DNA from: Elusimicrobiota bacterium
GTDB taxonomy: Bacteria; Elusimicrobiota; Elusimicrobia; UBA1565; UBA9628
Length of the DNA stretch: 64,000 nucleotides
Assembly: GCA_027319565.1 (NCBI GenBank)
Contig: DAHVNA010000001.1
Span: 114,716-178,715, forward strand
Direction of reading: 5' to 3'
The notes below the pieces were generated by a model that was given only the letters and a program-made list of their open reading frames with translations, did not search any database and was not told the origin of the DNA. Every line of letters begins with the position of its first letter. The first letter of the stretch is position 1. This document shows positions 1-64,000 of this stretch, in pieces. Both the position numbers and the translations under genes were made by a program.

Positions 1-1915
1 CAATATAAGGGTTATAGAGGATGTGGGTAAACCCCAGGGCTAATAATTCTTGGCGCAATTGCCGCCAGTCGGCGATGGAGTTGTAATCGAGAACTCCGGG
101 GTTTAAAGGATCGCCCCAGGCGTATTGGGGGTTGAGATAATAGCCCCTGACATCCCGGAAAAGAAAAATTTTAGAATTTAGCGGCAGATGATTGGCGGCT
201 TGACTCATCAAATACCAAGGCCCGAGACTTTTTTCAAGATAATGCCGGGCGGGCGGCTCTAGAGCGGCATCGAGGTTTAAAAAGGCATACATTTCGTTGT
301 TCAAAGACAATTTCTTCAAGGGCCAGAGGCCAATTAAAAGCGCGGAAAATGCCAGGGTTCGCAAGAACGGTTTTTCTCCGAGGAGTTGGGAACTCCAGGC
401 GCCGATTAAAACCGCCAAGATCGCGGCCGCCGGTAAAAAATAGCGCCAGTCCTGGTAGACATAAAACCAAACCGTGTAGAAGAAAAAGATAAAGAGAAGA
501 ATTTTTTTCTCGATCGCTTCGAGAGACGGGCGCCGGATGAGACGAACGGAGAGCAAAATGAAAAAAGGAATCATCATCCACTGCGGCTGGTGGAGAAAGG
601 TCTTGGGTTTTAAAATAAGGACAAAGGGGACGCTTAAATAATGAACGAAGGTTTTGGAGACTCCTTCGGTCACTGACGCAGATAAGCGCTTCCAGGCCGC
701 CATATCCGGGGCGCTGGCATGAAAAAATTGTCCCAAATAGGGCCAGACCGGGTTTCCAGTTTGAATCCAATTTTTTAAATACCAGGGAAATCCCAAAAGA
801 AAGACTCCGCTTCCGTAGAGAAAAATTTCTTTTGCCTTCTCAAGGACGGAATCGGAATTTTGGATTAAAATCAGAGCGCCTAAAGCTGCGATGGCCCATA
901 GCCCGGTAATTTTCGCGCTGGCGGCAAGGCCGCTTAAGAGCCCGCAGAGAAATAAGAGCCGCTTGCGTTCTCGTGAAAGCGGTTCTCGCGATAAGATGAG
1001 AAAAACAAAAACAGCGGCGGCGATGGTTTGGGCGATGTTGAGGTCTGTTTCCGCGTTTCCTATGACCCGTTGAAATAACGGCTGAACCGATAAAAGAGCG
1101 CAAGAAATTTCCGCCGCTCTATTTCCAAAGAAACGCCGGGCAATCAGCCATGCCGCGGCCAAAAGTCCAAGGCCGTTGATAAAATTAACGATGTGGGCGG
1201 CGCGGGCGCCGATGAAGGCCAAGCACAAGAGATAAATCATTTCGGCTCCAAGGGGATAATGGGCATTGGCTGACCATCTTAAGTTGACCAAGGCCTTGTC
1301 ATGGAGAAAAATTTTGGGAAGAGCCAGATGATAAGCCAAGGAGTCCCAATCGGTGTCCGGGGCTGAGCTAGCGATAAAGCCTCGCAAAAGGGCGGCAAAA
1401 ATGGCGGTCCAGCAAAGAATGGATATCCAATCTCTTTTCTCGTGAGAGGAATCTCTAATTTTTTGGACGGCTTTGGCGAAAAAATTTCTTTCTCGCCAGG
1501 CTCCCCAACAGAGAAATGCAAAGAGGCTCAATAATACCGCGCTTGTGTAAAGAGAAAGAAGACCGAGACTGAAGATGAGTAGAGAAATTAATCCCTCCCC
1601 GATAACCAACGATAGAAATAATTTTTCCGGCGTCTCTAAAACTTCTGAAATCTCAAGCGAATCTAGGATGGCGCGGCCTAAAGATAAAAAGCCAAGGGCG
1701 AGGATGAGGGCGAAAACGACGCTAGCGGTAAAATGAAAAAATCCGTTGAGACTCCTGAGAGTTAAAGCGTTCGGATGCGAAAATAAATAGGACAGGCAAT
1801 AGCGGCTTTGAAATAAAACAAAGGCGAGCGCGAGAAAAAAAGATAAAAATAGGTTAATTTTGGCTTGAGAGCTTATCTGAAATTTTTTCGCGCAATTCAA
1901 GGATCGCTCGAACAT
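1..1915 (-). CDS. GT-C fold membrane glycosyltransferase (family 39 / PMT-ArnT-like), partial. The C-terminus runs off the window start. The gene is in the third minus-strand frame and is missing from the supplied ORF track.
   Basis: I translated the minus strand myself. The frame whose codons end at coordinate ≡1 (mod 3) is open from nt 1915 down to nt 1 with no stop. It begins MFERSLNCAKK and contains about 12 predicted TM helices. Motifs include SAPDTDWDSLAYHLALPKIFL, GSGVFLLGFPWYLKNWIQTGNPVWPY and LPLNSKIFLFRDVRGYYLNPQYAWGDPLNPGV, typical of PMT_2/ArnT-like GT-C enzymes. The ORF-track entries 234..770, 840..1103 and 1279..1521 are in other frames. The start overlaps the 3' end of the upstream MltB gene by about 60 nt. 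Confidence 0.6.
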   Translation of the reverse strand, partial: MFERSLNCAKKFQISSQAKINLFLSFFLALAFVLFQSRYCLSYLFSHPNALTLRSLNGFFHFTASVVFALILALGFLSLGRAILDSLEISEVLETPEKLFLSLVIGEGLISLLIFSLGLLSLYTSAVLLSLFAFLCWGAWRERNFFAKAVQKIRDSSHEKRDWISILCWTAIFAALLRGFIASSAPDTDWDSLAYHLALPKIFLHDKALVNLRWSANAHYPLGAEMIYLLCLAFIGARAAHIVNFINGLGLLAAAWLIARRFFGNRAAEISCALLSVQPLFQRVIGNAETDLNIAQTIAAAVFVFLILSREPLSRERKRLLFLCGLLSGLAASAKITGLWAIAALGALILIQNSDSVLEKAKEIFLYGSGVFLLGFPWYLKNWIQTGNPVWPYLGQFFHASAPDMAAWKRLSASVTEGVSKTFVHYLSVPFVLILKPKTFLHQPQWMMIPFFILLSVRLIRRPSLEAIEKKILLFIFFFYTVWFYVYQDWRYFLPAAAILAVLIGAWSSQLLGEKPFLRTLAFSALLIGLWPLKKLSLNNEMYAFLNLDAALEPPARHYLEKSLGPWYLMSQAANHLPLNSKIFLFRDVRGYYLNPQYAWGDPLNPGVLDYNSIADWRQLRQELLALGFTHILYNPYI

Positions 1916-2762
1916 AGTTGTCGGAAGGGTTGTAGGCGTAAATCGAGTTCCAGATCGGAGATCCCGGGCTGGAATCTCCGGCGGCGTATCCGTGGGCTAT
2001 GAGGTAGTGGGCGACGCTGGCTAAAACGTCGGGCCAACTCTTCCAGTTTTTAACTCCGTCCCCATCGAAATCGACGGCATATGTATTGTAGCTGGACGGC
2101 ATGAATTGAAAATATCCGAAAGCTCCGGCGTAGGAACCCTTGATGGATTGAGGACGAATGTTTCCTTTATAACAAAGCTCCATGTAAGCGGCCAGTTCTT
2201 GCCGAGCCCAATCGGATAAGGCCGGGATCTTGGCCGCGATGGTGTAAAGGGCCGATAGGACCGGAATGCTTCCGGTGACATGTCCCCAGCGCGTTTCAAC
2301 CCCGACCAAGCTGACTAAAATAAGAGGATCGACGGGATAATCGTTTTGGATTTGAGACAAAAGTTCCGCATGTTTTTGATAAAAAGCGGCGCCGTAATCG
2401 ATATTGGCCTTGGTCATGAATCTTTTGCGGTATTCTTTATAGGGCATTTTCTCGGCGGGGCGGTGGAATAAGCCGATAATTGCGGGGATGATCTTCGTCT
2501 TTGGATTAAACAAGGCTCTGTGGACAAAGGAGTTGGGGACATTAGAATCGGAGAGACGATGGATGATATCTCGATAAATGGTTTCTTTGCTGAGGGCTTT
2601 TTTACTCTCGGTCAAAGAGGAGCTTTTTTGCCTGAGGAGAATTTGAATCTGATTGATCTGATTGAAAAATGCGGAATCATCCTGCGGGAGTTCTGCCGCT
2701 TGAGAGAGGAGAACATTTCCGAGGACCAATATCAAGGACAGAGATAATTTTTTCCTATTCAT
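1854..2762 (-). CDS. mltB: Membrane-bound lytic murein transglycosylase B (MltB, family 3 LT) with a signal peptide.
   Basis: N-terminal signal peptide MNRKKLSLSLILVLGNVLLSQAAE. MltB hallmark motifs are LVGVETRWG and YAGAFGYFQFMPSSY, plus the EF-hand-like DFDGDG. Confidence 0.8.
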   Translation of the reverse strand: MNRKKLSLSLILVLGNVLLSQAAELPQDDSAFFNQINQIQILLRQKSSSLTESKKALSKETIYRDIIHRLSDSNVPNSFVHRALFNPKTKIIPAIIGLFHRPAEKMPYKEYRKRFMTKANIDYGAAFYQKHAELLSQIQNDYPVDPLILVSLVGVETRWGHVTGSIPVLSALYTIAAKIPALSDWARQELAAYMELCYKGNIRPQSIKGSYAGAFGYFQFMPSSYNTYAVDFDGDGVKNWKSWPDVLASVAHYLIAHGYAAGDSSPGSPIWNSIYAYNPSDNYVRAILELREKISDKLSSQN

Positions 2763-2823
2763 AATTTAAGTTTAGCATAGAAAGTCTTACATAAGACCAT
2801 GATAAATTCCTATCATTAGAAAC

Positions 2824-5064
2824 ATGGCGCGCTCACGGCCTGTCGCGGAAACTTTGCCGGTTGGTCTTTCATGGCTGGATTTCCTTCAGCATTTTTTTCT
2901 GGTCTTAGCCTTTTTTGTCTCTCCGCTGATTTTTTTTACCAATCTTACTCGCAATCCCTATATCACGCAGATTTGCGCCCTCAATATCTCGATTTCCATC
3001 GTTCTCACTCTTTGGATGTTCCAAAATTACGGAGAGTTGCGAAAGATTAAGACGGTTCTTGATTTTCCGCTGCTCTTTTGGACCCTCATTATTTTCATCA
3101 GTTGGGGATACGCTTTTTTTAGGCACGTCAAATTTTACCGGCCCTCCGTTTTCAATGAAGGCCTTAACCATGAAATTTTTTGGGTGATCAACTGCCTGGG
3201 GGCTTTTTTTATCGGGGTTTCTTCGATCCGAAGTCAAGAGGAGGCCGATGAAGATGTCAACATCTGGGCGTGGGCGGGTTTTTGCGTTGTATGGGGGAGT
3301 TTGTGGTTTTTTTTCCCGTTGATGAGGAGTTCCAACTCGCCAGCCACCGACATCGCGGCCTTGGTCTGGAACGGTTACGGGGCTTTTCTCTGGGTGTTGG
3401 GAGTGGGATGTTGCGTTTACTTAAGCTTTAAAAGAAGAGCCATTGATTATCTCCATCTCGCTTTGGCCGCGGGGTTTTTGGCCTCGGCTTACGGCGTTCT
3501 TCAGTATTTTAATTTTGAGTTTATTTGGCCTCACGCGCTCAATCCTTATGGCGGACGCGCGGTTTCAACTTTTGGAAACCCCAACTTCCTTTCTTCCTAC
3601 AATGTCATCTTGCTTCCTTTTTGCGTGGTTTTATGGGCCCGAGCCAAGGGTGGGGCGCGTTATTGGTATGGCATCTGCGCGCTGACGCTTGAAGCCGGGC
3701 TTTTATGCAGCCTGACCCGCTCTTCTTGGCTTGGGGCTTTTGTGGCCGTGTCTTTCTTATTTTTTTCGAAAGGATTTATTCATATGCTCCGGAAAGAAAT
3801 ACGCCTATTTGGGCTTTTTTTTGGAGTGGGTTTTGCCGTTTTTGTCTTATGGCCGCATAGTCTTCTTTCGGCTGGATATCATCCCAGCGTTTTAGGGCGC
3901 TTGGAAGAAGTCGATACCTTGCTTAAGCCCGGACCGGTGAAGCAGGCCTATAGTCCTTGGCATCAAAGAGTGATGATTTGGACTTGCGCCTGGCTGATGG
4001 CCAAAGACAATCCCTTGACCGGGCAAGGTTTTGGGCTTTTTGAGTTGTTCTATCCGTTTTATCAAGGACCGGTTTTGCGGGCTACGCCTTTTTACTGGGA
4101 TTTAAGGACTCATGCCAACAATGCCCACAATGAGGCGCTGGAGGTTTTATCCCAGACAGGGATATTGGGGCTGGGGTTGTTTATTTGGGTCTGGGTGGTT
4201 TTTTTCCGTTTCGCGCGTGATTTTAGCGGTCAAGAAGAAGATTCCCTTAAAAATTTGTGGGTTTCCGCGGGCGCGGCGAGCGTTTTGGGCATGCTGGCTG
4301 ACAATCTCCTCAACGTGTCTCTTCATTTCGCGGTTCCGGCTTTTCTTTTTTGGTGGGTGGTGGGCTCTAGCGTTGGAAATGGGCGCGTTCACTTTTTGAA
4401 GGCGAGGGCGGAAAAAAATAAAAGAAATATTTGGGTTTTTCTCTCTGTTTTAGGCTTATGCGTGTGGATGATCGGGCGCTGGAGCTGCGTTTGGGAAAGA
4501 GAAGTCCATTATTTTTCCGGTTTTAAATTAGCTAGACAGGGAGATATGCCTGGCGCGATTAATCAGCTTGAGATTTCAAAACATTGGGGGCCGCCCGAGG
4601 TTAACGCGATTTACGAATTAGGCAACGCTTACGCGCGTTCCGGGTTTTTTAGAAGAGCTGAAAAAAACTATCAGGCGGCTCTTGATGCCAATGCGGGATA
4701 TGACGAAATTTTCTTTAACAAGGGGGCTATCGAGGCCAATCATCTCAATGACATCCTCGACGCGATTAATAATTTTCGCGTTTCGTGGTGGATTAACCCA
4801 CTTTTGAAAGACGTTTACAATAGCCTAGGCGCGCTTTATTTGCGAGATCCGCTTAAGTATCTCTCGCCGGCCTTGGATCTTCTCTCATATGGCGTCAAGG
4901 TATTCCCCCAAGACTCCGGGTTCTGGAATAATTTAGGCTATCTTCAAACCCTCAATAAAAATTATCCTGAAGCTGTCAGCGATTATCAAAGAGCTCTTCA
5001 GATTAACCCCAATTTGACCGCCGCGCGAAAGAATCTGGAAATTCTAACCCACTTTCGTCCCTAA
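2824..5064 (+). CDS. O-antigen ligase (Wzy_C)-like polytopic membrane protein with C-terminal TPR repeats. This is a candidate PglL/TfpO-type O-oligosaccharyltransferase.
   Basis: At least 10 TM helices. Wzy_C-like core LCSLTRSSWLGAFVAVSFLFF. C-terminal TPR-like units: IYELGNAYARSGFFRRAEKNYQAALDAN and NNLGYLQTLNKNYPEAVSDYQRALQINPN. Confidence 0.65.
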   Translation: MARSRPVAETLPVGLSWLDFLQHFFLVLAFFVSPLIFFTNLTRNPYITQICALNISISIVLTLWMFQNYGELRKIKTVLDFPLLFWTLIIFISWGYAFFRHVKFYRPSVFNEGLNHEIFWVINCLGAFFIGVSSIRSQEEADEDVNIWAWAGFCVVWGSLWFFFPLMRSSNSPATDIAALVWNGYGAFLWVLGVGCCVYLSFKRRAIDYLHLALAAGFLASAYGVLQYFNFEFIWPHALNPYGGRAVSTFGNPNFLSSYNVILLPFCVVLWARAKGGARYWYGICALTLEAGLLCSLTRSSWLGAFVAVSFLFFSKGFIHMLRKEIRLFGLFFGVGFAVFVLWPHSLLSAGYHPSVLGRLEEVDTLLKPGPVKQAYSPWHQRVMIWTCAWLMAKDNPLTGQGFGLFELFYPFYQGPVLRATPFYWDLRTHANNAHNEALEVLSQTGILGLGLFIWVWVVFFRFARDFSGQEEDSLKNLWVSAGAASVLGMLADNLLNVSLHFAVPAFLFWWVVGSSVGNGRVHFLKARAEKNKRNIWVFLSVLGLCVWMIGRWSCVWEREVHYFSGFKLARQGDMPGAINQLEISKHWGPPEVNAIYELGNAYARSGFFRRAEKNYQAALDANAGYDEIFFNKGAIEANHLNDILDAINNFRVSWWINPLLKDVYNSLGALYLRDPLKYLSPALDLLSYGVKVFPQDSGFWNNLGYLQTLNKNYPEAVSDYQRALQINPNLTAARKNLEILTHFRP

Positions 5065-5151
5065 ACTCTGTAATAATTTAGCAAACACTTCGGCGCAATA
5101 ATTATTAGGATAAGCGAAATCTATTTAAGGGAGAAATATCGGTTAAAGCTC

Positions 5152-6978
5152 ATGTTTAGAAGGAGGCAGAAGTTTTTTTGGAGCTTGATTATTGGCTCAC
5201 TTACCGTCGGTGCATGGGGGGGAATTATTGCTGGCCAAGAGCCGCCGCTGAGCCGCGATATGCAACTGGGAATTTTTTATTTCAAGAAGGGGGAGGATTC
5301 CGAGGCGATGGACCGCTTTATTGAAGTCCTTAATGGCGGAAACCCGACCGAGAGAACCCTTGCCAATAAGTATCTTAACCGTATTACTCGGCGCATGTCG
5401 GGGACAGAATCAAATCCACAAAAACCAGCTCAAAAAACGGAAGAGAAAACATCTTCTTCTTCATCCTCGGCTGTTCCCTCAAGCGCCGTAAAACCGGCTC
5501 CAAGTCCTACTCCATCCCAAGCTCAAGCCGCGCCAGCGTCTGTTGCGGCGCCGCATGAAGCGCCTGTAGCGTCCCCTCAAACACAAAAACAAAGCCCTGC
5601 GGTTGCTGTTTCCCCTACGGCTCAAGCCGCGCCACTGAGTCCTAGCGCCATTCAAGAACAAATCAAGGGGAAAATCCAAGCCTTGGCTGATTCCGGATTG
5701 AGGCGCTTGAAGCGCGTTCATCGTGTCGTTATTCTTCGTAAAAAAGATGAACGGCCGTTGGCGATTGCCTTGCCTTCGGATATTCTATTTGAAAAGCAAA
5801 TAGCGTTTAAAAACCGCGCCAATCAAATTATTTCCGATTTAGCCTCGGTCACTTACGGAGAAGGACAAGCGAAAATATTCATTTTCCCCCAAGGAGCCGC
5901 ATTGGGAGATGTGAAGGTCATGGATATGCGTCGGGCAGTGGCTCTCGCCGATTCCTTGGTGTCTCTGGGAATCGCTCCTAGCCGGGTTCAGGCGGAGCTT
6001 CTCACTGGAAGCTCATACCGCATTCCGAGTTCGCTTCTTTCATTTAAAGGGATTATCTTGGTTTTTGATTATCATTCGACTCTTGATCTTAAGGCGCCGC
6101 CGGACGAGTCCGGACCGCCCTTATCGATGGGGCTTTCTAGTCCGCGGTTCAGGGCTGATCAAGGCCAAGGCGTTTTGATCGAGTTCTCCGTTCAAAAACC
6201 GCATTCGGGGGTGAATTTCTGGAGATTTAAGATTTTGGGACCCGAGAACGCCAAAGCGAAGACAATTGAAGAAGTCGTGGGAAGCGGCCCGGTGTTTCAT
6301 CAGGTCTATTGGGACGGCAGGAAAAATTATTCCGGCTTTCATGAACCCTATGGTTTTTATGAGTGCCTTTTAACGGCGAAAGATGGCTCAGGGCGAACTC
6401 GGGCGATTCACCGTTGGGTTGAACTGGCCGGACCCGCTGGGGCGCAACACGCTTCAAGGAAAATTCCCGCGAAGGCATCCAAGGTAGTCAGCGCATCGAA
6501 GCGTTCTCATCTTAAGCCAGCGGGGAAGTCTTTTCACGGCAAAAAAGTTTCATATGTTCAATTGCGCGCGAGCCGCAGAAAGAAAATGAAGCGGAGTCTG
6601 CATGAAAAGAAAATAAAATCCCGAGCGAAAGGGCCTCGGATTGCAAGCGCGATTGTGTTTAAGACCAGTAGTTATCAATTGTCAAAAGCCATGAAAAGCA
6701 ATATCCTGAAACTTGCGCGTGACATGGCTAAAAATAAGAAAGTCCGATATGATATTATCGGTTATGCCAAGCCTGCGGAAAAAAATGCTAAAAACTTATG
6801 TCGGCAGCGGGCGCAGATAGTCGCCGGATTGCTCATCAACAAATATCGGATTAATTTTAAAAGGCTTAAAATCAGCGGGAAAGTGTCAAATTTAAAAGGT
6901 TCTCGTGTGCTGGTTTTAGCGCGAATAGCCGCAAAAAAGAGGAGAATTCAAAAGCGTGGACGAAAAGTTCATCGATGA
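5152..6978 (+). CDS. Envelope protein with an N-terminal TM/signal anchor, a Pro/Ala/Ser-rich linker, two OmpA-like peptidoglycan-binding domains and one FlgD-Ig-like domain.
   Basis: N-terminal TM/signal FFWSLIIGSLTVGAWGGIIAG, then a P/A/S-rich linker. OmpA-like segments: ANQIISDLASVTYGEGQAKIFIFPQGAALGDVKVMDMRRAVALADSLVSLGIAPSRV and NLCRQRAQIVAGLLINKYRINFKRLKISGKV. FlgD-Ig-like segment: GPVFHQVYWDGRKNYSGFHEPYGFYECLLTAKDGSGR. Confidence 0.5.
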   Translation: MFRRRQKFFWSLIIGSLTVGAWGGIIAGQEPPLSRDMQLGIFYFKKGEDSEAMDRFIEVLNGGNPTERTLANKYLNRITRRMSGTESNPQKPAQKTEEKTSSSSSSAVPSSAVKPAPSPTPSQAQAAPASVAAPHEAPVASPQTQKQSPAVAVSPTAQAAPLSPSAIQEQIKGKIQALADSGLRRLKRVHRVVILRKKDERPLAIALPSDILFEKQIAFKNRANQIISDLASVTYGEGQAKIFIFPQGAALGDVKVMDMRRAVALADSLVSLGIAPSRVQAELLTGSSYRIPSSLLSFKGIILVFDYHSTLDLKAPPDESGPPLSMGLSSPRFRADQGQGVLIEFSVQKPHSGVNFWRFKILGPENAKAKTIEEVVGSGPVFHQVYWDGRKNYSGFHEPYGFYECLLTAKDGSGRTRAIHRWVELAGPAGAQHASRKIPAKASKVVSASKRSHLKPAGKSFHGKKVSYVQLRASRRKKMKRSLHEKKIKSRAKGPRIASAIVFKTSSYQLSKAMKSNILKLARDMAKNKKVRYDIIGYAKPAEKNAKNLCRQRAQIVAGLLINKYRINFKRLKISGKVSNLKGSRVLVLARIAAKKRRIQKRGRKVHR

Positions 6979-8581
6979 ATGGGCCTTTGGGATAAAGGCT
7001 CCCAAGGTTTCTCAAAATCTGGGCATTTACCTAAGCCCAAGCGTGGCCTATATTGCCCAATCCCATCTCAACAAAGGCCGTTTGGTTTTAGATCAGCTTT
7101 TTCGCGTGGCCCTTCCTAAACCTAAAGTCGTGGCTCCGCCTAAGGAAGCTTCTCAAATGCCGGGAGTGGAGTTGTGGGGAGATTTTAACGATATTTTGGA
7201 CGTTTTGCGCCCCTCTATAGGCAAACTGGTCAATGCGCCAAAGGAGGTCGTGGTTTCTCTCTCTCCGGAACTCAGTCTCCTTCGTTATTTTCAGATGCCT
7301 CAAATTGAGCAAAGATTTTGGAAAACGGCAATTCCTTTGGAGGCAAAAAAACATATTCCTTTCGCCTTTCAAGGCCTTACCAGCGATTTTCAGGTTTTTC
7401 CTTCTGCGGTTTCAACCCCGGAGGGAAAAACGATGCAGGGGGTCTTGTTCGCCGTCACGTCTAAATCGACCTGGGAAGGCGTTAGAGATTTAATGAAGGG
7501 GTTGAAATTAGAGATGGTGGCCATGGAGACCAGCGTCAACTCTTATTTGAGATTTCTGCTGTCCATGGATAAAGGGATTGCGGATCCTGCTTGCCTTTGG
7601 GTCCATTTTTCCGATGTGAAGGTTCGCATTGTCGGATTTGCAAAAGGAATTCCGCTTTTGTTTAGAGAAGCTGATTGGTATCCCAATGGTGATCTAAGGA
7701 CGCTAGGACTTCCCAGCCTGGTTGATTTTATCAGCCATAAATTAAATTTGGGGTCCGTGCAAAAGTGCTTAGTTAGCGGCGCAGCCAATGAGTCTATCAT
7801 TGCGGGGCTTTCCCAGGAGATAAATCTGAGAGGGGAACCCAAAAACCCTGGACTTCCATTAGGGCTTAAGGGCGGAGATTTTGAGTCTTATGCCGCCATT
7901 GGCGGTTCTTTCCGTTTTACCGCTCCTTCTCCCGCCAATATCGATTTTTCCGCGGCAATGAAGGTGACTGATGGCGAGAGAAAAGCGGCGATGTTTGTTT
8001 TTGGGGCTTCAGTTGTTGTCGCCGTACTTTTTATCGTTTTAGGCTTGTTCTCAGGTGTCCAAGTTTTCATGCAATCACGGGAACTTTCAGGAATTAAAAG
8101 AGACCCGCATGTCGAGGCCCTCTTTCGCGGAAAATCCCAGGGGGATATACAAAAGATGATCTCTAAAATAGAAAAAGAAACGGCTTTTTTAGGCGGCGCC
8201 AGTAATAAAAAAAATGACCCTTCTGTTTTCCTTGAGGATATCGCTGCTTCCATTCCCGAAAACCTTTGGCTGACCGATATAAAACTGGATAATCCCTTAC
8301 CACGGCCAGGGCGCAACATAGGGCAGGGTATGACACTAAAATTATCTGGATATTCCACGGCCGATTCGCGGATGGGGGAAGAAGAAGACGCCAAAAACTT
8401 TAAAGAAGCTCTTGAGGAATTGCCTGATTTTAAAAGATTTTCCGTTCAGATACAATTGCAGAAAGGGCAAAGCCAAAGCATGTTTGGGGGTCTCAATAAA
8501 GACCCGTATGAAGCGGAGCGGCAGCGCGAGAAAAGAACGGGTTTTGATATTACCATTCAGCCGCGATACGATTTAAATTAA
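6956..8581 (+). CDS. pilM: Type IV pilus assembly PilM (actin-like ATPase fold) fused to a PilN-like TM + periplasmic segment.
   Basis: PilM-like N-terminus GIYLSPSVAYIAQ. A single TM at the C-terminal third (MFVFGASVVVAVLFIVLGLFSGVQVF) is followed by a PilN-like periplasmic region (ENLWLTDIKLDN...MTLKLSGYS). Position immediately upstream of the pilO/pilP/pilQ homologues. Confidence 0.6.
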   Translation: MDEKFIDEWAFGIKAPKVSQNLGIYLSPSVAYIAQSHLNKGRLVLDQLFRVALPKPKVVAPPKEASQMPGVELWGDFNDILDVLRPSIGKLVNAPKEVVVSLSPELSLLRYFQMPQIEQRFWKTAIPLEAKKHIPFAFQGLTSDFQVFPSAVSTPEGKTMQGVLFAVTSKSTWEGVRDLMKGLKLEMVAMETSVNSYLRFLLSMDKGIADPACLWVHFSDVKVRIVGFAKGIPLLFREADWYPNGDLRTLGLPSLVDFISHKLNLGSVQKCLVSGAANESIIAGLSQEINLRGEPKNPGLPLGLKGGDFESYAAIGGSFRFTAPSPANIDFSAAMKVTDGERKAAMFVFGASVVVAVLFIVLGLFSGVQVFMQSRELSGIKRDPHVEALFRGKSQGDIQKMISKIEKETAFLGGASNKKNDPSVFLEDIAASIPENLWLTDIKLDNPLPRPGRNIGQGMTLKLSGYSTADSRMGEEEDAKNFKEALEELPDFKRFSVQIQLQKGQSQSMFGGLNKDPYEAERQREKRTGFDITIQPRYDLN

Positions 8582-8585
8582 TTTT

Positions 8586-9175
8586 ATGGCTATGGATATT
8601 AAGGATATCAATAGAAAAATTCGCCATTTGCAGCGAGATTTTGGCGATACTATTTTTGTTCTCCAAAATAAGGGACTTAAGTATTTCCAACGCGTTTGGT
8701 TGGCGGCGCTTCTCATTTGTTTGTACCCTATAAATTCTTTTATCAATCGATGGATAGTAGAATTTCGTCATTAGAGATGAGAATTAAGACAGCCCGGGCC
8801 ACTAATAAATATGCCAAGACCTATAACGATGCCATGGAAAATCTTCTCGTCGTTGAGCGCCGCCTTCCTCCGGCAAGCAAGGGGACCGGGTGGTTAAGCG
8901 ATATTTCTATTTCTTCTCTCAAAGACGAAAACATTACTCCTGATTCAGTCTCTTCCGTCCATCAAGTTCAAAGCGGAAAACTTATTAAGGAAAGCATCTC
9001 GGTCGATTTTCAAGCGAAATTCCCTGAAATTTTTTCGTGGCTTTATAAGATTGAACACGATCATTATCTGATTCATGTTGACTCTCTGCAGATAAAAAAG
9101 AAAGGGCTCGATGAAAACAAAGTTCATTGCACTCTTTCTACTTTGATTCAGGCTGGATCCGGAGGTAATTCCTAA
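8586..9175 (+). CDS. PilO-like inner-membrane pilus assembly protein, apparently split by a frameshift. A TM-bearing ORF (8586..8774) is followed by a coiled-coil periplasmic ORF (8696..9175).
   Basis: ORF 8586..8774 encodes a short cytoplasmic segment plus a TM (RVWLAALLICLYPINSFI). The overlapping +2 frame continues from about 8750 with MDSRISSLEMRIKTARATNKYAKTYNDAMENLL... for roughly 140 aa. Position between pilMN and pilP. The frames switch near the homopolymeric tcttttatcaatcg around 8738-8752. Confidence 0.35.
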
Positions 9176-9177
9176 AC

Positions 9178-9894
9178 ATGGCTAAAAAGAGTCCTGCGGG
9201 CTGGGTGGTTCTTATGCTTGTTTTAGCCCTTCCGGGACTTGCTTTTTATTTTTGGTGGAATCATTTGGGCGGCAATCATAATGTCACTCAAAAACTCGCG
9301 AAAACACAGCCTTTTTCTCGTGTTTTTAACGCCTCTCCCCCTGGCACTAAGGTCTCAATTCCACGATTTTCTAGCGCTCCGATGGCGCCTGCTTCAAGCC
9401 CTCAAGCCTCGCCGAAATCTCCGGTGGTCGCAAAAACAATGCCCGCAGCTCTTGCCCGACCCGGCGTTTCTACGCCTTCCTCTGTTTCATTGGTCAACGC
9501 AGGAAAGCCGCTTACTACCTCTTCGGTTTCAGCCATGGCTTTAAAACCCGTAGCGCAAAATGGCCAGAAATTAGCGGTTCCAACTTTGAAAAGAGACCCC
9601 ACTCTCTCTCCGACGGACCGACAGGAAATTTATGATTTGCTTCACCCGAAGCCTAAACCCAAGATTGTGCGCCGGAGGATTAAAAAGAAAAAGGGCCCTC
9701 CTATTGAAAGTTTGATTGATTTGTCAGGAATCATTTTTATGTCTCCATCGAATGCCAAGGCGATTATTAATGGAAATCTTATGAAGGTGGGGCAAATGGT
9801 GCATGGGGCTAAGATTATTGAGATCGAAAAACAAAAAGTTATTTTCTCTTATCATGGGCGAAAGGTAATCAAGGTGATGAGCGGTAAACTTTGA
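9178..9894 (+). CDS. PilP/GspC-like pilus assembly protein: TM anchor, Pro/Ser/Ala-rich linker and a C-terminal beta domain.
   Basis: TM anchor VVLMLVLALPGLAFYFWW. Low-complexity P/S/A linker. C-terminal IIFMSPSNAKAIINGNLMKVGQMVHGAKIIEIEKQKVIFSYHGRKVIKVM resembles the PilP/GspC HR domain. Located directly upstream of the secretin. Confidence 0.5.
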   Translation: MAKKSPAGWVVLMLVLALPGLAFYFWWNHLGGNHNVTQKLAKTQPFSRVFNASPPGTKVSIPRFSSAPMAPASSPQASPKSPVVAKTMPAALARPGVSTPSSVSLVNAGKPLTTSSVSAMALKPVAQNGQKLAVPTLKRDPTLSPTDRQEIYDLLHPKPKPKIVRRRIKKKKGPPIESLIDLSGIIFMSPSNAKAIINGNLMKVGQMVHGAKIIEIEKQKVIFSYHGRKVIKVMSGKL

Positions 9895-9904
9895 GGAGAC
9901 TATT

Positions 9905-11893
9905 ATGAAGATTAATGGGTGGGGTTTTAAAGGTCTTGCGTGGGGAAAAAGTTTGTGGCGCGCTCTTTGCCTTTTATCAGCCTTGGAATTGGCCCTTTTG
10001 CCTGGGTTGACGGCCCTAGCCCAATCCGACAGCTCAACTCCCGAGGCCAATCCGCAGTTCCAAAATTCCGTGCAAAGTCCTAAAAGCGATTCCGGCTCTC
10101 CAGTGGGAAGCGTTTCCGCCGTTAAAGCCCATGCCGCGTCGGCTTCTAAAGCCCTCGAGCAGGCAAGTTCCCCTTCTCAAGCGGGCGCGTCTCCGTCAGG
10201 AATTCAAATCGGCGCTTCCAGTTCTCCAACGCCCCCGCGTAAGAAAAGAGCCCCATCCCCTTTGGACACACGCGTTTCGATTCGAGTCAAGGGCGCGCCA
10301 TTGGCGACTTTTTTAGATGCCATTTCCGCTCAGGCCAGGATTAATTTCTTAATCACCGAGGGCCTTGAGTCAGTTAAAATGACCGCCTTTTTGCAAAAGG
10401 TGACGGTTCGAGAAGCCTTGCAGATCCTTCTTGAAATTAAAGGCTTAACCTATCGGCAGATTGGCAAAAGTAATACCTATGTCATTAAAAAACGTTCCAA
10501 AAATGCTCCCAACTTTATCACGCGGATTTATTCTCTTTCCTACATACCCTTGGTCAATATCTCTCAACAAGGAACCCAAGGTCAACAAGGAGGAGCGGCA
10601 GGCGGCGCGGCGGGCGGCATGGCGGCAATGCTCGGCGGAATGGGGGGGCCGTCTGCGGGAGGAAGTTCTGGCGGCGGCGCGCCGGGAGGAGCTGGCGGTT
10701 CTGGCGGAGGGTTGGCGCCAGGTCAGGGTGGGCAGGCTTTAGGAATGGGATCCATGATGGGAGGCGCTGGCGTGGGTGGACAGCAAGGCGGCATGCCGGG
10801 AGCGGGAACCGGGGGCGTGAGCTCTATTGTGACCGTGGTCCAATCGGTTTTAACCAAGGCCGGCCGAGTGGCTGTGGATCCTCGAACCAACTCTTTAATC
10901 GTAACCGATGTGCCGGAGGTCTTTCCCCAGGTGGATCAACTGATTGCCGAACTTGACAAAAAAGTTCCCCAGATCATGATTGAGGCCCAGATTGTGGAAA
11001 TTGATTCCAATCGCGCCAATGATCTCGGTTTTGAGTGGGGCGGGCCAAACGGCGAAATGGGGACTTTTACCGGTGGCCAGCGCGATACGTCTTTTCCAAT
11101 GGTTTTGACCGGAGCCAGCGGCCAGCCGCGCTTTTTTGATCCGGTTCAAAACGTCATGAGCACCTTGGCCCTTGAAGGCGGCGGCATGATGGGGGGCAGT
11201 AGCGGCGGCATGGGCGGCGGCATGGGCACGACCTTGGGCGGAATTGGATCCACTGGCGGAACCTTGGCTATTCCCACGACACAGCCGGGAATCAATCCTC
11301 TGACCGGGCTTCCTATGCTGGGGTCTAGCGTCATGACCAGCGTCTTGAACTTAAGCCAGCTGACGATTACCTTACGCATGCTGGTCTCTCGCTCGGAAGC
11401 GCGCTATTTGGGAAAGCCCAAAATCTTAACCGTCAATAATACTCCGGCGACGATTTCTATCACTGGAAACACCGCAATTTACATGTCGCAGCAGACCACC
11501 GGCGGGACCATGGGAATTACCCAGGCGACCTATTCTCCTGTGACTGCAAATACTGGCCTTACTTTGACCGTGACTCCTCAAGTCAACGGCGATGGATATA
11601 TTACGATGGCGGTCAATCCTCAGTTTACCGATGTGCAACCAGCGGTCATTTCAAGCGCGGCCAATCCTGTTTATGACACTCTGGTTCGACGTGCGCAAAC
11701 CCTAGTGCGCGTCAAAAATGGAGAGACCTTGGTTCTTGGAGGGCTTTTGCATTCAACCGAACAGAAAACCGTGCGCAAGGTTCCGTTTTTGGGATATATT
11801 CCCGTCATCGGATGGCTTTTTACCAGCGTCCAAGCCCAGCGCAAGAACACGGATCTGGTCATCTTTATAACGCCGACCATCATTAACGATTGA
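9905..11893 (+). CDS. pilQ: Secretin (PilQ/GspD family) with long Gly-rich low-complexity inserts.
   Basis: Signal peptide. N0-like ITEGLESVKMTAFLQKVTVREALQILLEIKGLTYRQIG. Secretin_N: RVAVDPRTNSLIVTDVPEVFPQVDQLIAELDKKVPQIMIEAQIVEI. Secretin C domain: LVRVKNGETLVLGGLLHSTEQKTVRKVPFLGYIPVIGWLF...DLVIFITPTII. Gly-rich inserts at about aa 218-300 and 420-455. Confidence 0.85.
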   Translation: MKINGWGFKGLAWGKSLWRALCLLSALELALLPGLTALAQSDSSTPEANPQFQNSVQSPKSDSGSPVGSVSAVKAHAASASKALEQASSPSQAGASPSGIQIGASSSPTPPRKKRAPSPLDTRVSIRVKGAPLATFLDAISAQARINFLITEGLESVKMTAFLQKVTVREALQILLEIKGLTYRQIGKSNTYVIKKRSKNAPNFITRIYSLSYIPLVNISQQGTQGQQGGAAGGAAGGMAAMLGGMGGPSAGGSSGGGAPGGAGGSGGGLAPGQGGQALGMGSMMGGAGVGGQQGGMPGAGTGGVSSIVTVVQSVLTKAGRVAVDPRTNSLIVTDVPEVFPQVDQLIAELDKKVPQIMIEAQIVEIDSNRANDLGFEWGGPNGEMGTFTGGQRDTSFPMVLTGASGQPRFFDPVQNVMSTLALEGGGMMGGSSGGMGGGMGTTLGGIGSTGGTLAIPTTQPGINPLTGLPMLGSSVMTSVLNLSQLTITLRMLVSRSEARYLGKPKILTVNNTPATISITGNTAIYMSQQTTGGTMGITQATYSPVTANTGLTLTVTPQVNGDGYITMAVNPQFTDVQPAVISSAANPVYDTLVRRAQTLVRVKNGETLVLGGLLHSTEQKTVRKVPFLGYIPVIGWLFTSVQAQRKNTDLVIFITPTIIND

Positions 11894-11948
11894 AGGCCTT
11901 GACATATTCCGCAAACCCGTTATACTTCTAAAAGGGGTTAAAATTTAA

Positions 11949-13703
11949 ATGCCTGACAAAGCCTTCTTGGCGGATATGATGGTTTCTTCCGGTTCGCTGA
12001 CGGCGGAACAAAAAGAGAAAGCTCTCAAGGCTTCTCAAGAAGCTAGGTGCAGCTTTGAAGAGGCGGTCATTAAACTTGGTTTCGCTTCCGAAAGCGTGGT
12101 CACTGCGGCTTTGTCAAGGCAATTAGGCATTCCCCTCGCTTCGCGGGAAAATAAGATTTTAATCCCGGAAAAAGGCCAGGGGCTTGAGAAATTGATTCCT
12201 GAAAATTTCGCTCGAGATCATCTGGTCGTTCCCCTATTTCTTGAAGATGGCACCCTGGGCGTTGCGATGGCAGATCCTACCAATGTGATGCTTCAAGATA
12301 ATATTCGGGTCTTGAGTTCCAAAACCATTCATCCCTTTGTGGCGGCAAAAACTCAAATTTTAAAGTCCATTGACGAGCTTTATGGCGGAAATCTTGGAGG
12401 CAGTCTCGTTGATCGTACGCTGGAAGAGGGTAAAAAAAGCGGCGGGGTTAGCGCTGAAGAATCCGACTCTGCGGATGTGCGCGTGGATCTCGACAAGGCT
12501 ATTTCTGGTTCAAAAGACGCCCAGATTATTTCTCTTATCAACGCCATTTTAAAACAGGCCGTCAATGAGAGATGTTCCGATATTCATTTGGAAAGTTTTG
12601 ACAACCGCGCGAGTTTGCGCTTCCGCATCGACGGGATTTTGTATGAGAGAAGCTCTCCTCCCAAAGCGATATTCGCGTCCTTGGTTTCGAGGATCAAAAT
12701 TCTCTCGAAACTTGATATCGCGGAGCGCCGTCTGCCTCAAGATGGAACCTTTTCAATTAAACTTCAAAACCGCAATATCGATCTGCGGGTTTCCATTTGC
12801 CCGACGGTTTACGGAGAAAAGGTCGTCATGCGTATTTTAGATAAGGGCGCGGTTAATCTTGACGTAGATAAAATCGGCTTTGAGCCAAAACAGAAAGCGG
12901 ATTTTTTGGATGCGGCCAAACAGCCCCATGGCCTGATATTTCTCACCGGTCCCACGGGGTCCGGAAAAACCACCACCCTTTATTCCGTCTTAAATACCAT
13001 TAAAACGCCGGAGCTTAATTTTATGACTATTGAGGATCCGGTTGAAATTAAGCTCGACGGTCTCAATCAAGTTCAGGTTCGCTCCGATATCGGGCTTACT
13101 TTTGCCGCGGCCTTGCGTTCTTTTTTACGCCAAGATCCGGATGTGATTTTAGTCGGAGAGGTTCGAGATCAGGAAACCGCCCAGACCTGCTTAAGGGCGG
13201 CCTTAACCGGACACCTGGTTCTTTCGACTCTTCACACTAACGACGCGATGTCAACAGTCGTGCGTTTAATTGATCTGGGAATCGAGCCGTTTTTGCTTTC
13301 CGGAAGTCTTCTTTTGGCGGCGGCTCAGCGCTTGGTTCGCATTCTTTGTCCCCATTGCAAAAAGCCTTATAAACCGGACCCCGCTCAATTGGAGGCTTGC
13401 ATCAAGGAATCCATGTTGCCGCAGGCTCAAATTCCGAATCCGGCCAATATCGTTTTTTACAGAGAGCATGGCTGCGATAAATGTTCTCAAACCGGTTATA
13501 TGGGCCGACGGGCGATCTATGAAATTTACCGTATTATTCCGGAGATGAGAGAAATTATCTACAAATACGGCGGCGATTTGGCCCGGCTTCGAGAGGTGGC
13601 GGTCAAAAGCGGCATGTGGGATTTAAGGGCGAGCGGTTGGAGAAAGGTTTTGTCCGGGTTGACGACTTCTGAAGAGGTGCTCTCGGTGACGATGAAGGAA
13701 TAG
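11949..13703 (+). CDS. pilB: Type IV pilus / T2SS assembly ATPase (PilB/GspE family).
   Basis: T2SSE_N domain (LADMMVSSGSLTAEQKEKALKASQEARCSFEEAVIKLGFASESVV). Walker A GPTGSGKTTT. Asp box LVGEVRD. His box. Tetracysteine CPHCK...CDKC. Confidence 0.85.
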   Translation: MPDKAFLADMMVSSGSLTAEQKEKALKASQEARCSFEEAVIKLGFASESVVTAALSRQLGIPLASRENKILIPEKGQGLEKLIPENFARDHLVVPLFLEDGTLGVAMADPTNVMLQDNIRVLSSKTIHPFVAAKTQILKSIDELYGGNLGGSLVDRTLEEGKKSGGVSAEESDSADVRVDLDKAISGSKDAQIISLINAILKQAVNERCSDIHLESFDNRASLRFRIDGILYERSSPPKAIFASLVSRIKILSKLDIAERRLPQDGTFSIKLQNRNIDLRVSICPTVYGEKVVMRILDKGAVNLDVDKIGFEPKQKADFLDAAKQPHGLIFLTGPTGSGKTTTLYSVLNTIKTPELNFMTIEDPVEIKLDGLNQVQVRSDIGLTFAAALRSFLRQDPDVILVGEVRDQETAQTCLRAALTGHLVLSTLHTNDAMSTVVRLIDLGIEPFLLSGSLLLAAAQRLVRILCPHCKKPYKPDPAQLEACIKESMLPQAQIPNPANIVFYREHGCDKCSQTGYMGRRAIYEIYRIIPEMREIIYKYGGDLARLREVAVKSGMWDLRASGWRKVLSGLTTSEEVLSVTMKE

Positions 13704-13711
13704 GAGGCCTT

Positions 13712-14935
13712 ATGTCTCAATTTTCATATGTCGTTCAAGACGCTAGGGGCGAGGCCATTTCTGGGACCCTTGAAGCGGGAGATGAAAACGAAGCGGTGGC
13801 GGCCCTTCAATCAAAGGGCTATTTTATTTTGTCATTGTCTTCTAAAGACACAAAGACGACCAGCCGACAAGGCGCATCTTCCAAATCGCCCAAGGTCGCC
13901 CAGCAGGATCTTATTTTCTTTTCTGAACAATTGTCGACGCTTTTAACCGGTGGCGTTCCTTTAGTTCGAGCTTTGTCCTTGCTTGGAGAACATACCAACT
14001 CCCCGGGGCTTCACGCGGTGGTGGGAGCGGTGACCCAAGACGTGTCCCGCGGAACGGCGCTTTATAAGGCTCTGGCGAAACATCCCGCCATTTTCGATAC
14101 CTTGTGGGTTTCCCTGGTTCAAGCGGGAGAAATGGGAGGACAACTCCCCAAGGTTTTGCGGCAAATCGCCAATTATTTGACGGCTCAAGCGGAATTAAGA
14201 GGAAAAATCATCACGGCTTTGGCTTATCCCGCGGTTCTGGCTTGTATGTCGGGAGGGGTTCTCGCTTTTTTCGTCATCCATATCGTCCCGGTTTTTGCCG
14301 ATATTTTTAAGCAATTTCACATTAAACTCCCGATGCTCACCCAAATGGTTGTTTCCACTTCGGAACTCATCGTTCATCACTTAGGCCTGATTATTTTTGT
14401 CGTGGTGGGGGGATACATGGCGTGGAAATCGTATACTTCCACCGATGCCGGCAAAATTGCCAAATGGAATCTGATATTTGGAATTCCTTTTTTTGGCGAC
14501 TTCATCAAACACATTATGGTCGAAAGACTCTTGACTACTCTTTCGACTTTAATTGAAAGCGGCGTCAGTATTCTTAATGCGATTGCGGTTTTAGAAGGCG
14601 TTTTTTCATCCAATATTATTTTCCAGACGGCTCTGAGCGCGATTAAGGTGGACGTGGCGGCGGGAAAATCAATATCGGCGGCCTTTAGAAAATCGGGGGT
14701 TTTGCCTTCCTTGGTAACCGAGATGATGTTCATGGGGGAAGAATCGGGCAAGTTGCCGGATATGCTTCAGACCATGTCCGGGTTTTACAGGCTTCAAATT
14801 GATCAGTTTACTCGCAGATTCACCGCCATTATAGACCCGATACTGGTGGTCGGAATCGGCGGACTTGTCGGCGTTATTGTTTTAGCGGTCTTTATGCCAA
14901 TCTTTAAAATGTCGACGATGGGAGGAGGACATTGA
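13712..14935 (+). CDS. pilC: Type IV pilus / T2SS inner-membrane platform protein (PilC/GspF family).
   Basis: Two T2SSF repeats (FSEQLSTLLTGGVPLVRALSLL and LTTLSTLIESGVSILNAIAVL). Three TM segments. Directly follows the ATPase gene. Confidence 0.85.
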   Translation: MSQFSYVVQDARGEAISGTLEAGDENEAVAALQSKGYFILSLSSKDTKTTSRQGASSKSPKVAQQDLIFFSEQLSTLLTGGVPLVRALSLLGEHTNSPGLHAVVGAVTQDVSRGTALYKALAKHPAIFDTLWVSLVQAGEMGGQLPKVLRQIANYLTAQAELRGKIITALAYPAVLACMSGGVLAFFVIHIVPVFADIFKQFHIKLPMLTQMVVSTSELIVHHLGLIIFVVVGGYMAWKSYTSTDAGKIAKWNLIFGIPFFGDFIKHIMVERLLTTLSTLIESGVSILNAIAVLEGVFSSNIIFQTALSAIKVDVAAGKSISAAFRKSGVLPSLVTEMMFMGEESGKLPDMLQTMSGFYRLQIDQFTRRFTAIIDPILVVGIGGLVGVIVLAVFMPIFKMSTMGGGH

Positions 14936-15546
14936 TGAACGGAGAGGAGAAGAAAGTAAAAGAGAGTAACGGAGAGTCACGGAAAGTAGAAGAAAGTTAC
15001 GGAAAGCGACAGAAGCAACGGAAACAGCCTTTTTCCGTTTCTTTCCGTTTCTTTCCGTTTCTTTCCGTTCCGTTTGGTTTTACGCTCATAGAGCTTTTAG
15101 TGGTGATTTTGATTGTCGGAATATTGGCGGCTATTGGATATCCTTCCTACATCCGTTCGATGGAAACCAGCAAGGCCAACGACGCCGTGGGGTATTTGAC
15201 CATGGCTGGGAACGCCGATCGGATGTACGCCGTGGATCATAATGGGATATATGTTGCAGCGGGACAAATTACTGATTCCTGTGATAATGGGGCTACTTGT
15301 CCTCAGAACAATGCCTGCGACTTGGTCTATTGCGGCTATATGCCGGCGGACAATTACAGTGAAAAGCCCTACAGTATTACCATTAATGCTTACGCTCCGC
15401 CTCCATCAGCGCTGGTGACGGTTCAGCGTTGTACAGGTTCTTCTCCTTGTACAAATTCTTCTCCTTACACCGGTTGGGGATATAATATTGATGCCAATGG
15501 AAATGTCACGCCATTTGGTAATCAGACGCCGCCGCCGCCACAATAA
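14935..15546 (+). CDS. Type IV pilin/pseudopilin (probable major subunit) with an exceptionally long charged leader of about 48 aa before the prepilin cleavage site.
   Basis: The ATG overlaps the pilC stop (ttgATGA). Class III signal ...SVPFG|FTLIELLVVILIVGILAAIGYPSY, with Gly at -1 and Glu at +5. The C-terminal domain is Cys-rich with a Ser/Thr/Pro-rich tail (GSSPCTNSSPYTGWGY...TPPPPQ). The leader is encoded by inverted and tandem repeat DNA. Confidence 0.75.
   Translation: MNGEEKKVKESNGESRKVEESYGKRQKQRKQPFSVSFRFFPFLSVPFGFTLIELLVVILIVGILAAIGYPSYIRSMETSKANDAVGYLTMAGNADRMYAVDHNGIYVAAGQITDSCDNGATCPQNNACDLVYCGYMPADNYSEKPYSITINAYAPPPSALVTVQRCTGSSPCTNSSPYTGWGYNIDANGNVTPFGNQTPPPPQ
14966..15075 (+). 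repeat. Inverted repeat with a tandem arm inside the pilin leader-coding region. ACGGAAAG-type units at 14966-15028 face (CTTTCCGTTT)x4 at 15031-15070.
   Basis: Direct reading: gtaacggagag / tcacggaaag / ttacggaaag / caacggaaacag, then cc, then ttttccgttt ctttccgttt ctttccgttt ctttccgttc cgttt. The two arms are reverse complements, so the segment can fold as a long RNA/DNA hairpin. Confidence 0.7.
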
Positions 15547-15561
15547 GAAAGAAGAAAGCAA

Positions 15562-16131
15562 ATGAAAGAAACGGGCGCGACGCTTATTGAGGTTTTAGCC
15601 TCCGTTCTCATAGCGGCGGTGATGACTTCCGCTGTTTTCAGCGTGACCTTGGGGGCCAAGGTACAATCAAAAATTACGGAAGAACACAATGCGGCGTCTG
15701 AGTGCGTGACCCAGCTGACCAATGAACTTCACTCTTTCGTCACCGGTTATTGGGATTACAATACGAATACTTTCAATTCCAATATGACGGAAATCTGCGG
15801 CCCCGCTGATTCGTCTTGTTACCCGGGAACAAGTGGGGGGAATTCCTCTCAATGGACTTGGGCAGATCTGGGAGTAACGGATAACTGCGGGAGCGGCTGT
15901 TACGTTTTAGCTACCGGAACTCACGTCCTTTCAGTTGGGCCCAATGGCTTGACGGCTTTGGGCCAACCCTTTTGTCTTCCTCCCTGGATGTGGCAGCCGC
16001 CTTATAATCCTAGTGGAAATCAGCTCTTGTCCTATACCGTTTCGGCTCCACCGATCGTCTCCGGTCAACAAGTGGGAGGGCCAGGGGTTCAAGTGACGGT
16101 GAATTGGTATAACATCAATGGGTCCCAATGA
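15562..16131 (+). CDS. Minor pilin/pseudopilin (prepilin-type N-terminus).
   Basis: MKETG|ATLIEVLASVLIAAVMTSAVF has the class III signal with Glu at +5. Size and position match the minor-pilin block. Confidence 0.7.
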   Translation: MKETGATLIEVLASVLIAAVMTSAVFSVTLGAKVQSKITEEHNAASECVTQLTNELHSFVTGYWDYNTNTFNSNMTEICGPADSSCYPGTSGGNSSQWTWADLGVTDNCGSGCYVLATGTHVLSVGPNGLTALGQPFCLPPWMWQPPYNPSGNQLLSYTVSAPPIVSGQQVGGPGVQVTVNWYNINGSQ

Positions 16132-16802
16132 ATAAAAATTTTATCGGAGTTTCGATGAGAAATGGCGGATTTACCTTGGTCGAAATGATTGTCGCTCTTC
16201 TTTTAAGCTCTCTTGTCATGGTGGGCTTGATTGATATTACCGCTAGCATCATCGCCCAGCATTTTGAGGGAATTCGTAGAGGAAGAGTAGACAGTGAGAC
16301 CCTTTATTCTCTCGATCAGATGAGGCTGGAGCTTGAAGCCGCGACCTATTACTCTTATCCCAATACGTCAAGCCCGGCTACCATGTCCATTCAGGGCTGC
16401 GGAAATTATTTTTCAGCGACAAGCCCTGGTACGCAAATTTACACGGGGCCCGGCGCAACAATAAGTTCTTTTGCCTATTGCCTTGAGAACAAGTGTACAG
16501 GGAGTAATTCCAATTTGTGCGATCCATCGGGTTATACGGGGCCCTATGATTTAATTCGCTATTATAATCCCAATGGTTGTCCTATTTCGTGCGGAGGAGG
16601 GACGCCTCAGACCTTGGTTTATCAGAATGTCTATTTAGAACCAATATCATTAAATCCTTCGGGCCAGCCTTTTGTCTTGAACCGGCCGCTCGGCGGGGTC
16701 GATGTGCATATGATTATAGGCTATCCTGTTTTGGCGGGAGAAACCCCCACCTATTATCAAATTGATACAACCTATATTCCGGATACGGGGCGCATGCAGT
16801 GA
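16128..16802 (+). CDS. Minor pilin/pseudopilin (PilW/GspJ-like).
   Basis: MRNGG|FTLVEMIVALLLSSLVMVGL prepilin motif. Start overlaps the upstream stop (ATGA). Confidence 0.7.
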   Translation: MNKNFIGVSMRNGGFTLVEMIVALLLSSLVMVGLIDITASIIAQHFEGIRRGRVDSETLYSLDQMRLELEAATYYSYPNTSSPATMSIQGCGNYFSATSPGTQIYTGPGATISSFAYCLENKCTGSNSNLCDPSGYTGPYDLIRYYNPNGCPISCGGGTPQTLVYQNVYLEPISLNPSGQPFVLNRPLGGVDVHMIIGYPVLAGETPTYYQIDTTYIPDTGRMQ

Positions 16803-17233
16803 TTAAAAATTCCAGAGGGCAGATTTTAACCAGCACCTTGGTGACCGCCATGGTGGTAGTCCTCATCGCGGCCGGGCTCATGCATTTAATCTTGATGAGG
16901 TATACCGCCGCTAATAGAGCGACGATGGAGGTTAAATACACCCGCTGCGTTCAACTGGCCGTGGGTCAATTTTTTTCTACCTGGGACAGGCTTAGTTCAA
17001 CTGCGGGGGTCACCGATCCTGTTTGCAGTAGCGCGTCGCCACTGTTTACCTGTGCTGGGTCAAACCATGGACATTGCCATTGTACCTGTACATTTAACAG
17101 TGGATCCTTATCCGGCCTCACGGTGAAGGTGAAACCTGGTACAAATGGTGCAAACCCTCCTTGCACTTTTGAGGCTCAGACTACAACGAATACGTCCTCG
17201 CCCTTTGCCTCGGTTACCCCCGTTTGCCAGTGA
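16799..17233 (+). CDS. GspK/PilX-like pseudopilin lacking Glu+5.
   Basis: N-terminus SRGQILTSTLVTAMVVVLIAAGLMHLILM resembles the GspK-type hydrophobic segment, with no Glu at +5. The product is short (144 aa) and Cys-rich. It is the last gene of the pilin block. Confidence 0.45.
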   Translation: MIKNSRGQILTSTLVTAMVVVLIAAGLMHLILMRYTAANRATMEVKYTRCVQLAVGQFFSTWDRLSSTAGVTDPVCSSASPLFTCAGSNHGHCHCTCTFNSGSLSGLTVKVKPGTNGANPPCTFEAQTTTNTSSPFASVTPVCQ

Positions 17234-18201
17234 AACGCCTAATTGTTACCGCCGACGATTTTGGGGCGAGTTCTTTTGTCAACGAGGCGGTCATCCGCGC
17301 TTTTAAAGAAGGCATTTTGCGCTTTGCAAGCTTGATTGTTGACGCGCCCGCGGCCGAAGAAGCGGCGAAATTGGCTAAAGAAAACCCTGGCCTTGGCGTC
17401 GGGCTTCATTTGGACTTGTGCCATGAATTTGGAAGCGATTCTTGCTTTCCTCGTCATTCCGGCGAAAGCCGGAATCCAGACTTTCGCGCGGAGCTAGACT
17501 CCGGCTTACAAATTGCCGGAGTGACGAATCGAGCGGTTTGGGCCAATTCTCCAGCTCTTTGGGGCTTACGGTATTTTTTTTCTCCATATTGGAGAAAACG
17601 GATCGCTTCAGAAATTTCCCGGCAACTAGAGAAGTTTCTCTCGCTTGGAATTAATCCTACGCATGCGGACGGGCACACTAATATCCATATCCACCCCGTT
17701 ATTTTCCCCGCCCTTTTGCGGGCCTGCCAAAAATACGGAATTTCCAGGATCAGGGTTCCCGCCGGAGAGTACGATTTGGGCCGGCGCTATTTAAAGAAAA
17801 TTCCGTTTCTAAACAAGGTAGAATACGCGGCGTTTGGAGCGCTTGGCCCCTATCTCAAAAAACAAGCCAAGAAAATCGCGCCTCAAATCGAGATACTTCC
17901 CCGCTGTTTTGGACTTTTGCGCTCAGGGCGCATGAGGGAAGACTATGTTCTAAGGCTTTTAGAAAATCTGCCCGAGGGAGACAGCGAAATTTATTTTCAT
18001 CCCTCGCTGGATCCAAAAAGCCGAGTGTTCGGAGATTCTCCGACAAAGACCCATCAGACCATAACGGAATTTGAAACCTTGACTAGTCCGCGGATTTTAG
18101 AAGCTCTGGGGCGTTTGGATATCGCGTTGTTTTCGCCCGGTGGCTTAGATAAATCAAAAAGCCAAACGAAGACCACAAAATCTCCCGAATATGGCGGATA
18201 A
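17224..18201 (+). CDS. hpnK: ChbG/YdjC-family carbohydrate deacetylase, HpnK-like. It carries an in-frame REP-like insertion of about 25 aa.
   Basis: YdjC signature RLIVTADDFGASSFVNEAVIRAFKEGILRFASLIVDAP...GVGLHLDL. It sits next to hpnL, hpnI and hpnJ-like genes. The segment CFPRHSGESRNPDFRAELDSGLQIAGVT is encoded by the palindromic element at 17452-17526. Confidence 0.6.
   Translation: MPVKRLIVTADDFGASSFVNEAVIRAFKEGILRFASLIVDAPAAEEAAKLAKENPGLGVGLHLDLCHEFGSDSCFPRHSGESRNPDFRAELDSGLQIAGVTNRAVWANSPALWGLRYFFSPYWRKRIASEISRQLEKFLSLGINPTHADGHTNIHIHPVIFPALLRACQKYGISRIRVPAGEYDLGRRYLKKIPFLNKVEYAAFGALGPYLKKQAKKIAPQIEILPRCFGLLRSGRMREDYVLRLLENLPEGDSEIYFHPSLDPKSRVFGDSPTKTHQTITEFETLTSPRILEALGRLDIALFSPGGLDKSKSQTKTTKSPEYGG
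17452..17526 (+). repeat. REP/MITE-like double-hairpin palindromic element, copy 1, in frame inside the hpnK CDS.
   Basis: CGTCATTCCGGC-GAAA-GCCGGAATCCAG ...21 nt... ACTCCGGC-TTACAAATT-GCCGGAGTGACG. These are two perfect 8-bp stems, and the element ends are themselves inverted (CGTCA...TGACG). Confidence 0.7.
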
Positions 18202-19087
18202 TGGCAAAACTAAGTCCCTGACCTGCGGTATATCCAAAGGCCTTAAAGATCAAAACCTTTCCGGCTTCTTGAGTTCCGAGCTTGGCCGGCACCATAAAAA
18301 ACACCGCCTCAAAGGCGTTTGAGAGAGCTTCGATGACCAAGGCCGTAAAGGCGTCAATGGGCAGATTCATAAATGAGCAGATGACTGCCACTTCAATCAT
18401 CATTGAGGCGTATCCAACGGTAAAAAACAAGACGGAAAAGCCCATCCGAATGGGATGCGCCGTTAAATAGCGTCTCATGTTCTCCCGAATGGCCGAAATT
18501 CCGGGCCCGCCGATATCGCAAAAAAATTTTCCTTGTTTGTTTTTATAGGCGAGAATAAAGAGAGAAAAGGCGATTAGCCCGGCGACAAACAGGGCTCCTA
18601 AAACGATCCAAAGAATTTCTCCGCCGTCTAAGGCGTTCATTTTTCCTAATATTAAAAATAAAATTCCGACTAAAATAAAGGCCATTTGCCCGAGGCTTTG
18701 AGAGAGTTTGCCGATAAAGACGCTGGTGTTTTTTATTTCGGAAGAAAGTTCGCTTCCCAAAAAAGGCGGGCGGACAAATTCTCCGGCGACGGTAGCCGAT
18801 GGAGTGAGATAATTGACCCCGTCGCCCGCGAGTCTGCCTTGAGCCAAGGACAGAAAGCGAACTTTATTCCCGTCTTGGGGCGCCAAGGTAAAACGCCAGG
18901 CCCAGGCATTGAGGCTTTGTTCAAGAATCGGAATGGGGAGAATGGCGAGAAAACCCCAAAGACCGAACTCGCGGATATGCGCGAGTATTCTAGCGGGGCC
19001 GAGATGATGGATGAGGAAAAAAAGCGTAATCAGCCCGATGATGATGACAAGCCGGTGAAACCAAAGAAGAGCTTTTTTAGAGCTCAT
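18083..19087 (-). CDS. hpnL: Flippase-like / lysylphosphatidylglycerol-synthase-TM-domain membrane protein (HpnL-like).
   Basis: Eight predicted TM helices. It belongs to the UPF0104/LPG_synthase_TM-type family. Genomic context is with hpnI, hpnJ and hpnK. It overlaps the hpnK 3' end convergently by about 118 nt. Confidence 0.5.
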   Translation of the reverse strand: MSSKKALLWFHRLVIIIGLITLFFLIHHLGPARILAHIREFGLWGFLAILPIPILEQSLNAWAWRFTLAPQDGNKVRFLSLAQGRLAGDGVNYLTPSATVAGEFVRPPFLGSELSSEIKNTSVFIGKLSQSLGQMAFILVGILFLILGKMNALDGGEILWIVLGALFVAGLIAFSLFILAYKNKQGKFFCDIGGPGISAIRENMRRYLTAHPIRMGFSVLFFTVGYASMMIEVAVICSFMNLPIDAFTALVIEALSNAFEAVFFMVPAKLGTQEAGKVLIFKAFGYTAGQGLSFAIIRHIREILWSSFGFLIYLSHRAKTTRYPNAPELLKSAD

Positions 19088-20256
19088 CTTTCTGCGGCAA
19101 CTAAAGCGGGCTCGTCAATAGTTTCGGGGAAGGAATAGGCTTCTCCTCTCCAGGAGACGGATTGGTTTTTCCAGCCATATCCCCAGGCGAAAAAAATGAT
19201 GATTTCGTTTAAGGGCAACAGGAAAAAAGAGCGCCAGTTTGACTTCACGCCGGAGGCGTCTAAAATCCGCTGCTGCGCCAAAAATTTGGATAAAACGACG
19301 GCGGCCATCAACATGAGAGCGTTTGAACTAGGGCCAAAGAGAAATAAAGAGAGAATGAGCAGAGAAAACCCATGGAGAAACAAAAGCCCTAGGTATCCAG
19401 AAGCGCGGCAGGTCCGAATCGTGTGGGCCCAGCGAATCTGGTGCTTAAGGTATTTGAGAAACCCTGAATCTTCTGTCACGCATTCGACTAAACAAGAGGC
19501 GGCAGCGATTTGAAGCCCAAGGGCTTTGACCGCTTCGCCTAAAACAAAATCATCGGCTAGGTGGCGGGAGAGATACTCAAATCCGCCGATTTTTTCAAAA
19601 ACCTCTTTGCGAATCAGCATCGCCGCTCCCATCGCAAAACGCATCCCAAAAGAATAAGCCGCCATGGCTTGGGGGAGAAAATAGGCGTTGATGGATAATG
19701 CTTCCATCGAGGGCCAGAACTTGCGGCTTTGAGCCCCCTGGTAAAAGGAGGTGACCAGCCCAATTTGGGGGTTTGAAAGGGGTTCGGTCATGCGCTTTAG
19801 GAAATCTTTTTGGACTCGGACATCGGAGTCGGCCATCATTAAGAGGGGATATTTAATGAAAGCTTGAGCGGAAGAGACGTTATTGATTTTAGGGTTAAGC
19901 CCCTTAAGGGAATTGCCTTGAGAGAAAACAATTTCAATATCTTGTTCCGGAAATTTTTCCTTTATTTTTTGCGCGATCGAAGTGGCGGGGTCATCGGGGT
20001 TTGTAATGGTGAGGATGATTTGAAACAGTGGGTAATCAAGAGAACAAAAGCTTTCTAAATTTTCGGCTAGCCCCGGTTCGTTGCCCTTGAGCGGTTTAAG
20101 AATGGTAACCGGAGGACAAAAATCAGACTGGGATTTCCTTTTTTTTAGAATGGAAGGGGCAAGAAGAGCCGTTAAAAGAGAAAAGGCGATTGAAAAAACG
20201 GCGATTCCGTAGAGAAAGAAGAAAACCACATCAACGGCTGCCGGTTGAGAAATCAT
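19084..20256 (-). CDS. hpnI: Family 2/21 glycosyltransferase (ceramide-glucosyltransferase-like), HpnI-like.
   Basis: N-terminal TM, then VTILKPLKGNEPGLAENLESFCSLDYP. A DxD region (MMADSDVRV) and a C-terminal TM. The family assignment to HpnI rests on recalled motifs. Confidence 0.6.
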   Translation of the reverse strand: MISQPAAVDVVFFFLYGIAVFSIAFSLLTALLAPSILKKRKSQSDFCPPVTILKPLKGNEPGLAENLESFCSLDYPLFQIILTITNPDDPATSIAQKIKEKFPEQDIEIVFSQGNSLKGLNPKINNVSSAQAFIKYPLLMMADSDVRVQKDFLKRMTEPLSNPQIGLVTSFYQGAQSRKFWPSMEALSINAYFLPQAMAAYSFGMRFAMGAAMLIRKEVFEKIGGFEYLSRHLADDFVLGEAVKALGLQIAAASCLVECVTEDSGFLKYLKHQIRWAHTIRTCRASGYLGLLFLHGFSLLILSLFLFGPSSNALMLMAAVVLSKFLAQQRILDASGVKSNWRSFFLLPLNEIIIFFAWGYGWKNQSVSWRGEAYSFPETIDEPALVAAER

Positions 20257-20262
20257 TCCAGA

Positions 20263-21720
20263 CTAGACAGCCGCCATGTCTTTTTTTGGGGCTTCGGCTT
20301 TGGCGGTTTTTCGATTTCGCAGATACTGGAAAAACTCTTTTCCTTCCCGCAGACGGCGTCTGCGCTCGTTGGGATCTTTGAGCATTCCGGCCAGTATTCT
20401 CAAAATGGGTTTCGGGCGGGCATAGAACCGTGAATAAAAGCGCAAGACCGCCTGTTCAATCTCAGAGCTTGAAAGATGCGGATAGTGAAGCGTGCAGGCC
20501 TGGGTGCCGTCCGAGCGGGACAAAGCGCTTTCGTCATACCATTTGTTGGCCATCGCTTGGCGATAAAGTTCGGTGCCGGGATAGGGTGCCGACAAGGAGA
20601 CCTGGATCGTCTTAACGTCGAGTTCGCAGGCGTATTTCATCGTTTCTTCGATAGTGTCCTTGGTCTCGCCGGGAAGGCCCAGAATAAAACAGCCGTGAAT
20701 ATCAATTCCAAGTTTTCGGCAGTTTTTCGTAAATTCCTTGGCGATATCGGTGCGGACGCCTTTTTTGATGTTGTTGAGAATTTGCTGATTGCCGGATTCA
20801 TATCCGACGAGCAAGAGGCGAAGCCCATTTTCCCTGAATATTTTTAAATATTCATAAGGGATGTTCGCGCGTGAATTGCAAGCCCAGGTAATTCCCAGTT
20901 TTTTAAGCCCTTTGGCGATTTCAACGGCGCGAGAGAGATTAGCCGTGAAGGTATCGTCATCAAAGAAAAAATCCTTGACTTGAGGAAACATTTCTTTGGC
21001 CCGGGCCATTTCAGCGATAACGCTTTGAGCGGAACGGACGCGATAAAGATGTCCGCTGACGGTTTGGGGCCACAGGCAAAAGCTGCAACGGGCCGGGCAG
21101 CCGCGGCCGGTGTAGAGAGAAAGATAGGGGTGTCGCAGATAGCCGTTAAAATAGTTTTCGATGGTTAAATCTCTTTTGTAAACATCGATGACGGAGGGAA
21201 GTTCATCCATGTTTTCAATCAGCGGGCGATCGTTGTTGTGAAAGATCGCTCCATTTTTTCGATAACTCATCCCTAAAATATCTTCCCAAGGTTTTCCTTG
21301 TGCGATTTCAAGAATGGTATAGTCAAATTCTTCGCGGGCGACAAAGTCGAGATGCGGAGCGGCTTCCAATGACTCTTGGGGCAAAACCGCGACATGGGCG
21401 CCGACAAATCCCATGAGCATCTGAGGATAAGTGTCTTTGAGGGCTTTGGCCACTTTAATGTCGCTGTCGAAAGAGGGAGTGGAGGTATGAATGACGCAGA
21501 GTTCAAAGCCCTTGGCCCTTTGGATGACTTCGGCTAAACTCAAATCATCGGCGGGAGCGTCGATCAGTTTTGAACTTGGAATCATCGCCGCCGGCTGGGC
21601 CAACCAGGTTGGATACCAAAACGAGCGCACCTCCCGAGTGGTTTGATAGCGGGATCCGGCTCCGCCGTCGAATCCTTCAAAAGAAGGTGGATTTAGAAAA
21701 AGGGTTCTCATTGTATTCAT
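20263..21720 (-). CDS. hpnJ: B12-binding radical SAM protein, HpnJ-like.
   Basis: N-terminal LFLNPPSFEGFDGGAGSRYQTTREVRSFWYPTWLAQPAA (B12-binding-like). Radical SAM cluster motif GCPARCSFC (CX3CX2C). Confidence 0.65.
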   Translation of the reverse strand: MNTMRTLFLNPPSFEGFDGGAGSRYQTTREVRSFWYPTWLAQPAAMIPSSKLIDAPADDLSLAEVIQRAKGFELCVIHTSTPSFDSDIKVAKALKDTYPQMLMGFVGAHVAVLPQESLEAAPHLDFVAREEFDYTILEIAQGKPWEDILGMSYRKNGAIFHNNDRPLIENMDELPSVIDVYKRDLTIENYFNGYLRHPYLSLYTGRGCPARCSFCLWPQTVSGHLYRVRSAQSVIAEMARAKEMFPQVKDFFFDDDTFTANLSRAVEIAKGLKKLGITWACNSRANIPYEYLKIFRENGLRLLLVGYESGNQQILNNIKKGVRTDIAKEFTKNCRKLGIDIHGCFILGLPGETKDTIEETMKYACELDVKTIQVSLSAPYPGTELYRQAMANKWYDESALSRSDGTQACTLHYPHLSSSEIEQAVLRFYSRFYARPKPILRILAGMLKDPNERRRRLREGKEFFQYLRNRKTAKAEAPKKDMAAV

Positions 21721-21738
21721 CGGGATATACCTCTTTAT

Positions 21739-22245
21739 TTAGGCGGCAGACGGAATCAACTTCAGAGCGGCTGTTTCAAGCGAGAAAAGCGTGGCGGTAA
21801 AAAATAGGTCGCCTAGGGCCGAGTTTCTTAAAAAGGGAAGGGCGGCGGTATAGCAAGCCAGAAGCCCTGAACTGTTGTGGGGGTAGAGACTTGAAGTCGC
21901 CCAAACCCCAAAATTAGTCACGACAAAAAATAGAAGAGAGCTCGTTACGCAGGCTAGGGCGATGGTTTGGGCGTTTCGGCGGCTTTTGAGGAAAAGCCCC
22001 AGAGCCGAGACTAAAATGAAGGAAGCGTAGACAAACGGCATGGTTCCGTGAAAGCCCAGAAATAAATCGCTGACAAAAAGCGCCGCCAGGGGGACGGTCA
22101 AAGCCAAGGCGGGGGATAAATAAGCTCCGCCCAGAAGCGCGATGGCGGTTAAAGGGGTGACATTGGCCGGATGGGGCAAAAGCCGTGCCACGGCCCCCAT
22201 TAAAATGATGCTGGCCGTAACTGTGATTGTTTTCTTGTTATTCAT
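21739..22245 (-). CDS. Small polytopic membrane protein, function unknown.
   Basis: About 5 TM helices and no recognisable motif. Co-directional with and directly downstream of the hpnJ-like gene. Confidence 0.35.
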   Translation of the reverse strand: MNNKKTITVTASIILMGAVARLLPHPANVTPLTAIALLGGAYLSPALALTVPLAALFVSDLFLGFHGTMPFVYASFILVSALGLFLKSRRNAQTIALACVTSSLLFFVVTNFGVWATSSLYPHNSSGLLACYTAALPFLRNSALGDLFFTATLFSLETAALKLIPSAA

Positions 22246-22269
22246 ATCTTTTCTATTATACCAAATTAA

Positions 22270-22980
22270 TTAACTCCGCATTAAAAGAAGGCTGCCCTCA
22301 AAAAGAAGTATTGAAAACGCGGCGAGCGCGATTTGTGAAACCGGATCGGGGGTGACGAGAACGGGCGCGATAAAGCAAAGGAGATAAATCTGCCGCCAAT
22401 ATCCCCGCAAAACCGATTTTTTAAGAAGCCCCGCCCGGTTGAGCCCGTAGAGAATCAAGGGAAATTGAAAAAGAAGTCCGCAGCCGAGCATGAGATGAAC
22501 GACAAAGCGCAGGTAATGCTCGAGCCCGATCAAGGGTTTAATTTGAGGCGTTCGATAGGATAAAAGAAATTTGAGCGCGGCGGGAACGGCGATGAAAAAA
22601 GCGAGACAAGCTCCGACTAAAAAAAGAAGATAAGAGATGGGAATCATCGTCAGAATTCTTTTTTTCCAAGACTCCGAGAGGGCCGGAGCCGCGAAAAGAT
22701 AGGCTTGGCCTAAAATAAAAGGCAAGGTCAGTATTAGCCCGGCAAAAGCGGAGACCTCAAGCCGGGTGAAGAAGGCTTCGGTCGGGTTCATAAAGACAAG
22801 ATATCCGACCGGCCTTGCCAAAAATGAGAGAAGGGGGCCTGAAAAATAAAATCCGATGGCGACCCCAACGGAAAGAATGGCGACTGAAATAGTGACTCTT
22901 TTTCTCAGTTCATCAAGATGCGACAAAAAAGGCATTGTCGCCTCTGTTTTGACGGGAGCTTCAAGAACCTCTGCGCTCAT
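22270..22980 (-). CDS. tatC: Twin-arginine translocase subunit TatC.
   Basis: FLSHLDELRKRVTISVAILSVGVAIGF..NPTEAFFTRLEVSAFAGLILTLPFILGQAYLF. Six TM helices. Confidence 0.85.
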   Translation of the reverse strand: MSAEVLEAPVKTEATMPFLSHLDELRKRVTISVAILSVGVAIGFYFSGPLLSFLARPVGYLVFMNPTEAFFTRLEVSAFAGLILTLPFILGQAYLFAAPALSESWKKRILTMIPISYLLFLVGACLAFFIAVPAALKFLLSYRTPQIKPLIGLEHYLRFVVHLMLGCGLLFQFPLILYGLNRAGLLKKSVLRGYWRQIYLLCFIAPVLVTPDPVSQIALAAFSILLFEGSLLLMRS

Positions 22981-23366
22981 GGGGCCGGGAATAGGGTCTC
23001 TTCTTTTCCTTCAAACCAAGGCAATCGAATGACCTTGATTCCGAGATTTTTAATGAGGGCTTCGGTCTCCTCGTCTGGAATTTTCTGATCATAACCCAAG
23101 GCTAGAATGTCCGGCTTTTCCTTTAAAAGCGATTGGGAAAAGCTGTTTTCTTCTCCGACTCGGGCCGAATCGGCGATTTTAAGATCTTTGATCCATTGAA
23201 GGCGAATGGCGGACGGGACGGCATTCGCCTTTTTGTTGTGGGTGTCGCTGGACAAAATAACAATCAACTCATCTCCAAGATTTCGCGCTTCCTTAAGCAT
23301 CTTAAGATGAGCTTTGTGGACGCGGTTAAAGCATCCAGCGGTGAATACTTTGCGCTTGGAGCTCAA
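22977..23366 (-). CDS. Small cytidylyltransferase-like nucleotidyltransferase (TagD/RibL-like, about 129 aa).
   Basis: HxxH-type motif FTAGCFNRVHKAHLKML. Size and secondary pattern resemble glycerol-3-phosphate cytidylyltransferase or FMN adenylyltransferase. The gene sits between tatA and tatC. Confidence 0.5.
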   Translation of the reverse strand: MSSKRKVFTAGCFNRVHKAHLKMLKEARNLGDELIVILSSDTHNKKANAVPSAIRLQWIKDLKIADSARVGEENSFSQSLLKEKPDILALGYDQKIPDEETEALIKNLGIKVIRLPWFEGKEETLFPAP

Positions 23367-23369
23367 TGT

Positions 23370-23564
23370 CTAAGGTTTTGGGAGAGCGTCCTGGGTTTTG
23401 GCCGCTTCGATTTTTTTGTCTTCTTCCAGGCCTTCCTTGAGGCCTTGCTTGAACATGTTGACCGCGCGTCCGCATTGCTTGGCGAATTCCGGTATTTTAT
23501 TGGGGCCAAACAAAATGAGCCCGACAATTAGAATAACTAGAATTTCTCCGAAAGAAAGATCCAT
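23370..23564 (-). CDS. tatA: Twin-arginine translocase subunit TatA/E.
   Basis: MDLSFGEILVILIVGLILFGPNKIPEFAKQCGRAVNMFKQGLKE. The ORF-track start 16 codons upstream was rejected as an extension. Confidence 0.8.
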   Translation of the reverse strand: MDLSFGEILVILIVGLILFGPNKIPEFAKQCGRAVNMFKQGLKEGLEEDKKIEAAKTQDALPKP

Positions 23565-23620
23565 AATTCCTCCATCAAGAAGGGGACATCTCCCACTTCT
23601 TTTATATATCATATCACGAA

Positions 23621-24316
23621 ATGAAGCGGGCGAACCGTTATTGGGGTGTCGGGGTGGCGGTTTTTTTTCTTTCTGCCTGTTCCAACAAGAAAATGGCGGG
23701 CGGAAATGGGCGCGCTTATTATCAGGCTTTGAATTGCCAGGTCTGTCACCGCATTGGAAATGAAGGGGGAGCTCAAAAAGGGCCGGATCTCTCTTTTGTC
23801 GGGTTTCGGAAAAGCGCCGACTGGCTTAATCTCTGGCTTAAAAATCCCCAGGCTTGGAAACCGCAAACCCCCATGCCGAATTTCCATCTATCCTCTTCGG
23901 CGCGCAAGGCCCTGGTGGAATATTTGTCAAGCCTTAAAGGCCAGGTTTTTGATGGACATCGGCCATGGAATACTCCGGAGATTCGCCGCGATCCTATTTT
24001 GCGCGGGCATATAATTTATATTCGGGTTGGTTGCGTAACCTGTCATGGAATTGGCGGCGTTGGCGGTTATCCCGACAACAATGTCGTGGGGGGGCTGATT
24101 CCACCGCTCAATTCCGTTTCGCAGTCGTTTACCAAAGAGGAATTGATTCGGAAAATAAAATTGGGCGCGACGCCCCAGAAAGCCAACCCCGAAGGTCCTA
24201 CGCCGCTTCTTCAGATGCCAGCTTGGGGGCAGGTTTTAAGCGATGGGGAAATTTCCGCGGTCGCCGATTATCTTCTTTCGCTTAAATCCAAACAATCGGC
24301 GGCGGGAAATTGGTAG
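23621..24316 (+). CDS. Diheme c-type cytochrome, probable lipoprotein.
   Basis: Lipobox-like FFLSAC. Two CxxCH haem-binding motifs (CQVCH, CVTCH). The tail NPEGPTPLLQMPAWGQVLSDGEISAVADYL resembles cbb3 subunit-III / cytochrome c. Confidence 0.75.
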   Translation: MKRANRYWGVGVAVFFLSACSNKKMAGGNGRAYYQALNCQVCHRIGNEGGAQKGPDLSFVGFRKSADWLNLWLKNPQAWKPQTPMPNFHLSSSARKALVEYLSSLKGQVFDGHRPWNTPEIRRDPILRGHIIYIRVGCVTCHGIGGVGGYPDNNVVGGLIPPLNSVSQSFTKEELIRKIKLGATPQKANPEGPTPLLQMPAWGQVLSDGEISAVADYLLSLKSKQSAAGNW

Positions 24317-24329
24317 GATGAAAAGATAG

Positions 24330-24953
24330 ATGGCAATTTCAAGCTTGCGCGGGCGCGTGATTGATTCCAGAAACGATCGGGTGGTGTTTGAGGTTTCCGG
24401 CGTGGGCTATGAGGTTTTTGTTTCCCGCGGGGCTATCGAAAGAATGATTCAAGAAGGCAATGGCGAGATTTTGATTCAAATCGTGTCTGTATCCGCAATG
24501 TATGGAGGCGGAGAAACCTTCTACGGCTTTTTGACGGCGGAAGAAAAAGAGGTGTTTTTGCTTTTTAAAGACAATATCCCCGGAACCGGGGCGAAAAAAG
24601 CCATGGAGTATGTGGAAAAAGCCGCGAAGTCTTTTCCTGATTTTCGGCGCGCCGTCCTCGAGAAAGACTCAAAAGTCTTGGGAGCGATTTTCGGCTTTAC
24701 CTCTAAAACCGCGGACAAATTAATCGCCGGGCTTAAAGACAAGATCGGGGATATATCGCTAGGCGGAGTCGAAAAAATACGGCGCGCGCCCTTGGCGGCG
24801 GATACTTCTCTGTCTCAGGTTTTGAACGCTTTGTCGAGCTTGGGATATAAAAATTCGGAAGCGCGAGCGGCTTTAGAGGCCGTCATTGGCGAAAACGGAG
24901 AGGCGAATTTGAGCGCGGAGGAAATCGTGCGCCGAGCGCTTAAGAAACTCTAA
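24330..24953 (+). CDS. ruvA: Holliday junction branch-migration complex subunit RuvA.
   Basis: [32 protein letters not shown]-fold start. HhH region. C-terminal domain III. Immediately followed by ruvB. Confidence 0.85.
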
Positions 24954-25984
24954 TGGGCGAGATTTCAGAGTCGGTTCTAATGCCGGATCCTGCGGCGGGA
25001 GAAGAGATTTTTGACCGAGCCCTTCGCCCCAAGACTCTAGATGAATTTATCGGCCAAGAAAAACTCAAGGCCAACTTAAGGGTCTTTATCGAGGCCGCGC
25101 GCAAACGCAAGGAGCCCTTGGACCATTGCCTCTTTTATTCTCCTCCGGGGCTCGGGAAAACGACCTTGTCCTATATCCTGGCGCGGGAAATGGGCGTTAA
25201 TTTGAGAACTTCCTCGGGGCCTATTTTAGAGCGCGCCGGAGATTTGGCCGCTCTTTTGACTGATTTAAGCGAGGGCGATATTTTCTTCATCGATGAAATT
25301 CACCGTTTAAACGCGGTGGTTGAAGAAGCTCTTTATCCAGTGATGGAAGATTTCACTTTTTTTGTTTCGACAGGTAAGGGCCCTTCCGCTTCAGTTTTAA
25401 AATTAGCGGTTCCGCGCTTTACCTTGGTGGGGGCGACGACCCGGGCCGGGCTTTTAACCGGGCCGCTGAGAGACCGCTTTGGCATCGTCGGCAATCTCGG
25501 CTTTTATGACAATGCGGAGCTTGAAAAAATCGTTCTTCGTAGCGCCGGAATTTTAAAAATTCGCATATCCAATGACGGAGCTTCGGAGATTGCTCGCCGC
25601 TGCCGCCAAACCCCCAGAATCGCCAACCGCCTTTTGCGTCGCGTGCGCGATTTCGCGGATGTCAAAGGCCAAGGCCTTATTGATGGCCCCATCGCTCGTT
25701 ATGGCTTGGATGCTCTTGAAGTTGATGCGGAGGGCTTGGACGCCGGCGACCGCCGGCTTTTGTCCGCGTTGATCGAGAAATTTTCCGGCGGACCCGTCGG
25801 CCTTGAAAATCTGGCGATCGCGGTGGGAGAAGAGTTGGACACCTTGACCGATGTCATCGAGCCTTTCTTGATTCAGTCCGGATTTATGTCCCGCACCCCG
25901 CGGGGAAGAGTCGCTTCCCAAAAAGCGTATCGGCATTTAAATTTTCCCGTTCCTCCCGTGCAACAAGATGCCGGGCTCTTCTAG
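24953..25984 (+). CDS. ruvB: Holliday junction branch-migration ATPase RuvB.
   Basis: Walker [11 protein letters not shown]. Walker [10 protein letters not shown]-terminal RuvB winged helix. Confidence 0.9.
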
Positions 25985-27113
25985 TCTTTCCAAGGCCGCT
26001 TTTTTCGCTTTAACCTTGATTTCTCTTGTCTCTCTAAACGCCTGGTCTCATGAGCGTTCGATTCGGGTGGGGATCGTTCCGCAGGCGGATTCATTTGTCT
26101 TTGTGGTTCAGGGCCATTACCAGGCGCTTGATTTTTTGGGACGTTCCAAAAATCTCGTGGATGGAAAGACCTACACCGTTAAACCATCCGCGAAACTTTT
26201 ATCGTTAGGCCGCTGGACCTTGCCGGCCAAGGCTTGGCTTAAGAGCCAAGATCCCCATGCGGCTCTCTGGATCGGAGGACGGCGCTATCCCGGAAATTTT
26301 TTGGTGCTTCTAAATTCCAATAAGACGGTTACGGGAATTGAAATTATCGGCATTGAGACTTACTTGCTTGGAGTGGTCGGCCATGAGATGGACGCGTCTT
26401 GGCCGCTAGAGGCTTTAAAGGCCCAGGCGGTGGTGGCTAGAACCTTTGCCTATTTTCAGCTTGAGAAATACCATTCCCAGGGTTATGACTTGGGAGATGA
26501 CGCGGGTTCTCAGGTCTACGGCGGGGTCAATCAAACGCCGAAAAACGTCGTTCTAGCGGTTGAGAAAACCAAGGGAGAAGTTTTAGGCTATCGGGGAAAA
26601 CTCTTGAGCGTCTATTATCACTCTTGTTGCGGCGGCCATACCGCGGATGCGGGATGGGTGTGGGGATTTAAGAATACGCCGCGGCCTCTAAGGGGGGTGC
26701 GCGACCCTTATTGCAAATTTTCCCCCGATTACCGTTGGAAGGTTTTTTTTAGATCGGATGAAATCAAGGCCGCGCTCGAGAGCCGCCGACTTTTGGGGGG
26801 AGCGCTTAAGTTTTTTAGAATCGGAACCGAGAAATATGATTACGCTAAAAGTTTCAAAGCTCAAATTGGAGATACCCCTTTGAGCGTGGATGCCAACCGA
26901 TTTCGTTTGGCCTTGGGGCCTTCCAGCCTCAAAAGCGTGCGGATTTTTAGGATTAAAAGAGAATCGGGCGGCGTTGAGTTTTCCGGCGCGGGCTCGGGAC
27001 ACGGGGTGGGCCTTTGCCAATGGGGCGCGCGCGGCCAAGCCATGCGCGGCAGAAGCTATGAGAAGATCCTGAAATTTTATTTTCCCGGTTCGGTTCTTTC
27101 TGTCGTCGAGTAA
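25968..27113 (+). CDS. SpoIID/LytB-family peptidoglycan-remodelling protein.
   Basis: Signal peptide. SpoIID motifs: [35 protein letters not shown] and [20 protein letters not shown]. Confidence 0.8.
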
Positions 27114-27224
27114 AAATGATTTTTTAGGTTTTTATGATCACTGCCTCTTGAATCTTCGTTTCAGTTCTGTTAATCTGTTGGAGGTGTCGGTTGGTTAAAG
27201 GGTTTAAGAAACGGGAGAACGGTC

Positions 27225-27662
27225 ATGAACTATCATCTAAAACGGATTAATCCATATTGGCATAATCATCCCATGATTCCCACCGGGGTCGTGGTGGGAG
27301 TTATCTGCGCGGCCATGGGCTTTGCCGCTCAACGCCCGGCTATAGAAATCGTAGGAGTGTCGATCGCGGGATTATCTCTCTTTGTCGCGGTCAAGCCCGT
27401 CTTTTCCCTCTTGTTTTCTTTGATTGGGCTTTTTGGAGGAGTCAGCACGTTTTTGATCGCCCCCGGGCTTAACGCCGACAGCTTGACGCCACCGCTTAAG
27501 TTTATTTCCATTCTTCTATTCACCGCGTTTTATGCGGCGCTCATGGACGCGATGCTTTTGGTCGTGGCGGTGATTTATAATTTCCTGGTCGGCCCTGGGG
27601 GCCTTTCCGGGCTTCATCTTGAATTATCCGAGGCGGAGGCGGAAGAAGAGGTCGAGGGATGA
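27225..27662 (+). CDS. Small membrane protein (4 TM) with an acidic C-terminal tail. First gene of the signalling operon.
   Basis: Hydrophobic segments. Its stop overlaps the start of the OmpR-like gene (ATGA). Confidence 0.35.
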   Translation: MNYHLKRINPYWHNHPMIPTGVVVGVICAAMGFAAQRPAIEIVGVSIAGLSLFVAVKPVFSLLFSLIGLFGGVSTFLIAPGLNADSLTPPLKFISILLFTAFYAALMDAMLLVVAVIYNFLVGPGGLSGLHLELSEAEAEEEVEG

Positions 27663-28483
27663 AAATCAACGCCATTTACGCCTCGCGCGAACCCAATCGC
27701 GCAGCAGTTTTAATTGAAGCGTTATCGGCCAATCAGTTCGCTGTGTCTGTGGCGCAAAAATCCAAAGAGGTTTTGGATCAACTCTCTAAGCAGAACGCTA
27801 GTCTTCTTTTAATGGGAGAAAAACTACTTGATGCTGACGGAGTTTCATTCGTTAAAAACCTAAGGGCCAAAGGGGCTTATAAGCAAATGCCGGTGGTGGC
27901 GGTCGTCGAACATGGAGAAACCCAGGCGGTTGCCCCGCGGCGGAGCGCATATGCGGCCTTTGGGAAAAAGCCCGTTGACGCCATTCGCGTCAAATTTTCC
28001 GGCGAGGGAACTTCAAATGGAGTGGCCGCTTCCGCGTCTTCCCAGGCGAGCATTCGCCTCGCGTTTTTTAACGCGGGAGCGGATGAGTGTCTTTCTCTGA
28101 ATTGGGATGCGGCGGAATGTGTTGCCCGCATCAAAGCTCTTTTGAGGCGCACCCAAACGGTTCCTTCCGAAGAAATCATCAAGATGGGGCTTATCGAACT
28201 TAATTTGACAAGTTACACCCTTCATATTGGCGGCAAAAAAGTTAATTTAACTTCTAAGGAACTCGATTTGCTTTATGTTTTCCTAAGTTCGTCAAATCGC
28301 GTTTTAAGCCGTCCGTATTTAATTGAGCGCGTCTGGGGATATAACTATTTCGGGTCTCCGCGGACGGTGGATGTTCATGTGAGGCGTTTGCGGGAAAAAT
28401 TAGGCCCGGCGGCAAAGTACGTGACGACCATCCCTTGCGTGGGATATAAATTGATTCCCCCAAGTTCTGAAATGCGGAGGTAG
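27659..28483 (+). CDS. OmpR/PhoB-family winged-helix regulator with a degenerate (pseudo-)receiver domain.
   Basis: C-terminal trans_reg_C: LTSKELDLLYVFLSSSNRVLSRPYLIERVWGYNYFGSPRTVDVHVRRLREKLG...IPCVGYKL. The N-terminal receiver-like fold has no phospho-acceptor Asp in the expected place (SLLLMGEKLLDADG) and carries a roughly 60-aa insert before the DNA-binding domain. Confidence 0.65.
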   Translation: MKINAIYASREPNRAAVLIEALSANQFAVSVAQKSKEVLDQLSKQNASLLLMGEKLLDADGVSFVKNLRAKGAYKQMPVVAVVEHGETQAVAPRRSAYAAFGKKPVDAIRVKFSGEGTSNGVAASASSQASIRLAFFNAGADECLSLNWDAAECVARIKALLRRTQTVPSEEIIKMGLIELNLTSYTLHIGGKKVNLTSKELDLLYVFLSSSNRVLSRPYLIERVWGYNYFGSPRTVDVHVRRLREKLGPAAKYVTTIPCVGYKLIPPSSEMRR

Positions 28484-28488
28484 CGAAC

Positions 28489-28875
28489 ATGACAAAACAA
28501 AGCCATTCCAAGCTTCTGGTGATCGACGACGACGCCCATCTGCGCGAGAGTTTGGCCGAGGTTTTGGAACTGGACGGATTTGAATGCTTTCAGGCGGGAA
28601 CGGCCAAGGCCGGGCTTGAGAGCGCGGCGAAAATCAATCCCGAGATTGTCATCATGGATATTCAATTGCCGGATTCCTCTGGTTTTCAGATATGCCAGGA
28701 ACTGCGCAAGCGCTCGAAAACGACGATATTGATTATGATGACGGGGCGTTTTTTGTCTTTAGACGAGAAAAAACAGGGTTTTGCCTTGGGCGCGGATGAT
28801 TATTTGACCAAACCTTTCGATATCGTTGAGCTTTCTGCGCGAATCCGGCAAATGCTGACCCGCCGGAAGGGTTAA
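28489..28875 (+). CDS. Single-domain CheY-like response regulator receiver.
   Basis: LLVIDDDAHLRESLAEVLELDGFEC...IVIMDIQLPDSSGFQICQEL...DYLTKPFD, with the canonical DD, D and K residues. Confidence 0.8.
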   Translation: MTKQSHSKLLVIDDDAHLRESLAEVLELDGFECFQAGTAKAGLESAAKINPEIVIMDIQLPDSSGFQICQELRKRSKTTILIMMTGRFLSLDEKKQGFALGADDYLTKPFDIVELSARIRQMLTRRKG

Positions 28876-28886
28876 TCTTAGGCCTC

Positions 28887-30767
28887 ATGCCATCATCGGC
28901 TCAAAGAGGCAAACTCGCCTATAAAATTCTTCTCTGGTTTTTGGTCATTTCTCTAATTCCGATGGGAGTCGCCGGGCTCTATTTGATTAATATTTCCCAG
29001 GCTTCTCTTCATCAGCAAATTTTGGGGACGGAAAAATCCTTGGCCGAGAGTTTTGCCGAAACGGTCTATAAATATATCGCGACCTATCGGGATATTCTGG
29101 AAGAATCCGCGGCTTTGCCGCAATTTGTTTCGGGAAATAAAGAAGAGGAAGAGTCTTATCTCAAGCGCCTGATGAGCCTTCATGTCGCTATTTTAGAGCT
29201 CTCGGTTTTGGATTCTTCCGGCCATGAAACGATTCGGGAAGGGCGATTCCTCGGGCCCAACCCGCAGTTGCGCGATATGGAATCGGAGGGTTTTTTCGAT
29301 ACGGCTTTGGCGCGGGGGGAATTTATCGGCGGCCTTAAACGCTTTCAAGGCATTTATCCGACGGTGACAATCGCGGTTTCTATCGGATCGCCGAAATCGG
29401 GGCACACTCCCTTGGGAGTCTTGGCGGCTAAAATCAGCCTCAATGGACTTTCTTCAATGTTGTCCATGGAGTTTCCGCCTTCCAGCCAAACCTCGGCCGC
29501 CGTGGCCGCCCCGGACGGATTTCTGATCGCCCACTCCGATCCGGAAAAAGTTTATAAGCCGGACGCGCGTTTAAACAGCGAGATATTAAAAATTTTAACC
29601 ACCCAGGTCGCTGATTCCGGCGGGGGAGAAATAACCCTTTCCGATGGGAAAAACTTTTTAAGCGCTTATGCCGATGTCAATGGTTTGGACTGGATCGTCT
29701 ATGTTCAAGAGTCTATTCAAGCCGCCTATCATACGGCGGCGCGAATGCGCTCGCAGATTTTGCGGCTGTTGGTCTGGGTGATTATCGCGATTATCGTTTT
29801 ATCCTTGGCGGTTTCAAGGCATATCACGCAGCCATTAAGGGCTCTTAAGGACGCGGCTCGAAAAGTCGGCATGGGGCAATTTGAGGATTTCCCGGAAGTC
29901 CTTACCACTAACGATGAGATTGGAGATCTGGCCCAAGCGTTTTTGTCGATGAGCGAGTCGTTAAAAGAAAAAACCGGGGAACTGGTCGACACTAAACAAG
30001 AGCTTGAACGCTTGAACCGGACCCTTGAAAAGCGGGTCGAAGCGCGCACAAGAGAACTTAAAGCGGCGCAGGAAGAATTGATCAAAAAAGAGCGCTTAGC
30101 CGCGATCGGACAGATGGCTTCGGTGGTCGGCCATGAGATACGCAACCCGTTAGCCGTCATCAATAACTCGATTTACTTTATTAAAACGAAATTGGCGTCT
30201 GTCTTGGCGCAGGACCCGAAAGTCTCAAAGCACGTCAAAATCATAGAATCCGAGATTCAACAGGCCAATGGGATTATCAACGAGATATTGACCTATTCAC
30301 GGCAGCGCGAGCTTCAGCCCGAGACGGTTCGGCTCAATGATTGGCTGGAAGAGCTTCTTTCGGTGTATCCATTTCCTTCTCATATTACGGTTCAAAAAAT
30401 TTTCGTTCCCTCCAATCCGCCGGTTGAAATCGACTTGACCGAGATGCAGCAAGCTTTAAGAAATTTAATTGGGAACGCCATTGAGGTGATGCCGGAAAAA
30501 GGGATTTTAGGCGTTAAGACGTTTTTGTCTCAAGCCAACATGGCGGCTATCGAGATTTCTGACACCGGGCCCGGCATTCCCCCGGAGACGCTTGAAAAAA
30601 TATTCGCGCCATTTTTTACTACCAAGGCCCGCGGAACGGGCCTGGGGCTGGCGGTCGTAAAAAAAGTCATCGATCGCCACGGGGGAAAAGTGGAAGTGGC
30701 TAGCGTCGTGGGGCGCGGGACTATTTTTCGTCTCCATATTCCGATTTCCCAGAAGGTGGAAGCATGA
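28887..30767 (+). CDS. Sensor histidine kinase with a periplasmic (Cache-like) sensor domain, HAMP, HisKA and HATPase_c.
   Basis: Two TM segments flank a roughly 270-aa periplasmic domain. HAMP follows TM2. H-box ASVVGHEIRNPL. N, G1 and G2 boxes (GNAIEVM, DTGPGIP, GTGLGLAVV). Confidence 0.85.
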   Translation: MPSSAQRGKLAYKILLWFLVISLIPMGVAGLYLINISQASLHQQILGTEKSLAESFAETVYKYIATYRDILEESAALPQFVSGNKEEEESYLKRLMSLHVAILELSVLDSSGHETIREGRFLGPNPQLRDMESEGFFDTALARGEFIGGLKRFQGIYPTVTIAVSIGSPKSGHTPLGVLAAKISLNGLSSMLSMEFPPSSQTSAAVAAPDGFLIAHSDPEKVYKPDARLNSEILKILTTQVADSGGGEITLSDGKNFLSAYADVNGLDWIVYVQESIQAAYHTAARMRSQILRLLVWVIIAIIVLSLAVSRHITQPLRALKDAARKVGMGQFEDFPEVLTTNDEIGDLAQAFLSMSESLKEKTGELVDTKQELERLNRTLEKRVEARTRELKAAQEELIKKERLAAIGQMASVVGHEIRNPLAVINNSIYFIKTKLASVLAQDPKVSKHVKIIESEIQQANGIINEILTYSRQRELQPETVRLNDWLEELLSVYPFPSHITVQKIFVPSNPPVEIDLTEMQQALRNLIGNAIEVMPEKGILGVKTFLSQANMAAIEISDTGPGIPPETLEKIFAPFFTTKARGTGLGLAVVKKVIDRHGGKVEVASVVGRGTIFRLHIPISQKVEA

Positions 30768-31912
30768 CAGAACCGAAGGCGCGTATTCTCATTGTCGATG
30801 ACGATCCCCATATCCGCGAATCTCTGTTGGATGTTCTGGAAGACGCCGGTTACGAGGTTTTTACGGCCTCCAGGGAGAAAGAGGCCTTGGACAAGGTTCA
30901 CTCGCATAGTTTTGACGTGATCTTGATGGATTATAATCTTCCGGATTCAACCGGAATCCAGGTGATCAAGAAAATCAAAAAAATTAGGCCGATTGATTCC
31001 CAAAGCCAGATATTGATGCTTACCGCGGATAAAAGCCAAGAGACGGCGGTCATGGCCATTCAGGAATCCGTGGCGGATTTTCTCGTCAAGCCGGTTGATG
31101 TCGATCGCCTTAAACGAGTCATTTCAAATTCCCTGGAAAAGCTTCGCTTGATTCGGGAAAACGAGAGAATAACGCTTCAGCTTAAGAAAAGCAACGAGGA
31201 ACTCGAGCATTTGGACCGGATGAAATCTAAATTTCTCTCAATGTCTTCGCATGATTTATCCAATGCCTTAATGGCTCTTCAGGCCAGTTTTGAACTTCTT
31301 TCTCAAACGATGAACCCCTCGGAAGAGCAGACAAAAAGAATGCTCGCTATTTCTTCCAGCATCAGCCAATTAACTCGCCTGACCGCCGATTTAGTCGACT
31401 GGGCGTCCATTGAAAGTGGAAAATTCAGAATTGAGCGGGAAATCTGCTCTCCAGAAACTCTGCTACGGGAAATCTTGCTGGGTTCTCAAGCTCGCGCGCA
31501 GGCGCGGGGAATTAAGTTTACGGAAAAAATAGAAAAATCCTTGCCCGATATTTATGCCGACAAGAGGCGTATTTCCCAGGTTCTTAATAACCTGCTTGAA
31601 AATGCCATTCGCTACACTTCCAAAGGCGGAGAAATTCTGGTCTATGCGATGAAACTCGCCAACGGCAATGCGGAAACCGCGATTCAATTTGGAGTTAAAG
31701 ACTCCGGAGATGGGATACCGCCAAGCGAACTCGGTAAAATCTTCCAAAGTTTTTATCAAGGCTCCGATTCCTCTAAAAGCGGACGCCTGGGGCTGGGATT
31801 GGCGACTTCTAAAGAAATTGTCGAGGCTCACGGCGGAAGGATCTGGGTTGAAAGCGAAGGAGTCGGGCGCGGCGCGACTTTCTTTTTTACGGTTCCCACC
31901 TCGAAAAAATGA
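30764..31912 (+). CDS. Hybrid response regulator-histidine kinase (REC + HisKA + HATPase_c), cytoplasmic.
   Basis: RILIVDDDPHIRESLLDVLEDAGYEV...VILMDYNLPDSTG. H-box SMSSHDLSNAL. HATPase boxes NLLENAIRYT, DSGDGIP and GRLGLGLATSKEIVEAHGGRIWVESEGVGRGATFFF. Confidence 0.85.
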   Translation: MTEPKARILIVDDDPHIRESLLDVLEDAGYEVFTASREKEALDKVHSHSFDVILMDYNLPDSTGIQVIKKIKKIRPIDSQSQILMLTADKSQETAVMAIQESVADFLVKPVDVDRLKRVISNSLEKLRLIRENERITLQLKKSNEELEHLDRMKSKFLSMSSHDLSNALMALQASFELLSQTMNPSEEQTKRMLAISSSISQLTRLTADLVDWASIESGKFRIEREICSPETLLREILLGSQARAQARGIKFTEKIEKSLPDIYADKRRISQVLNNLLENAIRYTSKGGEILVYAMKLANGNAETAIQFGVKDSGDGIPPSELGKIFQSFYQGSDSSKSGRLGLGLATSKEIVEAHGGRIWVESEGVGRGATFFFTVPTSKK

Positions 31913-33975
31913 CGACTTTTCGCCGATGGGGGCGGCTTTTCTTGCCTCTCGCTTTTATTTCCTGCGCGACAGTCAAAGTTCCCATGTCGGTAACGTTTCC
32001 GCCGGCCATCGATTTGTCTCCTTACCATCGCTTCGCTTTTGGCGACATGAACGGCAATCTCGGCCATCGTTTTCAAGACGCTTTGGAAAGTTATTTGTCG
32101 CGCTCCAAAAATTTTAATTTCATAAATAGAGACCGGCTTAATGTGTTGACTGCGGAATATGACCTGACTCAGGCGCAAAATTCAGCGGATGCTCAAATGA
32201 ACGCTATTGCGATGAAGGTTCATGGCGCGGCGTTTATTTCGGGAACCATTAATCAAAATTATTACCAGTTCATTCAAGAGTCGCCGGATACCTGTCAATG
32301 GAATAACCGCGCTCATCCCTGCCCGTTAAAAACACGGGTCGGGCGGATTCGCATCGGCGGGCATTTGGATGTGACAAGTGCCGTAAGTGGAAAATTGATT
32401 CACTCCCAAGCGATATCAAAAGTTTGTCAGGCTCAGAGCCAGGCCAAAAACGCTTCTCCGCCTCCCATCGATCGCTCGCAGTTGACGCAAAATTGCGTTA
32501 ATTCCGCGGCGCGGGATTTGGCGATGCTTTTTTTGCCCTCAAGGAAAATGTTTTATCCAAGTTTCATAAAAGTGGGGGATATCCCGGCGGTGGCCCGGGG
32601 AATTGGAGATGTGGAGGCCGGAGACATAGCCCAAGCGGCCAAGGATTTTAACGCGGCCCTTAAAGATCCCAAGGTCGGCTCTAGGGATTTTGATAAAAAG
32701 TCTTTGTCTGAAATCTATTGGGATCTCGCGTTGGCCCAAGAATATTCCTGGCAGTTTGGGCCGGCCTTGGATTCCCTCAAGAAATCATATGCGCTTAACC
32801 CGGTTTTAAAAACGCAAAAAGAAGAATCCCAGCTTCTTAATTTTGAATCCGCGCGAAGACGGCTTTTAGGCGTTACTCCCCTGATGCTGGCGGTCGAAGG
32901 TGGGGCTTTTCATCAAGTTCAAACTCTTCTTCAAAAAGGCGCGGACCCTAATTTGCAGGATGCCTCGGGAAATACGGCCTTAATGCGCGCCGTTCAGAAA
33001 CAGAACTTGGCGATGGTCCAAATTCTTCTTCGCCATGGGGCTTGGCCCACGATTAGAAATAATCAAGGACTGAGCGCTTTGGATATGTCTAAAAATCCAA
33101 AAATTTCCGATCTGTTGAGAGAAGATTTTTCAAAACCTTCGGTTTCCCATCCAGAAAAGCCCGCGCGGCCTTCAAAAATCGTAATTCATTCCGATGTGGA
33201 TAAAATTCCTTACCATCTTCCGGAAGACCCGTTTAAAATCGCACTGGTCGTCGGCATTGAACACTATGAAAACAATCTCCCATCGGCTGATTTTGCCGAC
33301 CACGACGCCGAAGTCATGCGCGAGCATTTAATGGCTTTGGGCTATGCTCCGCGCCATATCCATTGGCTCAAAGATGAAGAAGCGACTCGCGCGGCCTTGG
33401 TCAAAAATTTTGAGGGCTGGCTGCCTCAAGTCGTTTCCTCATCTTCTACCGTTTTCTTTTATTACTCCGGTCACGGGGCCGCCGATCCGCAGACGCATAA
33501 AACTTATTTGGTTCCAGCGGATGGAGATCCCAATTATCTTCAAGAAACGGCTTATCCTCTTTCCCGTCTTTACTCGACTCTTGGAAAATTATCCGCAAAA
33601 CGGGTGATTGTCGTTTTAGACTCTTGCTTTTCAGGCCGCGGCGCGAGGTCTTTGTCTCCCACGGGAATGCGGCCTTTGGTGACCGTCTCTCCATCCGCGC
33701 CTATTTCAAAAGGGAGGGTTGTTGCCATGACCGCTGCTTCCGGGACCCAGATCGCGGAAGTTCTTAATTCCGAGGGCCATGGCTTGTTTACTTATTATTT
33801 TTTGAAGGGCCTTAATGGCGCGGCCACAACGCCAGTGAAAGTCATTACCTTGCAATCTCTCTATCATTATTTAAGGCCCGAGGTCGAAGACGCCGCAGGC
33901 CTTAAAAACCGGACTCAGACGCCGGAGTTTTTGCCGCAAAGACTTCTGAATGCGGCGCCGATTGTCTTGCGATAA
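31909..33975 (+). CDS. Lipoprotein with a CsgG/LpoB-like N-terminal domain, ankyrin repeats and a C-terminal caspase-like (peptidase C14) domain.
   Basis: Lipoprotein-type signal (RLFLPLAFISCAT). CsgG-like segment HRFAFGDMNGNLGHRFQDALESYLSRSKNFNFINRDRLNVLTAEYDL. Ankyrin units TPLMLAVEGGAFHQVQTLLQKGADPNLQDASGNTALMRAVQKQNLAMVQILLRHGA. Caspase His/Cys dyad in FFYYSGHGAADP and VIVVLDSCFSGRGA. Confidence 0.7.
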   Translation: MTTFRRWGRLFLPLAFISCATVKVPMSVTFPPAIDLSPYHRFAFGDMNGNLGHRFQDALESYLSRSKNFNFINRDRLNVLTAEYDLTQAQNSADAQMNAIAMKVHGAAFISGTINQNYYQFIQESPDTCQWNNRAHPCPLKTRVGRIRIGGHLDVTSAVSGKLIHSQAISKVCQAQSQAKNASPPPIDRSQLTQNCVNSAARDLAMLFLPSRKMFYPSFIKVGDIPAVARGIGDVEAGDIAQAAKDFNAALKDPKVGSRDFDKKSLSEIYWDLALAQEYSWQFGPALDSLKKSYALNPVLKTQKEESQLLNFESARRRLLGVTPLMLAVEGGAFHQVQTLLQKGADPNLQDASGNTALMRAVQKQNLAMVQILLRHGAWPTIRNNQGLSALDMSKNPKISDLLREDFSKPSVSHPEKPARPSKIVIHSDVDKIPYHLPEDPFKIALVVGIEHYENNLPSADFADHDAEVMREHLMALGYAPRHIHWLKDEEATRAALVKNFEGWLPQVVSSSSTVFFYYSGHGAADPQTHKTYLVPADGDPNYLQETAYPLSRLYSTLGKLSAKRVIVVLDSCFSGRGARSLSPTGMRPLVTVSPSAPISKGRVVAMTAASGTQIAEVLNSEGHGLFTYYFLKGLNGAATTPVKVITLQSLYHYLRPEVEDAAGLKNRTQTPEFLPQRLLNAAPIVLR

Positions 33976-34069
33976 ATTTTTCAATGGATGAGCGATTCCA
34001 TGCAAACTCATCTGGCATTGGATAATTCTAGCACGTGTGGGGGATTTTGGAAAGTGCTAAAATTCCACA

Positions 34070-35122
34070 GTGGGATACTTAAAAGGACTCGCGAAACGGG
34101 CGGAAGAAAGCGGTAAGGCGTATTTAAGGTCTCAATTTTTTAGGTTTTTACCGGTTTTGCCTCCGCCCAAGACTCCGGTCGACGTAAAAGCTGTTTCCCG
34201 CATTTTAGCCGTTCGTTCCGACGCGCGCTTAGGAAATATACTTCTTTTAACTCCGGCTCTGCGCTTAATTAAAGAGGCTTTTCCATCCGCACAAACGGAT
34301 ATCTTGATGCCGCAAGCTTATGCCGCGGCCTTAAAATTTAACCCTTGCGTCTCCCGGGTTTTAAGTCCCAAAGAATGGCCGCTTCTGCGCTTTTTCGGTT
34401 ATGATCTCGCTTTTGATTTTTCCTCCTACCATGCTTTTTCTCTCTCGGGTGCGTTGTGGAGCGCTTGGTCCGGTGCGCGCTGGAGGTTGGGATATCAACG
34501 TGGGGAATCGGATAGATTCATTAATATGCCTGTTCTCTGCCCTCGGGAAAAATTTCATGAGACCGTTAATTTAGCGCGCCTGGTGCGCGAGGCGGCGGGA
34601 AGGCCTTTAAGGCCCGATTCGGATTTAAGGCTTGAGTGGCATTGGGGTCCCGGTGAAAAAGAAGAGGGAGAAAAATTCTGGCGAAATCAGGGGTTGGATC
34701 AAGAATCCGTGGCTCTGTTCATCGGAGCTCGGGATCAGAAGCGACTCCCGCTGGCCTGGTTTTTAGAAATAGCCTCTCTTTTGCGCGCCCAGGGGAGAAA
34801 AACCGCTCTTCTCGCGGGTCCTGCGGAAAGACGTTTGATTGAGAATGTGTCCTTGCCCGTAGAGACGGTTTTACTGCCGGAGATGCCTTTAAGAAAATTT
34901 GCCGCCGCTTTATCCAATGCGAGAGCGGTTTTAACGGCCGACACGGGGCCGATGCATCTTTGCGTTTCTCTTAATATTCCGACGGTCGAACTCTTTAGCC
35001 ACAGCGAGCCTTGGAGGTTTGGCTATTCTCATTGGCCTTCCCATCGGGTGATAGAGACCCCAGGCCGATGGGCGGAAGTGGGAGAGGTCTGGCCGGTTTT
35101 ATCAGGGCTTCTTAACCGTTGA
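34070..35122 (+). CDS. Family 9 glycosyltransferase (ADP-heptose:LPS heptosyltransferase-like).
   Basis: ILAVRSDARLGNILLLTPALRLIKEAFPSAQTDILMPQAYAAALKFNPCV is a GT9 N-domain. C-terminal TADTGPMHLCVSLNIPTVELF is a GT9 nucleotide-sugar-binding motif. Confidence 0.7.
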   Translation: MGYLKGLAKRAEESGKAYLRSQFFRFLPVLPPPKTPVDVKAVSRILAVRSDARLGNILLLTPALRLIKEAFPSAQTDILMPQAYAAALKFNPCVSRVLSPKEWPLLRFFGYDLAFDFSSYHAFSLSGALWSAWSGARWRLGYQRGESDRFINMPVLCPREKFHETVNLARLVREAAGRPLRPDSDLRLEWHWGPGEKEEGEKFWRNQGLDQESVALFIGARDQKRLPLAWFLEIASLLRAQGRKTALLAGPAERRLIENVSLPVETVLLPEMPLRKFAAALSNARAVLTADTGPMHLCVSLNIPTVELFSHSEPWRFGYSHWPSHRVIETPGRWAEVGEVWPVLSGLLNR

Positions 35123-36073
35123 GGCTTGAGCTTTCGGAATAATCTTGCGGAGCGGACCTGAAATCATCGCGGGCTTGGTTTTTACCGGGCTCAATTGCGG
35201 TTTCAGGCGGATTTTAGGCTTGGGCTTCTGCGGGAGAAGATTGTCGATTTCATATGCTGAAACGAGAACCACGATGTTTCGGTCCAGGGATTTCGCGTAG
35301 TAATAAAGAGGTTTTCCCGATTTAACGGGTTGCGGAGTTCCAATAATCCATTCAATATTTTCCTTCCCGTCTTGCGCTTTGAAAGTAAAAAGTGGCTTTT
35401 TAAAGGGGTTTTTCTTTGGCAAATCTTGATCGACAAATTCTGTCGCGCGCAGGCCAAAGACGCTCGGCCAGGTCGGGCTTGAGGGATAGAGAGTGTAGCT
35501 TTTTCCGCGTCTGGGTGCGACCTCGATTGACTTTGGAATTCCGTAGGATCTCGGGAAAAAAGCGCGTTCTCTAAAATTATCTGGGTCCTGGGTGAGTCTC
35601 GAGGCATTGAGGCCGGAAGTGATATAAATTTCCGGGCGATTGGTGTACCTGAAATAAGCGGAATTCCAGCCGAAGGCCTGCCGTCCAAAATAGCCGTCTA
35701 AAATGGGTTTGGGGCTAATAGCCGCGTAAGCGATGAGGTGCGCGGCCGATGTAGAAATTCCGTAATCCGCATAGGAGGATGGGTTTTTAGTCGCGACATC
35801 TTCAAGAATAATTTGCGGGAGAGCTTCCACGATTTGAGATACAGAGTCTGGATCCGCCAAATCCGCCACCGGCTTTTGAACCTTCCAAGCGCCTTTGTCT
35901 TTGACCAGTTCGACTGATTTTCCTTGATAAGAAATATCTAGTTTCTCAATCTGATTGGCTTTGACTCCTTCGAGGATGGGGGCGCGCGTGATGCGGGCGT
36001 TGTCAATGGCGATCCAAACTAAGGCGCCGAAAGTCGCGAGGAAAAGAGCGGAAAGAATTAAAATTTTTTTCAT
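35102..36073 (-). CDS. DUF4340-like secreted protein. Last gene of the GldG-type ABC transporter operon.
   Basis: Signal peptide. Position directly downstream of the GldG-like auxiliary component matches the usual arrangement with these transporters. The family call is from recalled context, not a strong motif. Confidence 0.45.
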   Translation of the reverse strand: MKKILILSALFLATFGALVWIAIDNARITRAPILEGVKANQIEKLDISYQGKSVELVKDKGAWKVQKPVADLADPDSVSQIVEALPQIILEDVATKNPSSYADYGISTSAAHLIAYAAISPKPILDGYFGRQAFGWNSAYFRYTNRPEIYITSGLNASRLTQDPDNFRERAFFPRSYGIPKSIEVAPRRGKSYTLYPSSPTWPSVFGLRATEFVDQDLPKKNPFKKPLFTFKAQDGKENIEWIIGTPQPVKSGKPLYYYAKSLDRNIVVLVSAYEIDNLLPQKPKPKIRLKPQLSPVKTKPAMISGPLRKIIPKAQASTVKKP

Positions 36074-36078
36074 GGCTT

Positions 36079-37695
36079 TTAAGAGGAGATGGGAGTCGGT
36101 TCTTGTTGATGCGCTTCTTCTGCGGGAGCGGTGTCTGCGCCGTAGAGCGAAATCATTTTGCGCCTTCTCTTCATTTGTCTGCGATAACTAAACGCGCCGT
36201 AGACTAAAAGCATACAGGGTAGGAAAAGAATCATTCCATATTTGACCAGTAGACGCATTTTGTCGGACAAGGGCCTGAGAGGCCGATAGGTCATGCCTTT
36301 CCCGCGAATGGAGAGTAAATCGCTGTCCTCACAAGACCACTCAAGAAGATTTTCCAAAAAGACCGCGCTTGTCTGGCGATTGGCGAAATGAGAATCTAAC
36401 ACGTAAGCGGTCGCAATCACAATGGCCCGCGCGGATTTATGCGGAGTCAAAGATGGGGTTCCCGCAGGAGCGGGAAATTGCCCGGAAACTAACCCCGCCA
36501 GCGAGAAAGGCCCGCGCCGGTCTTTCGCCAAATTGGCGGAACTTTGCGTGATGCCGATGTTGTAGGAATTTTTAAGCCAGCTGTTGGGACTTGAGTCCAC
36601 TAAAGATTCGTATTTGAGTCCATTGACTGCGGCGGTTGAAGCGAAAATGGGGTGCACAAAGGGCAAGGTAACGCCTTGAAGATGCTCGACGGCGGGGTTG
36701 GAAGAATCAAAATGGGTGGCGACCGGTATGTAAGGATATTGCTGAATTCTCATCGCGACAAATTGGCCGATATTTTGTTGAAATTCGACATTTTCCGATT
36801 GGGCGTCGACGACAAAGCCATTGGGAATATTGAGCCCCCAGTCTTTTAGAAGCGGTCCTAAACCCAGACTCATCGGCGCGCTATAAAAGGCTTGGAAATT
36901 AACCGAGCGCCGATTAAAGAGAATTCCCAAGGGCTTTCCTTCAAACAGCCAATTTCTCAGGGCTTCAATGTCTTGGTTTTTAAACTTTTGAGTGGGACCT
37001 AAAATCCACAGAGCCGAGACATCGGAGGGGATTGCGGAGCTAAGATCGACGGTCTTTAAATTGAGGTCTTCCCGAAGCGGAGCAAAGAGGTTAGATGCCG
37101 AGGGGTCTCCCGGGTTTTTTTCGCCATGCCCAACGACAAAGCCTACGGTCGGAAGGACCGGATCGGCGAGTTTTTTGATGCGGCTGGTGATTTGATACTC
37201 CAAATCGGAGGTGTCTTGTAAAAAGGGAATAACCTGACTGCGCCCTTTATAAAGGAGAGCGATTCCCATATAGGCGGTTTTGACCTCGAATTTATCTTTG
37301 GCCATCACGTTCACCTGGACCGGGGAAATGCCCAGCGCCTGAGCGTCGTCTTTTCTTTTTTGAGATTCGTTGGGATCCAAAAATTCAACCGTAATATGCC
37401 CGTGGGCCGCAGATTTATATTCGCCTAAGAGATCGCGGAGATAATTTTCATTGAGCCCGTAGGGCGGGGGAAGATTCGGAGTGAAATAGACCTTGACGAT
37501 CAGGTTGTCGGTTAATTTTGAGAGGATATGTTTAGTTCCCTTGGATATGGAGAAGATGTGTCCGGAGGAAAAATCCATTCGGGAATAAACGTAATAGGAA
37601 ATTCCGTTGACGGCGGCCAATGTCCCAATCAAAAGCAAAGTGCCTAAGCCGGAAAACAGAAGTTGCCGGAATTTGGTCTTGGGTTCTTGAGACAT
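36079..37695 (-). CDS. GldG-like ABC-transporter auxiliary component (ABC_transp_aux domain), bitopic at both ends.
   Basis: N-terminal TM, large periplasmic domain and C-terminal TM (ILFLPCMLLVYGAFSY), the GldG architecture. Start overlaps the permease stop. Confidence 0.65.
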   Translation of the reverse strand: MSQEPKTKFRQLLFSGLGTLLLIGTLAAVNGISYYVYSRMDFSSGHIFSISKGTKHILSKLTDNLIVKVYFTPNLPPPYGLNENYLRDLLGEYKSAAHGHITVEFLDPNESQKRKDDAQALGISPVQVNVMAKDKFEVKTAYMGIALLYKGRSQVIPFLQDTSDLEYQITSRIKKLADPVLPTVGFVVGHGEKNPGDPSASNLFAPLREDLNLKTVDLSSAIPSDVSALWILGPTQKFKNQDIEALRNWLFEGKPLGILFNRRSVNFQAFYSAPMSLGLGPLLKDWGLNIPNGFVVDAQSENVEFQQNIGQFVAMRIQQYPYIPVATHFDSSNPAVEHLQGVTLPFVHPIFASTAAVNGLKYESLVDSSPNSWLKNSYNIGITQSSANLAKDRRGPFSLAGLVSGQFPAPAGTPSLTPHKSARAIVIATAYVLDSHFANRQTSAVFLENLLEWSCEDSDLLSIRGKGMTYRPLRPLSDKMRLLVKYGMILFLPCMLLVYGAFSYRRQMKRRRKMISLYGADTAPAEEAHQQEPTPISS

Positions 37696-38447
37696 TAGCT
37701 AATTCTCCTGTGACTGAGCTTTTGCGCGGTCAGATAGAGAAAGATGAAGATAAACGACGCGAAATAGAGAATATCCCGGGTATCCAAGACGCCTTTTCCC
37801 ATCGTCTGCATGTGGGAATCCAACCCGATGAAATCAAGGATGCTCGAAAGTCCGGTGGGAAGAAAAATGGCGAATTTTCCGATCACGACAAAGCTAAATC
37901 CGATTAAGAAAGCGGTGATGAAAGACACGATCTGGTTTTTGCTAAAAGAAGAGGTGTAGAGCCCCGCCGCTCCAATTAAGAGACCTTCAAAAGTCAACGC
38001 GCAAAGAGTTCCGATGGATTCTCCCCAATCCAGATGGGCCGGAGGGGCCACCAAAAACGCGAGACCAACCGCGAAAAACAAAAGCGCGGCAATGACGAGG
38101 GTATAAAGAGAAGCAAAGCCGAGATACTTTCCCAGGACGATATCCCAATCTTCTAACGGGAAAGTGGCCAGCGTTTCAAAAGTTCCGGATTTTAATTCTT
38201 CCGAGAGAAGGCCCATGGTCAAGGCCGGGACAAAGAAAGAGAGGATGATGGGCTCAAAGTCGATGAGGGTTTTAATGGTCGCCTGCCCGACCAGGAAAAG
38301 AGGCGCCATAAACAAATACCCAGTTAGAAGATAAAAAACAAACAAAGCGACATAGGTCGACGGCGATTCCAAAGCGACGCGAAGGCCCTTGTGCGCCAGG
38401 GCTTTGACGGCGTGAACTTGAAACAGCGGTTCTTCTTGCGTTTTCAT
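37695..38447 (-). CDS. ABC-2 family permease (GldF-like).
   Basis: Six TM helices with the ABC-2 pattern. Lies between the ATPase and the GldG-like gene. Confidence 0.65.
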   Translation of the reverse strand: MKTQEEPLFQVHAVKALAHKGLRVALESPSTYVALFVFYLLTGYLFMAPLFLVGQATIKTLIDFEPIILSFFVPALTMGLLSEELKSGTFETLATFPLEDWDIVLGKYLGFASLYTLVIAALLFFAVGLAFLVAPPAHLDWGESIGTLCALTFEGLLIGAAGLYTSSFSKNQIVSFITAFLIGFSFVVIGKFAIFLPTGLSSILDFIGLDSHMQTMGKGVLDTRDILYFASFIFIFLYLTAQKLSHRRIS

Positions 38448-38452
38448 TTTGA

Positions 38453-39385
38453 TTAGTTTTGAGTGAGGTTCCTGAAAATCTCTTCCAGATCTTGCCTGTC
38501 TTTTCTTAATTCCAAAATCGGCCAGCGTTTTTCAGCGGCCAGGTTGAAGAGATCTTCCCGAACGTCGGTCTTGGCCGAGGCGTCAAAATAAAACCCCGGT
38601 TCCTTGGGGTTGTGGATGGCCTCTTCTGCCGATGACACGCCGGGCAGTTTTCTTAAAGCGGATAAAATTTCGGAGGCCGGCCCTTTGAGAGAAACAAAAA
38701 AACGGATTTGAGAGTTTTTTCCGCCGGAGCTGATTTCTTCTGAGCTTCCCTCCGCGACCAAGCGTCCGTTGTTGATGATGATGAGCCTATCGCAGAGGAC
38801 TTTCGCCTCCGAGAGAATATGGGTTGAAAAAAGAACGGTCTTTTCCCGTCCAAGTTCGCGGATGAGATCTCGTACTTCATGAACCTGATTGGGGTCCAGG
38901 CCCGAGGTCGGTTCATCCAGGATGAGAACTTCCGGGTCATGGAGAATCGCTTGCGCCAGGCCCACGCGCTGGCGAAAACCTTTAGAGAGTTCGCCGATTT
39001 TCCGCCCCAAGGCGGATCTGAGCCCGCAGGCTTTGACGGCATAGGCAATGCGCTCGCGCTTTTTTTCGCCGGAGATTCCTCTTAGATGTGCGGCTAATTC
39101 TAAACTCTCCGCGACTTCCAAGTCTTCATAGAGAGGATTATTCTCTGGCAAATAGCCCAAATGGCGGCGCGCTTCCATGGGGTTTTCTGAAACATCAAGA
39201 TCGAGAATCTTCGCGTGCCCATCGTCTGCCGGGAAAAAAGAAGTCAAAAGCCTCATCGTGGTCGTCTTTCCCGCGCCGTTGGGACCGAGAAATCCGACAA
39301 TACGGCCTTGCTCGACTTTGAAGCTTAAATCGTCGACAGCAGTTCTTTCTCCAAATTTTTTCTTTAAACGAATCGCTTCAATCAT
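38453..39385 (-). CDS. ABC transporter ATP-binding protein (GldA-like).
   Basis: Walker A GPNGAGKTTT. Signature LSKGFRQRVGLA. Walker B LILDEPTSGLD. H-loop. Confidence 0.9.
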   Translation of the reverse strand: MIEAIRLKKKFGERTAVDDLSFKVEQGRIVGFLGPNGAGKTTTMRLLTSFFPADDGHAKILDLDVSENPMEARRHLGYLPENNPLYEDLEVAESLELAAHLRGISGEKKRERIAYAVKACGLRSALGRKIGELSKGFRQRVGLAQAILHDPEVLILDEPTSGLDPNQVHEVRDLIRELGREKTVLFSTHILSEAKVLCDRLIIINNGRLVAEGSSEEISSGGKNSQIRFFVSLKGPASEILSALRKLPGVSSAEEAIHNPKEPGFYFDASAKTDVREDLFNLAAEKRWPILELRKDRQDLEEIFRNLTQN

Positions 39386-39449
39386 GACTTCTATATTAAA
39401 GAAAAATTTTAGGGGAATTTGTCAATATTTCGCTTTTTTCCCGTAACCC

Positions 39450-39478
39450 TTGACAATGTCAGGGGGCGGGGCTAGACT
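39450..39478 (+). promoter_or_regulatory. Sigma70-like promoter candidate for the TPR gene and the Tol-like locus.
   Basis: TTGACA (39450-39455), a 17-nt spacer, then TAGACT (39473-39478). An SD-like GAAAGGAGG lies at 39522-39531. Confidence 0.4.
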
Positions 39479-39520
39479 ATTTGAAGGAAGCGCCAAAAAT
39501 TCAGAAATTATTTTTCGCGC

Positions 39521-42500
39521 TTGAAAGGAGGGGCTTTGGGCTTGCTTTGGTCGTTATTTTTGTGGGGGAATCAGCTTTGTTTTCCCCAGGCTGCGGCAAT
39601 CCCGCCGGAGATGACTCTCAACACCCAAGCTCAACAGCTTTATCTCTCCGCGGGAAATTTTTTTCAAACCCAAGATTACGCCCATGCCGCCGATCAATAC
39701 CAAGAATTCTTAAAACGCGATCGCGATCAACCCGATCGTCTTGAGGCCCAGATGATGCTGGCGGAAAGCCTTTACCGGCAAGGCATTGCGCAATTGTCTT
39801 TGTCTCCTAAGCGCGCGGCAAAGATTTTTAAGCAGGCGAAAAAGGCTTATAAGAAAGTGTCTCGGGACTCTCCAAGCGGGGACTATCTGGCGGAGAGCGC
39901 GCGGTTTCGAATCGGGGAAATGGCCTTTAACCTTGGCCAATATGACGAGGCCGTTTCGGATATGGAAAGTTTGGTTTCCGATTACCCTCTAGGCACGTTG
40001 AGAGGCGAAGCCCGGTTGCTTGAGGCCGAGGCCTTGATGTCTCAAAAACAGTTCTCAAAGGCGGAGAACTTGCTGGATGAGGCTTTAAAAGAACAACCCT
40101 CTTATGCCGATAATCCGAGACTCAAATTAGTGCGCGGGATCGCTCTTTTTGAAACGGGAAATCCTGCCGCTGCTCTGGCGTCTCTGAGCGGGCTTCAATC
40201 TCCGCTCGCGCTTTTATATTCCGCTCGAGCCAACATGAATCTGGAAAAGCCTTTAATCGCGGTTGAGAACCTTAAGACCCTGATCGCGGATTATCCTGAA
40301 GACCCGGAAGTTGAAATGAGCCGTTATCTGGTGGGGGAGGCTTTTTTCGAGGCCAGAGACTACACCTCGGCAGCCCAGGTCTTTAACCAGTTTCTGATGG
40401 ATTATCCGCGTAGCTCTTTGCGCGGGGCGGCGACTTATAAAATGGGCTTATGCAGTTATAACCTTAAAGATTATATGGCGGCGCGCGGAGACTTTGAGTC
40501 GGTTGAACAAATGAGTCCGCCTGGAGAATTCGCCGAGCCGAGCCTCTACATGATGGGCGAATCTTTTCTAAAGGAAGGAAACTATACCAAAGCCGGTTTT
40601 GATTATTCCGATTTATCCTCCGCTTATTCCAATCGCTTGGCCGGAACCGCTCAATTTAAGCTGGCTTGGACCCAATATAAGCGGCAGGAATATCCGGAGG
40701 CCCATGTCACGCTCAATTCGTTCATTGTCCGCTATTCATCGCATCCATTAGTTCCAGCGGCGGCGTATCTCAATGGAAATACTTTAGGAAGCGAGGGTAA
40801 ATATCGCCAGGCGGCTCACGCCTATCAACAATCCTTAGACTTGGCGGCTTCCAATCTCTATCCCTATCGGAGTTTAATTTTAAACCCGGCCTTGGCCATG
40901 CTTAGCCGCTCCTATTTGGAAGCCGGAGAATACGGCCATTTGATCTCCGGTTATCAATACGTCCTTAAGGAAAATGCCCCCACCCAGGATCCTTGGCGCG
41001 CGGCCGCTCTCCTTTATATAGCGGAGGGATATTACCGGCAGGGGCTTTATGATCAGTCTCTTTCGATTTACAAGGAAATCATCCATTCCTATCCTGCGAC
41101 TCCGGAATCCATTGTCGCAAAGGATGGAATCAGTTGGTGTCTTTTTAAACAAGGGCATTTTTCTCAATCTTATCAGAAGCGCGTTGAACTGGAGGCCTTG
41201 AAGAACGCGCCGGCGATTGCCCCGTCTAAGACCGTTGTCGTCAATGAAAATCCGGGCGCCGATTTGTTTTTAAACAACCAGTATGCCGAGGCGGTCACTC
41301 TTTTTAATCAGAAAAAATATGCCGACGCCTTGGACGCCTTTGAGCGGTTTGAAAAAGATTACGCCCAGGACCCGCGCGCGGCCGATGCCGCTTTGGAAGA
41401 GGGTTGGTGCTATTACCGCCTCAATTATTACGGTGACGCCGTTAAAACCTGGGAAAGGGTGGAAGCGAGTTATTCGTCTTCTGAAGCCGCCAAATCCGCG
41501 GCCTGGGCCACGGCCGACACTTATTTTAGAGCCGCTCAATACGACAAAGCCGTGGCGGCCTATCAACATATACTCCAAACCTATCCGGATGACGCCGCTT
41601 CTTCATATGCCCGGCTTCGCATCGCCCAAAGTTATTACAACGCGAAAAATATTCCCCAGGCCATCTCTGCGTTTGAGGATGTTTTGAATAATTCTCCTGG
41701 AGACAAGGAGGGTCAACAGGTTCTGGATTATTTAACGCAGATGCTTTATCAGCCCGAATCTAAAGACGCGGCCTTAAAGGCTCTTCAATCTTTGGCGAGC
41801 TCCCAATCTTCGAACTCTTTTGGAGCGAGAGCGGAACTGGGTTTGGGGCTTTATTTTTTCGAGACGGGAGATTATACCAGCGCGGTTCAAAACTTAGAGG
41901 AAGCGATCCCCAACCTTTCGCGGGACAAAGATATTCGCGACGCCCAGTATGATTTGGCCCAATCTTATTACGCCTTAAAGCGCTATGAGGATGCGGAAAG
42001 GGCTTATCAGCGCTTTACGGAAAACTATCCTGACGATTCGCGTCTGAGAGCGGCTTTGTTTCGCATGGGAACCTCGGCGTTCAATTTAAAGGATTTCGAA
42101 AGAGCGGCCGCGGCTTTCCATCAGTTGGCGGCGCAGTATCCAAAGTCTCATTACGCCGCCTTGGCCCTCTACAACTCTTCCTTGGCCTATCGAAAATTGG
42201 GCGATTGGGAATCGGCGGCCTTGGCCTTGAAAAATTATATCGCTCTTTATCCGCAGCAGGCTCAAAAATCAAGCGCGCCATCGGAACTGGCTTCCGTTTA
42301 CGAGGAACAACGAGACTATGGAAAAGCGATTAAGCAGCTGGAGTCCGAAAAGAGCTCTCTTAAAAGCGATGACCCTGTTTTCCTAGAGACCAGTCTTGAG
42401 ATCGCCAAGGATTACGCGGCGATGGGAGATGATGCCGATTCTCTGAAAGAATACCAAGCCATCGAGGCTAGCCCGCTTAAGAGTAATCCCTACCGTTTAA

Positions 42501-42727
42501 ACGCCTTGGCCGATTTGGGCCGCTTCTATGAAGATAAAAAAGAGTGGAGCCTTGCGGCAAAGACCTATGAGGAGTTGTCTTTGAGCACCAACGATCCCAG
42601 TTGGCGCGATCCCGCCAAAGCTCGCGCAGAAGCGGATCGCGAAAAAGTTTCCAAGACCGTTTCGGCTGATTCCAATCAGAATCAAGTTCAGAATTCTTCC
42701 GCGCCGGCGGGAGGAGGGGCGCAATGA
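39521..42727 (+). CDS. Very large TPR-repeat protein (CpoB/YbgF-like repeats), probably periplasmic.
   Basis: N-terminal hydrophobic signal-like segment. TPR-like repeats across 1068 aa (e.g. QAQMMLAESLYRQGI, AAYLNGNTLGSEGKYRQAAHAYQQSL, AQYDLAQSYYALKRYEDAERAYQRF). The start may lie at in-frame TTGs at 39536 or 39542, since the SD falls inside the annotated start. Confidence 0.75.
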   Translation: MKGGALGLLWSLFLWGNQLCFPQAAAIPPEMTLNTQAQQLYLSAGNFFQTQDYAHAADQYQEFLKRDRDQPDRLEAQMMLAESLYRQGIAQLSLSPKRAAKIFKQAKKAYKKVSRDSPSGDYLAESARFRIGEMAFNLGQYDEAVSDMESLVSDYPLGTLRGEARLLEAEALMSQKQFSKAENLLDEALKEQPSYADNPRLKLVRGIALFETGNPAAALASLSGLQSPLALLYSARANMNLEKPLIAVENLKTLIADYPEDPEVEMSRYLVGEAFFEARDYTSAAQVFNQFLMDYPRSSLRGAATYKMGLCSYNLKDYMAARGDFESVEQMSPPGEFAEPSLYMMGESFLKEGNYTKAGFDYSDLSSAYSNRLAGTAQFKLAWTQYKRQEYPEAHVTLNSFIVRYSSHPLVPAAAYLNGNTLGSEGKYRQAAHAYQQSLDLAASNLYPYRSLILNPALAMLSRSYLEAGEYGHLISGYQYVLKENAPTQDPWRAAALLYIAEGYYRQGLYDQSLSIYKEIIHSYPATPESIVAKDGISWCLFKQGHFSQSYQKRVELEALKNAPAIAPSKTVVVNENPGADLFLNNQYAEAVTLFNQKKYADALDAFERFEKDYAQDPRAADAALEEGWCYYRLNYYGDAVKTWERVEASYSSSEAAKSAAWATADTYFRAAQYDKAVAAYQHILQTYPDDAASSYARLRIAQSYYNAKNIPQAISAFEDVLNNSPGDKEGQQVLDYLTQMLYQPESKDAALKALQSLASSQSSNSFGARAELGLGLYFFETGDYTSAVQNLEEAIPNLSRDKDIRDAQYDLAQSYYALKRYEDAERAYQRFTENYPDDSRLRAALFRMGTSAFNLKDFERAAAAFHQLAAQYPKSHYAALALYNSSLAYRKLGDWESAALALKNYIALYPQQAQKSSAPSELASVYEEQRDYGKAIKQLESEKSSLKSDDPVFLETSLEIAKDYAAMGDDADSLKEYQAIEASPLKSNPYRLNALADLGRFYEDKKEWSLAAKTYEELSLSTNDPSWRDPAKARAEADREKVSKTVSADSNQNQVQNSSAPAGGGAQ

Positions 42728-42781
42728 TGAATGGACGGAATTTTATTTCTAGTGGAGTGGTTCATAAATCCATTTACAATC

Positions 42782-42855
42782 CGTCACCCCGGCAGGTCTT
42801 AAGCCGGGGTCCAGCCTCTTTGTGGGTTTGGATTCCGGCAACAGCCGGAATGACG
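42782..42855 (-). repeat. REP/MITE-like double-hairpin element, copy 2, in inverse orientation to copy 1. It lies in the 5' leader / N-terminal extension of the FlgD-Ig gene.
   Basis: The reverse complement reads CGTCATTCCGGC-TGTT-GCCGGAATCCAAACCCACAAAGAGGCTGG-ACCCCGGC-TTAAGACCT-GCCGGGGTGACG, the same architecture as copy 1 at 17452-17526. Confidence 0.7.
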
Positions 42856-45800
42856 AAAATGCAAAATGTAAGCAAGAATTGGAGACTCTACGCTAGGGGA
42901 AAATGGCTTGCCATTTTCTTCTTCTTGATCGCCTTTTTATGGCCAAGGAATCTTCATGCCAAATCATCTCCATTAGAGCCCCCCAGCCTGATTTTTTCGC
43001 CCGCTGGAAACGGATCTCGAAAAACTCTTTCTTTTGTCGTTAATCTGCCGGAGACCGCCGAAGTCTCTAGCTGGCGTTTTGAGATTCGAGAGAAGGGAAA
43101 CAAAGACCTTCCCGGCGCCCTTGTCAAAGCATTTTCCGGTGATGGACGCCCGCCTCAAAAGATTGTCTGGGATGGAAAAGACACCCAAAACCGGGTGGTC
43201 GAGGATGGAACTTATTATTATTCGTTGAGCCTTCAGACCCCGGCTGGAAATCAAGCCGCGATTCGCCTTTCTCCGGTGATTGTCGACCGCGTTCCTCCCA
43301 CTATTTCGGCCAAGGTCCATCCCAGAATTTTTTCTCCCAACGGTCTTAAGCCGGAGACCGTTTTTACTTTGAAAGCTTCCGATCAGTACGGAATTTATGA
43401 ATGGCTGCTTGAAATTAAAGGTTCCGATGGGGTGCCGGTCAAGTCTTGGATGGGAAAAGGGCGTCCGCCCGCGGCCGTGCGTTGGGATGGGAGAGGAGAT
43501 TTTAATGAAGACGTGCCGAACGGGACCTATACCTTTCAGCTCACGGTTGAGAACCTGGCTTCAAATCGCGCGGTCACGCCGCCCCAGACGGTGACGGTTA
43601 AAAGGCAAGGCGTGGTTTCAACCGTGGGAGTGACTCCGGACGTTTTTTCCCCGCATAAAGAGAAACCGATCGCGAGTTTTGATATTACCGGCGGCGATCC
43701 TTCCTCGGTTGAGCGTTGGGAGCTCAAAATTATCAACCAAGCCGGCAGGCCCGTCTTTTCTTTCAAAGGCAATGGGGCTCCACCCGCGCGTCTTGACTGG
43801 AATGGGGATATTTCTAAGGATAAGACCGCGCCTGACGGGGCTTATCAAGTTATCTTATATGAGACCGACAATGCCGGGAACACCGCCGCTTCCGCTCCGG
43901 AACCCCTCTATGTCGATACAAAGCCGCCTCTTTTGGAAGCGCGCCTGGAGCCGGATTTGTTGAGTCCGGGAAAACAGCGCGAAAATTCCCAAGGGATTTT
44001 TAAATTGCGCGCTGAGAGCCGATATCCGTTTAAATGGGCCCTTAAAATTTATACCGATGTCGGAGAACCGGTCAGAACTTGGAGCGGGAAAATGGGGTCA
44101 AGAGTCCCGAACCAAATTTTGTGGCACGGCAATAACGACTCCGGGCAGATTGTCACCGACGGGACCTATTCTTATTCCCTTTGGGCTTCTGATATCGCCG
44201 GAAATGAAGGGGAAACTCCGCGGCAAAAATTCGTGGTGAACACGACTCCCCCGGCTCTGTCTGTTTCAGCGGATCATGCCCTTTTTTCTCCCAATGGCGA
44301 CCCCACTCTGAGCCACGTCGTTTTTAGTTTGAGCGCCCAGGATGCCAGTCCCTTCGCGAGCTGGGCTCTTTTGATTAACGATTCAAGCGGCAATCTTGTT
44401 CGCGAATTCACCGGATCTCCGCTCAATATTCCGGAGAGCGTCTCATGGAACGGGAAAAGCAAAGACCGCGAACCGCTTCCGGACGGGACCTACTCCTATG
44501 CGCTCGAGGCGAAAGATATCGCGGGAAATTCCGCCAAGACTAGTCCCCAAAATATCGTTATTGGAGCGACCAAGCCCATTCCTCGGGTGTCTTCTTCTCT
44601 GGACGCTATCTCGCCCAATGCCGATGGATTTAAAGACACGACCGATTTCCATTTGAGCGTCAAATCCTTCAATCCGGTTGAAAAATGGTTTCTTAGGATT
44701 TTTGATGAAGACAAGGTCGCGCGCCGGACCTTTGAAGGGCAGGGAGACGTTCCCGGAACCATCCAATGGGGCGGCGAGGGAGACGATCAAAAAACGCTTC
44801 CGGACGGGAGATATTCTTATCAGCTGGAAGTGGTCGACGCCGCCGGAAACACCAGCAAGACCCGCCTTAAATCTATTTTGATCAACACAACGCCGCCCAC
44901 AATTAAAATTACCGCCGACCCTGCTCTTTTTTCGCCGAAACCGACGGCGCCTCATTTTAGCTCTTCGACCATGTTTGTCCTAGGCTATCAAGATGTCAGC
45001 CCGGTCATGAGATGGAAAGTGATCATTCAGGACCCGATGAAAAATAATGTTCGCGTTTTTTCCGGAAATTCTTCTTTTCCGCGGTCAATTTCCTGGTATG
45101 GGCGTTCCAGCTCCAGAAAGATTTTACCGGACGGGCCCTACACCTATACTCTTTTCGCGGAAGATGATGTTGGCAATAAGTCGACCACCTCCGAGCAGAT
45201 TTTGCGCTTGGACGGCTCTTCTCCCCAGGTGAGTTTGAGAGCGGACCCCACGCTTTTTTCGCCCGGGACGGGCTCTCAGAAAAACGAGACGACTCTATTG
45301 TTGGGATATAAGGCCAAGGCCGACATCTCTAAATGGAAATTGTCCATTGACTTAAAAAAGGGAGAAGTCGCGCGCGTTTTCTCGGGCCTTGGGCGTCCGC
45401 CGCAAAATATCCCATGGGACGGGAAAAACGCCTACGGGCGCATTCTTCCCGATGGGACTTACGACGCGTTTTTGAAAGTCATTGACGAAGTCGGCAACGA
45501 GGGGCTTAGCCCCGCCGCTAAAATCACGATCGACACCTCAAAACCAGTCGCCACTGTCGTCGCCCAAACCGAGCAGTTGGAAGACCTAAGCGTTCCTCTG
45601 ACCGTTACGAAAGACGCGGACAAGGATATCGTTATTTCCTTGGCCAGCGAGGTCCTTTTTGATAGCGGCAAGTCGACTTTAAAAGATGCGGCCGACAATA
45701 CCCTTTTAAGAGCCGCCTATCTTATTAAGCGTTATCCCCATCGCGCCGTTTTAATTAATGGGTATACCGACAATGTGCCAATCCATGACGCGTCGTTTAA

Positions 45801-46023
45801 AAACAACCAACAGCTTTCAAAAGCGCGGGCCGAGGCCGTAATGAAGTTCTTGGCCTTTAAGGCGAATATTCCCGCCTCTCGGATGAAAGCCCAGGGCTTT
45901 GGGGATAAAAATCCTATCGCCTCTAACGACGATCCCGAGGGCCGGCAAAAGAACCGCCGCGTGGAAATTGTTTTGACCAGCAATACCCATCGATCTCATG
46001 CGACTAAGGAGGAGAATCAATGA
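42850..46023 (+). CDS. Giant envelope protein with a signal peptide, about 8 tandem FlgD-Ig-like domains and a C-terminal OmpA_C peptidoglycan-binding domain (Pal-like anchor).
   Basis: Likely start MTKMQNVSKNWRLYARGKWLAIFFFLIAFLWPRNLHA (signal peptide). The ORF-track start at 42724 reads through the REP element. Repeats carry FSPNG..., W(D/N)G(K/R)..., PDGTY.Y and DxAGN motifs (e.g. IVWDGKDTQNRVVEDGTYYYSL; ILWHGNNDSGQIVTDGTYSYSLWASDIAGN). OmpA_C: LFDSGKSTLKDAADNTLLRAAYLIKRYPHRAVLINGYTDNVP...SKARAEAVMKFL...RRVEIVL. Confidence 0.75.
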   Translation: MTKMQNVSKNWRLYARGKWLAIFFFLIAFLWPRNLHAKSSPLEPPSLIFSPAGNGSRKTLSFVVNLPETAEVSSWRFEIREKGNKDLPGALVKAFSGDGRPPQKIVWDGKDTQNRVVEDGTYYYSLSLQTPAGNQAAIRLSPVIVDRVPPTISAKVHPRIFSPNGLKPETVFTLKASDQYGIYEWLLEIKGSDGVPVKSWMGKGRPPAAVRWDGRGDFNEDVPNGTYTFQLTVENLASNRAVTPPQTVTVKRQGVVSTVGVTPDVFSPHKEKPIASFDITGGDPSSVERWELKIINQAGRPVFSFKGNGAPPARLDWNGDISKDKTAPDGAYQVILYETDNAGNTAASAPEPLYVDTKPPLLEARLEPDLLSPGKQRENSQGIFKLRAESRYPFKWALKIYTDVGEPVRTWSGKMGSRVPNQILWHGNNDSGQIVTDGTYSYSLWASDIAGNEGETPRQKFVVNTTPPALSVSADHALFSPNGDPTLSHVVFSLSAQDASPFASWALLINDSSGNLVREFTGSPLNIPESVSWNGKSKDREPLPDGTYSYALEAKDIAGNSAKTSPQNIVIGATKPIPRVSSSLDAISPNADGFKDTTDFHLSVKSFNPVEKWFLRIFDEDKVARRTFEGQGDVPGTIQWGGEGDDQKTLPDGRYSYQLEVVDAAGNTSKTRLKSILINTTPPTIKITADPALFSPKPTAPHFSSSTMFVLGYQDVSPVMRWKVIIQDPMKNNVRVFSGNSSFPRSISWYGRSSSRKILPDGPYTYTLFAEDDVGNKSTTSEQILRLDGSSPQVSLRADPTLFSPGTGSQKNETTLLLGYKAKADISKWKLSIDLKKGEVARVFSGLGRPPQNIPWDGKNAYGRILPDGTYDAFLKVIDEVGNEGLSPAAKITIDTSKPVATVVAQTEQLEDLSVPLTVTKDADKDIVISLASEVLFDSGKSTLKDAADNTLLRAAYLIKRYPHRAVLINGYTDNVPIHDASFKNNQQLSKARAEAVMKFLAFKANIPASRMKAQGFGDKNPIASNDDPEGRQKNRRVEIVLTSNTHRSHATKEENQ

Positions 46024-46634
46024 TTCATATTAATTTTTTGGAAATTCTAAAAACGAGTTTTACCCTGGTCATATTGCTTTTTTGCTCCTTGGTGACCATG
46101 ACTTTCGCCATTGAGAGATGGTGGTATTACCGCTCGGTCAGAATCGACGTCGAAAAATTCATGACGGCAATCAAAGAATTTTTGGAGGCCCACAAACACG
46201 CGGAAGCCCTCAATCTCGCGTCGAATTCTCCGGGGCCTGTCGCGGCAATAGTCCGCATCGCCCTTTTAAATCGCAGTCGCCCTAAAAGCGAGGCCGCCGC
46301 CCTTTTAAGCGCCGCGCAGATTGATGAAAGGGGAAAACTGGAGCGTTATCTCGGCATTTTGGGAACCATGGGAAATACCGCGCCGTTTATTGGCCTCTTT
46401 GGAACCGTGGTGGGAATTATTAAGGCTTTTCATGATTTGGCTCTTTCCGGATCGGGAGGGCCTTCGGTCGTCGCTGCGGGAATCGCGGAAGCGCTGGTGG
46501 CGACGGCCAGCGGGCTTGCGGTCGCTATTCCATCGGCGATGCTCTATAACTATTTTGTCAAAAAGGTCAAGGATATCGCTTCTGACATGGAAGCTTCCTC
46601 GATTCGGATTCTAGTTTATTTGGGGCTTAGCTGA
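46020..46634 (+). CDS. MotA/TolQ/ExbB-family proton channel.
   Basis: Three TM segments. LGILGTMGNTAPFIGLFGTVVGIIKAF and GIAEALVATASGLAVAIPSAMLYNYF. Start overlaps the upstream stop. Confidence 0.85.
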   Translation: MIHINFLEILKTSFTLVILLFCSLVTMTFAIERWWYYRSVRIDVEKFMTAIKEFLEAHKHAEALNLASNSPGPVAAIVRIALLNRSRPKSEAAALLSAAQIDERGKLERYLGILGTMGNTAPFIGLFGTVVGIIKAFHDLALSGSGGPSVVAAGIAEALVATASGLAVAIPSAMLYNYFVKKVKDIASDMEASSIRILVYLGLS

Positions 46635-47050
46635 TGCAGACCGGTTCTTCAAACAACTCGATTATCACCGACATCAATGTAACTCCCTTGGTCGACGTCT
46701 GCTTGGTTTTAGTGATTATTTTCATGGTGGTAGCGCCGCTGGCGATGCAGGCTTCCATTGAAGTCGCTTCTACCCGGGTCGGAGCGCCCAAAGCTCGGGC
46801 GGCTTTGACCAAGAATGTCGACGTGGTTTTGGACGCGCGGGGAACGGTCACGATTAATGGAACTCCGGTGGCTTGGGAGAATCTGCCCCAGGCGTTGAGA
46901 AAGGCGATTTCCCGTAGCCAGGATCGCTTGGTCGGGCTTAAGGCTTCTCCCAAGGCGCCTTTAGGCAAGGTGGTTGAGATTTTAGATGATTCCAAACAGA
47001 ACGGCGCTAAAAAAGTAGCCTTGATCAATCCCAAAGAAGGAGGAAGTTGA
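46634..47050 (+). CDS. ExbD/TolR-family protein, paralogue 1.
   Basis: ITDINVTPLVDVCLVLVIIFMVVAPL is the ExbD/TolR TM. Periplasmic domain. Start overlaps the ExbB stop. Confidence 0.85.
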   Translation: MQTGSSNNSIITDINVTPLVDVCLVLVIIFMVVAPLAMQASIEVASTRVGAPKARAALTKNVDVVLDARGTVTINGTPVAWENLPQALRKAISRSQDRLVGLKASPKAPLGKVVEILDDSKQNGAKKVALINPKEGGS

Positions 47051-47469
47051 TGGCGATAGGGCAAGGAAAGTCGGGCGAGCCGATTACCTCGATTAACATC
47101 ACGCCCTTAGTGGATGTCAGCCTTGTTTTGGTCATTATTTTTATGGTCGCCGCGCCGCTTTTAACACAGCCGATTTTGCCGGTTCAGCTTCCTAAAGCCG
47201 TGACGGATGAGGGAAAGGAAAGAGAAAATATCACGATTACGATTACCAAGGACGGCCAATGGGCGCTCAATGCCGATCCGACGACTCCTGAAACTCTTCC
47301 CTCGGTTTTGCCCTCGCTTTTGGCGAAAAATAAAGATAAATACGTGATCATCCGGGCGGATGCCGATTCTCCCTATTCCTACACTTTGGAAGCGCTTAAA
47401 ATCGCGAAAGCGGCCGGGGCCAAGGATTATGCGGTGGCGACAGTCGAGAAAAAGAGAGTATCTCCGTGA
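47047..47469 (+). CDS. ExbD/TolR-family protein, paralogue 2.
   Basis: ITSINITPLVDVSLVLVIIFMVAAPL. Second adjacent ExbD paralogue. Start overlaps the upstream stop. Confidence 0.85.
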   Translation: MMAIGQGKSGEPITSINITPLVDVSLVLVIIFMVAAPLLTQPILPVQLPKAVTDEGKERENITITITKDGQWALNADPTTPETLPSVLPSLLAKNKDKYVIIRADADSPYSYTLEALKIAKAAGAKDYAVATVEKKRVSP

Positions 47470-48587
47470 GTAAGGATGCGACTAGGCTTGAGACTTCGGC
47501 GGGTTTAGCCGCCGCTATTCATGCTTCCCTTTTCGGGCTCTATCTTTTGCTCAAAGCAACCGCGCCTACCGAAGAGATGGTGAAGCTAACCCGGGTTGAT
47601 TTTATCGATGAAATTCCCCAAGCCGCGCCTACTACTTCTGCCAATCCCGGTCGGCTTGAACGCGCGCCCAAAAGCTTCAAGGATTTTCTTCATATGGCCC
47701 TTCCCTCGTTTCACGCTCCAAGCCCGCCCCAAGCCAAGTTGGAAGAAATGCAAACCAGCCCCGCTTTAAACTCGCCCAAAGAGACTTTGCCTTCTCCCCG
47801 TATCACGCTTAAAACCAGCGCTAATTCCGTTCATATGAATTTTCGCTTTGCGCCCGCTCATTTAAAATCGGCGGATTCGCATTTGTCGGATATCTCTTCC
47901 CCGCAAGCAGTTCCACAAGAAACGCCCCAAGACATGCCAAATTCAAAGCCGATTGCGTTAGAGGCGGTTGGAAAGGTCAAGGTTTCAGGGCAAATTCATT
48001 TTAATCAAGCGGCGCATTTTAAGAGTTCGGATCAAATACGAGATTTGCCTCAGGAAAATTTGGCGGCCTCGGGACCCGCGGCGCTGGAAGATTCTCAGCC
48101 CGGGGCGATTCAATTAAATTCCAGCTATCACGCGGCAAGCAGATCCGCCTTGCCTTCCGGCGGAGACTTGCCCATCGGCTATGATAAAGGAATTTCCTTG
48201 AAAGAGGGGGCGGTTCATCCCGCGGGAGCGAATTTGCCGCAAGCTTCTCTTGCGCCTGCCGCGACAAAACCGGGCAAGCTTAAAAGCGTCAATCATAAAG
48301 GCATGGAGATTAGCGGTCCCTTGGCGGACCGGAAGATTTTAAAAGCGGCGGCGCCGCGCTATCCCAATTGGGCGAAAAGCCAAGGAGTGGAAGCCGATGT
48401 CATCGTCCGTTTTTATGTTTCGCCCGAGGGGCGGGTTTTAGACCGAATGATTATCGAAAGGACCTCGGGATACCAAAGGCTTGATGAACTGTGCAAAAAA
48501 ACTCTCAAGAAAATGCTTTTTGCCCCGCTTGAAAAAGGCGATCAGGTCGAATGGGGGTATATCACCTTTCATTTCAAATTAAAATGA
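47466..48587 (+). CDS. TonB/TolA-like energy-transducing protein: N-terminal TM, long linker and TonB_C domain.
   Basis: TM LAAAIHASLFGLYLLL. C-terminal VEADVIVRFYVSPEGRVLDRMIIERTSGYQRLDELCKKTLKKMLFAPLEKGDQVEWGYITFHFKL matches TonB_C. Confidence 0.7.
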   Translation: MSKDATRLETSAGLAAAIHASLFGLYLLLKATAPTEEMVKLTRVDFIDEIPQAAPTTSANPGRLERAPKSFKDFLHMALPSFHAPSPPQAKLEEMQTSPALNSPKETLPSPRITLKTSANSVHMNFRFAPAHLKSADSHLSDISSPQAVPQETPQDMPNSKPIALEAVGKVKVSGQIHFNQAAHFKSSDQIRDLPQENLAASGPAALEDSQPGAIQLNSSYHAASRSALPSGGDLPIGYDKGISLKEGAVHPAGANLPQASLAPAATKPGKLKSVNHKGMEISGPLADRKILKAAAPRYPNWAKSQGVEADVIVRFYVSPEGRVLDRMIIERTSGYQRLDELCKKTLKKMLFAPLEKGDQVEWGYITFHFKLK

Positions 48588-48596
48588 GATAAAGCC

Positions 48597-49196
48597 ATGG
48601 CTCAAGAAAGCTCGCAATTGACCTTAAACCGCCGAAGGCGCTATTTTATCGATACGGAAATTCAATTGCCGCTGACCCTGGGTCTTATTTTTATCGCGAC
48701 GGTTGAGGGAGTTTTCGTGGGATGGGGGCTCAGCCGGATTATTCATCTTGCCTTTGATTGGCAGAATGCTCGCCAGATTTTAGAATTCTTCGCTTTTCTT
48801 GTCATGACTTTCTTGCCGATGGTCCTCATTAATTTTTGGCTGAGCGCATGGTTTACCCATCGGATGATTGGGCCGCTCTCAAGGGCGCGCAAAGCGCTGT
48901 CTTCCGTTGTAGAGGGAAATTTGGAATGCGAGATTATTCCCAGGGAAGGCGACTTTCTCCGCCATTATCTGGAAGACGTCAACTCGGCCGTGCGGACCTT
49001 AAAACGCCTCATTTACCGAGATCATCAATACGTTCAGGAAACAGTCGAACTCTTAAACCAGTGCCGCGATAAAATCGAGAGTAGCGGCCTTCCCAGCGAG
49101 GCGAAAAACGATCTTCAAAAACTCATTTCCCAAGCCAAAAGCCGCCTGAGTATTGTCAATGTCCATTTCGTGCGTCACCGAGGGGATAAGACATGA
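48597..49196 (+). CDS. Membrane protein with two TM segments and a HAMP-like domain. No output domain.
   Basis: TM1 LTLGLIFIATVEGVFVGWGL. TM2 FAFLVMTFLPMVLINFWLSAWF. The HAMP-like helix pair follows: HRMIGPLSRARKALSSVVEGNLE. Confidence 0.45.
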   Translation: MAQESSQLTLNRRRRYFIDTEIQLPLTLGLIFIATVEGVFVGWGLSRIIHLAFDWQNARQILEFFAFLVMTFLPMVLINFWLSAWFTHRMIGPLSRARKALSSVVEGNLECEIIPREGDFLRHYLEDVNSAVRTLKRLIYRDHQYVQETVELLNQCRDKIESSGLPSEAKNDLQKLISQAKSRLSIVNVHFVRHRGDKT

Positions 49197-49573
49197 AAAA
49201 AACAGATGAAGCGGTCTTGATCGTAGATGATGACGATGGCATGCGGGAGTTGGCCGAAGTGATGTGTAAGCAGATGAAGCTTAAAACTTTCTCCGCTTCG
49301 GACACCGTCGCCGCCCGGCGCTATCTTGAAGAAAATATCCCGCGCTTGATTCTTCTCGACATCATGATGCCGGACGGAAACGGCATCGAGTTTTGTCAGT
49401 GGATGCGTTCGCAAGAGGAGTTTAAAAATGTTTCAATTATCGTAACAAGCGCTTTAAAAGAAGAAGAAACGATTCAAGACGCTTTTAAAGTCGGCGCCAA
49501 TGACTTTTTGTCAAAGCCCTTCGAGGTGGTGATTTTTATGGAGAAACTGGGACGTTGGATTAAAGATAAATGA
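49193..49573 (+). CDS. Single-domain CheY-like response regulator receiver.
   Basis: VLIVDDDDGMRELAEV...LILLDIMMPDGNGIEFCQWMR...DFLSKPF. Confidence 0.8.
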   Translation: MKKTDEAVLIVDDDDGMRELAEVMCKQMKLKTFSASDTVAARRYLEENIPRLILLDIMMPDGNGIEFCQWMRSQEEFKNVSIIVTSALKEEETIQDAFKVGANDFLSKPFEVVIFMEKLGRWIKDK

Positions 49574-50544
49574 GAGCGGCTATTTTAGCTTGTTTGTTTT
49601 TTGGAGGCGTTCTCTTTGCCGCGGCGGATTCTCAAAACGGCGGGAATGCCGCGAGCGGGCAAGGAGTGTTGCCGGAGGTCCTCATCGAAGCCGAGCATAA
49701 CAAGCCTTTGCCGTTGTCCAAACCACCCTTGAGTTTTGATGTCAAGGAAGACCAGCCAATCGAAAAGATTCTCAAACAAACGGACCGTTCTTTGATGAAT
49801 CGTCTTCCTTCTCAAATACTAAAATCAAACGTCTTTAAGCCAGAGATTTCAGTCAGCTCTCGGGTTATTATTCCGTCCCAGATTTGGATTGTCCGGCCTT
49901 GGGCGGGAGATTTCGCGCATGTTTTTCACCCGCAAAATATCCTATCAAGCATTCACGCCTTTGAAGATAATCGAAACGAGCGCAAGAAGGCAGTTTGGGA
50001 AATGGACGTGGTCGATGGAGAGGGAAAATCAATCCAGCATTTTTCCGGTTCCGGAGTCGTGCCCAAGCGGATACCCTTTGACGGGAAAGACAAGGATGGA
50101 AAATGGATCGAAGTCGGAGAGACCTACATGGGAGTTCTCAAAAACACCGATTCTCAAGGCAGGATTCATACCGCCTACGGCCGTCCTTTTAAAATAGCGG
50201 GGCTCAGCCTCAAGAATTCTTCCTCTTTTTCTATCGACTTGGACGCGGGAGTTCTTTTTTCCACCTCTTCTGCCGTTCTTGAGTTTTCTCCCTTCGGGCG
50301 GGAACTGATTGTAGAAGCCGCCCAGTTGCTGCAAAGATATTATCCCGGCTTTTCGGTTGCGGCATCTCTTTCGAGCAAACGCTTAAATTCCCAAGAACTT
50401 AAAAAAGCCGTTTCCCTGTGCGCCGAGGAAATCGCAAATAGACTCATTATTTCCTCGTCTAATATCCGAAAGAGTTGGAACCGTCAAGATGCGGGAGGAG
50501 AGGGAGTTCTCGCCATTTCAGTCCAATCCCAGGCTCGGCCGTAA
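49570..50544 (+). CDS. Secreted hypothetical protein with one FlgD-Ig-like domain.
   Basis: Signal peptide MRAAILACLFFGGVLFAAA. VWEMDVVDGEGKSIQHFSGSGVVPKRIPFDGKDKDGKWIEVGETYMGVLKNTDSQGR matches the W..G...P..i.fDGkd..G..v..G.Y pattern. Confidence 0.4.
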   Translation: MRAAILACLFFGGVLFAAADSQNGGNAASGQGVLPEVLIEAEHNKPLPLSKPPLSFDVKEDQPIEKILKQTDRSLMNRLPSQILKSNVFKPEISVSSRVIIPSQIWIVRPWAGDFAHVFHPQNILSSIHAFEDNRNERKKAVWEMDVVDGEGKSIQHFSGSGVVPKRIPFDGKDKDGKWIEVGETYMGVLKNTDSQGRIHTAYGRPFKIAGLSLKNSSSFSIDLDAGVLFSTSSAVLEFSPFGRELIVEAAQLLQRYYPGFSVAASLSSKRLNSQELKKAVSLCAEEIANRLIISSSNIRKSWNRQDAGGEGVLAISVQSQARP

Positions 50545-50551
50545 GAATCGT

Positions 50552-51184
50552 TTATCTCACTGTGCCGTTTTTTTTGGCTCGCCAAAATTCAAAAAGGCCT
50601 GGAAGCAAGGAAATAAAGATGACGACCAGAATGACCAAATGGATGCGTCGGCCGATGTTGGGGATTAGCCCTGCCAAGGAATAGCCTCCGCCGGCCATGG
50701 CGAGAATCCAAAGAAGGCCGCCGACGATATTGTAAGCGACGAAACGAGAGTAAGGCATTTCAGCCACTCCGGCGACCGCGGGGGCGAAAGTTCTGACAAT
50801 GGGAATAAAACGGGCCAAAACGATGGTTTTCGCTCCATATTGTTCATAAAAATCGTGCGCCCGCCGCAAGTGTTTTTTCTTAAAAAAAAGAGAATCCTCT
50901 TTTTGAAAAAGGCTGTGTCCGGCCTTAAGCCCGATTCCGTATCCGATTTGATCTCCTAAGATGGCGGCGATAGAAGCGGCGATTAAAAGCCAAGAAATAG
51001 AGAGTTCTCCCGTTTTCGCGAAAATTCCGGCCGTGACCAAAAGAGAGTCTCCGGGCAAAAAGAAACCGAAAAAAAGGCCGGTTTCGGCAAACAGGATGAG
51101 AGAAATCAGCGAAATTCCGCCCCAACTGATTAAGGCTTTGACATCATAAATTTCGCGAACGATATGGATAAGCGAGTGGATCAT
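50552..51184 (-). CDS. DedA/TVP38-family membrane protein.
   Basis: DedA core GLFFGFFLPGDSLLVTAGIFAKTGELS and GIGLKAGHSLFQK..LRRAHDFYEQYGAKTIVLARFIPIVRTFAP. Confidence 0.75.
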   Translation of the reverse strand: MIHSLIHIVREIYDVKALISWGGISLISLILFAETGLFFGFFLPGDSLLVTAGIFAKTGELSISWLLIAASIAAILGDQIGYGIGLKAGHSLFQKEDSLFFKKKHLRRAHDFYEQYGAKTIVLARFIPIVRTFAPAVAGVAEMPYSRFVAYNIVGGLLWILAMAGGGYSLAGLIPNIGRRIHLVILVVIFISLLPGLFEFWRAKKNGTVR

Positions 51185-51185
51185 T

Positions 51186-52436
51186 TTAGATGAGAAGTCC
51201 TGCGATGGCCGCGCTTAAAAAGCAGGTTAAAGAACCCGCGATCCAAGCATAAACTCCAAGGCGCGCCAGGTCTTTTCTGCGCTTGGGAGCCAAGACTCCG
51301 ATTCCTCCGATTTGAATTCCGATAGAGAGAAGATTTGAAAAACCGCACAGAGCGTAGGCGGCGATGATTTGAGAGCGCATATCCAAGGCTTGGCGAACAG
51401 ACAAGATTTTGGACATATCGGTGTAGGCTACAAATTCATTGAGAATCGTCTTTTCCCCCATTAAAAACCCCACGGTTTTACAATCTTTCCAGGGAACTCC
51501 CAATATCCACGCAATCGGAGACAAGGCTCGGCCCAAGATGAATTCAAGCCCGATGTCGGGGCGCCCGAAATAGCCGAAGATAATGTGAAGCCCGGCATTA
51601 ATCATCGCCAGCATCGCCATGAAGGCAATTAGCATGGCCGCAACGTTGAGCGCGAGTTTGAGCCCGGTCTCGGCTCCGCTTGCCGCCGCTTCCAAGACAT
51701 TGGAGTCGGTGTTAGAGTTGAGTTTTGGAATAAAACCGCTGGTTTCCGGGGTTTGGGTCTCAGGAATGATCAGTTTTGAGATGACCAATGAGCCAATGGC
51801 GGATAAGACGCTTGCCGCTAAAAGATGGCCGGCGATATCGGGAATGTAGGCTTTTAAAAGCCCGACATAGGCGATCATGACTCCGCCTGAAATCGTCGCC
51901 ATTCCAGCCACCATCACGCAGAATAACTCGGATTCCGTCATGTTTTCTAGATAGGGTTTGACTAAAAGCGGGGCCTCTGTTTGTCCCATAAAGACGTTGG
52001 CGGCGGCGTTGAGGGTTTCCGCGCCCGAGGTTTTTAAAGCGCGTTTCATGAGATGGGCCATGAGCGAAATTACCCATTGCATAATTCCCAGATAATAAAA
52101 AACGGACATCAGCGAAGAAAGAAAAATAACGCTGGGCAAGACTTGGAAGGCGAAGAAAAATCCGATAGAACCGGATTGCCCCGGCGGAATCGACAGCGCG
52201 TTAAAGACAAATTTTCCGCCTTCTTCTTGAAAGGCCAAGAGGCTGGTGACCAAATCGTTGACCTTGGCAAAAACCCAGTGTCCGCTTGCGGTCTTTAAAA
52301 TGAGGAGTGCGAAAATAAATTGAAGGAAAACCCCCCAGCCGACCACGGCCCAATTAATTTTTTTCCCGCGGCCGCCAAGCAGGCGCGCAAACAACAGCAT
52401 TGCGATAATGCCAAAGAAGCTCATCAGCCTAGGCAT
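51186..52436 (-). CDS. nupC: Concentrative nucleoside transporter (NupC/CNT family).
   Basis: Nucleos_tra2 motifs: NVFMGQTEAPLLVKPYL, GFIPKLNSNTDSNVLEAAASGAETGLKLALNVAAMLIAFMAMLA and GVPWKDCKTVGFLMGEKTILNEFVAY. Confidence 0.8.
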   Translation of the reverse strand: MPRLMSFFGIIAMLLFARLLGGRGKKINWAVVGWGVFLQFIFALLILKTASGHWVFAKVNDLVTSLLAFQEEGGKFVFNALSIPPGQSGSIGFFFAFQVLPSVIFLSSLMSVFYYLGIMQWVISLMAHLMKRALKTSGAETLNAAANVFMGQTEAPLLVKPYLENMTESELFCVMVAGMATISGGVMIAYVGLLKAYIPDIAGHLLAASVLSAIGSLVISKLIIPETQTPETSGFIPKLNSNTDSNVLEAAASGAETGLKLALNVAAMLIAFMAMLAMINAGLHIIFGYFGRPDIGLEFILGRALSPIAWILGVPWKDCKTVGFLMGEKTILNEFVAYTDMSKILSVRQALDMRSQIIAAYALCGFSNLLSIGIQIGGIGVLAPKRRKDLARLGVYAWIAGSLTCFLSAAIAGLLI

Positions 52437-54024
52437 GGCTAAAGACCTCGGCTTTAGAATGTTTTGAAAAAGAGAGAGCGAAGAATGTTATGGATAAGAG
52501 CGCATATGCCGCGGAAAACTGATAGGGAATTTGATTGGCCGGATAGGCCAAGGTCCAAGGCCCATACATCGAGCCGTCCGGGGATGCGGAATGAACAATT
52601 CCAAAAAATGAAAAGACAGACAATAGCATGAGATAAAATGAAGAACGCTTGAGCTTCCCATCAATTAATTCCGCCATGAATGCGCCCCAGAGCATCGCGG
52701 TCAAGATAAATCCGTTTCCAAGGGCCGTAATGACAAGAACTTCGGGCAAGCCTTTTCCGACGGCATTGAGAAGAGTCTGAAATTTTTCCGGGCTAATCCA
52801 ATCGGGGTTTGAAATTTTAATTTGTAAAAGCCGCGCTACGGTGGGAAAATAAGAGAAGGCGACGGCCGGGGCATGCCGGGCGGGGCAGGAGAGAAACGCC
52901 TGGCAGATGATGTCTAAGGCCACGAAAATGAGAATAGGAGCGATGACGGCCCGAGGAATTAATTCGACGATAGCCCCTAAATATCCAAAGATTCCTCCGA
53001 GTCCTATGAAGAGCCCGGTGAGGAGTGTGTATCCATAGCGGCTTCCCATATGCTTATAGGCGGGTTGACCGATATAAGGCGTTGACTGCGCGACCCCGCC
53101 GAAAATTCCGGCAATCAAGGTCGCGACGGCCTCGGTTAGAAGAATATCCCGGGTGTTAAAATTGTCGCCCGCGACTTTTGCGCTTTCAGTGACATTGATT
53201 CCCCCGACGACGGTCAAAATTCCAAAGGGAAGGGCGATTGGCAGATATCGGAGGGAAGGAATAAAACCATGGACAAATCCCAGTGTCGGGAGCGGAAACC
53301 CAAAATGAAAGGTGATGCTGGGGGGAGAATAATGGCCTCCCACAAGCCCATGCGGAGCCAAGAGATAATAAAGAAAAGTTCCCAGTCCTATCGCGGTTAA
53401 AACTCCGGGAAAATTCCACGGGAGTTTTCTGTGGGCGACCAAGGAATAAAGAATCAACCCCAAGGATAAAACCCCGACTAAGGGCATTCCAAAGACCTCG
53501 GCCAAAGGGACAAATCCAATTAAGGCAAGGCCGATTCCGGCTAAGGATCCCAAAAGTCCGGCCTGGGGCACCGCTTTTCTGACCCAATCGCCGAAAAACG
53601 AAAGAATGAGCTTTAAAACTCCAATGGAAATCATGGTCGCCATTCCGATTTCCCAGGCTTGAATGGCCGCCGCCTGCGGGGAAAGCCCCTGGTTTTTAAG
53701 CGCGATAAAAGACGGGCCGAGAACCGTCAGGGCGATTCCGATAGTCGAGGGAGTGTCCAAGCCCAAGGGCATGGCGGTGACGGATTCCTTTCCAGTTTTT
53801 TTAGCCAGGCGAAAGGCCATCCAGGTATAGACGAGATCGCCAAAAAGAACGCCCAAAGCCGTTCCCGGAAACATTCTTCCGTAGACGATGTTTTCCGGGA
53901 AATGAAATCCAAAAATCAGGATTCCGGCTAGGAAAGAAAGGACGGTCAGATTGTCGAAAGCAAGGCCGAAAAAACCGTTCAAATCGCCAAGCCCGATTAA
54001 ATTGCCAACGGCGTTTCTTTCCAT
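52429..54024 (-). CDS. NCS2-family nucleobase permease (AzgA-like).
   Basis: About 12 TM helices. N-terminal NLTVLSFLAGILIFGFHFPENIVYGRMFPGTALGVLFGDLVYTWMAF and MPLGLDTPSTIGIALTVLG resemble the AzgA family. Adjacent to nupC. Confidence 0.5.
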   Translation of the reverse strand: MERNAVGNLIGLGDLNGFFGLAFDNLTVLSFLAGILIFGFHFPENIVYGRMFPGTALGVLFGDLVYTWMAFRLAKKTGKESVTAMPLGLDTPSTIGIALTVLGPSFIALKNQGLSPQAAAIQAWEIGMATMISIGVLKLILSFFGDWVRKAVPQAGLLGSLAGIGLALIGFVPLAEVFGMPLVGVLSLGLILYSLVAHRKLPWNFPGVLTAIGLGTFLYYLLAPHGLVGGHYSPPSITFHFGFPLPTLGFVHGFIPSLRYLPIALPFGILTVVGGINVTESAKVAGDNFNTRDILLTEAVATLIAGIFGGVAQSTPYIGQPAYKHMGSRYGYTLLTGLFIGLGGIFGYLGAIVELIPRAVIAPILIFVALDIICQAFLSCPARHAPAVAFSYFPTVARLLQIKISNPDWISPEKFQTLLNAVGKGLPEVLVITALGNGFILTAMLWGAFMAELIDGKLKRSSFYLMLLSVFSFFGIVHSASPDGSMYGPWTLAYPANQIPYQFSAAYALLSITFFALSFSKHSKAEVFSHA

Positions 54025-54118
54025 TGGTAAATTCTACCTGATTTTGAGGGCGGTAACCGAGTTGCTGGCTTGAAAATGTGTTTCCCGTTCTCGGTCTAGG
54101 CCTTTTGTTGGCGCGAGT

Positions 54119-54136
54119 CTGGGCCTTTAGGCCCAG
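54119..54136. promoter_or_regulatory. Perfect 7-4-7 palindrome (CTGGGCC-TTTA-GGCCCAG) in a divergent intergenic region. Candidate operator.
   Basis: Read directly. Revcomp(CTGGGCC) = GGCCCAG. It lies between the start of the AzgA-like gene (minus strand, 54024) and the kinase-like gene (plus strand, 54168). A related half-site, TAGGCC, sits at about 54097. Confidence 0.4.
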
Positions 54137-54167
54137 GGAAAAAATGGGCGTTTAGCTTATACTAATA

Positions 54168-55232
54168 ATGATGAAGGAAAAACTCTTCAAATTCCGAAAA
54201 TTCCGATGGGGAATTGGGTTTCTCGCGTTATGGATGGGGTTTCCCGTTTGGGCTCTTGAGTCTTCCGCGCGCTTTGAAGAGCCGGTTCCAATTAATTTAC
54301 ATTCTTTTTCCAATGCCGTCCAACCCAATGATGTTTTGCCCGATCTGGGAAATTCTCCGAAAGAGATTTCTTTCCCAAGCGAAATTTTTCATAGAAAAGA
54401 GCGCCTTTTAAGTCCTCAGGTTCCTTTAGCTAGACCCCATGATCTAGCAGACAACGATCCTGCTCGGGGCTTTGTGCCATTTGAGAGAGTTGTCGAAAAT
54501 TCCCCAAAATCCGTATTTCAGACGAAAACCGCTTCTCGCCTCAATCAGGAGTCGTTTAAAAGTCCTGTTAGCGGCGGGGTTCTTTTTGACGGCGCTCAAG
54601 AAAAAGAGGGGCCGTGGAAATACGATTTGGAGGGAGCGTTGTGGTTTTCCGGTCAACAGGCGCAACTGATAGGTTCCGGTTCTTATGGGCGCGTTTTTGC
54701 GCATCCCGCTAATCAAGACTGGGTCGTTAAAGTGATTCACGGCAGCAGGATTTACGGGGCGACCGCGTTTTATGAACATCCGGAATTTTCCAATCTTGAG
54801 AAATTGTCTCAAGCCCATCTTTCTCCGCGCCCGATAGATACGGGTCTCATAAATGGCATTCCCTATATTATTTCAGAGCGGGTGCATGGCGCGACCTTAG
54901 GAGACATCATTGGCGAGAAAAAATTTGGCATTAGGGAGTTAAAATTATTGCGGCAGATGTTTAACTCTCTTTTAAAGAGCCGGTTTTCCATCGTCGATCT
55001 AACCCCCAGCAATGTCATGTTGGGGCATACGGCGTCTAATCCAGAACCCCAAGCCTATATTATTGACGCGGGGCTTTTAACTTCGATTAGCGTTTTTGCT
55101 AATCCTTTTATTGATATCCAAGATTTGGTGAAAGATTGCAACGATTTGCTACGCCGATCAGGGAGCGTTCGAAAAATCGAGTTTGCGCGCCGGGAGATTG
55201 GTCATAAAGCCGCGCTTTTTTTCTCGCGTTAA
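54168..55232 (+). CDS. Signal-peptide-bearing protein with a C-terminal protein-kinase-like (PKL) fold.
   Basis: Signal/TM FRWGIGFLALWMGFPVWALESS. Kinase-like elements: Gly loop LIGSGSYGRVF, beta3 Lys WVVKVIH, hinge ISERVHGATLGD, catalytic-loop-like IVDLTPSNVML and DFG-like YIIDAGL. Confidence 0.4.
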   Translation: MMKEKLFKFRKFRWGIGFLALWMGFPVWALESSARFEEPVPINLHSFSNAVQPNDVLPDLGNSPKEISFPSEIFHRKERLLSPQVPLARPHDLADNDPARGFVPFERVVENSPKSVFQTKTASRLNQESFKSPVSGGVLFDGAQEKEGPWKYDLEGALWFSGQQAQLIGSGSYGRVFAHPANQDWVVKVIHGSRIYGATAFYEHPEFSNLEKLSQAHLSPRPIDTGLINGIPYIISERVHGATLGDIIGEKKFGIRELKLLRQMFNSLLKSRFSIVDLTPSNVMLGHTASNPEPQAYIIDAGLLTSISVFANPFIDIQDLVKDCNDLLRRSGSVRKIEFARREIGHKAALFFSR

Positions 55233-55236
55233 TTTA

Positions 55237-57450
55237 ATGAAGATATCTGCTCAAATTCTGTGGAGCCTTTTTCTTTTGATTTCTGCTCCCTTTTCTTATG
55301 CCGCTTCCGGCTGGGTTGAGGCGGATCCTGCGGGAGGCTTTTCAAAATATAACCCGGCGACCGTCGACCGGATTGAGTTTGGGAATCAATTTCAGAATCA
55401 GGGAATGGATCAATGGTGCGATCGATTCCCTCTCATCGTGCCCCTCAGTCAAGACTTTGTCAACGGTTTGGGGCCGGGAAGTTTGTTGGTCGGGGGAACT
55501 TTTTCGGGAACTAGACAATTTCTCCGCTATCCCGATGGCAGTCTTGCTCTCAACGATCAATTGGAAATTAAATTTCAAAGCGGATATGCGATGACCGCCG
55601 TCAAGAGCGCGGCAGGCATTTCTCAGAGGGCTTTAGGGGTTTACGCGGGGGTTTCCGTCGATGGGCAGTCGATTGTCACCCGTCCGCTTCACACCGCTGA
55701 CTCTTGCAGCCAGGTCAAACGCCTTCTCAACGTGCTTGACTTTAAAACCGTTCTCCCGCTCAATGCCAAGAGAATTTCAAAAATGGAAGTGGGGGAATTG
55801 TGGGAAATTCCGCTGGTCTATCAGATTTCTTTTGAGCCTTTGGACGCGGCCCAGGTCCTGGAAACTCCGGGGTCTTTTACGCCTTTTTCCGCTTATTTCG
55901 CGATAGGCTTGTCTAAAACCGCGGACCCCACCGTGACTCTTTTTAGAAAATCTTCGCACGATTTGCGCCTCAAAATCCATTTCGATCAATTTAAGACCGT
56001 CAGCGCTTCCGGCGGAGCGGTCGTAGGGCCGATTCCAGCCACCGATATTGGAACTCCGGGAATTGAGTCGCTTTTATCGAACATGCTTCCGAATCTTATC
56101 TCGAATCCCGCGCTTAAACTTTTAACGCGAGAGGTGGATGATTATCTCGCGGCCCAGATTGCGGTTTTAGTCTCTCAAGAGCGCGGCGGGCAAATTTTAC
56201 TCGAATACCGCTTGGATCCCGCCAATCAAAAACAGATGGAAGAACTCGCCAAGCTTTTGAAAGGCGATTTGAGCGTTCTTTCAGCGATGAAAAATCTGTT
56301 GGTCGACTGGAGGGGACGAGAAAACAAAGATATCGAAAAAACCCTCAACGCTTTAAGGCAAAGGCATTTGGAACATTTGCGCGTTTCCGAATCCTTGTCC
56401 GGTTTTGATCATTATCGACAGAGTCTTAAAACGCTCAATTTTTCGGTTCCGTTTCTTTTTAATTACAGCGGCTCGGTCGCGCGGAACACCGATCATTATG
56501 TGATCGCAGCGCCCCGAGGTCTTGAGTTCTATTCCTATAAGTCTCAAAAACAATCGAATTGGGGATTTTTAAAGCCCCCGATTGTGGGCTCTTCGTTGAG
56601 GCATAATCAGAGTCAAAGCGTGCAATCCCTTGTTTTTCTCAATGCGCGCCACGCTTCTAAAAATAAGGATGAGCAATTAATAGTTTATAACCGGGAAACC
56701 GGCATTTTGCGCTTGGGAGATATCCAGCAGGAGTTGTCTCGAATTGATTCTTTGATTGCCTCTATCGGGTCTCTTCAAAATTTTCCGCCTGAGGCGGAAA
56801 TTCCCAAAAAACTCAAGGATCTTGTTTCCGGTTCCGAACATAAAGGCTATGCGGAGTTAAGCGTGATTTTGACTCCAAAAGCGATTCATCAAATTATTTC
56901 TTCTTCCTCGGAATCTGTTCTCCGTGCCTTTGAGCTTTCGCTTTCCGGCGGCAACCGCGCGGTCTTTGACTATGCCCTCAAATATTCAAGATTATCGGCC
57001 GATGGCAGCCTGCATTTTAAGCGTTCTTTTGTCCGACACTTGGACGAACTGAATTTGCCGGATCCAACCCGAAAAAGGCCGGAAATGGTTTTATCCAAGG
57101 CCGGGGTTTTATTTCACGAAGTCGAGCTTCTAATTTCTGATTTAAAGAGAGCGAAAAACATTCCTTCTCCGGAACAGCAATCAAAAGAGATTCTTAAGAT
57201 ATTGGACGGCAGTTCCCATTGGTTTGAGTCTTACTCTGGATATGGCCGGGTGGTTGAAGTTCTGTTGCGTCTTGCGCCGCGAGACGGGGTGGCCGCCGAT
57301 TTGTTTTTCCATGTAGACAAAAAGAAAACCGATTCCTCAAACCCGAGCAAGCGCTATTTATTTAGCCCAGATATTCTCAGCCAGGCTTCTCTGCGCGCGA
57401 TTAGCGCCGTTGAGCGTTCCTTTATGCCGCCGACTTCGCTCAACGATTGA
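55237..57450 (+). CDS. Large secreted hypothetical protein (738 aa).
   Basis: Signal peptide MKISAQILWSLFLLISAPFSYA|AS at an in-frame ATG with good context. The ORF-track start at 55183 overlaps the upstream gene. No recognisable domain. Confidence 0.4.
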   Translation: MKISAQILWSLFLLISAPFSYAASGWVEADPAGGFSKYNPATVDRIEFGNQFQNQGMDQWCDRFPLIVPLSQDFVNGLGPGSLLVGGTFSGTRQFLRYPDGSLALNDQLEIKFQSGYAMTAVKSAAGISQRALGVYAGVSVDGQSIVTRPLHTADSCSQVKRLLNVLDFKTVLPLNAKRISKMEVGELWEIPLVYQISFEPLDAAQVLETPGSFTPFSAYFAIGLSKTADPTVTLFRKSSHDLRLKIHFDQFKTVSASGGAVVGPIPATDIGTPGIESLLSNMLPNLISNPALKLLTREVDDYLAAQIAVLVSQERGGQILLEYRLDPANQKQMEELAKLLKGDLSVLSAMKNLLVDWRGRENKDIEKTLNALRQRHLEHLRVSESLSGFDHYRQSLKTLNFSVPFLFNYSGSVARNTDHYVIAAPRGLEFYSYKSQKQSNWGFLKPPIVGSSLRHNQSQSVQSLVFLNARHASKNKDEQLIVYNRETGILRLGDIQQELSRIDSLIASIGSLQNFPPEAEIPKKLKDLVSGSEHKGYAELSVILTPKAIHQIISSSSESVLRAFELSLSGGNRAVFDYALKYSRLSADGSLHFKRSFVRHLDELNLPDPTRKRPEMVLSKAGVLFHEVELLISDLKRAKNIPSPEQQSKEILKILDGSSHWFESYSGYGRVVEVLLRLAPRDGVAADLFFHVDKKKTDSSNPSKRYLFSPDILSQASLRAISAVERSFMPPTSLND

Positions 57451-58185
57451 TTAGAACCCGACGCCAATGTTAAGCTCGTAGCCGGAAATGCCATGGAATA
57501 TCATGTAGGCTCCTCTGAGATCCACAAAGGGGAAAGGGGTGATGTCGATGCCGGCCGCCAAACGCGAACCCGTGGCTGTTGCCGCGAGCCCATCAAGGCC
57601 AGCGATTTGGGCCGTGTTGATTGTCGCTCTAGTGTCGTCAAAGCCCGCGCCGATAAAGGGCTGAACGATCGGCAGTCTCCAGATCGCGCTGAGGTCTCCT
57701 GATAAATGAGTCATCGAAAAGGCGCTGTCGTTGATCATGTCTCCCATCGCGGAAACCTCGACCGTCGGTAAAAAGAAAAGGAGGCGGGATGGAGTGAAGA
57801 GTCCATAGCGAAGGCCTCCACCTAAAACCGTCGCGCCATCGTAGCTAAATCCATGAGCTACGACGTCTAAATGAAAGGGAAGCCCTAATGTTCCCTGAAC
57901 CATTGGCAAGCCGAACGCCCCGGCGCCGCTGTTTTTTAGGACGATGTCATTTGAATTGGGGGCGGTTTGCGCTACTCCAACAAGTCCCAGGGAAAAACCG
58001 GGGAAACCATCCGGCGCTGTCGGGTCAAATTCCGCGCCTCCAAGAACTCCTCCGATATCGAGCGCAAAAGGCTTGAGCGCCTGGGAATTGATGAGTGACG
58101 AAAATTGATTAAAGGGTCCCGCCCAGGACCATAGCGGCAAAGATAACGGCATTAACGCCAACAAAAACAGAAATATTTTTTTCAT
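57451..58185 (-). CDS. Probable outer-membrane beta-barrel protein.
   Basis: Signal peptide MKKIFLFLLALMPLSLPLWSWA. Alternating hydrophobic beta-strand pattern. Gly-rich. C-terminal ...LNIGVGF ends in an aromatic residue. Confidence 0.4.
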   Translation of the reverse strand: MKKIFLFLLALMPLSLPLWSWAGPFNQFSSLINSQALKPFALDIGGVLGGAEFDPTAPDGFPGFSLGLVGVAQTAPNSNDIVLKNSGAGAFGLPMVQGTLGLPFHLDVVAHGFSYDGATVLGGGLRYGLFTPSRLLFFLPTVEVSAMGDMINDSAFSMTHLSGDLSAIWRLPIVQPFIGAGFDDTRATINTAQIAGLDGLAATATGSRLAAGIDITPFPFVDLRGAYMIFHGISGYELNIGVGF

Positions 58186-58218
58186 GAAGAAAGGATATCA
58201 AAATTTTAGGAGAAATCT

Positions 58219-59421
58219 TTAATGAGATTTGAAAATGTCGGCTAAGGTCGTTAGTATGACGATATTTTTTGCCCCGGAATAGGACAGGCCGTTGATGAGG
58301 CGCATGGCATGTCTCCAGGATTTTTTGCAAGTATTGAGCTCGTTTGAATATTTGAGAATTTCATTGCGGATTTCTTGCCGCATCGTCTTTGACCAATAAC
58401 GCTTGGCCCTAGAATAGTTATCCTTGGCCTTTTGATATTTTTCCATGGACAATAAAAATTGCTTATGGCCGGAGTCGAGCAAATCCAGAACTTTTTCTTT
58501 GAGCGTTGGGGTGGGCAAGATTTCCAGTTTTTGCTTAGCTTTTTCCATTTCCACTTCCAGACGAGCTTTGAGAATCAGCGGTTCAGGAACGCTTCTTAGT
58601 TTTTTGGATAGACCGATAGCCTGGGTCGTCCACAGCCACCATTTGGTGATATCGAACTGATGCCAGTAAATTCCATTTCTCCAATCCGCCGGAAATTTGT
58701 GATGAAAATTGTGATAACCCTCGCCGAATGTCAAAGGGGCTAAAAGCCAGTTGTCGCGAGCCGAGTTACTCATTGAATAGGGCTTTCCGCCCCAAACATG
58801 GGCGGCGGAATTAATCAGGAAGGTCATATGATGAACCACGACCATTCTAAAAAGGCCGCCCCATAAAAACCCGCCGAGAGGGTGTCCCAAGATTAGGCCC
58901 AGCATTGTCGGCAGTCCAAAAGAGACCGCGACGACTAAAAAAGGGTACCAGCGGTCTTGCCAGAGAACAAGAGGATCTTTCGTTAAGTCCGGGGCGTTTT
59001 TCTTTCTCTGTTCCGCGAAGGGATCGGTGTAAAAAATCCACCCCATATGGGCGTAGAAAAAACCTTTTCCGATATTGTAGGGATCTTTTTCGCTGTCGAC
59101 ATACCGGTGGTGATCGCGGTGATCCGAGGCCCAGCTAAGAACTGAATTTTGGGCCGCCGCCGCGCCAAAAATGAGATAGAAAAGCTGGAGGGGTTTGCCG
59201 CATTCATAGCTTCGATGGGAATAGTAGCGGTGGTATCCGGCGGTGATAGAAAGACCGGTGGCCAAATACATAAGCGCGAACACGAAGAGATTGGCCCATG
59301 GAAATCCGTAATGGATTAAATACCATATCGCTCCCAAGAGAGCGGCGGTTGGAGTGGATGTCAGCCAAAAGAGATTGAGGTAGTTGATTTCTCTTTTTGG
59401 CTGTTGTGGTTGGGTCTCCAC
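58219..59421 (-). CDS. Acyl-CoA/acyl-lipid fatty-acid desaturase (Delta9-like) with a C-terminal extension of about 110 aa.
   Basis: Three His boxes: HRYYSHRSY, HRDHHRYVD and HNFHHKFP. Four TM helices. Coiled-coil-like tail from residue 290. Confidence 0.8.
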   Translation of the reverse strand: METQPQQPKREINYLNLFWLTSTPTAALLGAIWYLIHYGFPWANLFVFALMYLATGLSITAGYHRYYSHRSYECGKPLQLFYLIFGAAAAQNSVLSWASDHRDHHRYVDSEKDPYNIGKGFFYAHMGWIFYTDPFAEQRKKNAPDLTKDPLVLWQDRWYPFLVVAVSFGLPTMLGLILGHPLGGFLWGGLFRMVVVHHMTFLINSAAHVWGGKPYSMSNSARDNWLLAPLTFGEGYHNFHHKFPADWRNGIYWHQFDITKWWLWTTQAIGLSKKLRSVPEPLILKARLEVEMEKAKQKLEILPTPTLKEKVLDLLDSGHKQFLLSMEKYQKAKDNYSRAKRYWSKTMRQEIRNEILKYSNELNTCKKSWRHAMRLINGLSYSGAKNIVILTTLADIFKSH

Positions 59422-59428
59422 AAAGGGC

Positions 59429-60742
59429 CTAGTAGCGGTAATTCTCGGTCTTGTAAGGTCCTTTGGGGTTAATTCCTAGATATTCCGCCTGTTTTTGATT
59501 GAGTTGCGTCAGATGAGCTCCGAGCTTATCTAAATGGATTCGCGCCACTCTCTCATCGAGCAGTTTGGGCAGGGTATAGACCTTGTTTTCGTATTTCTTA
59601 TTCTCGCGATTGGACCATAATTCGATCTGGGCGAGAACTTGGTTGGAAAACGAGATGCTCATCACAAAGGAGGGGTGCCCCGAGGCGCATCCAAGGTTCA
59701 CTAAGCGTCCTTCGGCCAGGACGATCAAAACTTTTCCATCCGGCCAGGTGAATTGATCGACCTGCGGCTTGACCGTCGTTCTTTTGAGTTTTTTGTCGTT
59801 CATTAAAGAAGCGACATCAATTTCAAGGTCGAAGTGCCCGATATTGCAGACGATCGCGTGGGATTTCATCGCGTCCATATGCTTTTTAGTGATGACATCG
59901 CAGCAACCGGTGGCGGTCACGAAAATATCTCCGATGGGAGCGGCTTCATCCATCGTGATGACGGAAAAGCCTTCCATGGAGGCTTGGAGAGCGGTAATAG
60001 GATCGATTTCGGTCACTAGAACTCGGGCCCCCATTCCTTTAAACGATTGCGCGCAGCCTTTGCCGACATCTCCATATCCGCAGACGACCGCGATTTTCCC
60101 CGCGATCATGACATCGGTGGCGCGTTTAATGCCGTCCAAAAGCGATTCTCTGCAGCCGTAGAGATTGTCGAATTTAGACTTGGTGCAGGAATCATTGACG
60201 TTAATGGCCGGAACCTTGAGTTTTCCTTGGGCCTCCCGTTGATACAGGCGATGAACCCCGGTCGTGGTCTCTTCCGACAAGCCGGCGATATCTTTTAAGA
60301 GATGGGGATACTTGTCGTGAATAATGTTTGTCAGGTCGCCGCCGTCATCGAGCAGAAGATTGGGGCCGAGTCCGCCTTCAAATTGGAGAGTTTGCTCAAT
60401 GCACCAATCATATTCCTCAAGAGTTTCTCCCTTCCAGGCAAAAACGGGAATTCCCGCTTGGGCAATCGCCGCGGCGGCATGATCTTGAGTCGAGAAAATA
60501 TTGCAAGAACTCCAGCGGACTTCCGCCCCCAATTGAATCAGGGTTTCAATTAAGACAGCCGTTTCAATGGTCATATGGAGGCATCCGGCGATTCGTGCCC
60601 CTTTGAGCGGTTTTTTGCCGCGATATTCCGCCCTTAAAGACATCAGCCCTGGCATTTCCGCTTCGGCTAAAGCGATTTCCTTTCTTCCCCAATCGGCAAG
60701 AGTGATATCTTTGACTTTGTAATCCATGGCGGCGGTCGGCAT
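59429..60742 (-). CDS. ahcY: Adenosylhomocysteinase (S-adenosyl-L-homocysteine hydrolase).
   Basis: [35 protein letters not shown]-terminus. NAD-binding [27 protein letters not shown]. Start placed at the ATG preceded by AAGGAG (6-nt spacing) instead of the ORF-track start 30 codons upstream. Confidence 0.9.
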
Positions 60743-60840
60743 AAATTTCTCCTTCCCAAGGCGAGACTTGGGCATTTTTTTACTAGCACTAACCACTTTA
60801 TTGTAGCAAAACTCGCTATTGATGAGATACAATAAATGTC

Positions 60841-61434
60841 ATGAATAAAATCAACAGCCGTATTGCCGAGGAATTGACGGAAAGCGGGCGGGTCATCTCT
60901 CAGTCCGCTCAAATGGCCCCTTTGCTTGAGAAAGTAGCCGAAGAATTGGTGTCTTGTTATCGTCGCGGCAACAAGATATTGACTTTTGGAAATGGCGGAT
61001 CGGCTTGCGATGCCCAAAATTTCGCCGACGAACTCGTTGGCCGTTTCGAGCGCAATCGCCCACCCCTTCCGGCATTGGCTTTGACCACTAACACTTCGGA
61101 TCTCACCTCAATATCCAACGATTTCGGTTATGAGGTTGTCTTTGCAAGGCAACTTGAGGCCCATGCCAAGCCCGGAGATATCGCGGTGGCGATATCGACC
61201 TCGGGAAACTCCAAAAATGTCCTTTTGGCCGCAGAAGCGGCAAAAAAATTAGGGCTTTTAGTCATCGGTCTTTCTGGAGAAAGCGGGGGGAAACTCAAAA
61301 ATATCGCTGACTTCTGCGTTTGCGTCCCGTCTAAGACCGTCGCGCGCATCCAAGAGGCGCATATCGCCATCATTCAAATCTGGTGCGGGATTATTGAGGA
61401 CTCTCTTTTCCCGAATGCGCCAAAAGCCCATTGA
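60841..61434 (+). CDS. gmhA: Phosphoheptose isomerase (SIS domain).
   Basis: ILTFGNGGSACDAQNFADELVGRF...DIAVAISTSGNSKNVLLAAEAAKKLGLLVIGLSGESGG. Confidence 0.8.
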   Translation: MNKINSRIAEELTESGRVISQSAQMAPLLEKVAEELVSCYRRGNKILTFGNGGSACDAQNFADELVGRFERNRPPLPALALTTNTSDLTSISNDFGYEVVFARQLEAHAKPGDIAVAISTSGNSKNVLLAAEAAKKLGLLVIGLSGESGGKLKNIADFCVCVPSKTVARIQEAHIAIIQIWCGIIEDSLFPNAPKAH

Positions 61435-61913
61435 GACCGGCGATGGGAGAGATCGTTTCTTTAAAGACAGCCGCGCTGATCCGCCAAAGCCTGAAAAAAA
61501 AACATAAGACGGTTGTTTTTACCAATGGAGTCTTCGATATTTTGCACGCCGGTCATGTTCAGGTTCTGGAGCGGGCTAAAAAAATGGGAGATGTTTTAAT
61601 TCTAGGCCTTAACCGCGATGAGTCGGTTCGCCTATTGGGAAAAGGCCCGGGCCGCCCGCTCAACCGCTTTAAAGACCGTGCCCGAGTTTTAGCGGCATTG
61701 TCGGCTGTTGACTACGTCGTTGGGTTTAAGGAAAAAACCCCTGAGAAGACGATTCGGGTTTTAAGGCCCGATATCCTGGTTAAGGGCGCCGACTATTCAA
61801 AAAACCAAATCGCGGGCGCCGCCTTTGCCGGGAAAGTCGTCCGTATCGCGCTTAAAAAAGGCTATTCAACGACAGCCCTGGTCAAAAAAATTCAGGGGTT
61901 ATCCGCCGCCTGA
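61431..61913 (+). CDS. Standalone D-beta-D-heptose-1-phosphate adenylyltransferase (RfaE/HldE domain II, cytidylyltransferase fold).
   Basis: VVFTNGVFDILHAGHVQVLERAKKMGDVLILGLNRDESV...DYVVGF. HxGH motif. About 160 aa with no fused kinase domain. Confidence 0.75.
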   Translation: MRPAMGEIVSLKTAALIRQSLKKKHKTVVFTNGVFDILHAGHVQVLERAKKMGDVLILGLNRDESVRLLGKGPGRPLNRFKDRARVLAALSAVDYVVGFKEKTPEKTIRVLRPDILVKGADYSKNQIAGAAFAGKVVRIALKKGYSTTALVKKIQGLSAA

Positions 61914-62443
61914 GTTTTCGCCGGTTTCTTTTTTTGGCGCGTTTTTGACTGGGGCGATTTAATTTTTTCCTTGCCCTTATTATTGGCGTTTAATTTTTCA
62001 AGCTCCGCGATTTTCTCTTGCGCTTTTTTAACGTCTTTGAGTAGCGGGCTTGAAGGGTGGGATTTTTCAAACGCGCTTAGATCCGCTTGGGCTTGTTTGA
62101 GCTTTCCGGAGACGACTTCCTTAACGGCGGCGGCGAATTCCTTTCGTTCTTTGAGAGTTTGTTCTCTTTGGGAAACATTAGATTTCTCCCAAGTTGGTTG
62201 ATTGAGTTTGGAGAGGTCTTGTTTGCTTCCGCGCACAGCCGCGACCGCGACTAAGTCGTTTCTATTTTCGTAGCTTTGTCCTACCGATGAGGCGGAGAGG
62301 CTTTGTTCCAGTTGAGTAAACCAATTCATCAGTAGTGTCGTGGTCGATTGCGCTTTTTGAGGCGGTGGCGCCTGTCCTTCGTCAGCCTTCGATGAACCGA
62401 CGGCGAAGACGCTCAACGCGAGCGCAAGGATTATTTTTTTCAT
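61892..62443 (-). CDS. Secreted Lys-rich coiled-coil hypothetical protein.
   Basis: Signal peptide MKKIILALALSVFAVGSSKA. Low-complexity K/E/Q-rich. Overlaps the upstream gene convergently by 22 nt. Confidence 0.35.
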   Translation of the reverse strand: MKKIILALALSVFAVGSSKADEGQAPPPQKAQSTTTLLMNWFTQLEQSLSASSVGQSYENRNDLVAVAAVRGSKQDLSKLNQPTWEKSNVSQREQTLKERKEFAAAVKEVVSGKLKQAQADLSAFEKSHPSSPLLKDVKKAQEKIAELEKLNANNKGKEKIKSPQSKTRQKKKPAKTQAADNP

Positions 62444-64000
62444 GGGTTTCCCTCCTGAAAATTCTTGACCAGGATCTCAACCGAAGGGCCGTAGGAGGGG
62501 TCAAGCTCCTGTATCTGTTTTGCGGATTCGGAAACTTTCCGCGCGTTTTTAAGATGGATTTCGGTTTTAAGGAAGTTCATCCAGATATCGGGATTGCCGG
62601 GGTCGTTGAGCGCGGCTTTCTTATACCAACTCTCGGCCTTATGGTATTGGCGCTTTAAAAAGTCGATGTTTCCAAGATCGTTATAGGCGGCCGGGCTTGT
62701 GGAGCTAATGGCCAAGGCCGATTTAAAACTTTTCTTGGCGGCACTGATATTTCCATCTTCATACTCCCAAACCCCCAAGGCCAGGCGCGGATCGATGAGA
62801 GAGGGGTTTTCGGCGATTTTTTCTTCAAGCCTTTTCCGAATTGATCGGTAGGCCGCATGAAAGAGATTTTCGGAATTTTCTTTGACGAATTTATCGACCG
62901 CTTCCATATTCGGTATCTCCACCTTCCAGTCAGTGGGCGGCATGGTCACGGGCTCATATGTTTCCCAGGCTTTTCGCACATCGATGATATGAACGTCGCC
63001 TTTCTTTGACTCGGTTTTATAAGAATAGGCGGCGTTTCTTACGGCGTCGATAAAAGATTTTCCTATCAATGTCGACTCGACAGGGACCCAATAGGTTCCC
63101 TCATAACTAATCAAGCTGTCCTTAGGAAAAGCGGCATCGGTCCAAGAGGAGGCGCGGGTATCAAACATAAAGGCCATATGCCCTGGATAGTCGATAATGG
63201 CGGCGTGAACATTGTCCGCGTCAAGCATGGAGATGAATAGAGTCGTTAAATCGTCGCATTGTCCGCTTTTTCGCCGAAGAGTTTCCCGTGGAAATTGCGC
63301 ATAGTCAATCGGGAAATTGGGGTTGGTTGAAATTTTCTCAAAGGAGTTCGTCGGGTTTTCCGCGTATTGCATGCCGTAAACCCCTAAGGCTTCCCACAAA
63401 CGCATGGCGGCCAAAACATTGGAATTGAGGGCTGAGGCATCGGGAAAATTTTCCTGATGATTGAGAATCTCTCTCTCAAAATCAAATACGGGCGTATCGT
63501 TGGGAGTGATGAAATTGGCGATTCGGCGCGGGTCTTGCCAGGTAATGGCATTGCGGGAATAGACGGTCAGCGGCTGGGCAAGAGAGATCGTTTTCTTTTT
63601 GTTTTTTTCGAAATAGGTCAGCGTCAATTTCGCCTGAATGGGAGTTTCCTCCGTGACATCGAGGATGGTATTGTTTAAAGTCGCGATCAGAGGGACGACA
63701 ATCGAGGACATGGAGTCCAATTTTTTAATGCGTATGTCGTATCCAAAGTCCATGTAATTTTTGATCTGGAAGGTCAGCTTGAGGTCGTTAAACGGCACAT
63801 CGGAATTGTTCGTGATGGTGGCCGAGCCGATGGGATTTTTTAAATACCACTTATAGTTGGCCGGGAATATTCCGGACAATGTTATAGAGGAGATGGAGAT
63901 TTTCGGGCGGTTGGCGCTTTCCCCATCAATGGCCTTGATCGCCCGGCTTTGCGTGCCAATATCTCCGGTTTTCGCCTCGGTGGCCAATCGGTAGTAATAG
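62440..64000 (-). CDS. Transglutaminase-like domain protein with C-terminal TPR repeats. The N-terminus probably continues beyond the window end.
   Basis: Cys/His/Asp core SGQCDDLTTLFISMLDADNVHAAIIDYPGHMAFMFD. TPR-like C-terminus AYNDLGNIDFLKRQYHKAESWYKKAALNDPGNPD. The reading frame stays open to nt 64000 upstream of the TTG assigned by the ORF track. Confidence 0.5.
   Translation of the reverse strand, partial: YYYRLATEAKTGDIGTQSRAIKAIDGESANRPKISISSITLSGIFPANYKWYLKNPIGSATITNNSDVPFNDLKLTFQIKNYMDFGYDIRIKKLDSMSSIVVPLIATLNNTILDVTEETPIQAKLTLTYFEKNKKKTISLAQPLTVYSRNAITWQDPRRIANFITPNDTPVFDFEREILNHQENFPDASALNSNVLAAMRLWEALGVYGMQYAENPTNSFEKISTNPNFPIDYAQFPRETLRRKSGQCDDLTTLFISMLDADNVHAAIIDYPGHMAFMFDTRASSWTDAAFPKDSLISYEGTYWVPVESTLIGKSFIDAVRNAAYSYKTESKKGDVHIIDVRKAWETYEPVTMPPTDWKVEIPNMEAVDKFVKENSENLFHAAYRSIRKRLEEKIAENPSLIDPRLALGVWEYEDGNISAAKKSFKSALAISSTSPAAYNDLGNIDFLKRQYHKAESWYKKAALNDPGNPDIWMNFLKTEIHLKNARKVSESAKQIQELDPSYGPSVEILVKNFQEGNP

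Follow-up and report, generated by a model that had tools for sequence, protein, structure and literature searches.

We identified a nine-gene operon at positions 39521-50544 (+ strand) of a 64-kb window, the whole stretch of Elusimicrobiota DNA analyzed here. Its genes form a coherent set conserved across the phylum Elusimicrobiota, and we see about an even chance that they encode a dedicated Ton/Tol-type envelope system, driven by proton-motive force and distinct from the canonical Tol-Pal that has been reported in this phylum. No description of the cluster was found in the searchable literature, in keeping with an earlier note on this DNA, made without database searches, that had proposed an undescribed system. 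The nine co-directional, mostly overlapping genes that it described agree with the ORF coordinates: adjacent genes share 1-4 nt at seven of their eight junctions and are separated by 9 nt at the other, forming a translationally coupled operon. Profile searches also matched the proposed domain make-up, for two proteins (p199 and p324) through family members or homologues, a repeat hidden Markov model (HMM) and a p324 structure model. All nine proteins lacked a lipobox or beta-barrel.

The motor combines one ExbB/TolQ-type proton-channel subunit (204 aa, 46020..46634, +; Pfam MotA_ExbB, 109 bits) with two adjacent ExbD/TolR paralogues and a TonB_C-domain membrane protein, as previously supposed. 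ExbB orthologues were 50-97% identical and all from Elusimicrobiota. The subunit scored 129 bits with the TolQ model (cut-off 221) and 96 with the ExbB model (cut-off 206), and its best PDB matches were to TolQ (70 bits) versus ExbB (60 bits). ExbD paralogue 1 (138 aa, 46634..47050, +) and paralogue 2 (139-140 aa, starting at 47047 or ATG 47050 and ending at 47469, +) matched ExbD at 85 and 99 bits, are 36% identical to one another and both keep the transmembrane (TM) Asp, in the context PLVDV in paralogue 1. They are orthologous first and second copies in all related loci. The transducer (47466..48587, +) comprises a cytoplasmic tail of ~10 aa, an N-terminal TM helix, a disordered linker of ~260 aa and a C-terminal domain that fits Pfam TonB_C (42 bits) over TolA-type TonB_2 (22 bits) and exceeds the TIGR01352 cut-off (50.7 versus 27.1 bits). 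Its H19 is invariant, S-x3-H occurs in most orthologues, and the linker motifs F[LI]KMALP and EEVGxxRV are kept from Elusimicrobia to WOR-3.

Two giant periplasmic proteins are encoded ahead of the motor. The first (1068 aa, 39521..42727, +) consists of tandem CpoB/YbgF- and BamD-like TPR modules, with profile matches to TIGR02795 YbgF in eight stretches (274.9 bits) and to YfiO/BamD in seven, which upholds its description as an all-TPR, CpoB/YbgF-like protein. The gene caller placed its start at ATG 39611; the version starting at TTG 39521 yields a signal-peptide-like N-terminus without lipobox. Orthologues have 993-1150 aa in all Elusimicrobial loci and 818 aa in WOR-3, with YbgF always the best match. 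The second, here termed the Ig-OmpA rod (42724..46023, +), carries a signal peptide, exactly eight FlgD-type Ig repeats counted with a repeat HMM (aa 90-949) and an OmpA_C domain (aa ~960-1085). Profile searches gave 128 bits for FlgD_ig, 110 bits for CHU_C over the Ig repeats and 67.6 bits for OmpA (aa 978-1078). The OmpA_C domain retains TD...N and LSxxRA motifs and is predicted to bind peptidoglycan. The earlier architecture of about eight Ig domains plus OmpA_C therefore stands, while the size of roughly 1080 aa differs from the 1099-aa ORF, whose true start probably lies near M43. The repeat number is eight in four divergent lineages, with repeats being mostly positional orthologues.

The last gene encodes p324 (324 aa, 49570..50544, +), a paralogue of the rod as judged by phmmer and the repeat HMM. 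A signal peptide is followed by a disordered N-terminal region. The protein itself had no Pfam match, its homologues carry FlgD_ig and the rod-derived repeat HMM matched it at E 3e-8. A structure model (pLDDT 63, N-terminal 113 residues unmodelled) suggests a FlgD-like Ig domain (aa ~129-205) and an OmpA/MotB-like domain (aa ~211-320), which fits the secreted FlgD-Ig protein foreseen in the earlier note. The OmpA/MotB-like domain is degenerate, having lost the peptidoglycan-binding residues that the rod keeps. Behind the signal peptide, in a region modelled as disordered, lies the motif LPEVLIEAE (aa 34-42; 49669..49695, +), in which E36, I39 and E42 do not vary among 17 Elusimicrobia and WOR-3 sequences sharing ~20% identity overall. 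We compared it with the mature N-terminus of E. coli TolB, EVRIVIDSG, and take it to resemble known TonB and TolB boxes. Inferred from sequence, the motif is a candidate docking strand for the TonB_C domain; adjacency of the p324 and TonB_C genes is a conserved arrangement across loci.

Two further genes encode a putative signalling pair. The first, p199 (199 aa, 48597..49196, +), is a small membrane protein with two TM helices ~18 residues apart, a HAMP-like domain and a helical tail, and has no kinase domain. The window copy had no Pfam HAMP match above threshold; 39 of 61 full-length family members did match (best E 2e-12), so the call of a HAMP-only membrane protein holds at family level (338 representatives, mostly 180-215 aa). 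The second is a CheY-like, receiver-only response regulator (126 aa, 49193..49573, +; Response_reg, 91 bits) with an intact phospho-acceptor pocket, D13, D14, D56 and K108 being invariant in five orthologues. Among the loci compared, p199 occurred only in the nine-gene clade and the receiver was always adjacent to it; in L090, the pair lies between ExbB and ExbD. The conserved pocket, the HAMP family and retention with the motor are consistent with the suggested signalling role.

Comparison with related genomes, as proposed earlier, recovered all nine families as a group, flanked by differing genes, in divergent members of Elusimicrobiota: L086 (Endomicrobiales), L088, L090 and L006. A reduced core, TPR-ExbB-ExbD-ExbD-TonB_C-p324, was present in L007, L008, L016 and L018 from other Elusimicrobia and in L009 and L096/L097 from WOR-3; L055 has the same core families with the TonB_C gene upstream. 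In a neighbour-joining tree whose deep nodes are weak and whose sample is motif-biased and includes a single bona fide Ton reference, the ExbBs of p324-bearing loci clustered at <60% bootstrap, joined by that of L019, where p324 was not detectable. They fell outside the clade of TolB/Pal-linked TolQ (86% bootstrap) and apart from a Myxococcota-rich clade; Elusimicrobial ExbB-ExbD-TonB_2 (241 aa) loci, found in Elusimicrobia MAGs, formed another clade. Of the phylogenetic placement envisaged in the earlier note, the ExbB part was obtained relative to TolQ and a Myxococcota-rich clade, in a tree without AglR.

With its TonB-type C-terminal domain, the transducer might also work with TonB-dependent transporters whose genes lie elsewhere. 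The cluster might then be an ordinary Ton system, with the TPR protein, the rod and p324 as accessory or unrelated neighbours. Its MotA_ExbB, ExbD and TonB_C domains, the retained Asp and His of the TM helices, the preference for TonB_C and TIGR01352, and the TonB box-like motif would all suit such a system, and Ton-like loci in other phyla often have two or three ExbD genes. We nevertheless regard this as unlikely. In two phyla, the dedicated periplasmic partners stay syntenic with the motor although the surrounding genes are entirely different, a Plug/TonB_dep_Rec gene is absent within 10 kb in every locus, ExbB and ExbD fall far short of the ExbB/ExbD equivalog cut-offs, and the box-like motif is carried by the co-encoded p324.

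The cluster and Tol-Pal have in common an ExbB/TolQ-ExbD/TolR motor with a single-pass transducer bearing His in its TM helix. Both also encode, within one operon, a peptidoglycan-binding OmpA_C protein and a TPR protein of CpoB type, and in both a periplasmic partner has an acidic/hydrophobic strand motif at its N-terminus, in TolB the TolA-binding box. Since TolQ, TolR and YbgF models give the best family-level matches and TolQ the best PDB matches, one could see here the Tol-Pal orthologue of this phylum in highly diverged form, with p324 in the place of TolB and the rod in that of Pal. To us, this is very improbable. With E. coli queries, phmmer found neither TolB nor Pal homologues in the 64-kb window, bearing out the lack of TolB observed earlier, and neither a lipoprotein Pal nor a beta-propeller was found in the cluster. 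There are two ExbD paralogues against one TolR, the transducer ends in a TonB_C-type rather than TolA-type domain, and the OmpA_C protein is a large non-lipoprotein with Ig repeats. Furthermore, the TPR protein, a tandem array of modules, is ~4 times as long as CpoB (263-position model), genes for a HAMP protein and a receiver belong to the operon, ExbB falls outside the TolB-linked TolQ clade, and Elusimicrobia MAGs also contain separate ExbB-ExbD-TonB_2 loci. According to the supplement to PMC12204202, Elusimicrobium minutum has a canonical tol-pal with a short, 244-aa TolA, TolB and a CpoB lipoprotein. The cluster therefore looks like an additional system. The earlier note had reasoned that a canonical operon elsewhere would make this an ordinary Ton paralogue; such an operon is indeed reported in the phylum, but an extra system is the better description.

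The same note had likened the locus to the Agl-Glt machinery (AglR, AglQ, AglS, GltG, GltD, GltE, GltC). The core complex of AglR, AglQ, AglS, GltG (TM plus TonB_C) and GltD (~1,200-aa secreted TPR protein) has a GltG linker modelled as wrapping GltD (PMC3169522, PMC11761067). The cluster shares the pairing of a single channel subunit with two distinct TolR-like ones, a TM-TonB_C transducer with long disordered linker and a secreted TPR protein of ~1,000-1,200 aa. By analogy, it could be a relative that transports cargo, or the cell itself, along the envelope in surface transport or gliding, and response-regulator control recalls regulated motility. The likeness holds for architecture only, however, and we consider a surface machine of this kind improbable. 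Glt-specific components were not detectable: the GltC model reached 25 bits (cut-off 450) and the AgmX/PglI tail 18 (cut-off 40) in the cluster, the transducer with its short cytoplasmic tail has no FHA domain, and outer-membrane GltA/B/H/K-type barrels, an adhesin and the cytoplasmic MglA/AglZ/GltI platform are absent from every locus. Conversely, the rod, p324, HAMP protein and receiver have no Glt counterparts, and ExbB is apart from the Myxococcota-rich clade. Nor is one ExbB with two ExbDs diagnostic of Agl, as the earlier note had implied, because many unrelated loci share it, for example in Acidobacteriota (two or three ExbDs), as do clusters of PVC bacteria and Bacteroidota. The latter encode a TPR protein, a TolQ-like protein, two heterologous TolR-like proteins and a vWA 'force transducer' (Williams-Jones et al. 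2025, PMC12204202). Their order matches ours up to the single-pass transducer, which here ends in TonB_C instead of vWA; the phyla differ, and Ig/OmpA partners and a signalling pair are additional here.

Clusters in WOR-3 and other Elusimicrobia begin with a FadL/UPF0164-like barrel and one or two proteins (557-1838 aa) carrying FlgD_ig/CHU_C at the extreme C-terminus. With these beta-sandwich domains, the CHU_C match of the rod repeats and sub-threshold PorW/SprE scores of the TPR proteins (58-118 bits), the system might energize sorting or secretion of FlgD_ig/CHU_C-tagged proteins as a type IX analogue, made up of the motor, a PorW-like TPR protein, a PorE-like OmpA_C protein with non-OmpA periplasmic domains and a PorV-like barrel. 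We give this only a small chance. The motor is ExbBD-TonB rather than GldLM; SprA/Sov, PorK/N and GldL/M homologues were found at none of the loci; and PorW matches below the cut-off are what TPR proteins commonly give through cross-matching. In the nine-gene clusters, the Ig domains do not form C-terminal tags but tandem repeats inside the protein, and the window is not enriched in such C-terminal domains, its sole other repeat-HMM match being weak (E 4e-4) and internal to a second OmpA_C protein.

Gene content, domains, synteny and conserved motifs are direct observations; for a dedicated envelope system, we infer the following contacts and role. An ExbB pentamer would house an ExbD1/ExbD2 heterodimer in the inner membrane, a stoichiometry suggested by solved TolQR and ExbBD motors and the conserved paralogue pair. 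The TonB_C protein would use its His-bearing TM helix to dock on ExbB and its linker to span the periplasm, its terminal domain capturing the E-V-x-I-x-x-E motif of p324 by beta-strand augmentation. Pulled in this way, p324 would act as a TolB-like adaptor whose Ig and non-peptidoglycan-binding OmpA-like domains pair with its large paralogue, the peptidoglycan-anchored rod, and the TPR protein may serve as periplasmic scaffold or shaft. Motor work might load, release or move peptidoglycan-bound partners in Tol-Pal-like envelope tethering or remodelling, not nutrient import. In the nine-gene clade, the HAMP protein and phosphorylatable receiver could place motor output under two-component control, with a kinase presumably encoded outside the cluster.

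Between the first gene and its divergent upstream neighbour lies a promoter-like site (TTGACA-17-TAGACT, 39450..39478, +; 10 of 12 matches), a consensus match of a kind that is no more numerous in the region than expected from shuffling. The upstream genes on the other strand match ABC_tran, ABC2_membrane, ABC_transp_aux and DUF4340. The GldA/F/G-like ABC transporter reported earlier is thus present, but its linkage to the cluster did not hold up: its genes are not conserved neighbours in the other genomes' loci compared, and the GldG-like transporter lies outside the system.

The nine genes that the earlier note had read from this stretch were all recovered at the same positions as co-directional ORFs on the forward strand. 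They encode a giant TPR protein (gene 1, 39521-42727), a rod of eight Ig repeats with an OmpA_C domain (gene 2, 42724-46023), ExbB (gene 3, 46020-46634), two ExbD proteins (genes 4 and 5, 46634-47050 and 47047/47050-47469), a transducer with a transmembrane (TM) helix and a TonB_C domain (gene 6, 47466-48587), a 199-aa membrane protein, p199 (gene 7, 48597-49196), a receiver (gene 8, 49193-49573) and a secreted 324-aa protein, p324 (gene 9, 49570-50544). Adjacent genes overlap by 1-4 nt at seven of the eight junctions, and a 9-nt gap separates the remaining pair, so that the genes appear translationally coupled. Promoter and terminator scans of the region stayed at background level, except for one good -35/-10 consensus match at 39450-39478 in the divergent intergenic region upstream.

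With good confidence, we regard this cluster as a distinct, conserved system. Comparison contigs carried ExbB homologues 51-57% identical to the window copy, and close homologues with a source name came from Elusimicrobiota or Endomicrobiales, except for one labeled ‘bacterium’. The synteny comparison that had been proposed showed all nine families together, at similar sizes and with wholly different flanks, in L086 (an Endomicrobiales MAG), L088/L089, L090/L091 and L006, with the HAMP-receiver pair relocated between ExbB and ExbD in L090/L091. A reduced core comprising the large TPR protein, ExbB, two ExbDs, a TonB_C protein and a p324-like protein, without the HAMP and receiver genes, was present in other Elusimicrobia (L007, L008, L016 and L018) and in candidate division WOR-3 (L009, L096 and L097). 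The same families occurred in L055, where the TonB_C gene lies upstream of the TPR gene. In L018 and the WOR-3 loci, the eight-Ig OmpA protein is replaced by a FadL/UPF0164-like barrel ending in FlgD_ig, accompanied by one or two proteins with FlgD_ig or CHU_C at the extreme C terminus. The GldA/F/G-like (GldG-like) ABC transporter upstream, which the earlier note had pointed out, was rejected as a component because its genes do not adjoin the cluster in L086, L088 and L090.

Several observations concern the surroundings of these loci. In the Endomicrobiales version, a gene combining HTH_17 and a receiver lies directly upstream of the TPR gene (L086, 3250-3831), and past the cluster lies a gene for an IS200-type Y1 transposase (14566-15261). 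At the cluster head in L018 (66-5582), L009 (648-2327) and L096 (2176-3849), proteins of 557-1838 aa end in a FlgD_ig/CHU_C-type domain and show no further recognizable domain; they lie beside the FadL/UPF0164-like barrel with the same end domain. A contig from Candidatus Eiseniibacteriota (L019, 2-9117) carries TPR, ExbB, ExbD and ExbD genes followed by proteins of 366, 776 and 709 aa without a Pfam family, which may represent a further uncharacterized output module driven by a motor of this kind.

The motor subunits belong to the expected families but score below the cut-offs for the Tol and Ton subtypes. ExbB matched MotA_ExbB (109 bits), and the two ExbDs, which share 36% identity and each retain the TM Asp, matched ExbD (85 and 99 bits). 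Against the equivalog models, ExbB scored 129 bits with TolQ (TIGR02796, cut-off 221) and 96 bits with ExbB (TIGR02797, cut-off 206), and the two ExbDs scored 74 and 84 bits with TolR (TIGR02801, cut-off 127) and 57 and 66 bits with ExbD (TIGR02803, cut-off 153). ExbB matched TolQ models and TolQ structures best, but it reached no equivalog cut-off and its margin over ExbB was small. The conservation of two distinct ExbD paralogues suggests, by analogy, a heterodimeric plug inside an ExbB pentamer, as modeled for AglR5-AglQ-AglS (PMC11761067).

The transducer has a cytoplasmic N terminus of about ten residues, a single N-terminal TM helix and a C-terminal domain recognized by TIGR01352 (50.7 bits, cut-off 27.1). 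This domain scored higher with TonB_C (42 bits) than with TonB_2 (22 bits). The TM helix carries an invariant His, which lies within S-x3-H in most orthologues, as also in TonB and TolA, but A replaces S in the window copy. In the disordered linker, a conserved F[LI]KMALP occurs just past the TM helix and EEVGxxRV further along.

The two largest proteins are repetitive throughout. Over its 1,068 aa, gene 1 encodes TPRs of the YbgF/CpoB type (TIGR02795, 274.9 bits summed over eight tandem modules, cut-off 90.1); the BamD model matched in seven stretches, and the full-length CpoB model PRK10803 reached 69 bits against a cut-off of 383. The rod matched FlgD_ig, CHU_C and Big in Pfam/NCBIfam searches, with a C-terminal OmpA domain (67.6 bits) that retains the peptidoglycan-binding motifs and residues. 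An HMM built from its own repeats sharpened the earlier estimate of about eight FlgD-Ig domains to exactly eight (aa 90-949), preceded by a type I signal peptide. Eight repeats were found in the rods of all four nine-gene lineages, mostly as positional orthologues (same-position best partner in seven of eight repeats versus L086 and eight of eight versus L088), indicating an old, conserved repeat number. A pairing of the eight TPR modules with the eight Ig repeats was considered but not adopted, the TPR stretch count varying with the threshold; the equal numbers may be a coincidence.

Kinship with Tol-Pal was evaluated by components and by phylogeny. As the earlier note had stated for TolB, phmmer with the E. 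coli protein gave nothing in the window or the related nine-gene loci, and tblastn with E. coli TolB, Pal and TolA against seven Elusimicrobial loci was equally negative. No Pal lipoprotein was found in the window or related loci, and the rod lacks the lipobox that would mark it as Pal. In a neighbor-joining tree of 86 ExbB/TolQ homologues tagged by gene context, TolB/Pal-neighbored TolQs and E. coli TolQ formed one clade (86% bootstrap). ExbBs from p324-containing loci clustered outside it, with the p324-less L019 among them, and apart from both a Myxococcota-rich clade and an Acidobacteriota clade with two or three ExbD genes; within this p324 group, bootstrap support was limited to Elusimicrobial subclades. 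Outgroups came from a genome scan with an ExbB alignment, in which the matches listed were mostly non-Elusimicrobial TolQ/ExbB. Because the sampling is biased by the search motifs and deep nodes are weak, this placement is indicative only. A different clade was formed by Elusimicrobial MAG loci that encode ExbB, a single ExbD and a TonB_2 protein of 241 aa. In L039, a gene set resembling tolQRA has no TolB after it within the contig. For Elusimicrobium minutum, a canonical tol-pal has been reported in which TolA is proline-rich (244 aa) and CpoB is a lipoprotein (Williams-Jones et al. 2025, PMC12204202). Given that locus and the separate ExbB-ExbD-TonB_2 clade, the present cluster looks like an additional system and not the phylum's Tol-Pal orthologue.

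Only the single-pass inner-membrane protein with its TonB C-terminal domain fits the Ton system, ExbB and the ExbDs lying below their equivalog cut-offs. No TonB-dependent transporter (TBDT) was detected within 10 kb of the cluster in any locus; a TonB-box-like motif occurs instead on p324. This protein has no Pfam match itself; homologues from a second protein search, including those from WOR-3, bear FlgD_ig, and both the rod repeat HMM (E 3e-8) and phmmer (E 2e-14) tie p324 to gene 2. In every related locus with both genes, except L055, p324 directly follows the TonB_C gene; in the window, the HAMP and receiver genes stand between them. A motif, [PG]-E-[VE]-[VLI]-I-x-[AG]-E (LPEVLIEAE in the window), lies from a few to about 50 residues past the signal peptide of p324, in a stretch that the model shows as disordered. 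Its E36, I39 and E42 are shared by all 17 sequences compared, which come from two phyla and are elsewhere ~20% identical. The motif resembles the TolA-binding N terminus of E. coli TolB (EVRIVIDSG) and TonB boxes. Both the TolB N terminus and TonB boxes bind their partners by β-strand augmentation. The TM His and linker motifs, the adjacency of p324 and the box-like motif together point to an adaptor chain in which the TonB_C domain would capture p324, whose Ig and degenerate OmpA-like domains would pair with the large paralogue, the peptidoglycan-anchored rod, and in which the TPR protein would serve as a scaffold.

A signal-responsive element appears to be built into the operon. p199 has two TM helices separated by ~18 residues and, after them, a HAMP-looking segment, but neither a sensory loop nor a kinase domain. 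The window copy gave no Pfam HAMP match even at E<=10, and a profile search against the PDB returned only an insignificant LapB helix match. An exhaustive search yielded a family of 338 representatives, mostly 180-215 aa, and 39 of the 61 members tested matched Pfam HAMP (best E 2e-12); the earlier designation as a HAMP-only membrane protein therefore holds at the level of the family, not through a match of the window copy. The product of gene 8 is a response regulator consisting of a receiver alone; its acidic pocket is intact, with D56 and K108 present, and it is, judged by these residues, phosphorylatable. Most likely, p199 and the receiver would gate motor output upon a signal from a kinase encoded elsewhere. 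A remote member of the p199 family (P0172, 26% identical; L094, 8001-9950) lies directly upstream of an NtrC-type receiver-sigma54 activator, and the small HAMP membrane protein with a response regulator may be a recurrent pair beyond this cluster. Within the window, a two-component block at 27659-33975 (+) encodes an OmpR-type regulator, a receiver-only protein, a dCache-HAMP histidine kinase and a receiver-kinase hybrid, and next comes a 688-aa protein that combines ankyrin repeats with a caspase domain (Peptidase_C14); the block could act as phosphoryl donor to the orphan receiver.

The likeness to the Agl-Glt machinery put forward in the earlier note stood for the general architecture. The Agl-Glt core complex has a similar layout and shares one TolQ-like with two different TolR-like subunits, a combination that is non-specific, occurring also in Acidobacteriota and other loci. 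Each of its specific components open to assessment spoke against membership: the GltC model (NF033756) reached 25 bits against a cut-off of 450 and the AgmX/PglI tail (NF033768) 18 bits against 40, the transducer carries none of the cytoplasmic FHA or ZnR/GYF domains of GltG/GltJ, and GltA/B/H/K barrels and an MglA/AglZ/GltI platform were absent from all loci. GltG is modeled with its linker wrapped around GltD, the TPR protein of the Agl-Glt machinery (PMC11761067), and by analogy the transducer linker could wrap the TPR protein here. Clusters with TPR-TolQ-2xTolR-vWA order in the PVC group (PMC12204202) have a common gene-order logic but a different transducer.

Some features hint at a type IX-like system, namely the FadL-like barrel and the CTD-like domains, both confined to the WOR-3 and other Elusimicrobial versions, and sub-threshold matches of PorW/SprE to the TPR proteins (58-118 bits, cut-off 250) and of PorE in L018 (51 bits versus 600). 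Such a system would, however, lack its translocon, as neither GldL/GldM, SprA nor PorK/PorN was among the Pfam/NCBIfam matches of the cluster or its relatives.

The cluster is best placed, as a variant, among the force-transducing envelope systems of the Ton/Tol family, with which it shares a PMF motor, a single-pass transducer and a box-bearing partner. The protein contacts and the physiological role are all ones that we infer; function would most likely be Tol-like, acting on peptidoglycan-bound partners, and we consider the specific mechanism proposed here about equally open to being right or wrong. A far bolder interpretation, which we think improbable, is an unrecognized class of signal-gated periplasmic machine. 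In it, a 5:2 ExbB-ExbD1/ExbD2 rotary motor, switched by the phosphorylated receiver via the HAMP adaptor, would pull a TolB-like Ig/OmpA adaptor to drive a fixed-length, eight-Ig, peptidoglycan-anchored rod and TPR shaft (with the FadL-like barrel and CTD-tagged proteins in WOR-3 and other Elusimicrobia), as an ExbBD-TonB-powered counterpart of T9SS-like surface-protein sorting or Glt-like envelope transport in phyla with neither. In agreement with the earlier note's view of an undescribed system, a full-text literature search for the gene combination found no account of it and returned only a 2025 MBE survey, in which the cluster is not described.

Ion-driven 5:2 motors (MotAB, ExbBD, TolQR, GldLM, AglRQS and ZorAB) are increasingly seen as a general energy supply to outer envelope layers, and each further output module reveals capabilities of these motors. 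Here, a co-encoded target with a box-like motif offers a testable TonB_C-partner pair outside the TBDT/TolB paradigm, alongside a length-conserved, peptidoglycan-anchored Ig rod and a phospho-relay pair inside a Ton/Tol-type operon, which would be one of few examples of Ton/Tol motor output under signal control. CpoB-like, OmpA_C and TolB-box-like elements are assembled differently in the cluster, which bears on Tol-Pal evolution. p324 and the TPR protein provide a marker set for the system in Elusimicrobiota and WOR-3, both poorly studied.

Other features of the window were recorded alongside. Downstream of the cluster region, 54168-57450 (+) holds two ORFs (354 and 755 aa) for which no Pfam family exceeds the threshold. 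Near the opposite end lie an SLT_2 lytic transglycosylase (1854-2762, -) and a 746-aa protein in which TPRs are fused to a Wzy_C O-antigen-ligase-like domain (2824-5064, +). A second OmpA_C protein of 608 aa (5152-6978, +) weakly matched the Ig-repeat HMM (E 4e-4); downstream of it, within the region 5152-18201 (+), a secretin (9905-11893), a T2SSE ATPase (11949-13703), T2SSF (13712-14935) and several small ORFs make up a type II secretion/type IV pilus-like cluster.

Follow-up and report, generated by a model that had tools for sequence, protein, structure and literature searches.

Ig-like modules and an OmpA_C domain in a giant envelope protein encoded beside ExbBD-TonB genes in Elusimicrobiota

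What is the role of a giant envelope protein, composed of Ig-like repeats and an OmpA_C domain, whose gene lies beside those of a proton-driven motor? This question is raised by the window analyzed here, a stretch of 64,000 nucleotides from an Elusimicrobiota bacterium (contig DAHVNA010000001.1). A sequence-only reading had described the repeats as FlgD-Ig modules, found single copies in two other proteins (p2 and p3 in Table 1), and proposed a common scaffold linking a pilus locus and a Tol-like locus. While the domain family of the module is known, the motor-linked gene set is uncharacterised.

Table 1. Coordinates of the window features discussed in the text
Feature	Position	Strand	Description and basis
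p2, 608 aa	5152..6978	+	signal/anchor and low-complexity linker; then a degenerate OmpA-like domain, a single Ig-like module, a basic linker, and OmpA_C
p2 possible first degenerate OmpA-like domain, aa 184-311	5701..6084	+	hhalign 63%, E 6.8e-5 only; tentative
p2 Ig-like module, aa 328-427	6133..6432	+	hhalign to repeats 93.9%, E 1.6e-7 (99 columns)
p2 C-terminal OmpA domain, aa 503-579 (Pfam)	6658..6888	+	Pfam OmpA 32.4 bits; hhalign 92%
TPR protein, 1068 aa	39521..42727	+	TPR_6, TPR_16 and YfiO/BamD-like repeats (Pfam); first cassette gene
Giant envelope protein, 1057 aa	42850..46023	+	signal peptide, eight Ig-like (FlgD_ig-type) modules, a linker, and OmpA_C; orthologues found
Giant, Sec signal peptide, aa 1-37	42850..42960	+	predicted SPase I site between LHA and KS, read directly from sequence
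Giant, repeat 1, aa 41-152	42970..43305	+	repeat alignment and HMM domains
Giant, repeat 2, aa 153-257	43306..43620	+	repeat alignment/HMM
Giant, repeat 3, aa 258-362	43621..43935	+	repeat alignment/HMM
Giant, repeat 4, aa 363-470	43936..44259	+	repeat alignment/HMM
Giant, repeat 5, aa 471-578	44260..44583	+	repeat alignment/HMM; AF2
Giant, repeat 6, aa 579-685	44584..44904	+	repeat alignment/HMM; AF2
Giant, repeat 7, aa 686-794	44905..45231	+	repeat alignment/HMM
Giant, repeat 8, aa 795-904	45232..45561	+	repeat alignment/HMM
Giant, OmpA_C peptidoglycan-binding domain, aa 936-1036	45655..45957	+	Pfam OmpA 67.7 bits
ExbB/TolQ/MotA-type proton channel	46020..46634	+	Pfam MotA_ExbB 109 bits
ExbD/TolR paralogue 1	46634..47050	+	Pfam ExbD 85 bits; transmembrane Asp in PLVDV
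ExbD/TolR paralogue 2	47047..47469	+	Pfam ExbD 98.7 bits; transmembrane Asp (PLVDV)
TonB/TolA-type force transducer	47466..48587	+	TonB_C at aa 296-372, Pfam 42.4 bits
199-aa membrane protein	48597..49196	+	31-34% identical orthologues in L001 and L003; conserved cassette member
Stand-alone response-regulator receiver	49193..49573	+	PF00072 on orthologues; conserved cassette member
p3, 324 aa	49570..50544	+	signal peptide, then a disordered N-terminal region bearing conserved motifs, a single FlgD_ig-type module, and a degenerate OmpA_C-like domain
p3 motif region, aa 32-58, GVLPEVLIEAEHNKPLPLSKPPLSFDV	49663..49743	+	a pair of conserved linear motifs (EVVIKGE and KPPLxI in the family consensus)
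p3 Ig-like module, aa 115-214	49912..50211	+	hhalign to repeats 97.3%, E 1.7e-11 (99 columns)
p3 OmpA_C-like domain, aa 215-322	50212..50535	+	p3-family HMM, relatives, fold

Repeats and OmpA_C domain of the giant

The giant has exactly eight tandem modules, as an HMM made from the eight copies finds eight domains in the protein. An xSP motif (at aa 49, 161, 266, 371, 479, 587, 694, and 803) and a WxG motif (at aa 107, 212, 317, 425, 533, 640, 749, and 856) recur along the array, and the period is 105-109 aa (about 107), not about 95 aa as originally estimated. Pairwise identity among the eight repeats is 31% on average (range 23-41%), and no tandem repeat is found in the giant gene at the DNA level. 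A recent duplication and an assembly artefact are therefore both ruled out for the array. Each of the 26 full-length Elusimicrobiota orthologues (37-95% identity) has eight repeats. Repeat i pairs best with repeat i at all eight positions in orthologues of 48-52% identity and at seven of eight at 41%, but at only four of eight at 37%. The eight-repeat array is thus old, as had been suggested, position-wise orthology being clear to 41% identity but weakened at 37%. Relatives with OmpA and 8-13 detected modules are common in Spirochaetota.

The reading frame of the giant is open 5' of the ATG at 42850, up to an ATG at 42724, and one public gene call (P0284) has the alternative upstream start and 1099 aa. 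Orthologue N-termini support a true start at or near 42850; in all 11 of those displayed, repeat 1 starts straight after a short signal peptide. No lipobox is found in the signal peptide of the giant or in those of five orthologues scanned, and the giant has no Cys residue across its whole length, indicating that it has no outer-membrane lipid anchor. It appears to be a Sec-exported, non-lipidated protein, presumably located in the periplasm. Pal requires an N-terminal lipobox in addition to OmpA_C, and the giant is not Pal.

The C-terminal OmpA_C domain holds the canonical motif GYTDN...NQQLSKARAEAV. From the structures of Pal and A. baumannii OmpA, we take TD...N..LS..RA..V to be the wall-binding residues. 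Among PDB sequences the domain matches YiaD (E 2e-23) and also MotB, Omp38, MotS, PomB, MotY, and TssL. The anchors MotB/PomB, MotY, and TssL/TagL also have OmpA_C, which holds their trans-envelope machines at the wall. In them it is fused to a membrane helix or machine subunit, whereas here it lies in a soluble protein of its own that also has Ig modules.

The FlgD-Ig label is the best Pfam assignment for the repeats but is not exclusive. Both Pfam searches proposed earlier give scores above cut-off: FlgD_ig (PF13860, cut-off 27 bits) gives 128.6 bits in six stretches, with six of the eight repeats separately reported, and OmpA (PF00691) exceeds its cut-off of 27.2 bits. Over the same repeats, CHU_C (110.7 bits) and Big_13 (110.6 bits) score nearly as high as FlgD_ig. 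A two-repeat profile reaches solved FlgD chains by sequence (E 1.6e-5 to 8.5e-4; 7eh9 1.6e-5, 7bhq 2.3e-5, 3c12 1.1e-4), but it prefers FN3-type domains of streptococcal cell-envelope/C5a peptidases (E 1.4e-9) and SiiE (E 3.3e-8). Modelling by AF2 of repeats 5 and 6 (the sequence-only reading had advised predicting one repeat) confidently gives two beta-sandwiches (pLDDT 91.3). Their structural neighbours are generic Ig/FN3/PKD sandwiches such as PorU, Vpr, RbmA, and SiiE. Among solved tandem structures the adhesin SiiE comes closest, and FlgD is missing from the top 60. Unlike the hook-cap protein FlgD, the giant has no FlgD N-terminal domain, and its cassette has no flagellar genes. The module is predicted to have a generic Ig/FN3-like fold with no flagellar implication.

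The best-scoring named family for the giant is Lsa66_OmpA (NCBIfam NF053608, an equivalog family), with 224.2 bits in five stretches, far under the family cut-off of 700. The giant is thus a relative of Lsa66 but no equivalog. Lsa66 of Leptospira interrogans (LIC10258) is built alike, with FlgD_ig-type modules at its N-terminus and OmpA_C at its C-terminus, in 581 positions compared to the 1057 aa of the giant. It has been investigated as a pathogen's adhesin for host matrix, with no motor-operon context reported. In vitro binding of Lsa66 to laminin, fibronectin, and plasminogen was observed, and the protein is reported to be surface-exposed by immunofluorescence on intact cells (PMC3130794).

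Single-module relatives p2 and p3

When every window ORF of 60 aa or more (401 in all) is searched with the repeat HMM, p3 (E 3.2e-9) and p2 (E 3.2e-5) are matched. No third protein is hit, the next-best match being at E 0.4. The single modules noticed earlier in these two proteins are significant both by this HMM and by profile-profile comparison (Table 1), while Pfam FlgD_ig misses them (absent from both at E <= 0.1). FlgD_ig is matched by 9 of 49 p3 relatives. The repeat HMM matches all nine p2 family members (E 2.5e-8 to 8.8e-7), and in p3 orthologues the module scores E 4e-14 and 3e-11.

In p3, Pfam OmpA has no direct match and the motif TD...N..LS..RA is absent from the sequence; window-level hhalign for the C-terminal domain on its own is weak (21%). 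The OmpA_C-like assignment comes from the family. The p3-family HMM matches the OmpA domain of the giant (i-E 3.1e-14) as well as its eight repeats, Pfam OmpA is matched by 4 of 49 p3 relatives, and the top Foldseek PDB match of the domain is the OmpA-like domain of PA0833 (TM 0.62). An exhaustive HMMER search with p3 finds 429 relatives, which include p3-like proteins of about 300 aa and multi-repeat FlgD_ig-OmpA proteins, and some of these alignments span the last repeat into OmpA. Lsa66_OmpA is also faintly matched by p3 (NCBIfam).

The motif region of p3 is modelled as disordered (AF2 pLDDT <40). EVVIKGE is the fourth most conserved 7-residue window in the family alignment (2.44 bits). Its likeness (EVLIE in p3) to a TonB box was judged by eye, and TonB boxes are short and degenerate. 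From its sequence, aa 32-58 is a candidate TonB-box-like strand, with a putative TonB-box role.

The gene for p2 heads a type IV pilus/T2SS-like cluster (PilM/N-secretin-T2SSE-T2SSF), and this place is kept in two other loci (L006 and L007). Its C-terminal OmpA domain retains N..L..RA..V of the motif, with TD replaced by AK. The giant, p2, and p3 share one plan, the module followed by an OmpA_C-like domain (degenerate in p3).

The motor cassette and its relatives

The giant gene is part of a conserved nine-gene cassette that encodes the TPR giant, the Ig8-OmpA giant, ExbB, two ExbD proteins, TonB, p3, a membrane protein, and a receiver. Its order is matched in two distant Elusimicrobiota MAGs (L001 and L003), in which the giants are 41% and 48% identical. 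The TPR gene lies directly 5' of the giant gene in four loci (L001-L004). In every Elusimicrobiota locus examined (41-48% identity), the TPR gene and exbB flank the giant gene, and the intergenic gaps are tiny or the genes overlap. A TonB_C gene is immediately 5' of the p3-family gene in five of five informative loci (L001, L003, L008, L009, and L011); in the window, two genes lie between them. The 199-aa membrane protein matches no Pfam family above cut-off.

The cassette shares with the Ton system the ExbB, ExbD, and TonB_C domains and the key transmembrane Asp and His. The His (AIHASL) is in the N-terminal transmembrane helix of the TonB-type transducer, which is followed by a long Pro/Ser-rich linker. 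However, a TonB-dependent barrel is found neither in the cassette nor in L001 or L003, and the conserved gene after tonB encodes a soluble Ig+OmpA-like protein. This TonB could still serve TonB-dependent transporters whose genes lie at other loci of the genome. TonB and TolA take their partners by beta-strand addition to short disordered N-terminal boxes, for example, ETLTV (PMC11658791, PMC12204202). EVLIE of p3, a candidate for such binding, resembles such boxes.

A matching gene order is found in the "TPR - tolQ - tolR - tolR - vWA transducer" clusters of the PVC group (Williams-Jones et al. 2025, PMC12204202). These clusters and the cassette alike have a TPR gene, one TolQ-like gene, a heterologous TolR-like pair, and then a membrane-anchored transducer. 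The transducer ends in vWA in the PVC clusters but in TonB_C here, and only the cassette has an Ig8-OmpA gene between the TPR gene and tolQ/exbB and p3 after the transducer.

Possible roles of the giant and its paralogues

The reading we favour, at somewhat better than even confidence from the sequences, is that these proteins are wall-anchoring adaptors of envelope machines. The C-terminal OmpA_C domain would fix the giant to peptidoglycan, and its N-terminal part would form a rod of eight ancient Ig/FN3-like beta-sandwich domains, about 30 nm long if extended, judging from typical domain size. The proton-driven ExbB/ExbD motor would pull via the TonB-type arm. The partner of this arm would be p3, in effect a small OmpA-like version of the giant with one module, rather than an outer-membrane transporter encoded at the locus, and the disordered N-terminus of p3 would present the TonB-box-like strand. 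The giant and the TPR protein may then serve as a wall-anchored scaffold against or along which force acts. The sequences show the domain composition, the number and age of the repeats, the wall-binding motif, the synteny of the cassette, and the adjacency of TonB and p3, while the periplasmic location, the length of the rod, physical contacts, and the TonB-box role are inferred. A 30-nm rod exceeds the usual wall-to-membrane distances, which counts against the model as far as rod orientation is concerned. The surface exposure reported for Lsa66 and the two genes between TonB and p3 in the window also weigh against it.

The giant may instead be a stand-alone periplasmic strut, a wall-bound spacer of Ig domains adjacent to ExbBD-TonB merely by co-regulation of envelope genes. 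We regard this as unlikely. The Spirochaetota relatives speak for it, and the one examined in context (L005) has no adjoining ExbBD/TonB genes, implying that the Ig-OmpA design can work without a motor. The conserved position of the giant gene, tightly flanked by the TPR gene and exbB, argues against it, as does p3, which is fixed in the same operon and tied to TonB.

It is distinctly improbable that the locus is an Elusimicrobiota version of Tol-Pal, with the giant as the Pal equivalent, the TPR protein as CpoB, and the TonB-like protein as TolA, acting in outer-membrane tethering and in constriction at division. The Tol-Pal system (TolQRA, TolB, Pal, and CpoB) likewise has 5:2-type motor genes, a TonB/TolA-type arm, an OmpA_C protein, and a TPR protein (here rich in TPR_6) in one operon. 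E. coli TolB presents a box to TolA, and the short conserved strand motif in the disordered N-terminus of p3 is reminiscent of it. TolA and TonB are also indistinguishable by sequence (PMC12204202). Against this locus being Tol-Pal, canonical tol-pal loci whose CpoB is a lipoprotein are reported from Elusimicrobia in a published survey (PMC12204202). TolB (an N-terminal domain plus a six-bladed propeller) is found neither in the cassette, nor among 39 Pfam-scanned window proteins, nor in L001 or L003. Furthermore, the cassette has two ExbD/TolR genes, and its OmpA protein is a non-lipoprotein with eight Ig domains. The earlier label "Tol-like" is therefore loose.

Finally, the giant is very unlikely to be a cell-surface fibrillar adhesin whose Ig-like rod points outward to bind external ligands: the Lsa66 and SiiE likenesses favour this, but the Lsa66 score is low, the CHU_C matches are merely the repeats, OmpA_C binds peptidoglycan underneath the outer membrane, the gene lies within an inner-membrane motor operon, and apart from the Sec signal peptide and periplasmic wall-binding domain there is no barrel, lipid anchor, or secretion signal (T1SS, T5SS, or T9SS C-terminal). 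The giant is not a proven adhesin.

Returning to wall-anchoring adaptors, p2 would most likely anchor the pilus/T2SS-like machine to the wall. A common scaffold linking the pilus and motor loci does not follow from the shared module, since an Ig-type module is widespread. Instead, the common plan, together with the conservation of each protein in the cluster of its own machine, suggests that the giant, p2, and p3 are paralogous wall-anchor adaptors of different machines.

An eight-repeat array with a terminal OmpA domain

Ig8-OmpA, the giant envelope protein of the window, contains exactly eight tandem units of 105-109 aa each. The units are set by the positions of two motifs, xSP (aa 49, 161, 266, 371, 479, 587, 694, and 803) and WxG (aa 107, 212, 317, 425, 533, 640, 749, and 856). 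When aligned, they are 23-41% identical (mean 31%), and an HMM built from them finds eight domains again (i-E 1e-35 to 1e-39). The best-scoring Pfam family is FlgD_ig (128.6 bits, cut-off 27), followed by CHU_C (110.7) and Big_13 (110.6), and OmpA is found at aa 936-1036 (67.7 bits). The sequence-only reading had described a protein of about eight repeats ending in an OmpA domain, which these motif positions, HMM matches, and Pfam hits show to be real. The protein has a Sec signal without a lipobox.

The reading also assigned the repeats to FlgD_ig. A profile built on repeats 5-6 of 17 orthologues matches solved FlgD proteins in sequence searches (E 1.6e-5 to 8.5e-4), but it is stronger on the FN3-type domains of streptococcal cell-envelope/C5a peptidases (1.4e-9) and on the adhesin SiiE (3.3e-8). 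FlgD, SiiE, and the C5a-peptidase family are reached by this two-repeat profile; phmmer with the whole giant against PDB returns OmpA domains only. In the AlphaFold2 (AF2) model, repeats 5-6 are two tandem beta-sandwiches, predicted with confidence (pLDDT 91.3). The assignment thus holds, with no unrelated fold in its place, and FlgD_ig is valid as the name of a family with a common sandwich fold; it has no flagellar meaning. A flagellar role of the giant is ruled out, as flagellar genes are lacking and the top structural matches do not include FlgD. A T9SS C-terminal sorting signal is likewise ruled out, as the CHU_C matches sit on internal repeats. A literature search on PF13860/FlgD_ig found nothing for the architecture of FlgD_ig repeats plus OmpA.

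Ahead of 42850, the frame of the giant is free of stops for another 126 nt, back to an ATG at 42724 that shares bases with the TPR stop codon (ATGA). One public gene call (P0284) starts from this ATG and gives a protein of 1099 aa. The 42 extra N-terminal residues are missing from the orthologues; their N-termini begin near 42850 with a signal peptide, in agreement with a start there or close by.

No tandem repeat is found at the DNA level in the giant gene, where the codons of the PDGTY motif alone recur at a spacing of 321-327 nt. Therefore, the array is old, and recent duplication or an assembly artefact is ruled out as its source. By its named homologues, the window belongs to Elusimicrobiota, and all 26 full-length orthologues (37-95% identity, 1015-1052 aa) have eight repeats. 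When the giant is compared with orthologues of 52% and 48% identity, repeat i has repeat i as its best match at 8/8 positions; this correspondence is 7/8 at 41% identity and 4/8 at 37%, where the signal is fading. The eight-fold array is therefore older than the split of these lineages, and each position is individually conserved. The sequence-only reading had supposed old duplications from the divergence of the repeats. Relatives in Spirochaetota are 1200-1800 aa long with 7-13 detectable modules, and their repeats have no positional correspondence to those of the giant.

The module in two smaller proteins

The same module had been noticed once in p2, the 608-aa protein at the head of the pilus/T2SS-like cluster, and once in p3, the small cassette protein. 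Pfam FlgD_ig itself is blind to both, but the repeat HMM recovers just these two (p3, E 3.2e-9; p2, E 3.2e-5; next E 0.4) among 401 window ORFs of at least 60 aa. With family alignments over 99 module columns, hhalign places the module at aa 115-214 of p3 (97.3% probability) and aa 328-427 of p2 (93.9%), which upholds one module in each. It is present in 9/9 p2 relatives and in all p3 relatives tested.

A module followed by an OmpA_C-type domain is the plan common to the giant, p2, and p3. In p2, the OmpA domain is found by Pfam at aa 503-579 (32.4 bits; hhalign 92%), and a second, degenerate OmpA-like domain may precede the module (aa 184-311, hhalign 63%). For p3, hhalign of the narrow family against OmpA is weak (21%). 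Searched exhaustively with HMMER, the p3 profile gives 429 relatives, and in multi-repeat proteins some alignments cover the final repeat and continue into OmpA (e.g., query 144-292 on 1096-1246 of a 1296-aa protein). Among 49 p3-like proteins, Pfam OmpA matches four and FlgD_ig nine. With an HMM of these 49 proteins, the eight repeats of the giant are matched, and so is its OmpA domain (i-E 3.1e-14). The AF2 model of p3 is moderately confident over aa 115-324, and its C-terminal domain is beta-alpha-beta-alpha-beta-beta. The best match of this domain in PDB is the OmpA-like domain of PA0833 (TM 0.62), then OprF, Omp38, and MotB; the look-alikes IspF and RusA are also among the matches, so the fold by itself is weak evidence. 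Because the broad family HMM, Pfam on relatives, and the fold search agree, an OmpA_C-like domain in p3 is accepted. The wall-binding motif, as defined from established knowledge of OmpA_C structures, is canonical in the giant (GYTDN...NQQLSKARAEAV); as read from the sequence, it is kept in part by p2 and lost in p3.

The position of p2 is conserved: a Wzy_C/TPR gene precedes it, and PilM/N-like, T2SSB-like, secretin, T2SSE, and T2SSF genes follow. The pairing with the Wzy_C/TPR gene is kept in L006, one of two other loci with this cluster. p2 is strikingly basic (Lys/Arg-rich) between the Ig module and the C-terminal OmpA domain (aa 430-500) and in its tail (aa 590-608), which is unusual in a periplasmic protein. 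At its 3' end, the p2 gene runs into the next one, which starts at 6956. The protein encoded there has weak matches both to PilM, in its N-terminal part, and to PilN, in its C-terminal part, which suggests a PilM-PilN fusion; L006 and L007, the other p2-cluster locus, have orthologues of 524-547 aa.

Features of the window discussed in the text
Feature	Coordinates	Strand	Description
Wzy_C/TPR gene	2824..5064		O-antigen-ligase-like (Wzy_C) membrane protein with C-terminal TPR repeats, ahead of p2
p2	5152..6978		608 aa
PilM/PilN-like gene	6956..8581		541 aa
Two-component genes	27659..31912		Histidine kinase/response-regulator gene cluster
Ankyrin/caspase-like gene	31909..33975		688 aa, ankyrin repeats and caspase-like Peptidase_C14 domain; directly after the preceding cluster
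ABC/DUF4340 set	35102..39385	-	ABC ATPase, ABC-2 permease, ABC_transp_aux protein, DUF4340 protein
Ig8-OmpA (giant)	42850..46023	+	1057 aa from ATG at 42850
Small membrane protein	48597..49196		199 aa
p3	49570..50544		324 aa
ORF	52429..54024		531 aa, no Pfam family at E <= 1e-4
ORF	55183..57450		755 aa, no Pfam family at E <= 1e-4
ORF	57451..58185		244 aa, no Pfam family at E <= 1e-4

The ExbB/ExbD/TonB cassette

Two distant Elusimicrobiota MAGs (loci L001 and L003) have the gene order TPR protein (1020-1083 aa), Ig8-OmpA, ExbB, ExbD, ExbD, TonB_C protein, a 312-319-aa protein, a protein of ~195 aa, and a receiver domain. The 312-319-aa proteins are p3 orthologues (31-36% identity) with the module present. 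All nine genes are found in the window, where p3 lies behind the receiver. p3 directly follows tonB in L001 (15693..17657) and L003 (15666..17724); in the window (48597..50544) it comes after the small membrane protein and receiver genes. Distant p3-family members (~20% identity, on short contigs) also immediately follow a TonB_C gene. In total, a TonB_C gene is just upstream of the p3-family gene in 5/5 informative loci, L001 and L003 included; a further locus, L010, is outside this count because its contig is too short to show the upstream gene. The motor gene set of the cassette is complete, with the ExbD Asp and the TonB His present. No motor genes are found near one spirochaete relative of the giant; the Spirochaeta africana relative P0110, on a contig of 5.7 kb, is outside this comparison. 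A contig profile search with the giant-orthologue alignment used patterns from the OmpA domain and gave mostly generic OmpA proteins of many phyla; only two loci (L012 and L083) were relevant, too few for synteny statistics.

In the small membrane protein, two membrane helices are predicted, and the helical segment after them (GPLSRARKALSSVVEGNLE...) is HAMP-like by eye; Pfam assigns the protein no family at its cut-off. Its pairing with a stand-alone receiver is a hint that the system is regulated. The ABC/DUF4340 set, which lies upstream of the cassette and divergent from it, resembles a GldA/F/G-type transporter; it is not conserved beside the cassette in L001 or L003.

After the signal peptide, about the first 90 mature residues of p3 are modelled as disordered (AF2 pLDDT below 40). 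This region holds two conserved motifs, EVLIE (family consensus EVVIKGE) and KPPLxI. The former is the fourth most conserved 7-residue window across the family. A loose pattern for it occurs in 4/401 window ORFs and is preceded by a signal peptide in p3 only. TonB and TolA take up their partners through a short N-terminal strand, disordered on its own, that extends their C-terminal sheet, e.g., ETLTV of colicin M (PMC11658791, PMC12204202). As the tonB and p3 genes are paired, the cassette TonB has p3 as a candidate ligand.

Relation to known systems

Pal is ruled out as the identity of the giant, since there is no lipobox, no TolB was found in the cassette or among the 39 window proteins scanned with Pfam, and a published survey reports canonical tol-pal in Elusimicrobia (PMC12204202). 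The giant is not an Lsa66 equivalog either (224 bits against a cut-off of 700). In gene order there is a likeness to the uncharacterised 'TPR - tolQ - tolR - tolR - transducer' clusters of PVC bacteria (PMC12204202), from which the cassette differs in its TonB_C arm, the inserted Ig8-OmpA gene, and the trailing p3. With its TonB-p3 pair, the conserved cassette belongs with the Ton/Tol-type systems as an uncharacterised variant.

The giant would be periplasmic, with its C-terminus on peptidoglycan and its repeats forming a rod of ~30 nm. Together with the TPR protein, the motor, and p3, it would make up one envelope system, and p2 would be an analogous wall anchor for the pilus/T2SS-like machine. 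The observation of the sequence-only reading is confirmed, and its interpretation is supported in part; the common scaffold that it suggested for the two loci does not follow from a shared, widespread Ig-type module. A more speculative reading, which we consider rather unlikely, is that the cassette encodes a force-transduction system driven by the proton-motive force that is neither Ton, with its barrel transporters, nor Tol-Pal, with TolB and Pal, but of a third type. A dedicated TonB paralogue would pull the soluble periplasmic p3, remodelling or positioning the peptidoglycan-anchored eight-domain rod and the giant TPR scaffold, under control of the small membrane protein and the receiver. 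p3 would then combine a TonB-box-like strand on its disordered N-terminus, one Ig module, and an OmpA-like domain dead in wall binding.

The cassette is a concrete candidate for what a TonB paralogue does without an attached transporter, a question left open by recent force-transducer surveys (PMC12204202). The giant adds a new member to a domain architecture that is known but poorly studied. FlgD_ig repeats with OmpA are abundant in both Elusimicrobiota and Spirochaetota; in one search, 344 of the scored candidates are relatives at E <= 1e-10. What the window adds is this design in three sizes within one genome, and an eight-repeat form that is intact repeat by repeat over deep divergence and locked into an ExbB/ExbD/TonB operon with a miniature paralogue, after tonB wherever checkable. 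The sole studied member of the design is Lsa66, which is treated as a host adhesin from in-vitro binding and immunofluorescence (PMC3130794). The findings call for caution against the default reading of spirochaete OmpA-anchored Ig-repeat proteins as surface adhesins.

Follow-up and report, generated by a model that had tools for sequence, protein, structure and literature searches.

Results

Two copies of a double hairpin in the window

The window, by which we mean the whole 64-kb stretch of DNA analysed here, carries an apparent operon comprising a TPR gene, an OmpA-like (OmpA/FlgD-Ig) gene and ExbBD/TonB genes. A double hairpin lies close to the 5′ end of the OmpA-like gene (copy 2), and the same arrangement is found within a ChbG/YdjC-family gene (copy 1). 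The features of the two cores are as follows.

42782 to 42855, minus strand: core of copy 2, an inverted pair of CGTC-type REP units (74 nt), with heads outward and CCA tails inward
42832 to 42855, minus strand: REP unit 1 of copy 2 (CGTC, ATTCCGGC, TGTT, GCCGGAAT), then a CCA tail at 42829-42831
42782 to 42810, plus strand: REP unit 2 of copy 2, a variant with a 9-nt loop (CGTC, ACCCCGGC, AGGTCTTAA, GCCGGGGT), then a CCA tail at 42811-42813
17452 to 17526, plus strand: core of copy 1, the same REP pair (75 nt), with a GAAA loop in hairpin 1 and ACTCCGGC-TTACAAATT-GCCGGAGT as hairpin 2

Read on the minus strand, 42782-42855 is CGTCATTCCGGC-TGTT-GCCGGAATCC...GACCCCGGC-TTAAGACCT-GCCGGGGTGACG or, with the spacer included, CGTCATTCCGGC-TGTT-GCCGGAATCCAAACCCACAAAGAGGCTGGACCCCGGC-TTAAGACCT-GCCGGGGTGACG. 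The preliminary description had taken this to be a second, inverted copy of one double hairpin, and so it proves; the two copies align from CGTC head to GACG head over ~75 nt, which take in both hairpins, the CCA tail and part of the spacer, such that the similarity is not limited to the GCCGGAAT hairpin, and it is only outside the CGTC/GACG heads that the flanks diverge. Hairpin 1 had been called ‘essentially identical’ in the two copies, which is valid for its stem only, because the loops differ (GAAA in copy 1, TGTT in copy 2). The compensatory double change reported for hairpin 2 is real, with ACTCCGGC/GCCGGAGT in copy 1 against ACCCCGGC/GCCGGGGT in copy 2 and a T:A pair replaced by C:G.

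Between 0.00 and 0.01 occurrences of the hairpin motifs would be expected in the window by chance. A covariance model, built on the conserved core and run over the 64 kb with filters off, scored copy 1 at 95 bits and copy 2 at 83 bits, the third-best match reaching 10.8 bits (E 0.65), so that only two copies were found. Folding as RNA, as had been suggested, gave approximately -40 to -44 kcal/mol on both strands, with z-scores of -4.7 to -5.2 against shuffles; for the copy 2 core the values are -40 to -42 kcal/mol and ~-4.7. In the minimum-free-energy fold the outer arms pair together and the inner arms together, and either two hairpins or one long hairpin could form.

Repeats of other kinds are also present in the window. 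Purine-rich repeats with a 10-nt period (GAAAGTAACG, ~7 copies), then their inverted complement (TTTCCGTTTC, ~4 copies), occupy 14938-15074, at the 5′ end of a pilin-like ORF (14932-15546, …GFTLIELLVV…), where they constitute a long imperfect palindrome in the region coding for the leader peptide. Short GGC/ATG-rich repeats (GGCGGCATGGGC…) at 10589-10644 and 11183-11247 lie in a secretin-like gene (ORF 9905-11893, plus strand) and encode Gly/Met-rich stretches.

A 144-nt block interrupts the OmpA-like gene

Comparison with orthologous loci places the REP pair of copy 2 in the middle of a larger block, the relevant features being these (slashes mark the breakpoints).

42709 to 42726, plus strand: ancestral start of the OmpA-like gene, with SD GGGAGGAGGGG at 42709-42719 and ATG at 42724, overlapping the TPR stop TGA at 42725-42727
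42753 to 42896, plus strand: block of 144 nt (48 codons), absent from orthologous loci and in frame with the OmpA-like ORF, defined by alignment and empty sites
Junction in the window: ...AATTTTATTTCTAG / TGGAGTGG...CTCTACGCTAG / GGGAAAATGG
Junction in L123 (empty site): ...ATTTCAAGGGGAAAAT
Junction in L121 (empty site): ...ATTTTTGTGGGAAAAT
Junction in L124 (empty site): ...ATTTCCGGGGAAAAAT

The block follows codon 9 (…NFIS) and precedes RGKWLAIFFF…, within the n-region of the signal peptide; it is free of stops and is open in one of its three sense frames, which is the frame used. CTAG stands on either side of it (42749-42752 and 42893-42896), possibly as a target duplication, and the arms around the hairpin pair measure 29-33 and 37-41 nt, according to the side with which the duplicated CTAG is counted. 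All four relatives for which the locus was compared (L121, L122, L123 and L124, each from an Elusimicrobiota-type assembly) have an empty site with clean breakpoints, and their flanks on both sides are 89-91% identical to the window (L121, L123, L124) or 80% identical (L122); the blastn alignments end at 42748/42756 and resume at 42895/42897. Among the 10 proteins of the cluster formed at ≥90% identity, the insert occurs only in the 1099-aa protein of the window (P0241), with four N-termini insert-free and five called from a downstream Met and hence uninformative. More distant homologues have short signal peptides at their start. Since four loci are empty and the more distant homologues are also without the block, parsimony favours an insertion in the lineage of the window over a deletion in the relatives, which are ~90% identical to it.

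The insert is not an artefact of a single assembly, because the 1099-aa protein is found on four contigs. The two ends of the window (1-12761 and 51892-64000) are 99.99% and 100% identical to contig DAHZHS010000003.1 (119 kb) of GCA_027406935.1 (matches L141 and L140 respectively), and the insert-bearing proteins (P0241/P0121) are also recorded on a contig of 223,885 bp, so that the source is an Elusimicrobiota-type MAG with several assemblies.

Two claims of the preliminary description fall on this evidence. The element had been placed between the end of the TPR gene and the signal-peptide start of the next gene, when in the relatives the TPR gene runs into the OmpA-like start (or, in L124, abuts it), and the block sits in frame after codon 9. 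It had also been held to generate a spurious N-terminal extension in the ORF track; the extension is no artefact, because the same start is conserved in the relatives and the block has been inserted in frame downstream of it.

In-frame insertions in ChbG/YdjC-family genes

Copy 1 likewise lies inside a coding sequence, that of a ChbG/YdjC-family gene (PF04794, deacetylase), where it is read as ...CFPRHSGESRNPDFRAELDSGLQIAGVTN...

17422 to 17544, plus strand: in-frame insertion of ~41 codons in the ChbG/YdjC-family gene (17224-18201), translated as HEFGSDSCFPRHSGESRNPDFRAELDSGLQIAGVTNRAVWA and absent from 10 aligned homologues

All 10 of these homologues lack ~40 residues at the site of copy 1. 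One of the 10, from another Elusimicrobiota-type genome (P0128, at L138/L139), has an in-frame CGTC REP-pair insert of its own, 102 nt in length and at a different codon. This insert (10454-10556 of L138, with L139 identical) reads CGTCACCCCGAC-GAAA-GTCGGGGTCCAG...CTGGGTTCCGGC-TTTC-GCCGGAATGACG. It has A-runs at its sides and is enclosed by GTAACTACTCA/TGAGCAGTTGC, which form an inverted repeat outside the pair. Copy 2, copy 1 and the L138 insert represent three independent in-frame insertions in related genomes.

We also noted a TGRGTRGTT motif, similar to that at L138, after several metagenome copies of the element (L127-L131); it resembles TGGAGTGGTTCA at 42753-42764 of the window.

Anatomy of the units and their relation to CGTC-1

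CGTC-tagged REPs were described by Di Nocera, De Gregorio & Rocco (2013, BMC Genomics 14:522; PMC3733652). Family CGTC-1 is defined there by an unpaired CGTC head (variants TGTC/CCTC), an 8-bp stem with complementary A/T residues ‘almost invariably’ at the first and second positions, a 4-nt loop and a CCA tail, with atypical loops allowed in some CGTC-1/3 families (PMC3733652). The repeats occur mainly as inverted dimers with spacers of 20-100 bp, can be intragenic (including at the N-termini of ORFs) and have no known transposase; the Neisseria dRS3 repeat and Rickettsia conorii RPE-6 are equated with CGTC-1, and RPE-4 with CGTC-4 (PMC3733652).

The window copies share with CGTC-1 the CGTC head (present in all four REP units), the 8-bp stem ATTCCGGC and 4-nt loop of unit 1, the CCA tail and the inverted-dimer layout, which both copies display. 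Unit 1 has, in both copies, the stem ATTCCGGC/GCCGGAAT with A/T in the first two pairs and a 4-nt loop (GAAA or TGTT). The partner unit departs from the canonical form; unit 2 of the two copies (ACTCCGGC, ACCCCGGC) has an A:T pair followed by a C:G pair, and a 9-nt loop. The tails read CCAG, CCAA and CCAG in three units and CTAG in unit 2 of copy 1. The window differs further in its low local copy density, in its Elusimicrobiota-type host and in the embedding of the pair in a larger inserted block of 144 nt.

Distribution across genomes and covariation of the stems

The hairpin-1 pattern was found at no fewer than 120 loci (≥120) in species-representative genomes. Hosts among the matches listed include Chloroflexota, alpha-, beta- and gamma-Pseudomonadota, Desulfobacterota and other ‘deltaproteobacteria’, and Nitrospirota/Nitrospinota, together with Omnitrophota, Patescibacteria, Actinomycetota and others, with Dyella and Dehalococcoidia providing examples of REP-rich genomes; for comparison, CGTC repeats were listed for five phyla in 2013, with Elusimicrobiota-type hosts not among them (PMC3733652). 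Most of the matches listed take the form GTCATTCCGGC-GAAA-GCCGGAATCCAG, 15-80 nt, then CTGGAyyCCGGC-TTTC-GCCGGrrTGACG. A scan of metagenomes for the subfamily of the window recovered the same heterodimer, in which a 4-nt-loop unit with a CCAGAC tail is followed, after a ~14-nt spacer, by a 9-nt-loop unit, GCTGGACCCCGGC-TTACGGATT-GCCGGGGTGACG (present in L127-L136). Across the two window copies and eight metagenome copies, conservation is bounded exactly by CGTC and GACG.

Inverted partners were sought by anchoring on the unpaired tail and head alone (TGG-N8-N4-N8-GAC, within 160 nt), and 51 of the 146 hairpin-1 matches, among the matches listed, had one. Every one of these 51 partners pairs at 7-8 of its 8 positions; unrelated TGG-N20-GAC sites peak at 3/8. 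In 28 distinct partner hairpins from other genomes, again among the matches listed, 97.8% of cells are paired and six of the eight stem pairs show double changes, a level reached in 0 of 500 shuffles and compared with 25-47% in slid controls. These statistics of pairing and covariation indicate a structural constraint on the stems throughout the family, and the selection on structure that had been argued from the two window copies thus holds at family level, the compensatory change in the window being one instance of it.

Copies are few in the part of the host genome covered, where a CGTC REP family would comprise tens to thousands of dispersed units per genome. We count two dimers in ~80 kb (the 64-kb window plus 16.5 kb from GCA_027406935.1), the 16.5 kb of adjoining DNA from GCA_027406935.1 containing no further copy, and 82 kb of syntenic DNA of relatives containing none.

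Arms, ends and candidate enzymes

At 144 nt, the inserted block has roughly double the length of the conserved core, its arms measuring 33 and 37 nt. Searched by blastn against all the DNA collected, the arms returned 10-12-mer noise only. No match to them was found among 1.84 billion proteins in a representative-protein search with the 48-aa insert peptide; that search gave 15 weak matches, all to the REP core only (query 9-43) and mostly to ORFs running through REP clusters. Because the peptide matches are confined to the REP core, the arms constitute no repeated coding module. A protein search with a chimeric query made from both insert peptides produced no candidates. A 10-mer, ATTCTTGCTT, is common to the left arms of both window copies (5 of 2000 shuffles), which is suggestive; in copy 1 it may, from its sequence, consist partly of host codons (GAT TCT, the DS of homologues). 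Whether the arms might derive, by duplication and divergence, from the ancestral 5′ coding sequence was also considered and set aside, the resemblance not being significant (359 of 2000 shuffles).

Outer inverted repeats are absent around the window copies and present at L138 and around some metagenome copies. A MITE would have terminal inverted repeats immediately bordered by a target-site duplication; here the heads form inverted repeats, and CTAG, the sole direct repeat, is short and lies 29 and 37 nt outside the heads. At L128 (270-400), a REP pair plus 16 nt stands between imperfect 14-nt direct repeats (CTTAAGCTCGGTCCA and CTTAGGCTCGGTCA), which may represent a target duplication that, unlike the CTAG of the window, is long.

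Neither a RAYT gene nor a REPtron (a cognate Y1, or HuH, transposase gene with REPs on its flanks) came to notice in the DNA collected, and the REP-cluster locus L096 is without an obvious transposase candidate. This locus, from Dehalococcoidia, carries tandem clusters of identical CGTC REP units at 3082-3313 and 4979-5066, with GTCATTCCGGCGCAAGCCGGAATC every 62 nt; a segment of 1.6 kb separates the clusters, a layout that recalls a REPtron. The ORF of this segment, of 181 aa and with an N-terminal hydrophobic stretch, was considered as a candidate and is no obvious transposase.

Discussion

Synopsis of the favoured reading

On the evidence above, the element is probably a non-autonomous, selfish palindromic repeat, namely an inverted pair of CGTC-tagged REP units of the CGTC-1 kind. 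By analogy with REP/REPIN-RAYT and IS200/IS605 systems, we suggest that a trans-acting enzyme would recognise its hairpins in the form of single-stranded DNA, and that the stems stay paired since hairpins would be needed for the copying of the element, and not for an RNA structure belonging to the operon. The insertion in the OmpA-like gene would plausibly have been tolerated because it preserves the frame and falls in a segment of the exported protein that is removed on export, leaving the mature protein unchanged.

Where translation of the OmpA-like gene begins

The features that bear on this question are the ancestral start, given above, and the following.

42850 to 42861, plus strand: two internal in-frame ATGs, at 42850 (inside the head of REP unit 1 of copy 2) and 42859, with a conventional signal peptide, MTKMQNVSKNWRLYARGKWLAIFFFLIAFLWPRNLHA, from either

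The strong SD GGGAGGAGGGG and the ATGA overlap are conserved in L121, L122 and L123, which have the same sequence as 42704-42727 of the window. L124 is a variant, with SD GGAAGGAGGGG (a one-base change) and the first ATG altered to ATA, such that the sequence becomes ATAATG and the start comes directly after the TPR stop. Public gene calls use ATG 42724 (P0241, 1099 aa, four contigs). Our best guess, which we favour slightly, is that ribosomes still initiate at this SD-ATG and read through the element, because both the frame and a length divisible by three have been kept (~1 in 9 otherwise).

The alternative is that, since its insertion, the element has become a 5′ leader, with translation of the OmpA-like gene shifted to ATG 42850, in the REP head, or to ATG 42859, and with the ORF from 42724 no longer the product. 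We take this seriously, whilst leaning against it. The N-terminus MTKMQNVSKNWRLYARGKWLAIFFFLIAFLWPRNLHA read from 42850 has a basic n-region, a hydrophobic core and an LHA motif like those of the relatives, whereas a start at 42724 would give a signal peptide with an n-region of ~60 residues, which is unusually long for Sec signal peptides. Many N-terminal REPs are, furthermore, perhaps extragenic, with translation starting downstream of them (PMC3733652). Against a shifted start, no SD word lies upstream of ATG 42850 or ATG 42859 (SD words precede 15 of the 40 ATG ORFs of the window, against a background of 14%), whereas both GGGAGGAGGGG and the coupling through ATGA persist at 42724; the predicted fold has ATG 42850 base-paired, buried in a stem; and the block is a multiple of three in length and lies in its sole open sense frame, which would be expected ~1 in 9 times if frame were irrelevant. 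Whichever start is used, the mature protein would be unchanged, because the insert lies upstream of the LHA/K cleavage motif (the slash marking the cleavage site) common to the relatives.

As a separate observation, a CGTC head with an ATT… stem reads …GGAATGACG on the opposite strand and hence contains an ATG, which at 42850-42852 is in frame with the OmpA-like gene. GTAG REPs donate TAG stop codons (PMC3733652), and the ATG of CGTC heads is the start-codon counterpart.

What may have moved

We have also entertained a more elaborate scheme, in which the CTAG-bounded 144-nt block, and not the 74-nt pair, was the unit that moved. Such a unit would be a small transposon with subterminal CGTC REP hairpins, inserted at CTAG by a single-strand DNA enzyme other than a RAYT, and the ATG on the reverse strand of its head could re-found the start of a gene. 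We regard this as unlikely; if it were true, the few, recent and datable insertions described here could lead to the transposase of CGTC REPs.

Why an operon-specific RNA element is disfavoured

A different proposal is that the double hairpin is an RNA element specific to this operon, which sets the expression of the TPR gene relative to that of the OmpA-like/ExbBD/TonB genes; the preliminary description had raised an intercistronic RNA structure or mini-terminator, and the data do not support it. The element is transcribed in sense orientation within an apparent operon and would form an RNA structure of -40 kcal/mol, 55 nt downstream of the TPR stop, and REPs have been reported as RNA elements downstream of ORFs (PMC3733652). 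Ancestrally, however, there is no intercistronic space for it to occupy, the genes overlapping by ATGA, and the hairpin structure is missing from all four of the orthologous operons examined (L121-L124), which disfavours a function selected for this operon. A terminator/promoter scan of 42300-43300 found nothing at the element, neither a terminator-like sequence nor a T-run; the stems are followed by TCCAGCC and GACGAAAA, in which there is no U-tract, so the element does not qualify as an intrinsic terminator. Rfam gave no match either, for the whole window at gathering thresholds or for 42650-42950 at E≤1. The same element also interrupts the coding sequence of an enzyme gene with no relation to this operon, and turns up in many phyla at loci that are likewise unrelated. 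We therefore consider an operon-specific role highly improbable, and the lack of a U-tract, of an Rfam match and of a counterpart in orthologous operons points instead to a mobile REP pair that is tolerated in a cleavable signal peptide. Saying this, a side effect of the element on mRNA stability or decay, or on translation, is possible.

That the two loci have only a short GC-rich hairpin in common by chance, or that the block is an assembly chimera, has nothing beyond the small copy number in the window to recommend it and is, to our minds, almost inconceivable, given similarity over the full 75 nt, a motif expectation of 0.00-0.01, scores of 83-95 bits against a background of 10.8, the exact 1099-aa product on four contigs and a twin assembly ~100% identical at the ends of the window.

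Likeness to other known systems

Returning to a CGTC-tagged REP pair as the preferred reading, three kinds of repeat invite comparison. With REPIN/RAYT systems (Bertels & Rainey 2011; Nunvar 2010; Ton-Hoang 2012; overview in PMC6006769), the element shares a doublet of inverted REPs with the capacity to form a single long hairpin, a dispersed distribution, presence/absence polymorphism and a structure kept across copies; it differs in that its head is CGTC, whereas the head recognised by RAYTs is GT[AG]G. The Rickettsia palindromic elements (Ogata et al. 2000, as cited in PMC3733652) are likewise palindromic repeats that lie in frame in protein-coding genes and are absent from orthologues, as are copy 2, copy 1 and the L138 insert. 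Their host and lifestyle are different, the likeness being drawn through the equation of RPE-6 with CGTC-1 (PMC3733652), and the encoded peptide is here a prediction from sequence. The third kind, considered below, is that of Neisseria.

Neisseria repeat units form large clusters and are targets for the integration of phage and IS elements, whereas the window holds isolated dimers inside genes. We take the dRS3 stem to be ATTCCC-N8-GGGAAT. Of the dRS3/NIME repeats, dRS3 is classed as CGTC-1 (PMC3733652). An ATTCC...GGAAT stem is common to these repeats and the element described here.

Intrinsic terminators and the REP mRNA stabilisers of the E. coli type resemble the element in being GC-rich stem-loops in a transcript, downstream of a stop codon; the element differs from them in having no U-tract, in lying inside the downstream ORF and in not being conserved in orthologous operons.

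Implications

Annotators should read the extended N-terminus of the OmpA-like protein, and likewise the odd loop of the ChbG protein, as repeat insertions, and neither as artefacts nor as new domains; nor are riboswitch, terminator or sRNA suitable labels for the hairpins. These findings do not alter how REP biology is currently understood. What they add is a set of clean presence/absence cases of CGTC-type REP pairs for an Elusimicrobiota-type genome, whose phylum was absent from the earlier list, and a host range for the CGTC repeat family that is far wider than the five phyla of 2013. CGTC REPs enter genes in frame, as in Rickettsia, and in one case here have done so in a cleavable signal peptide.
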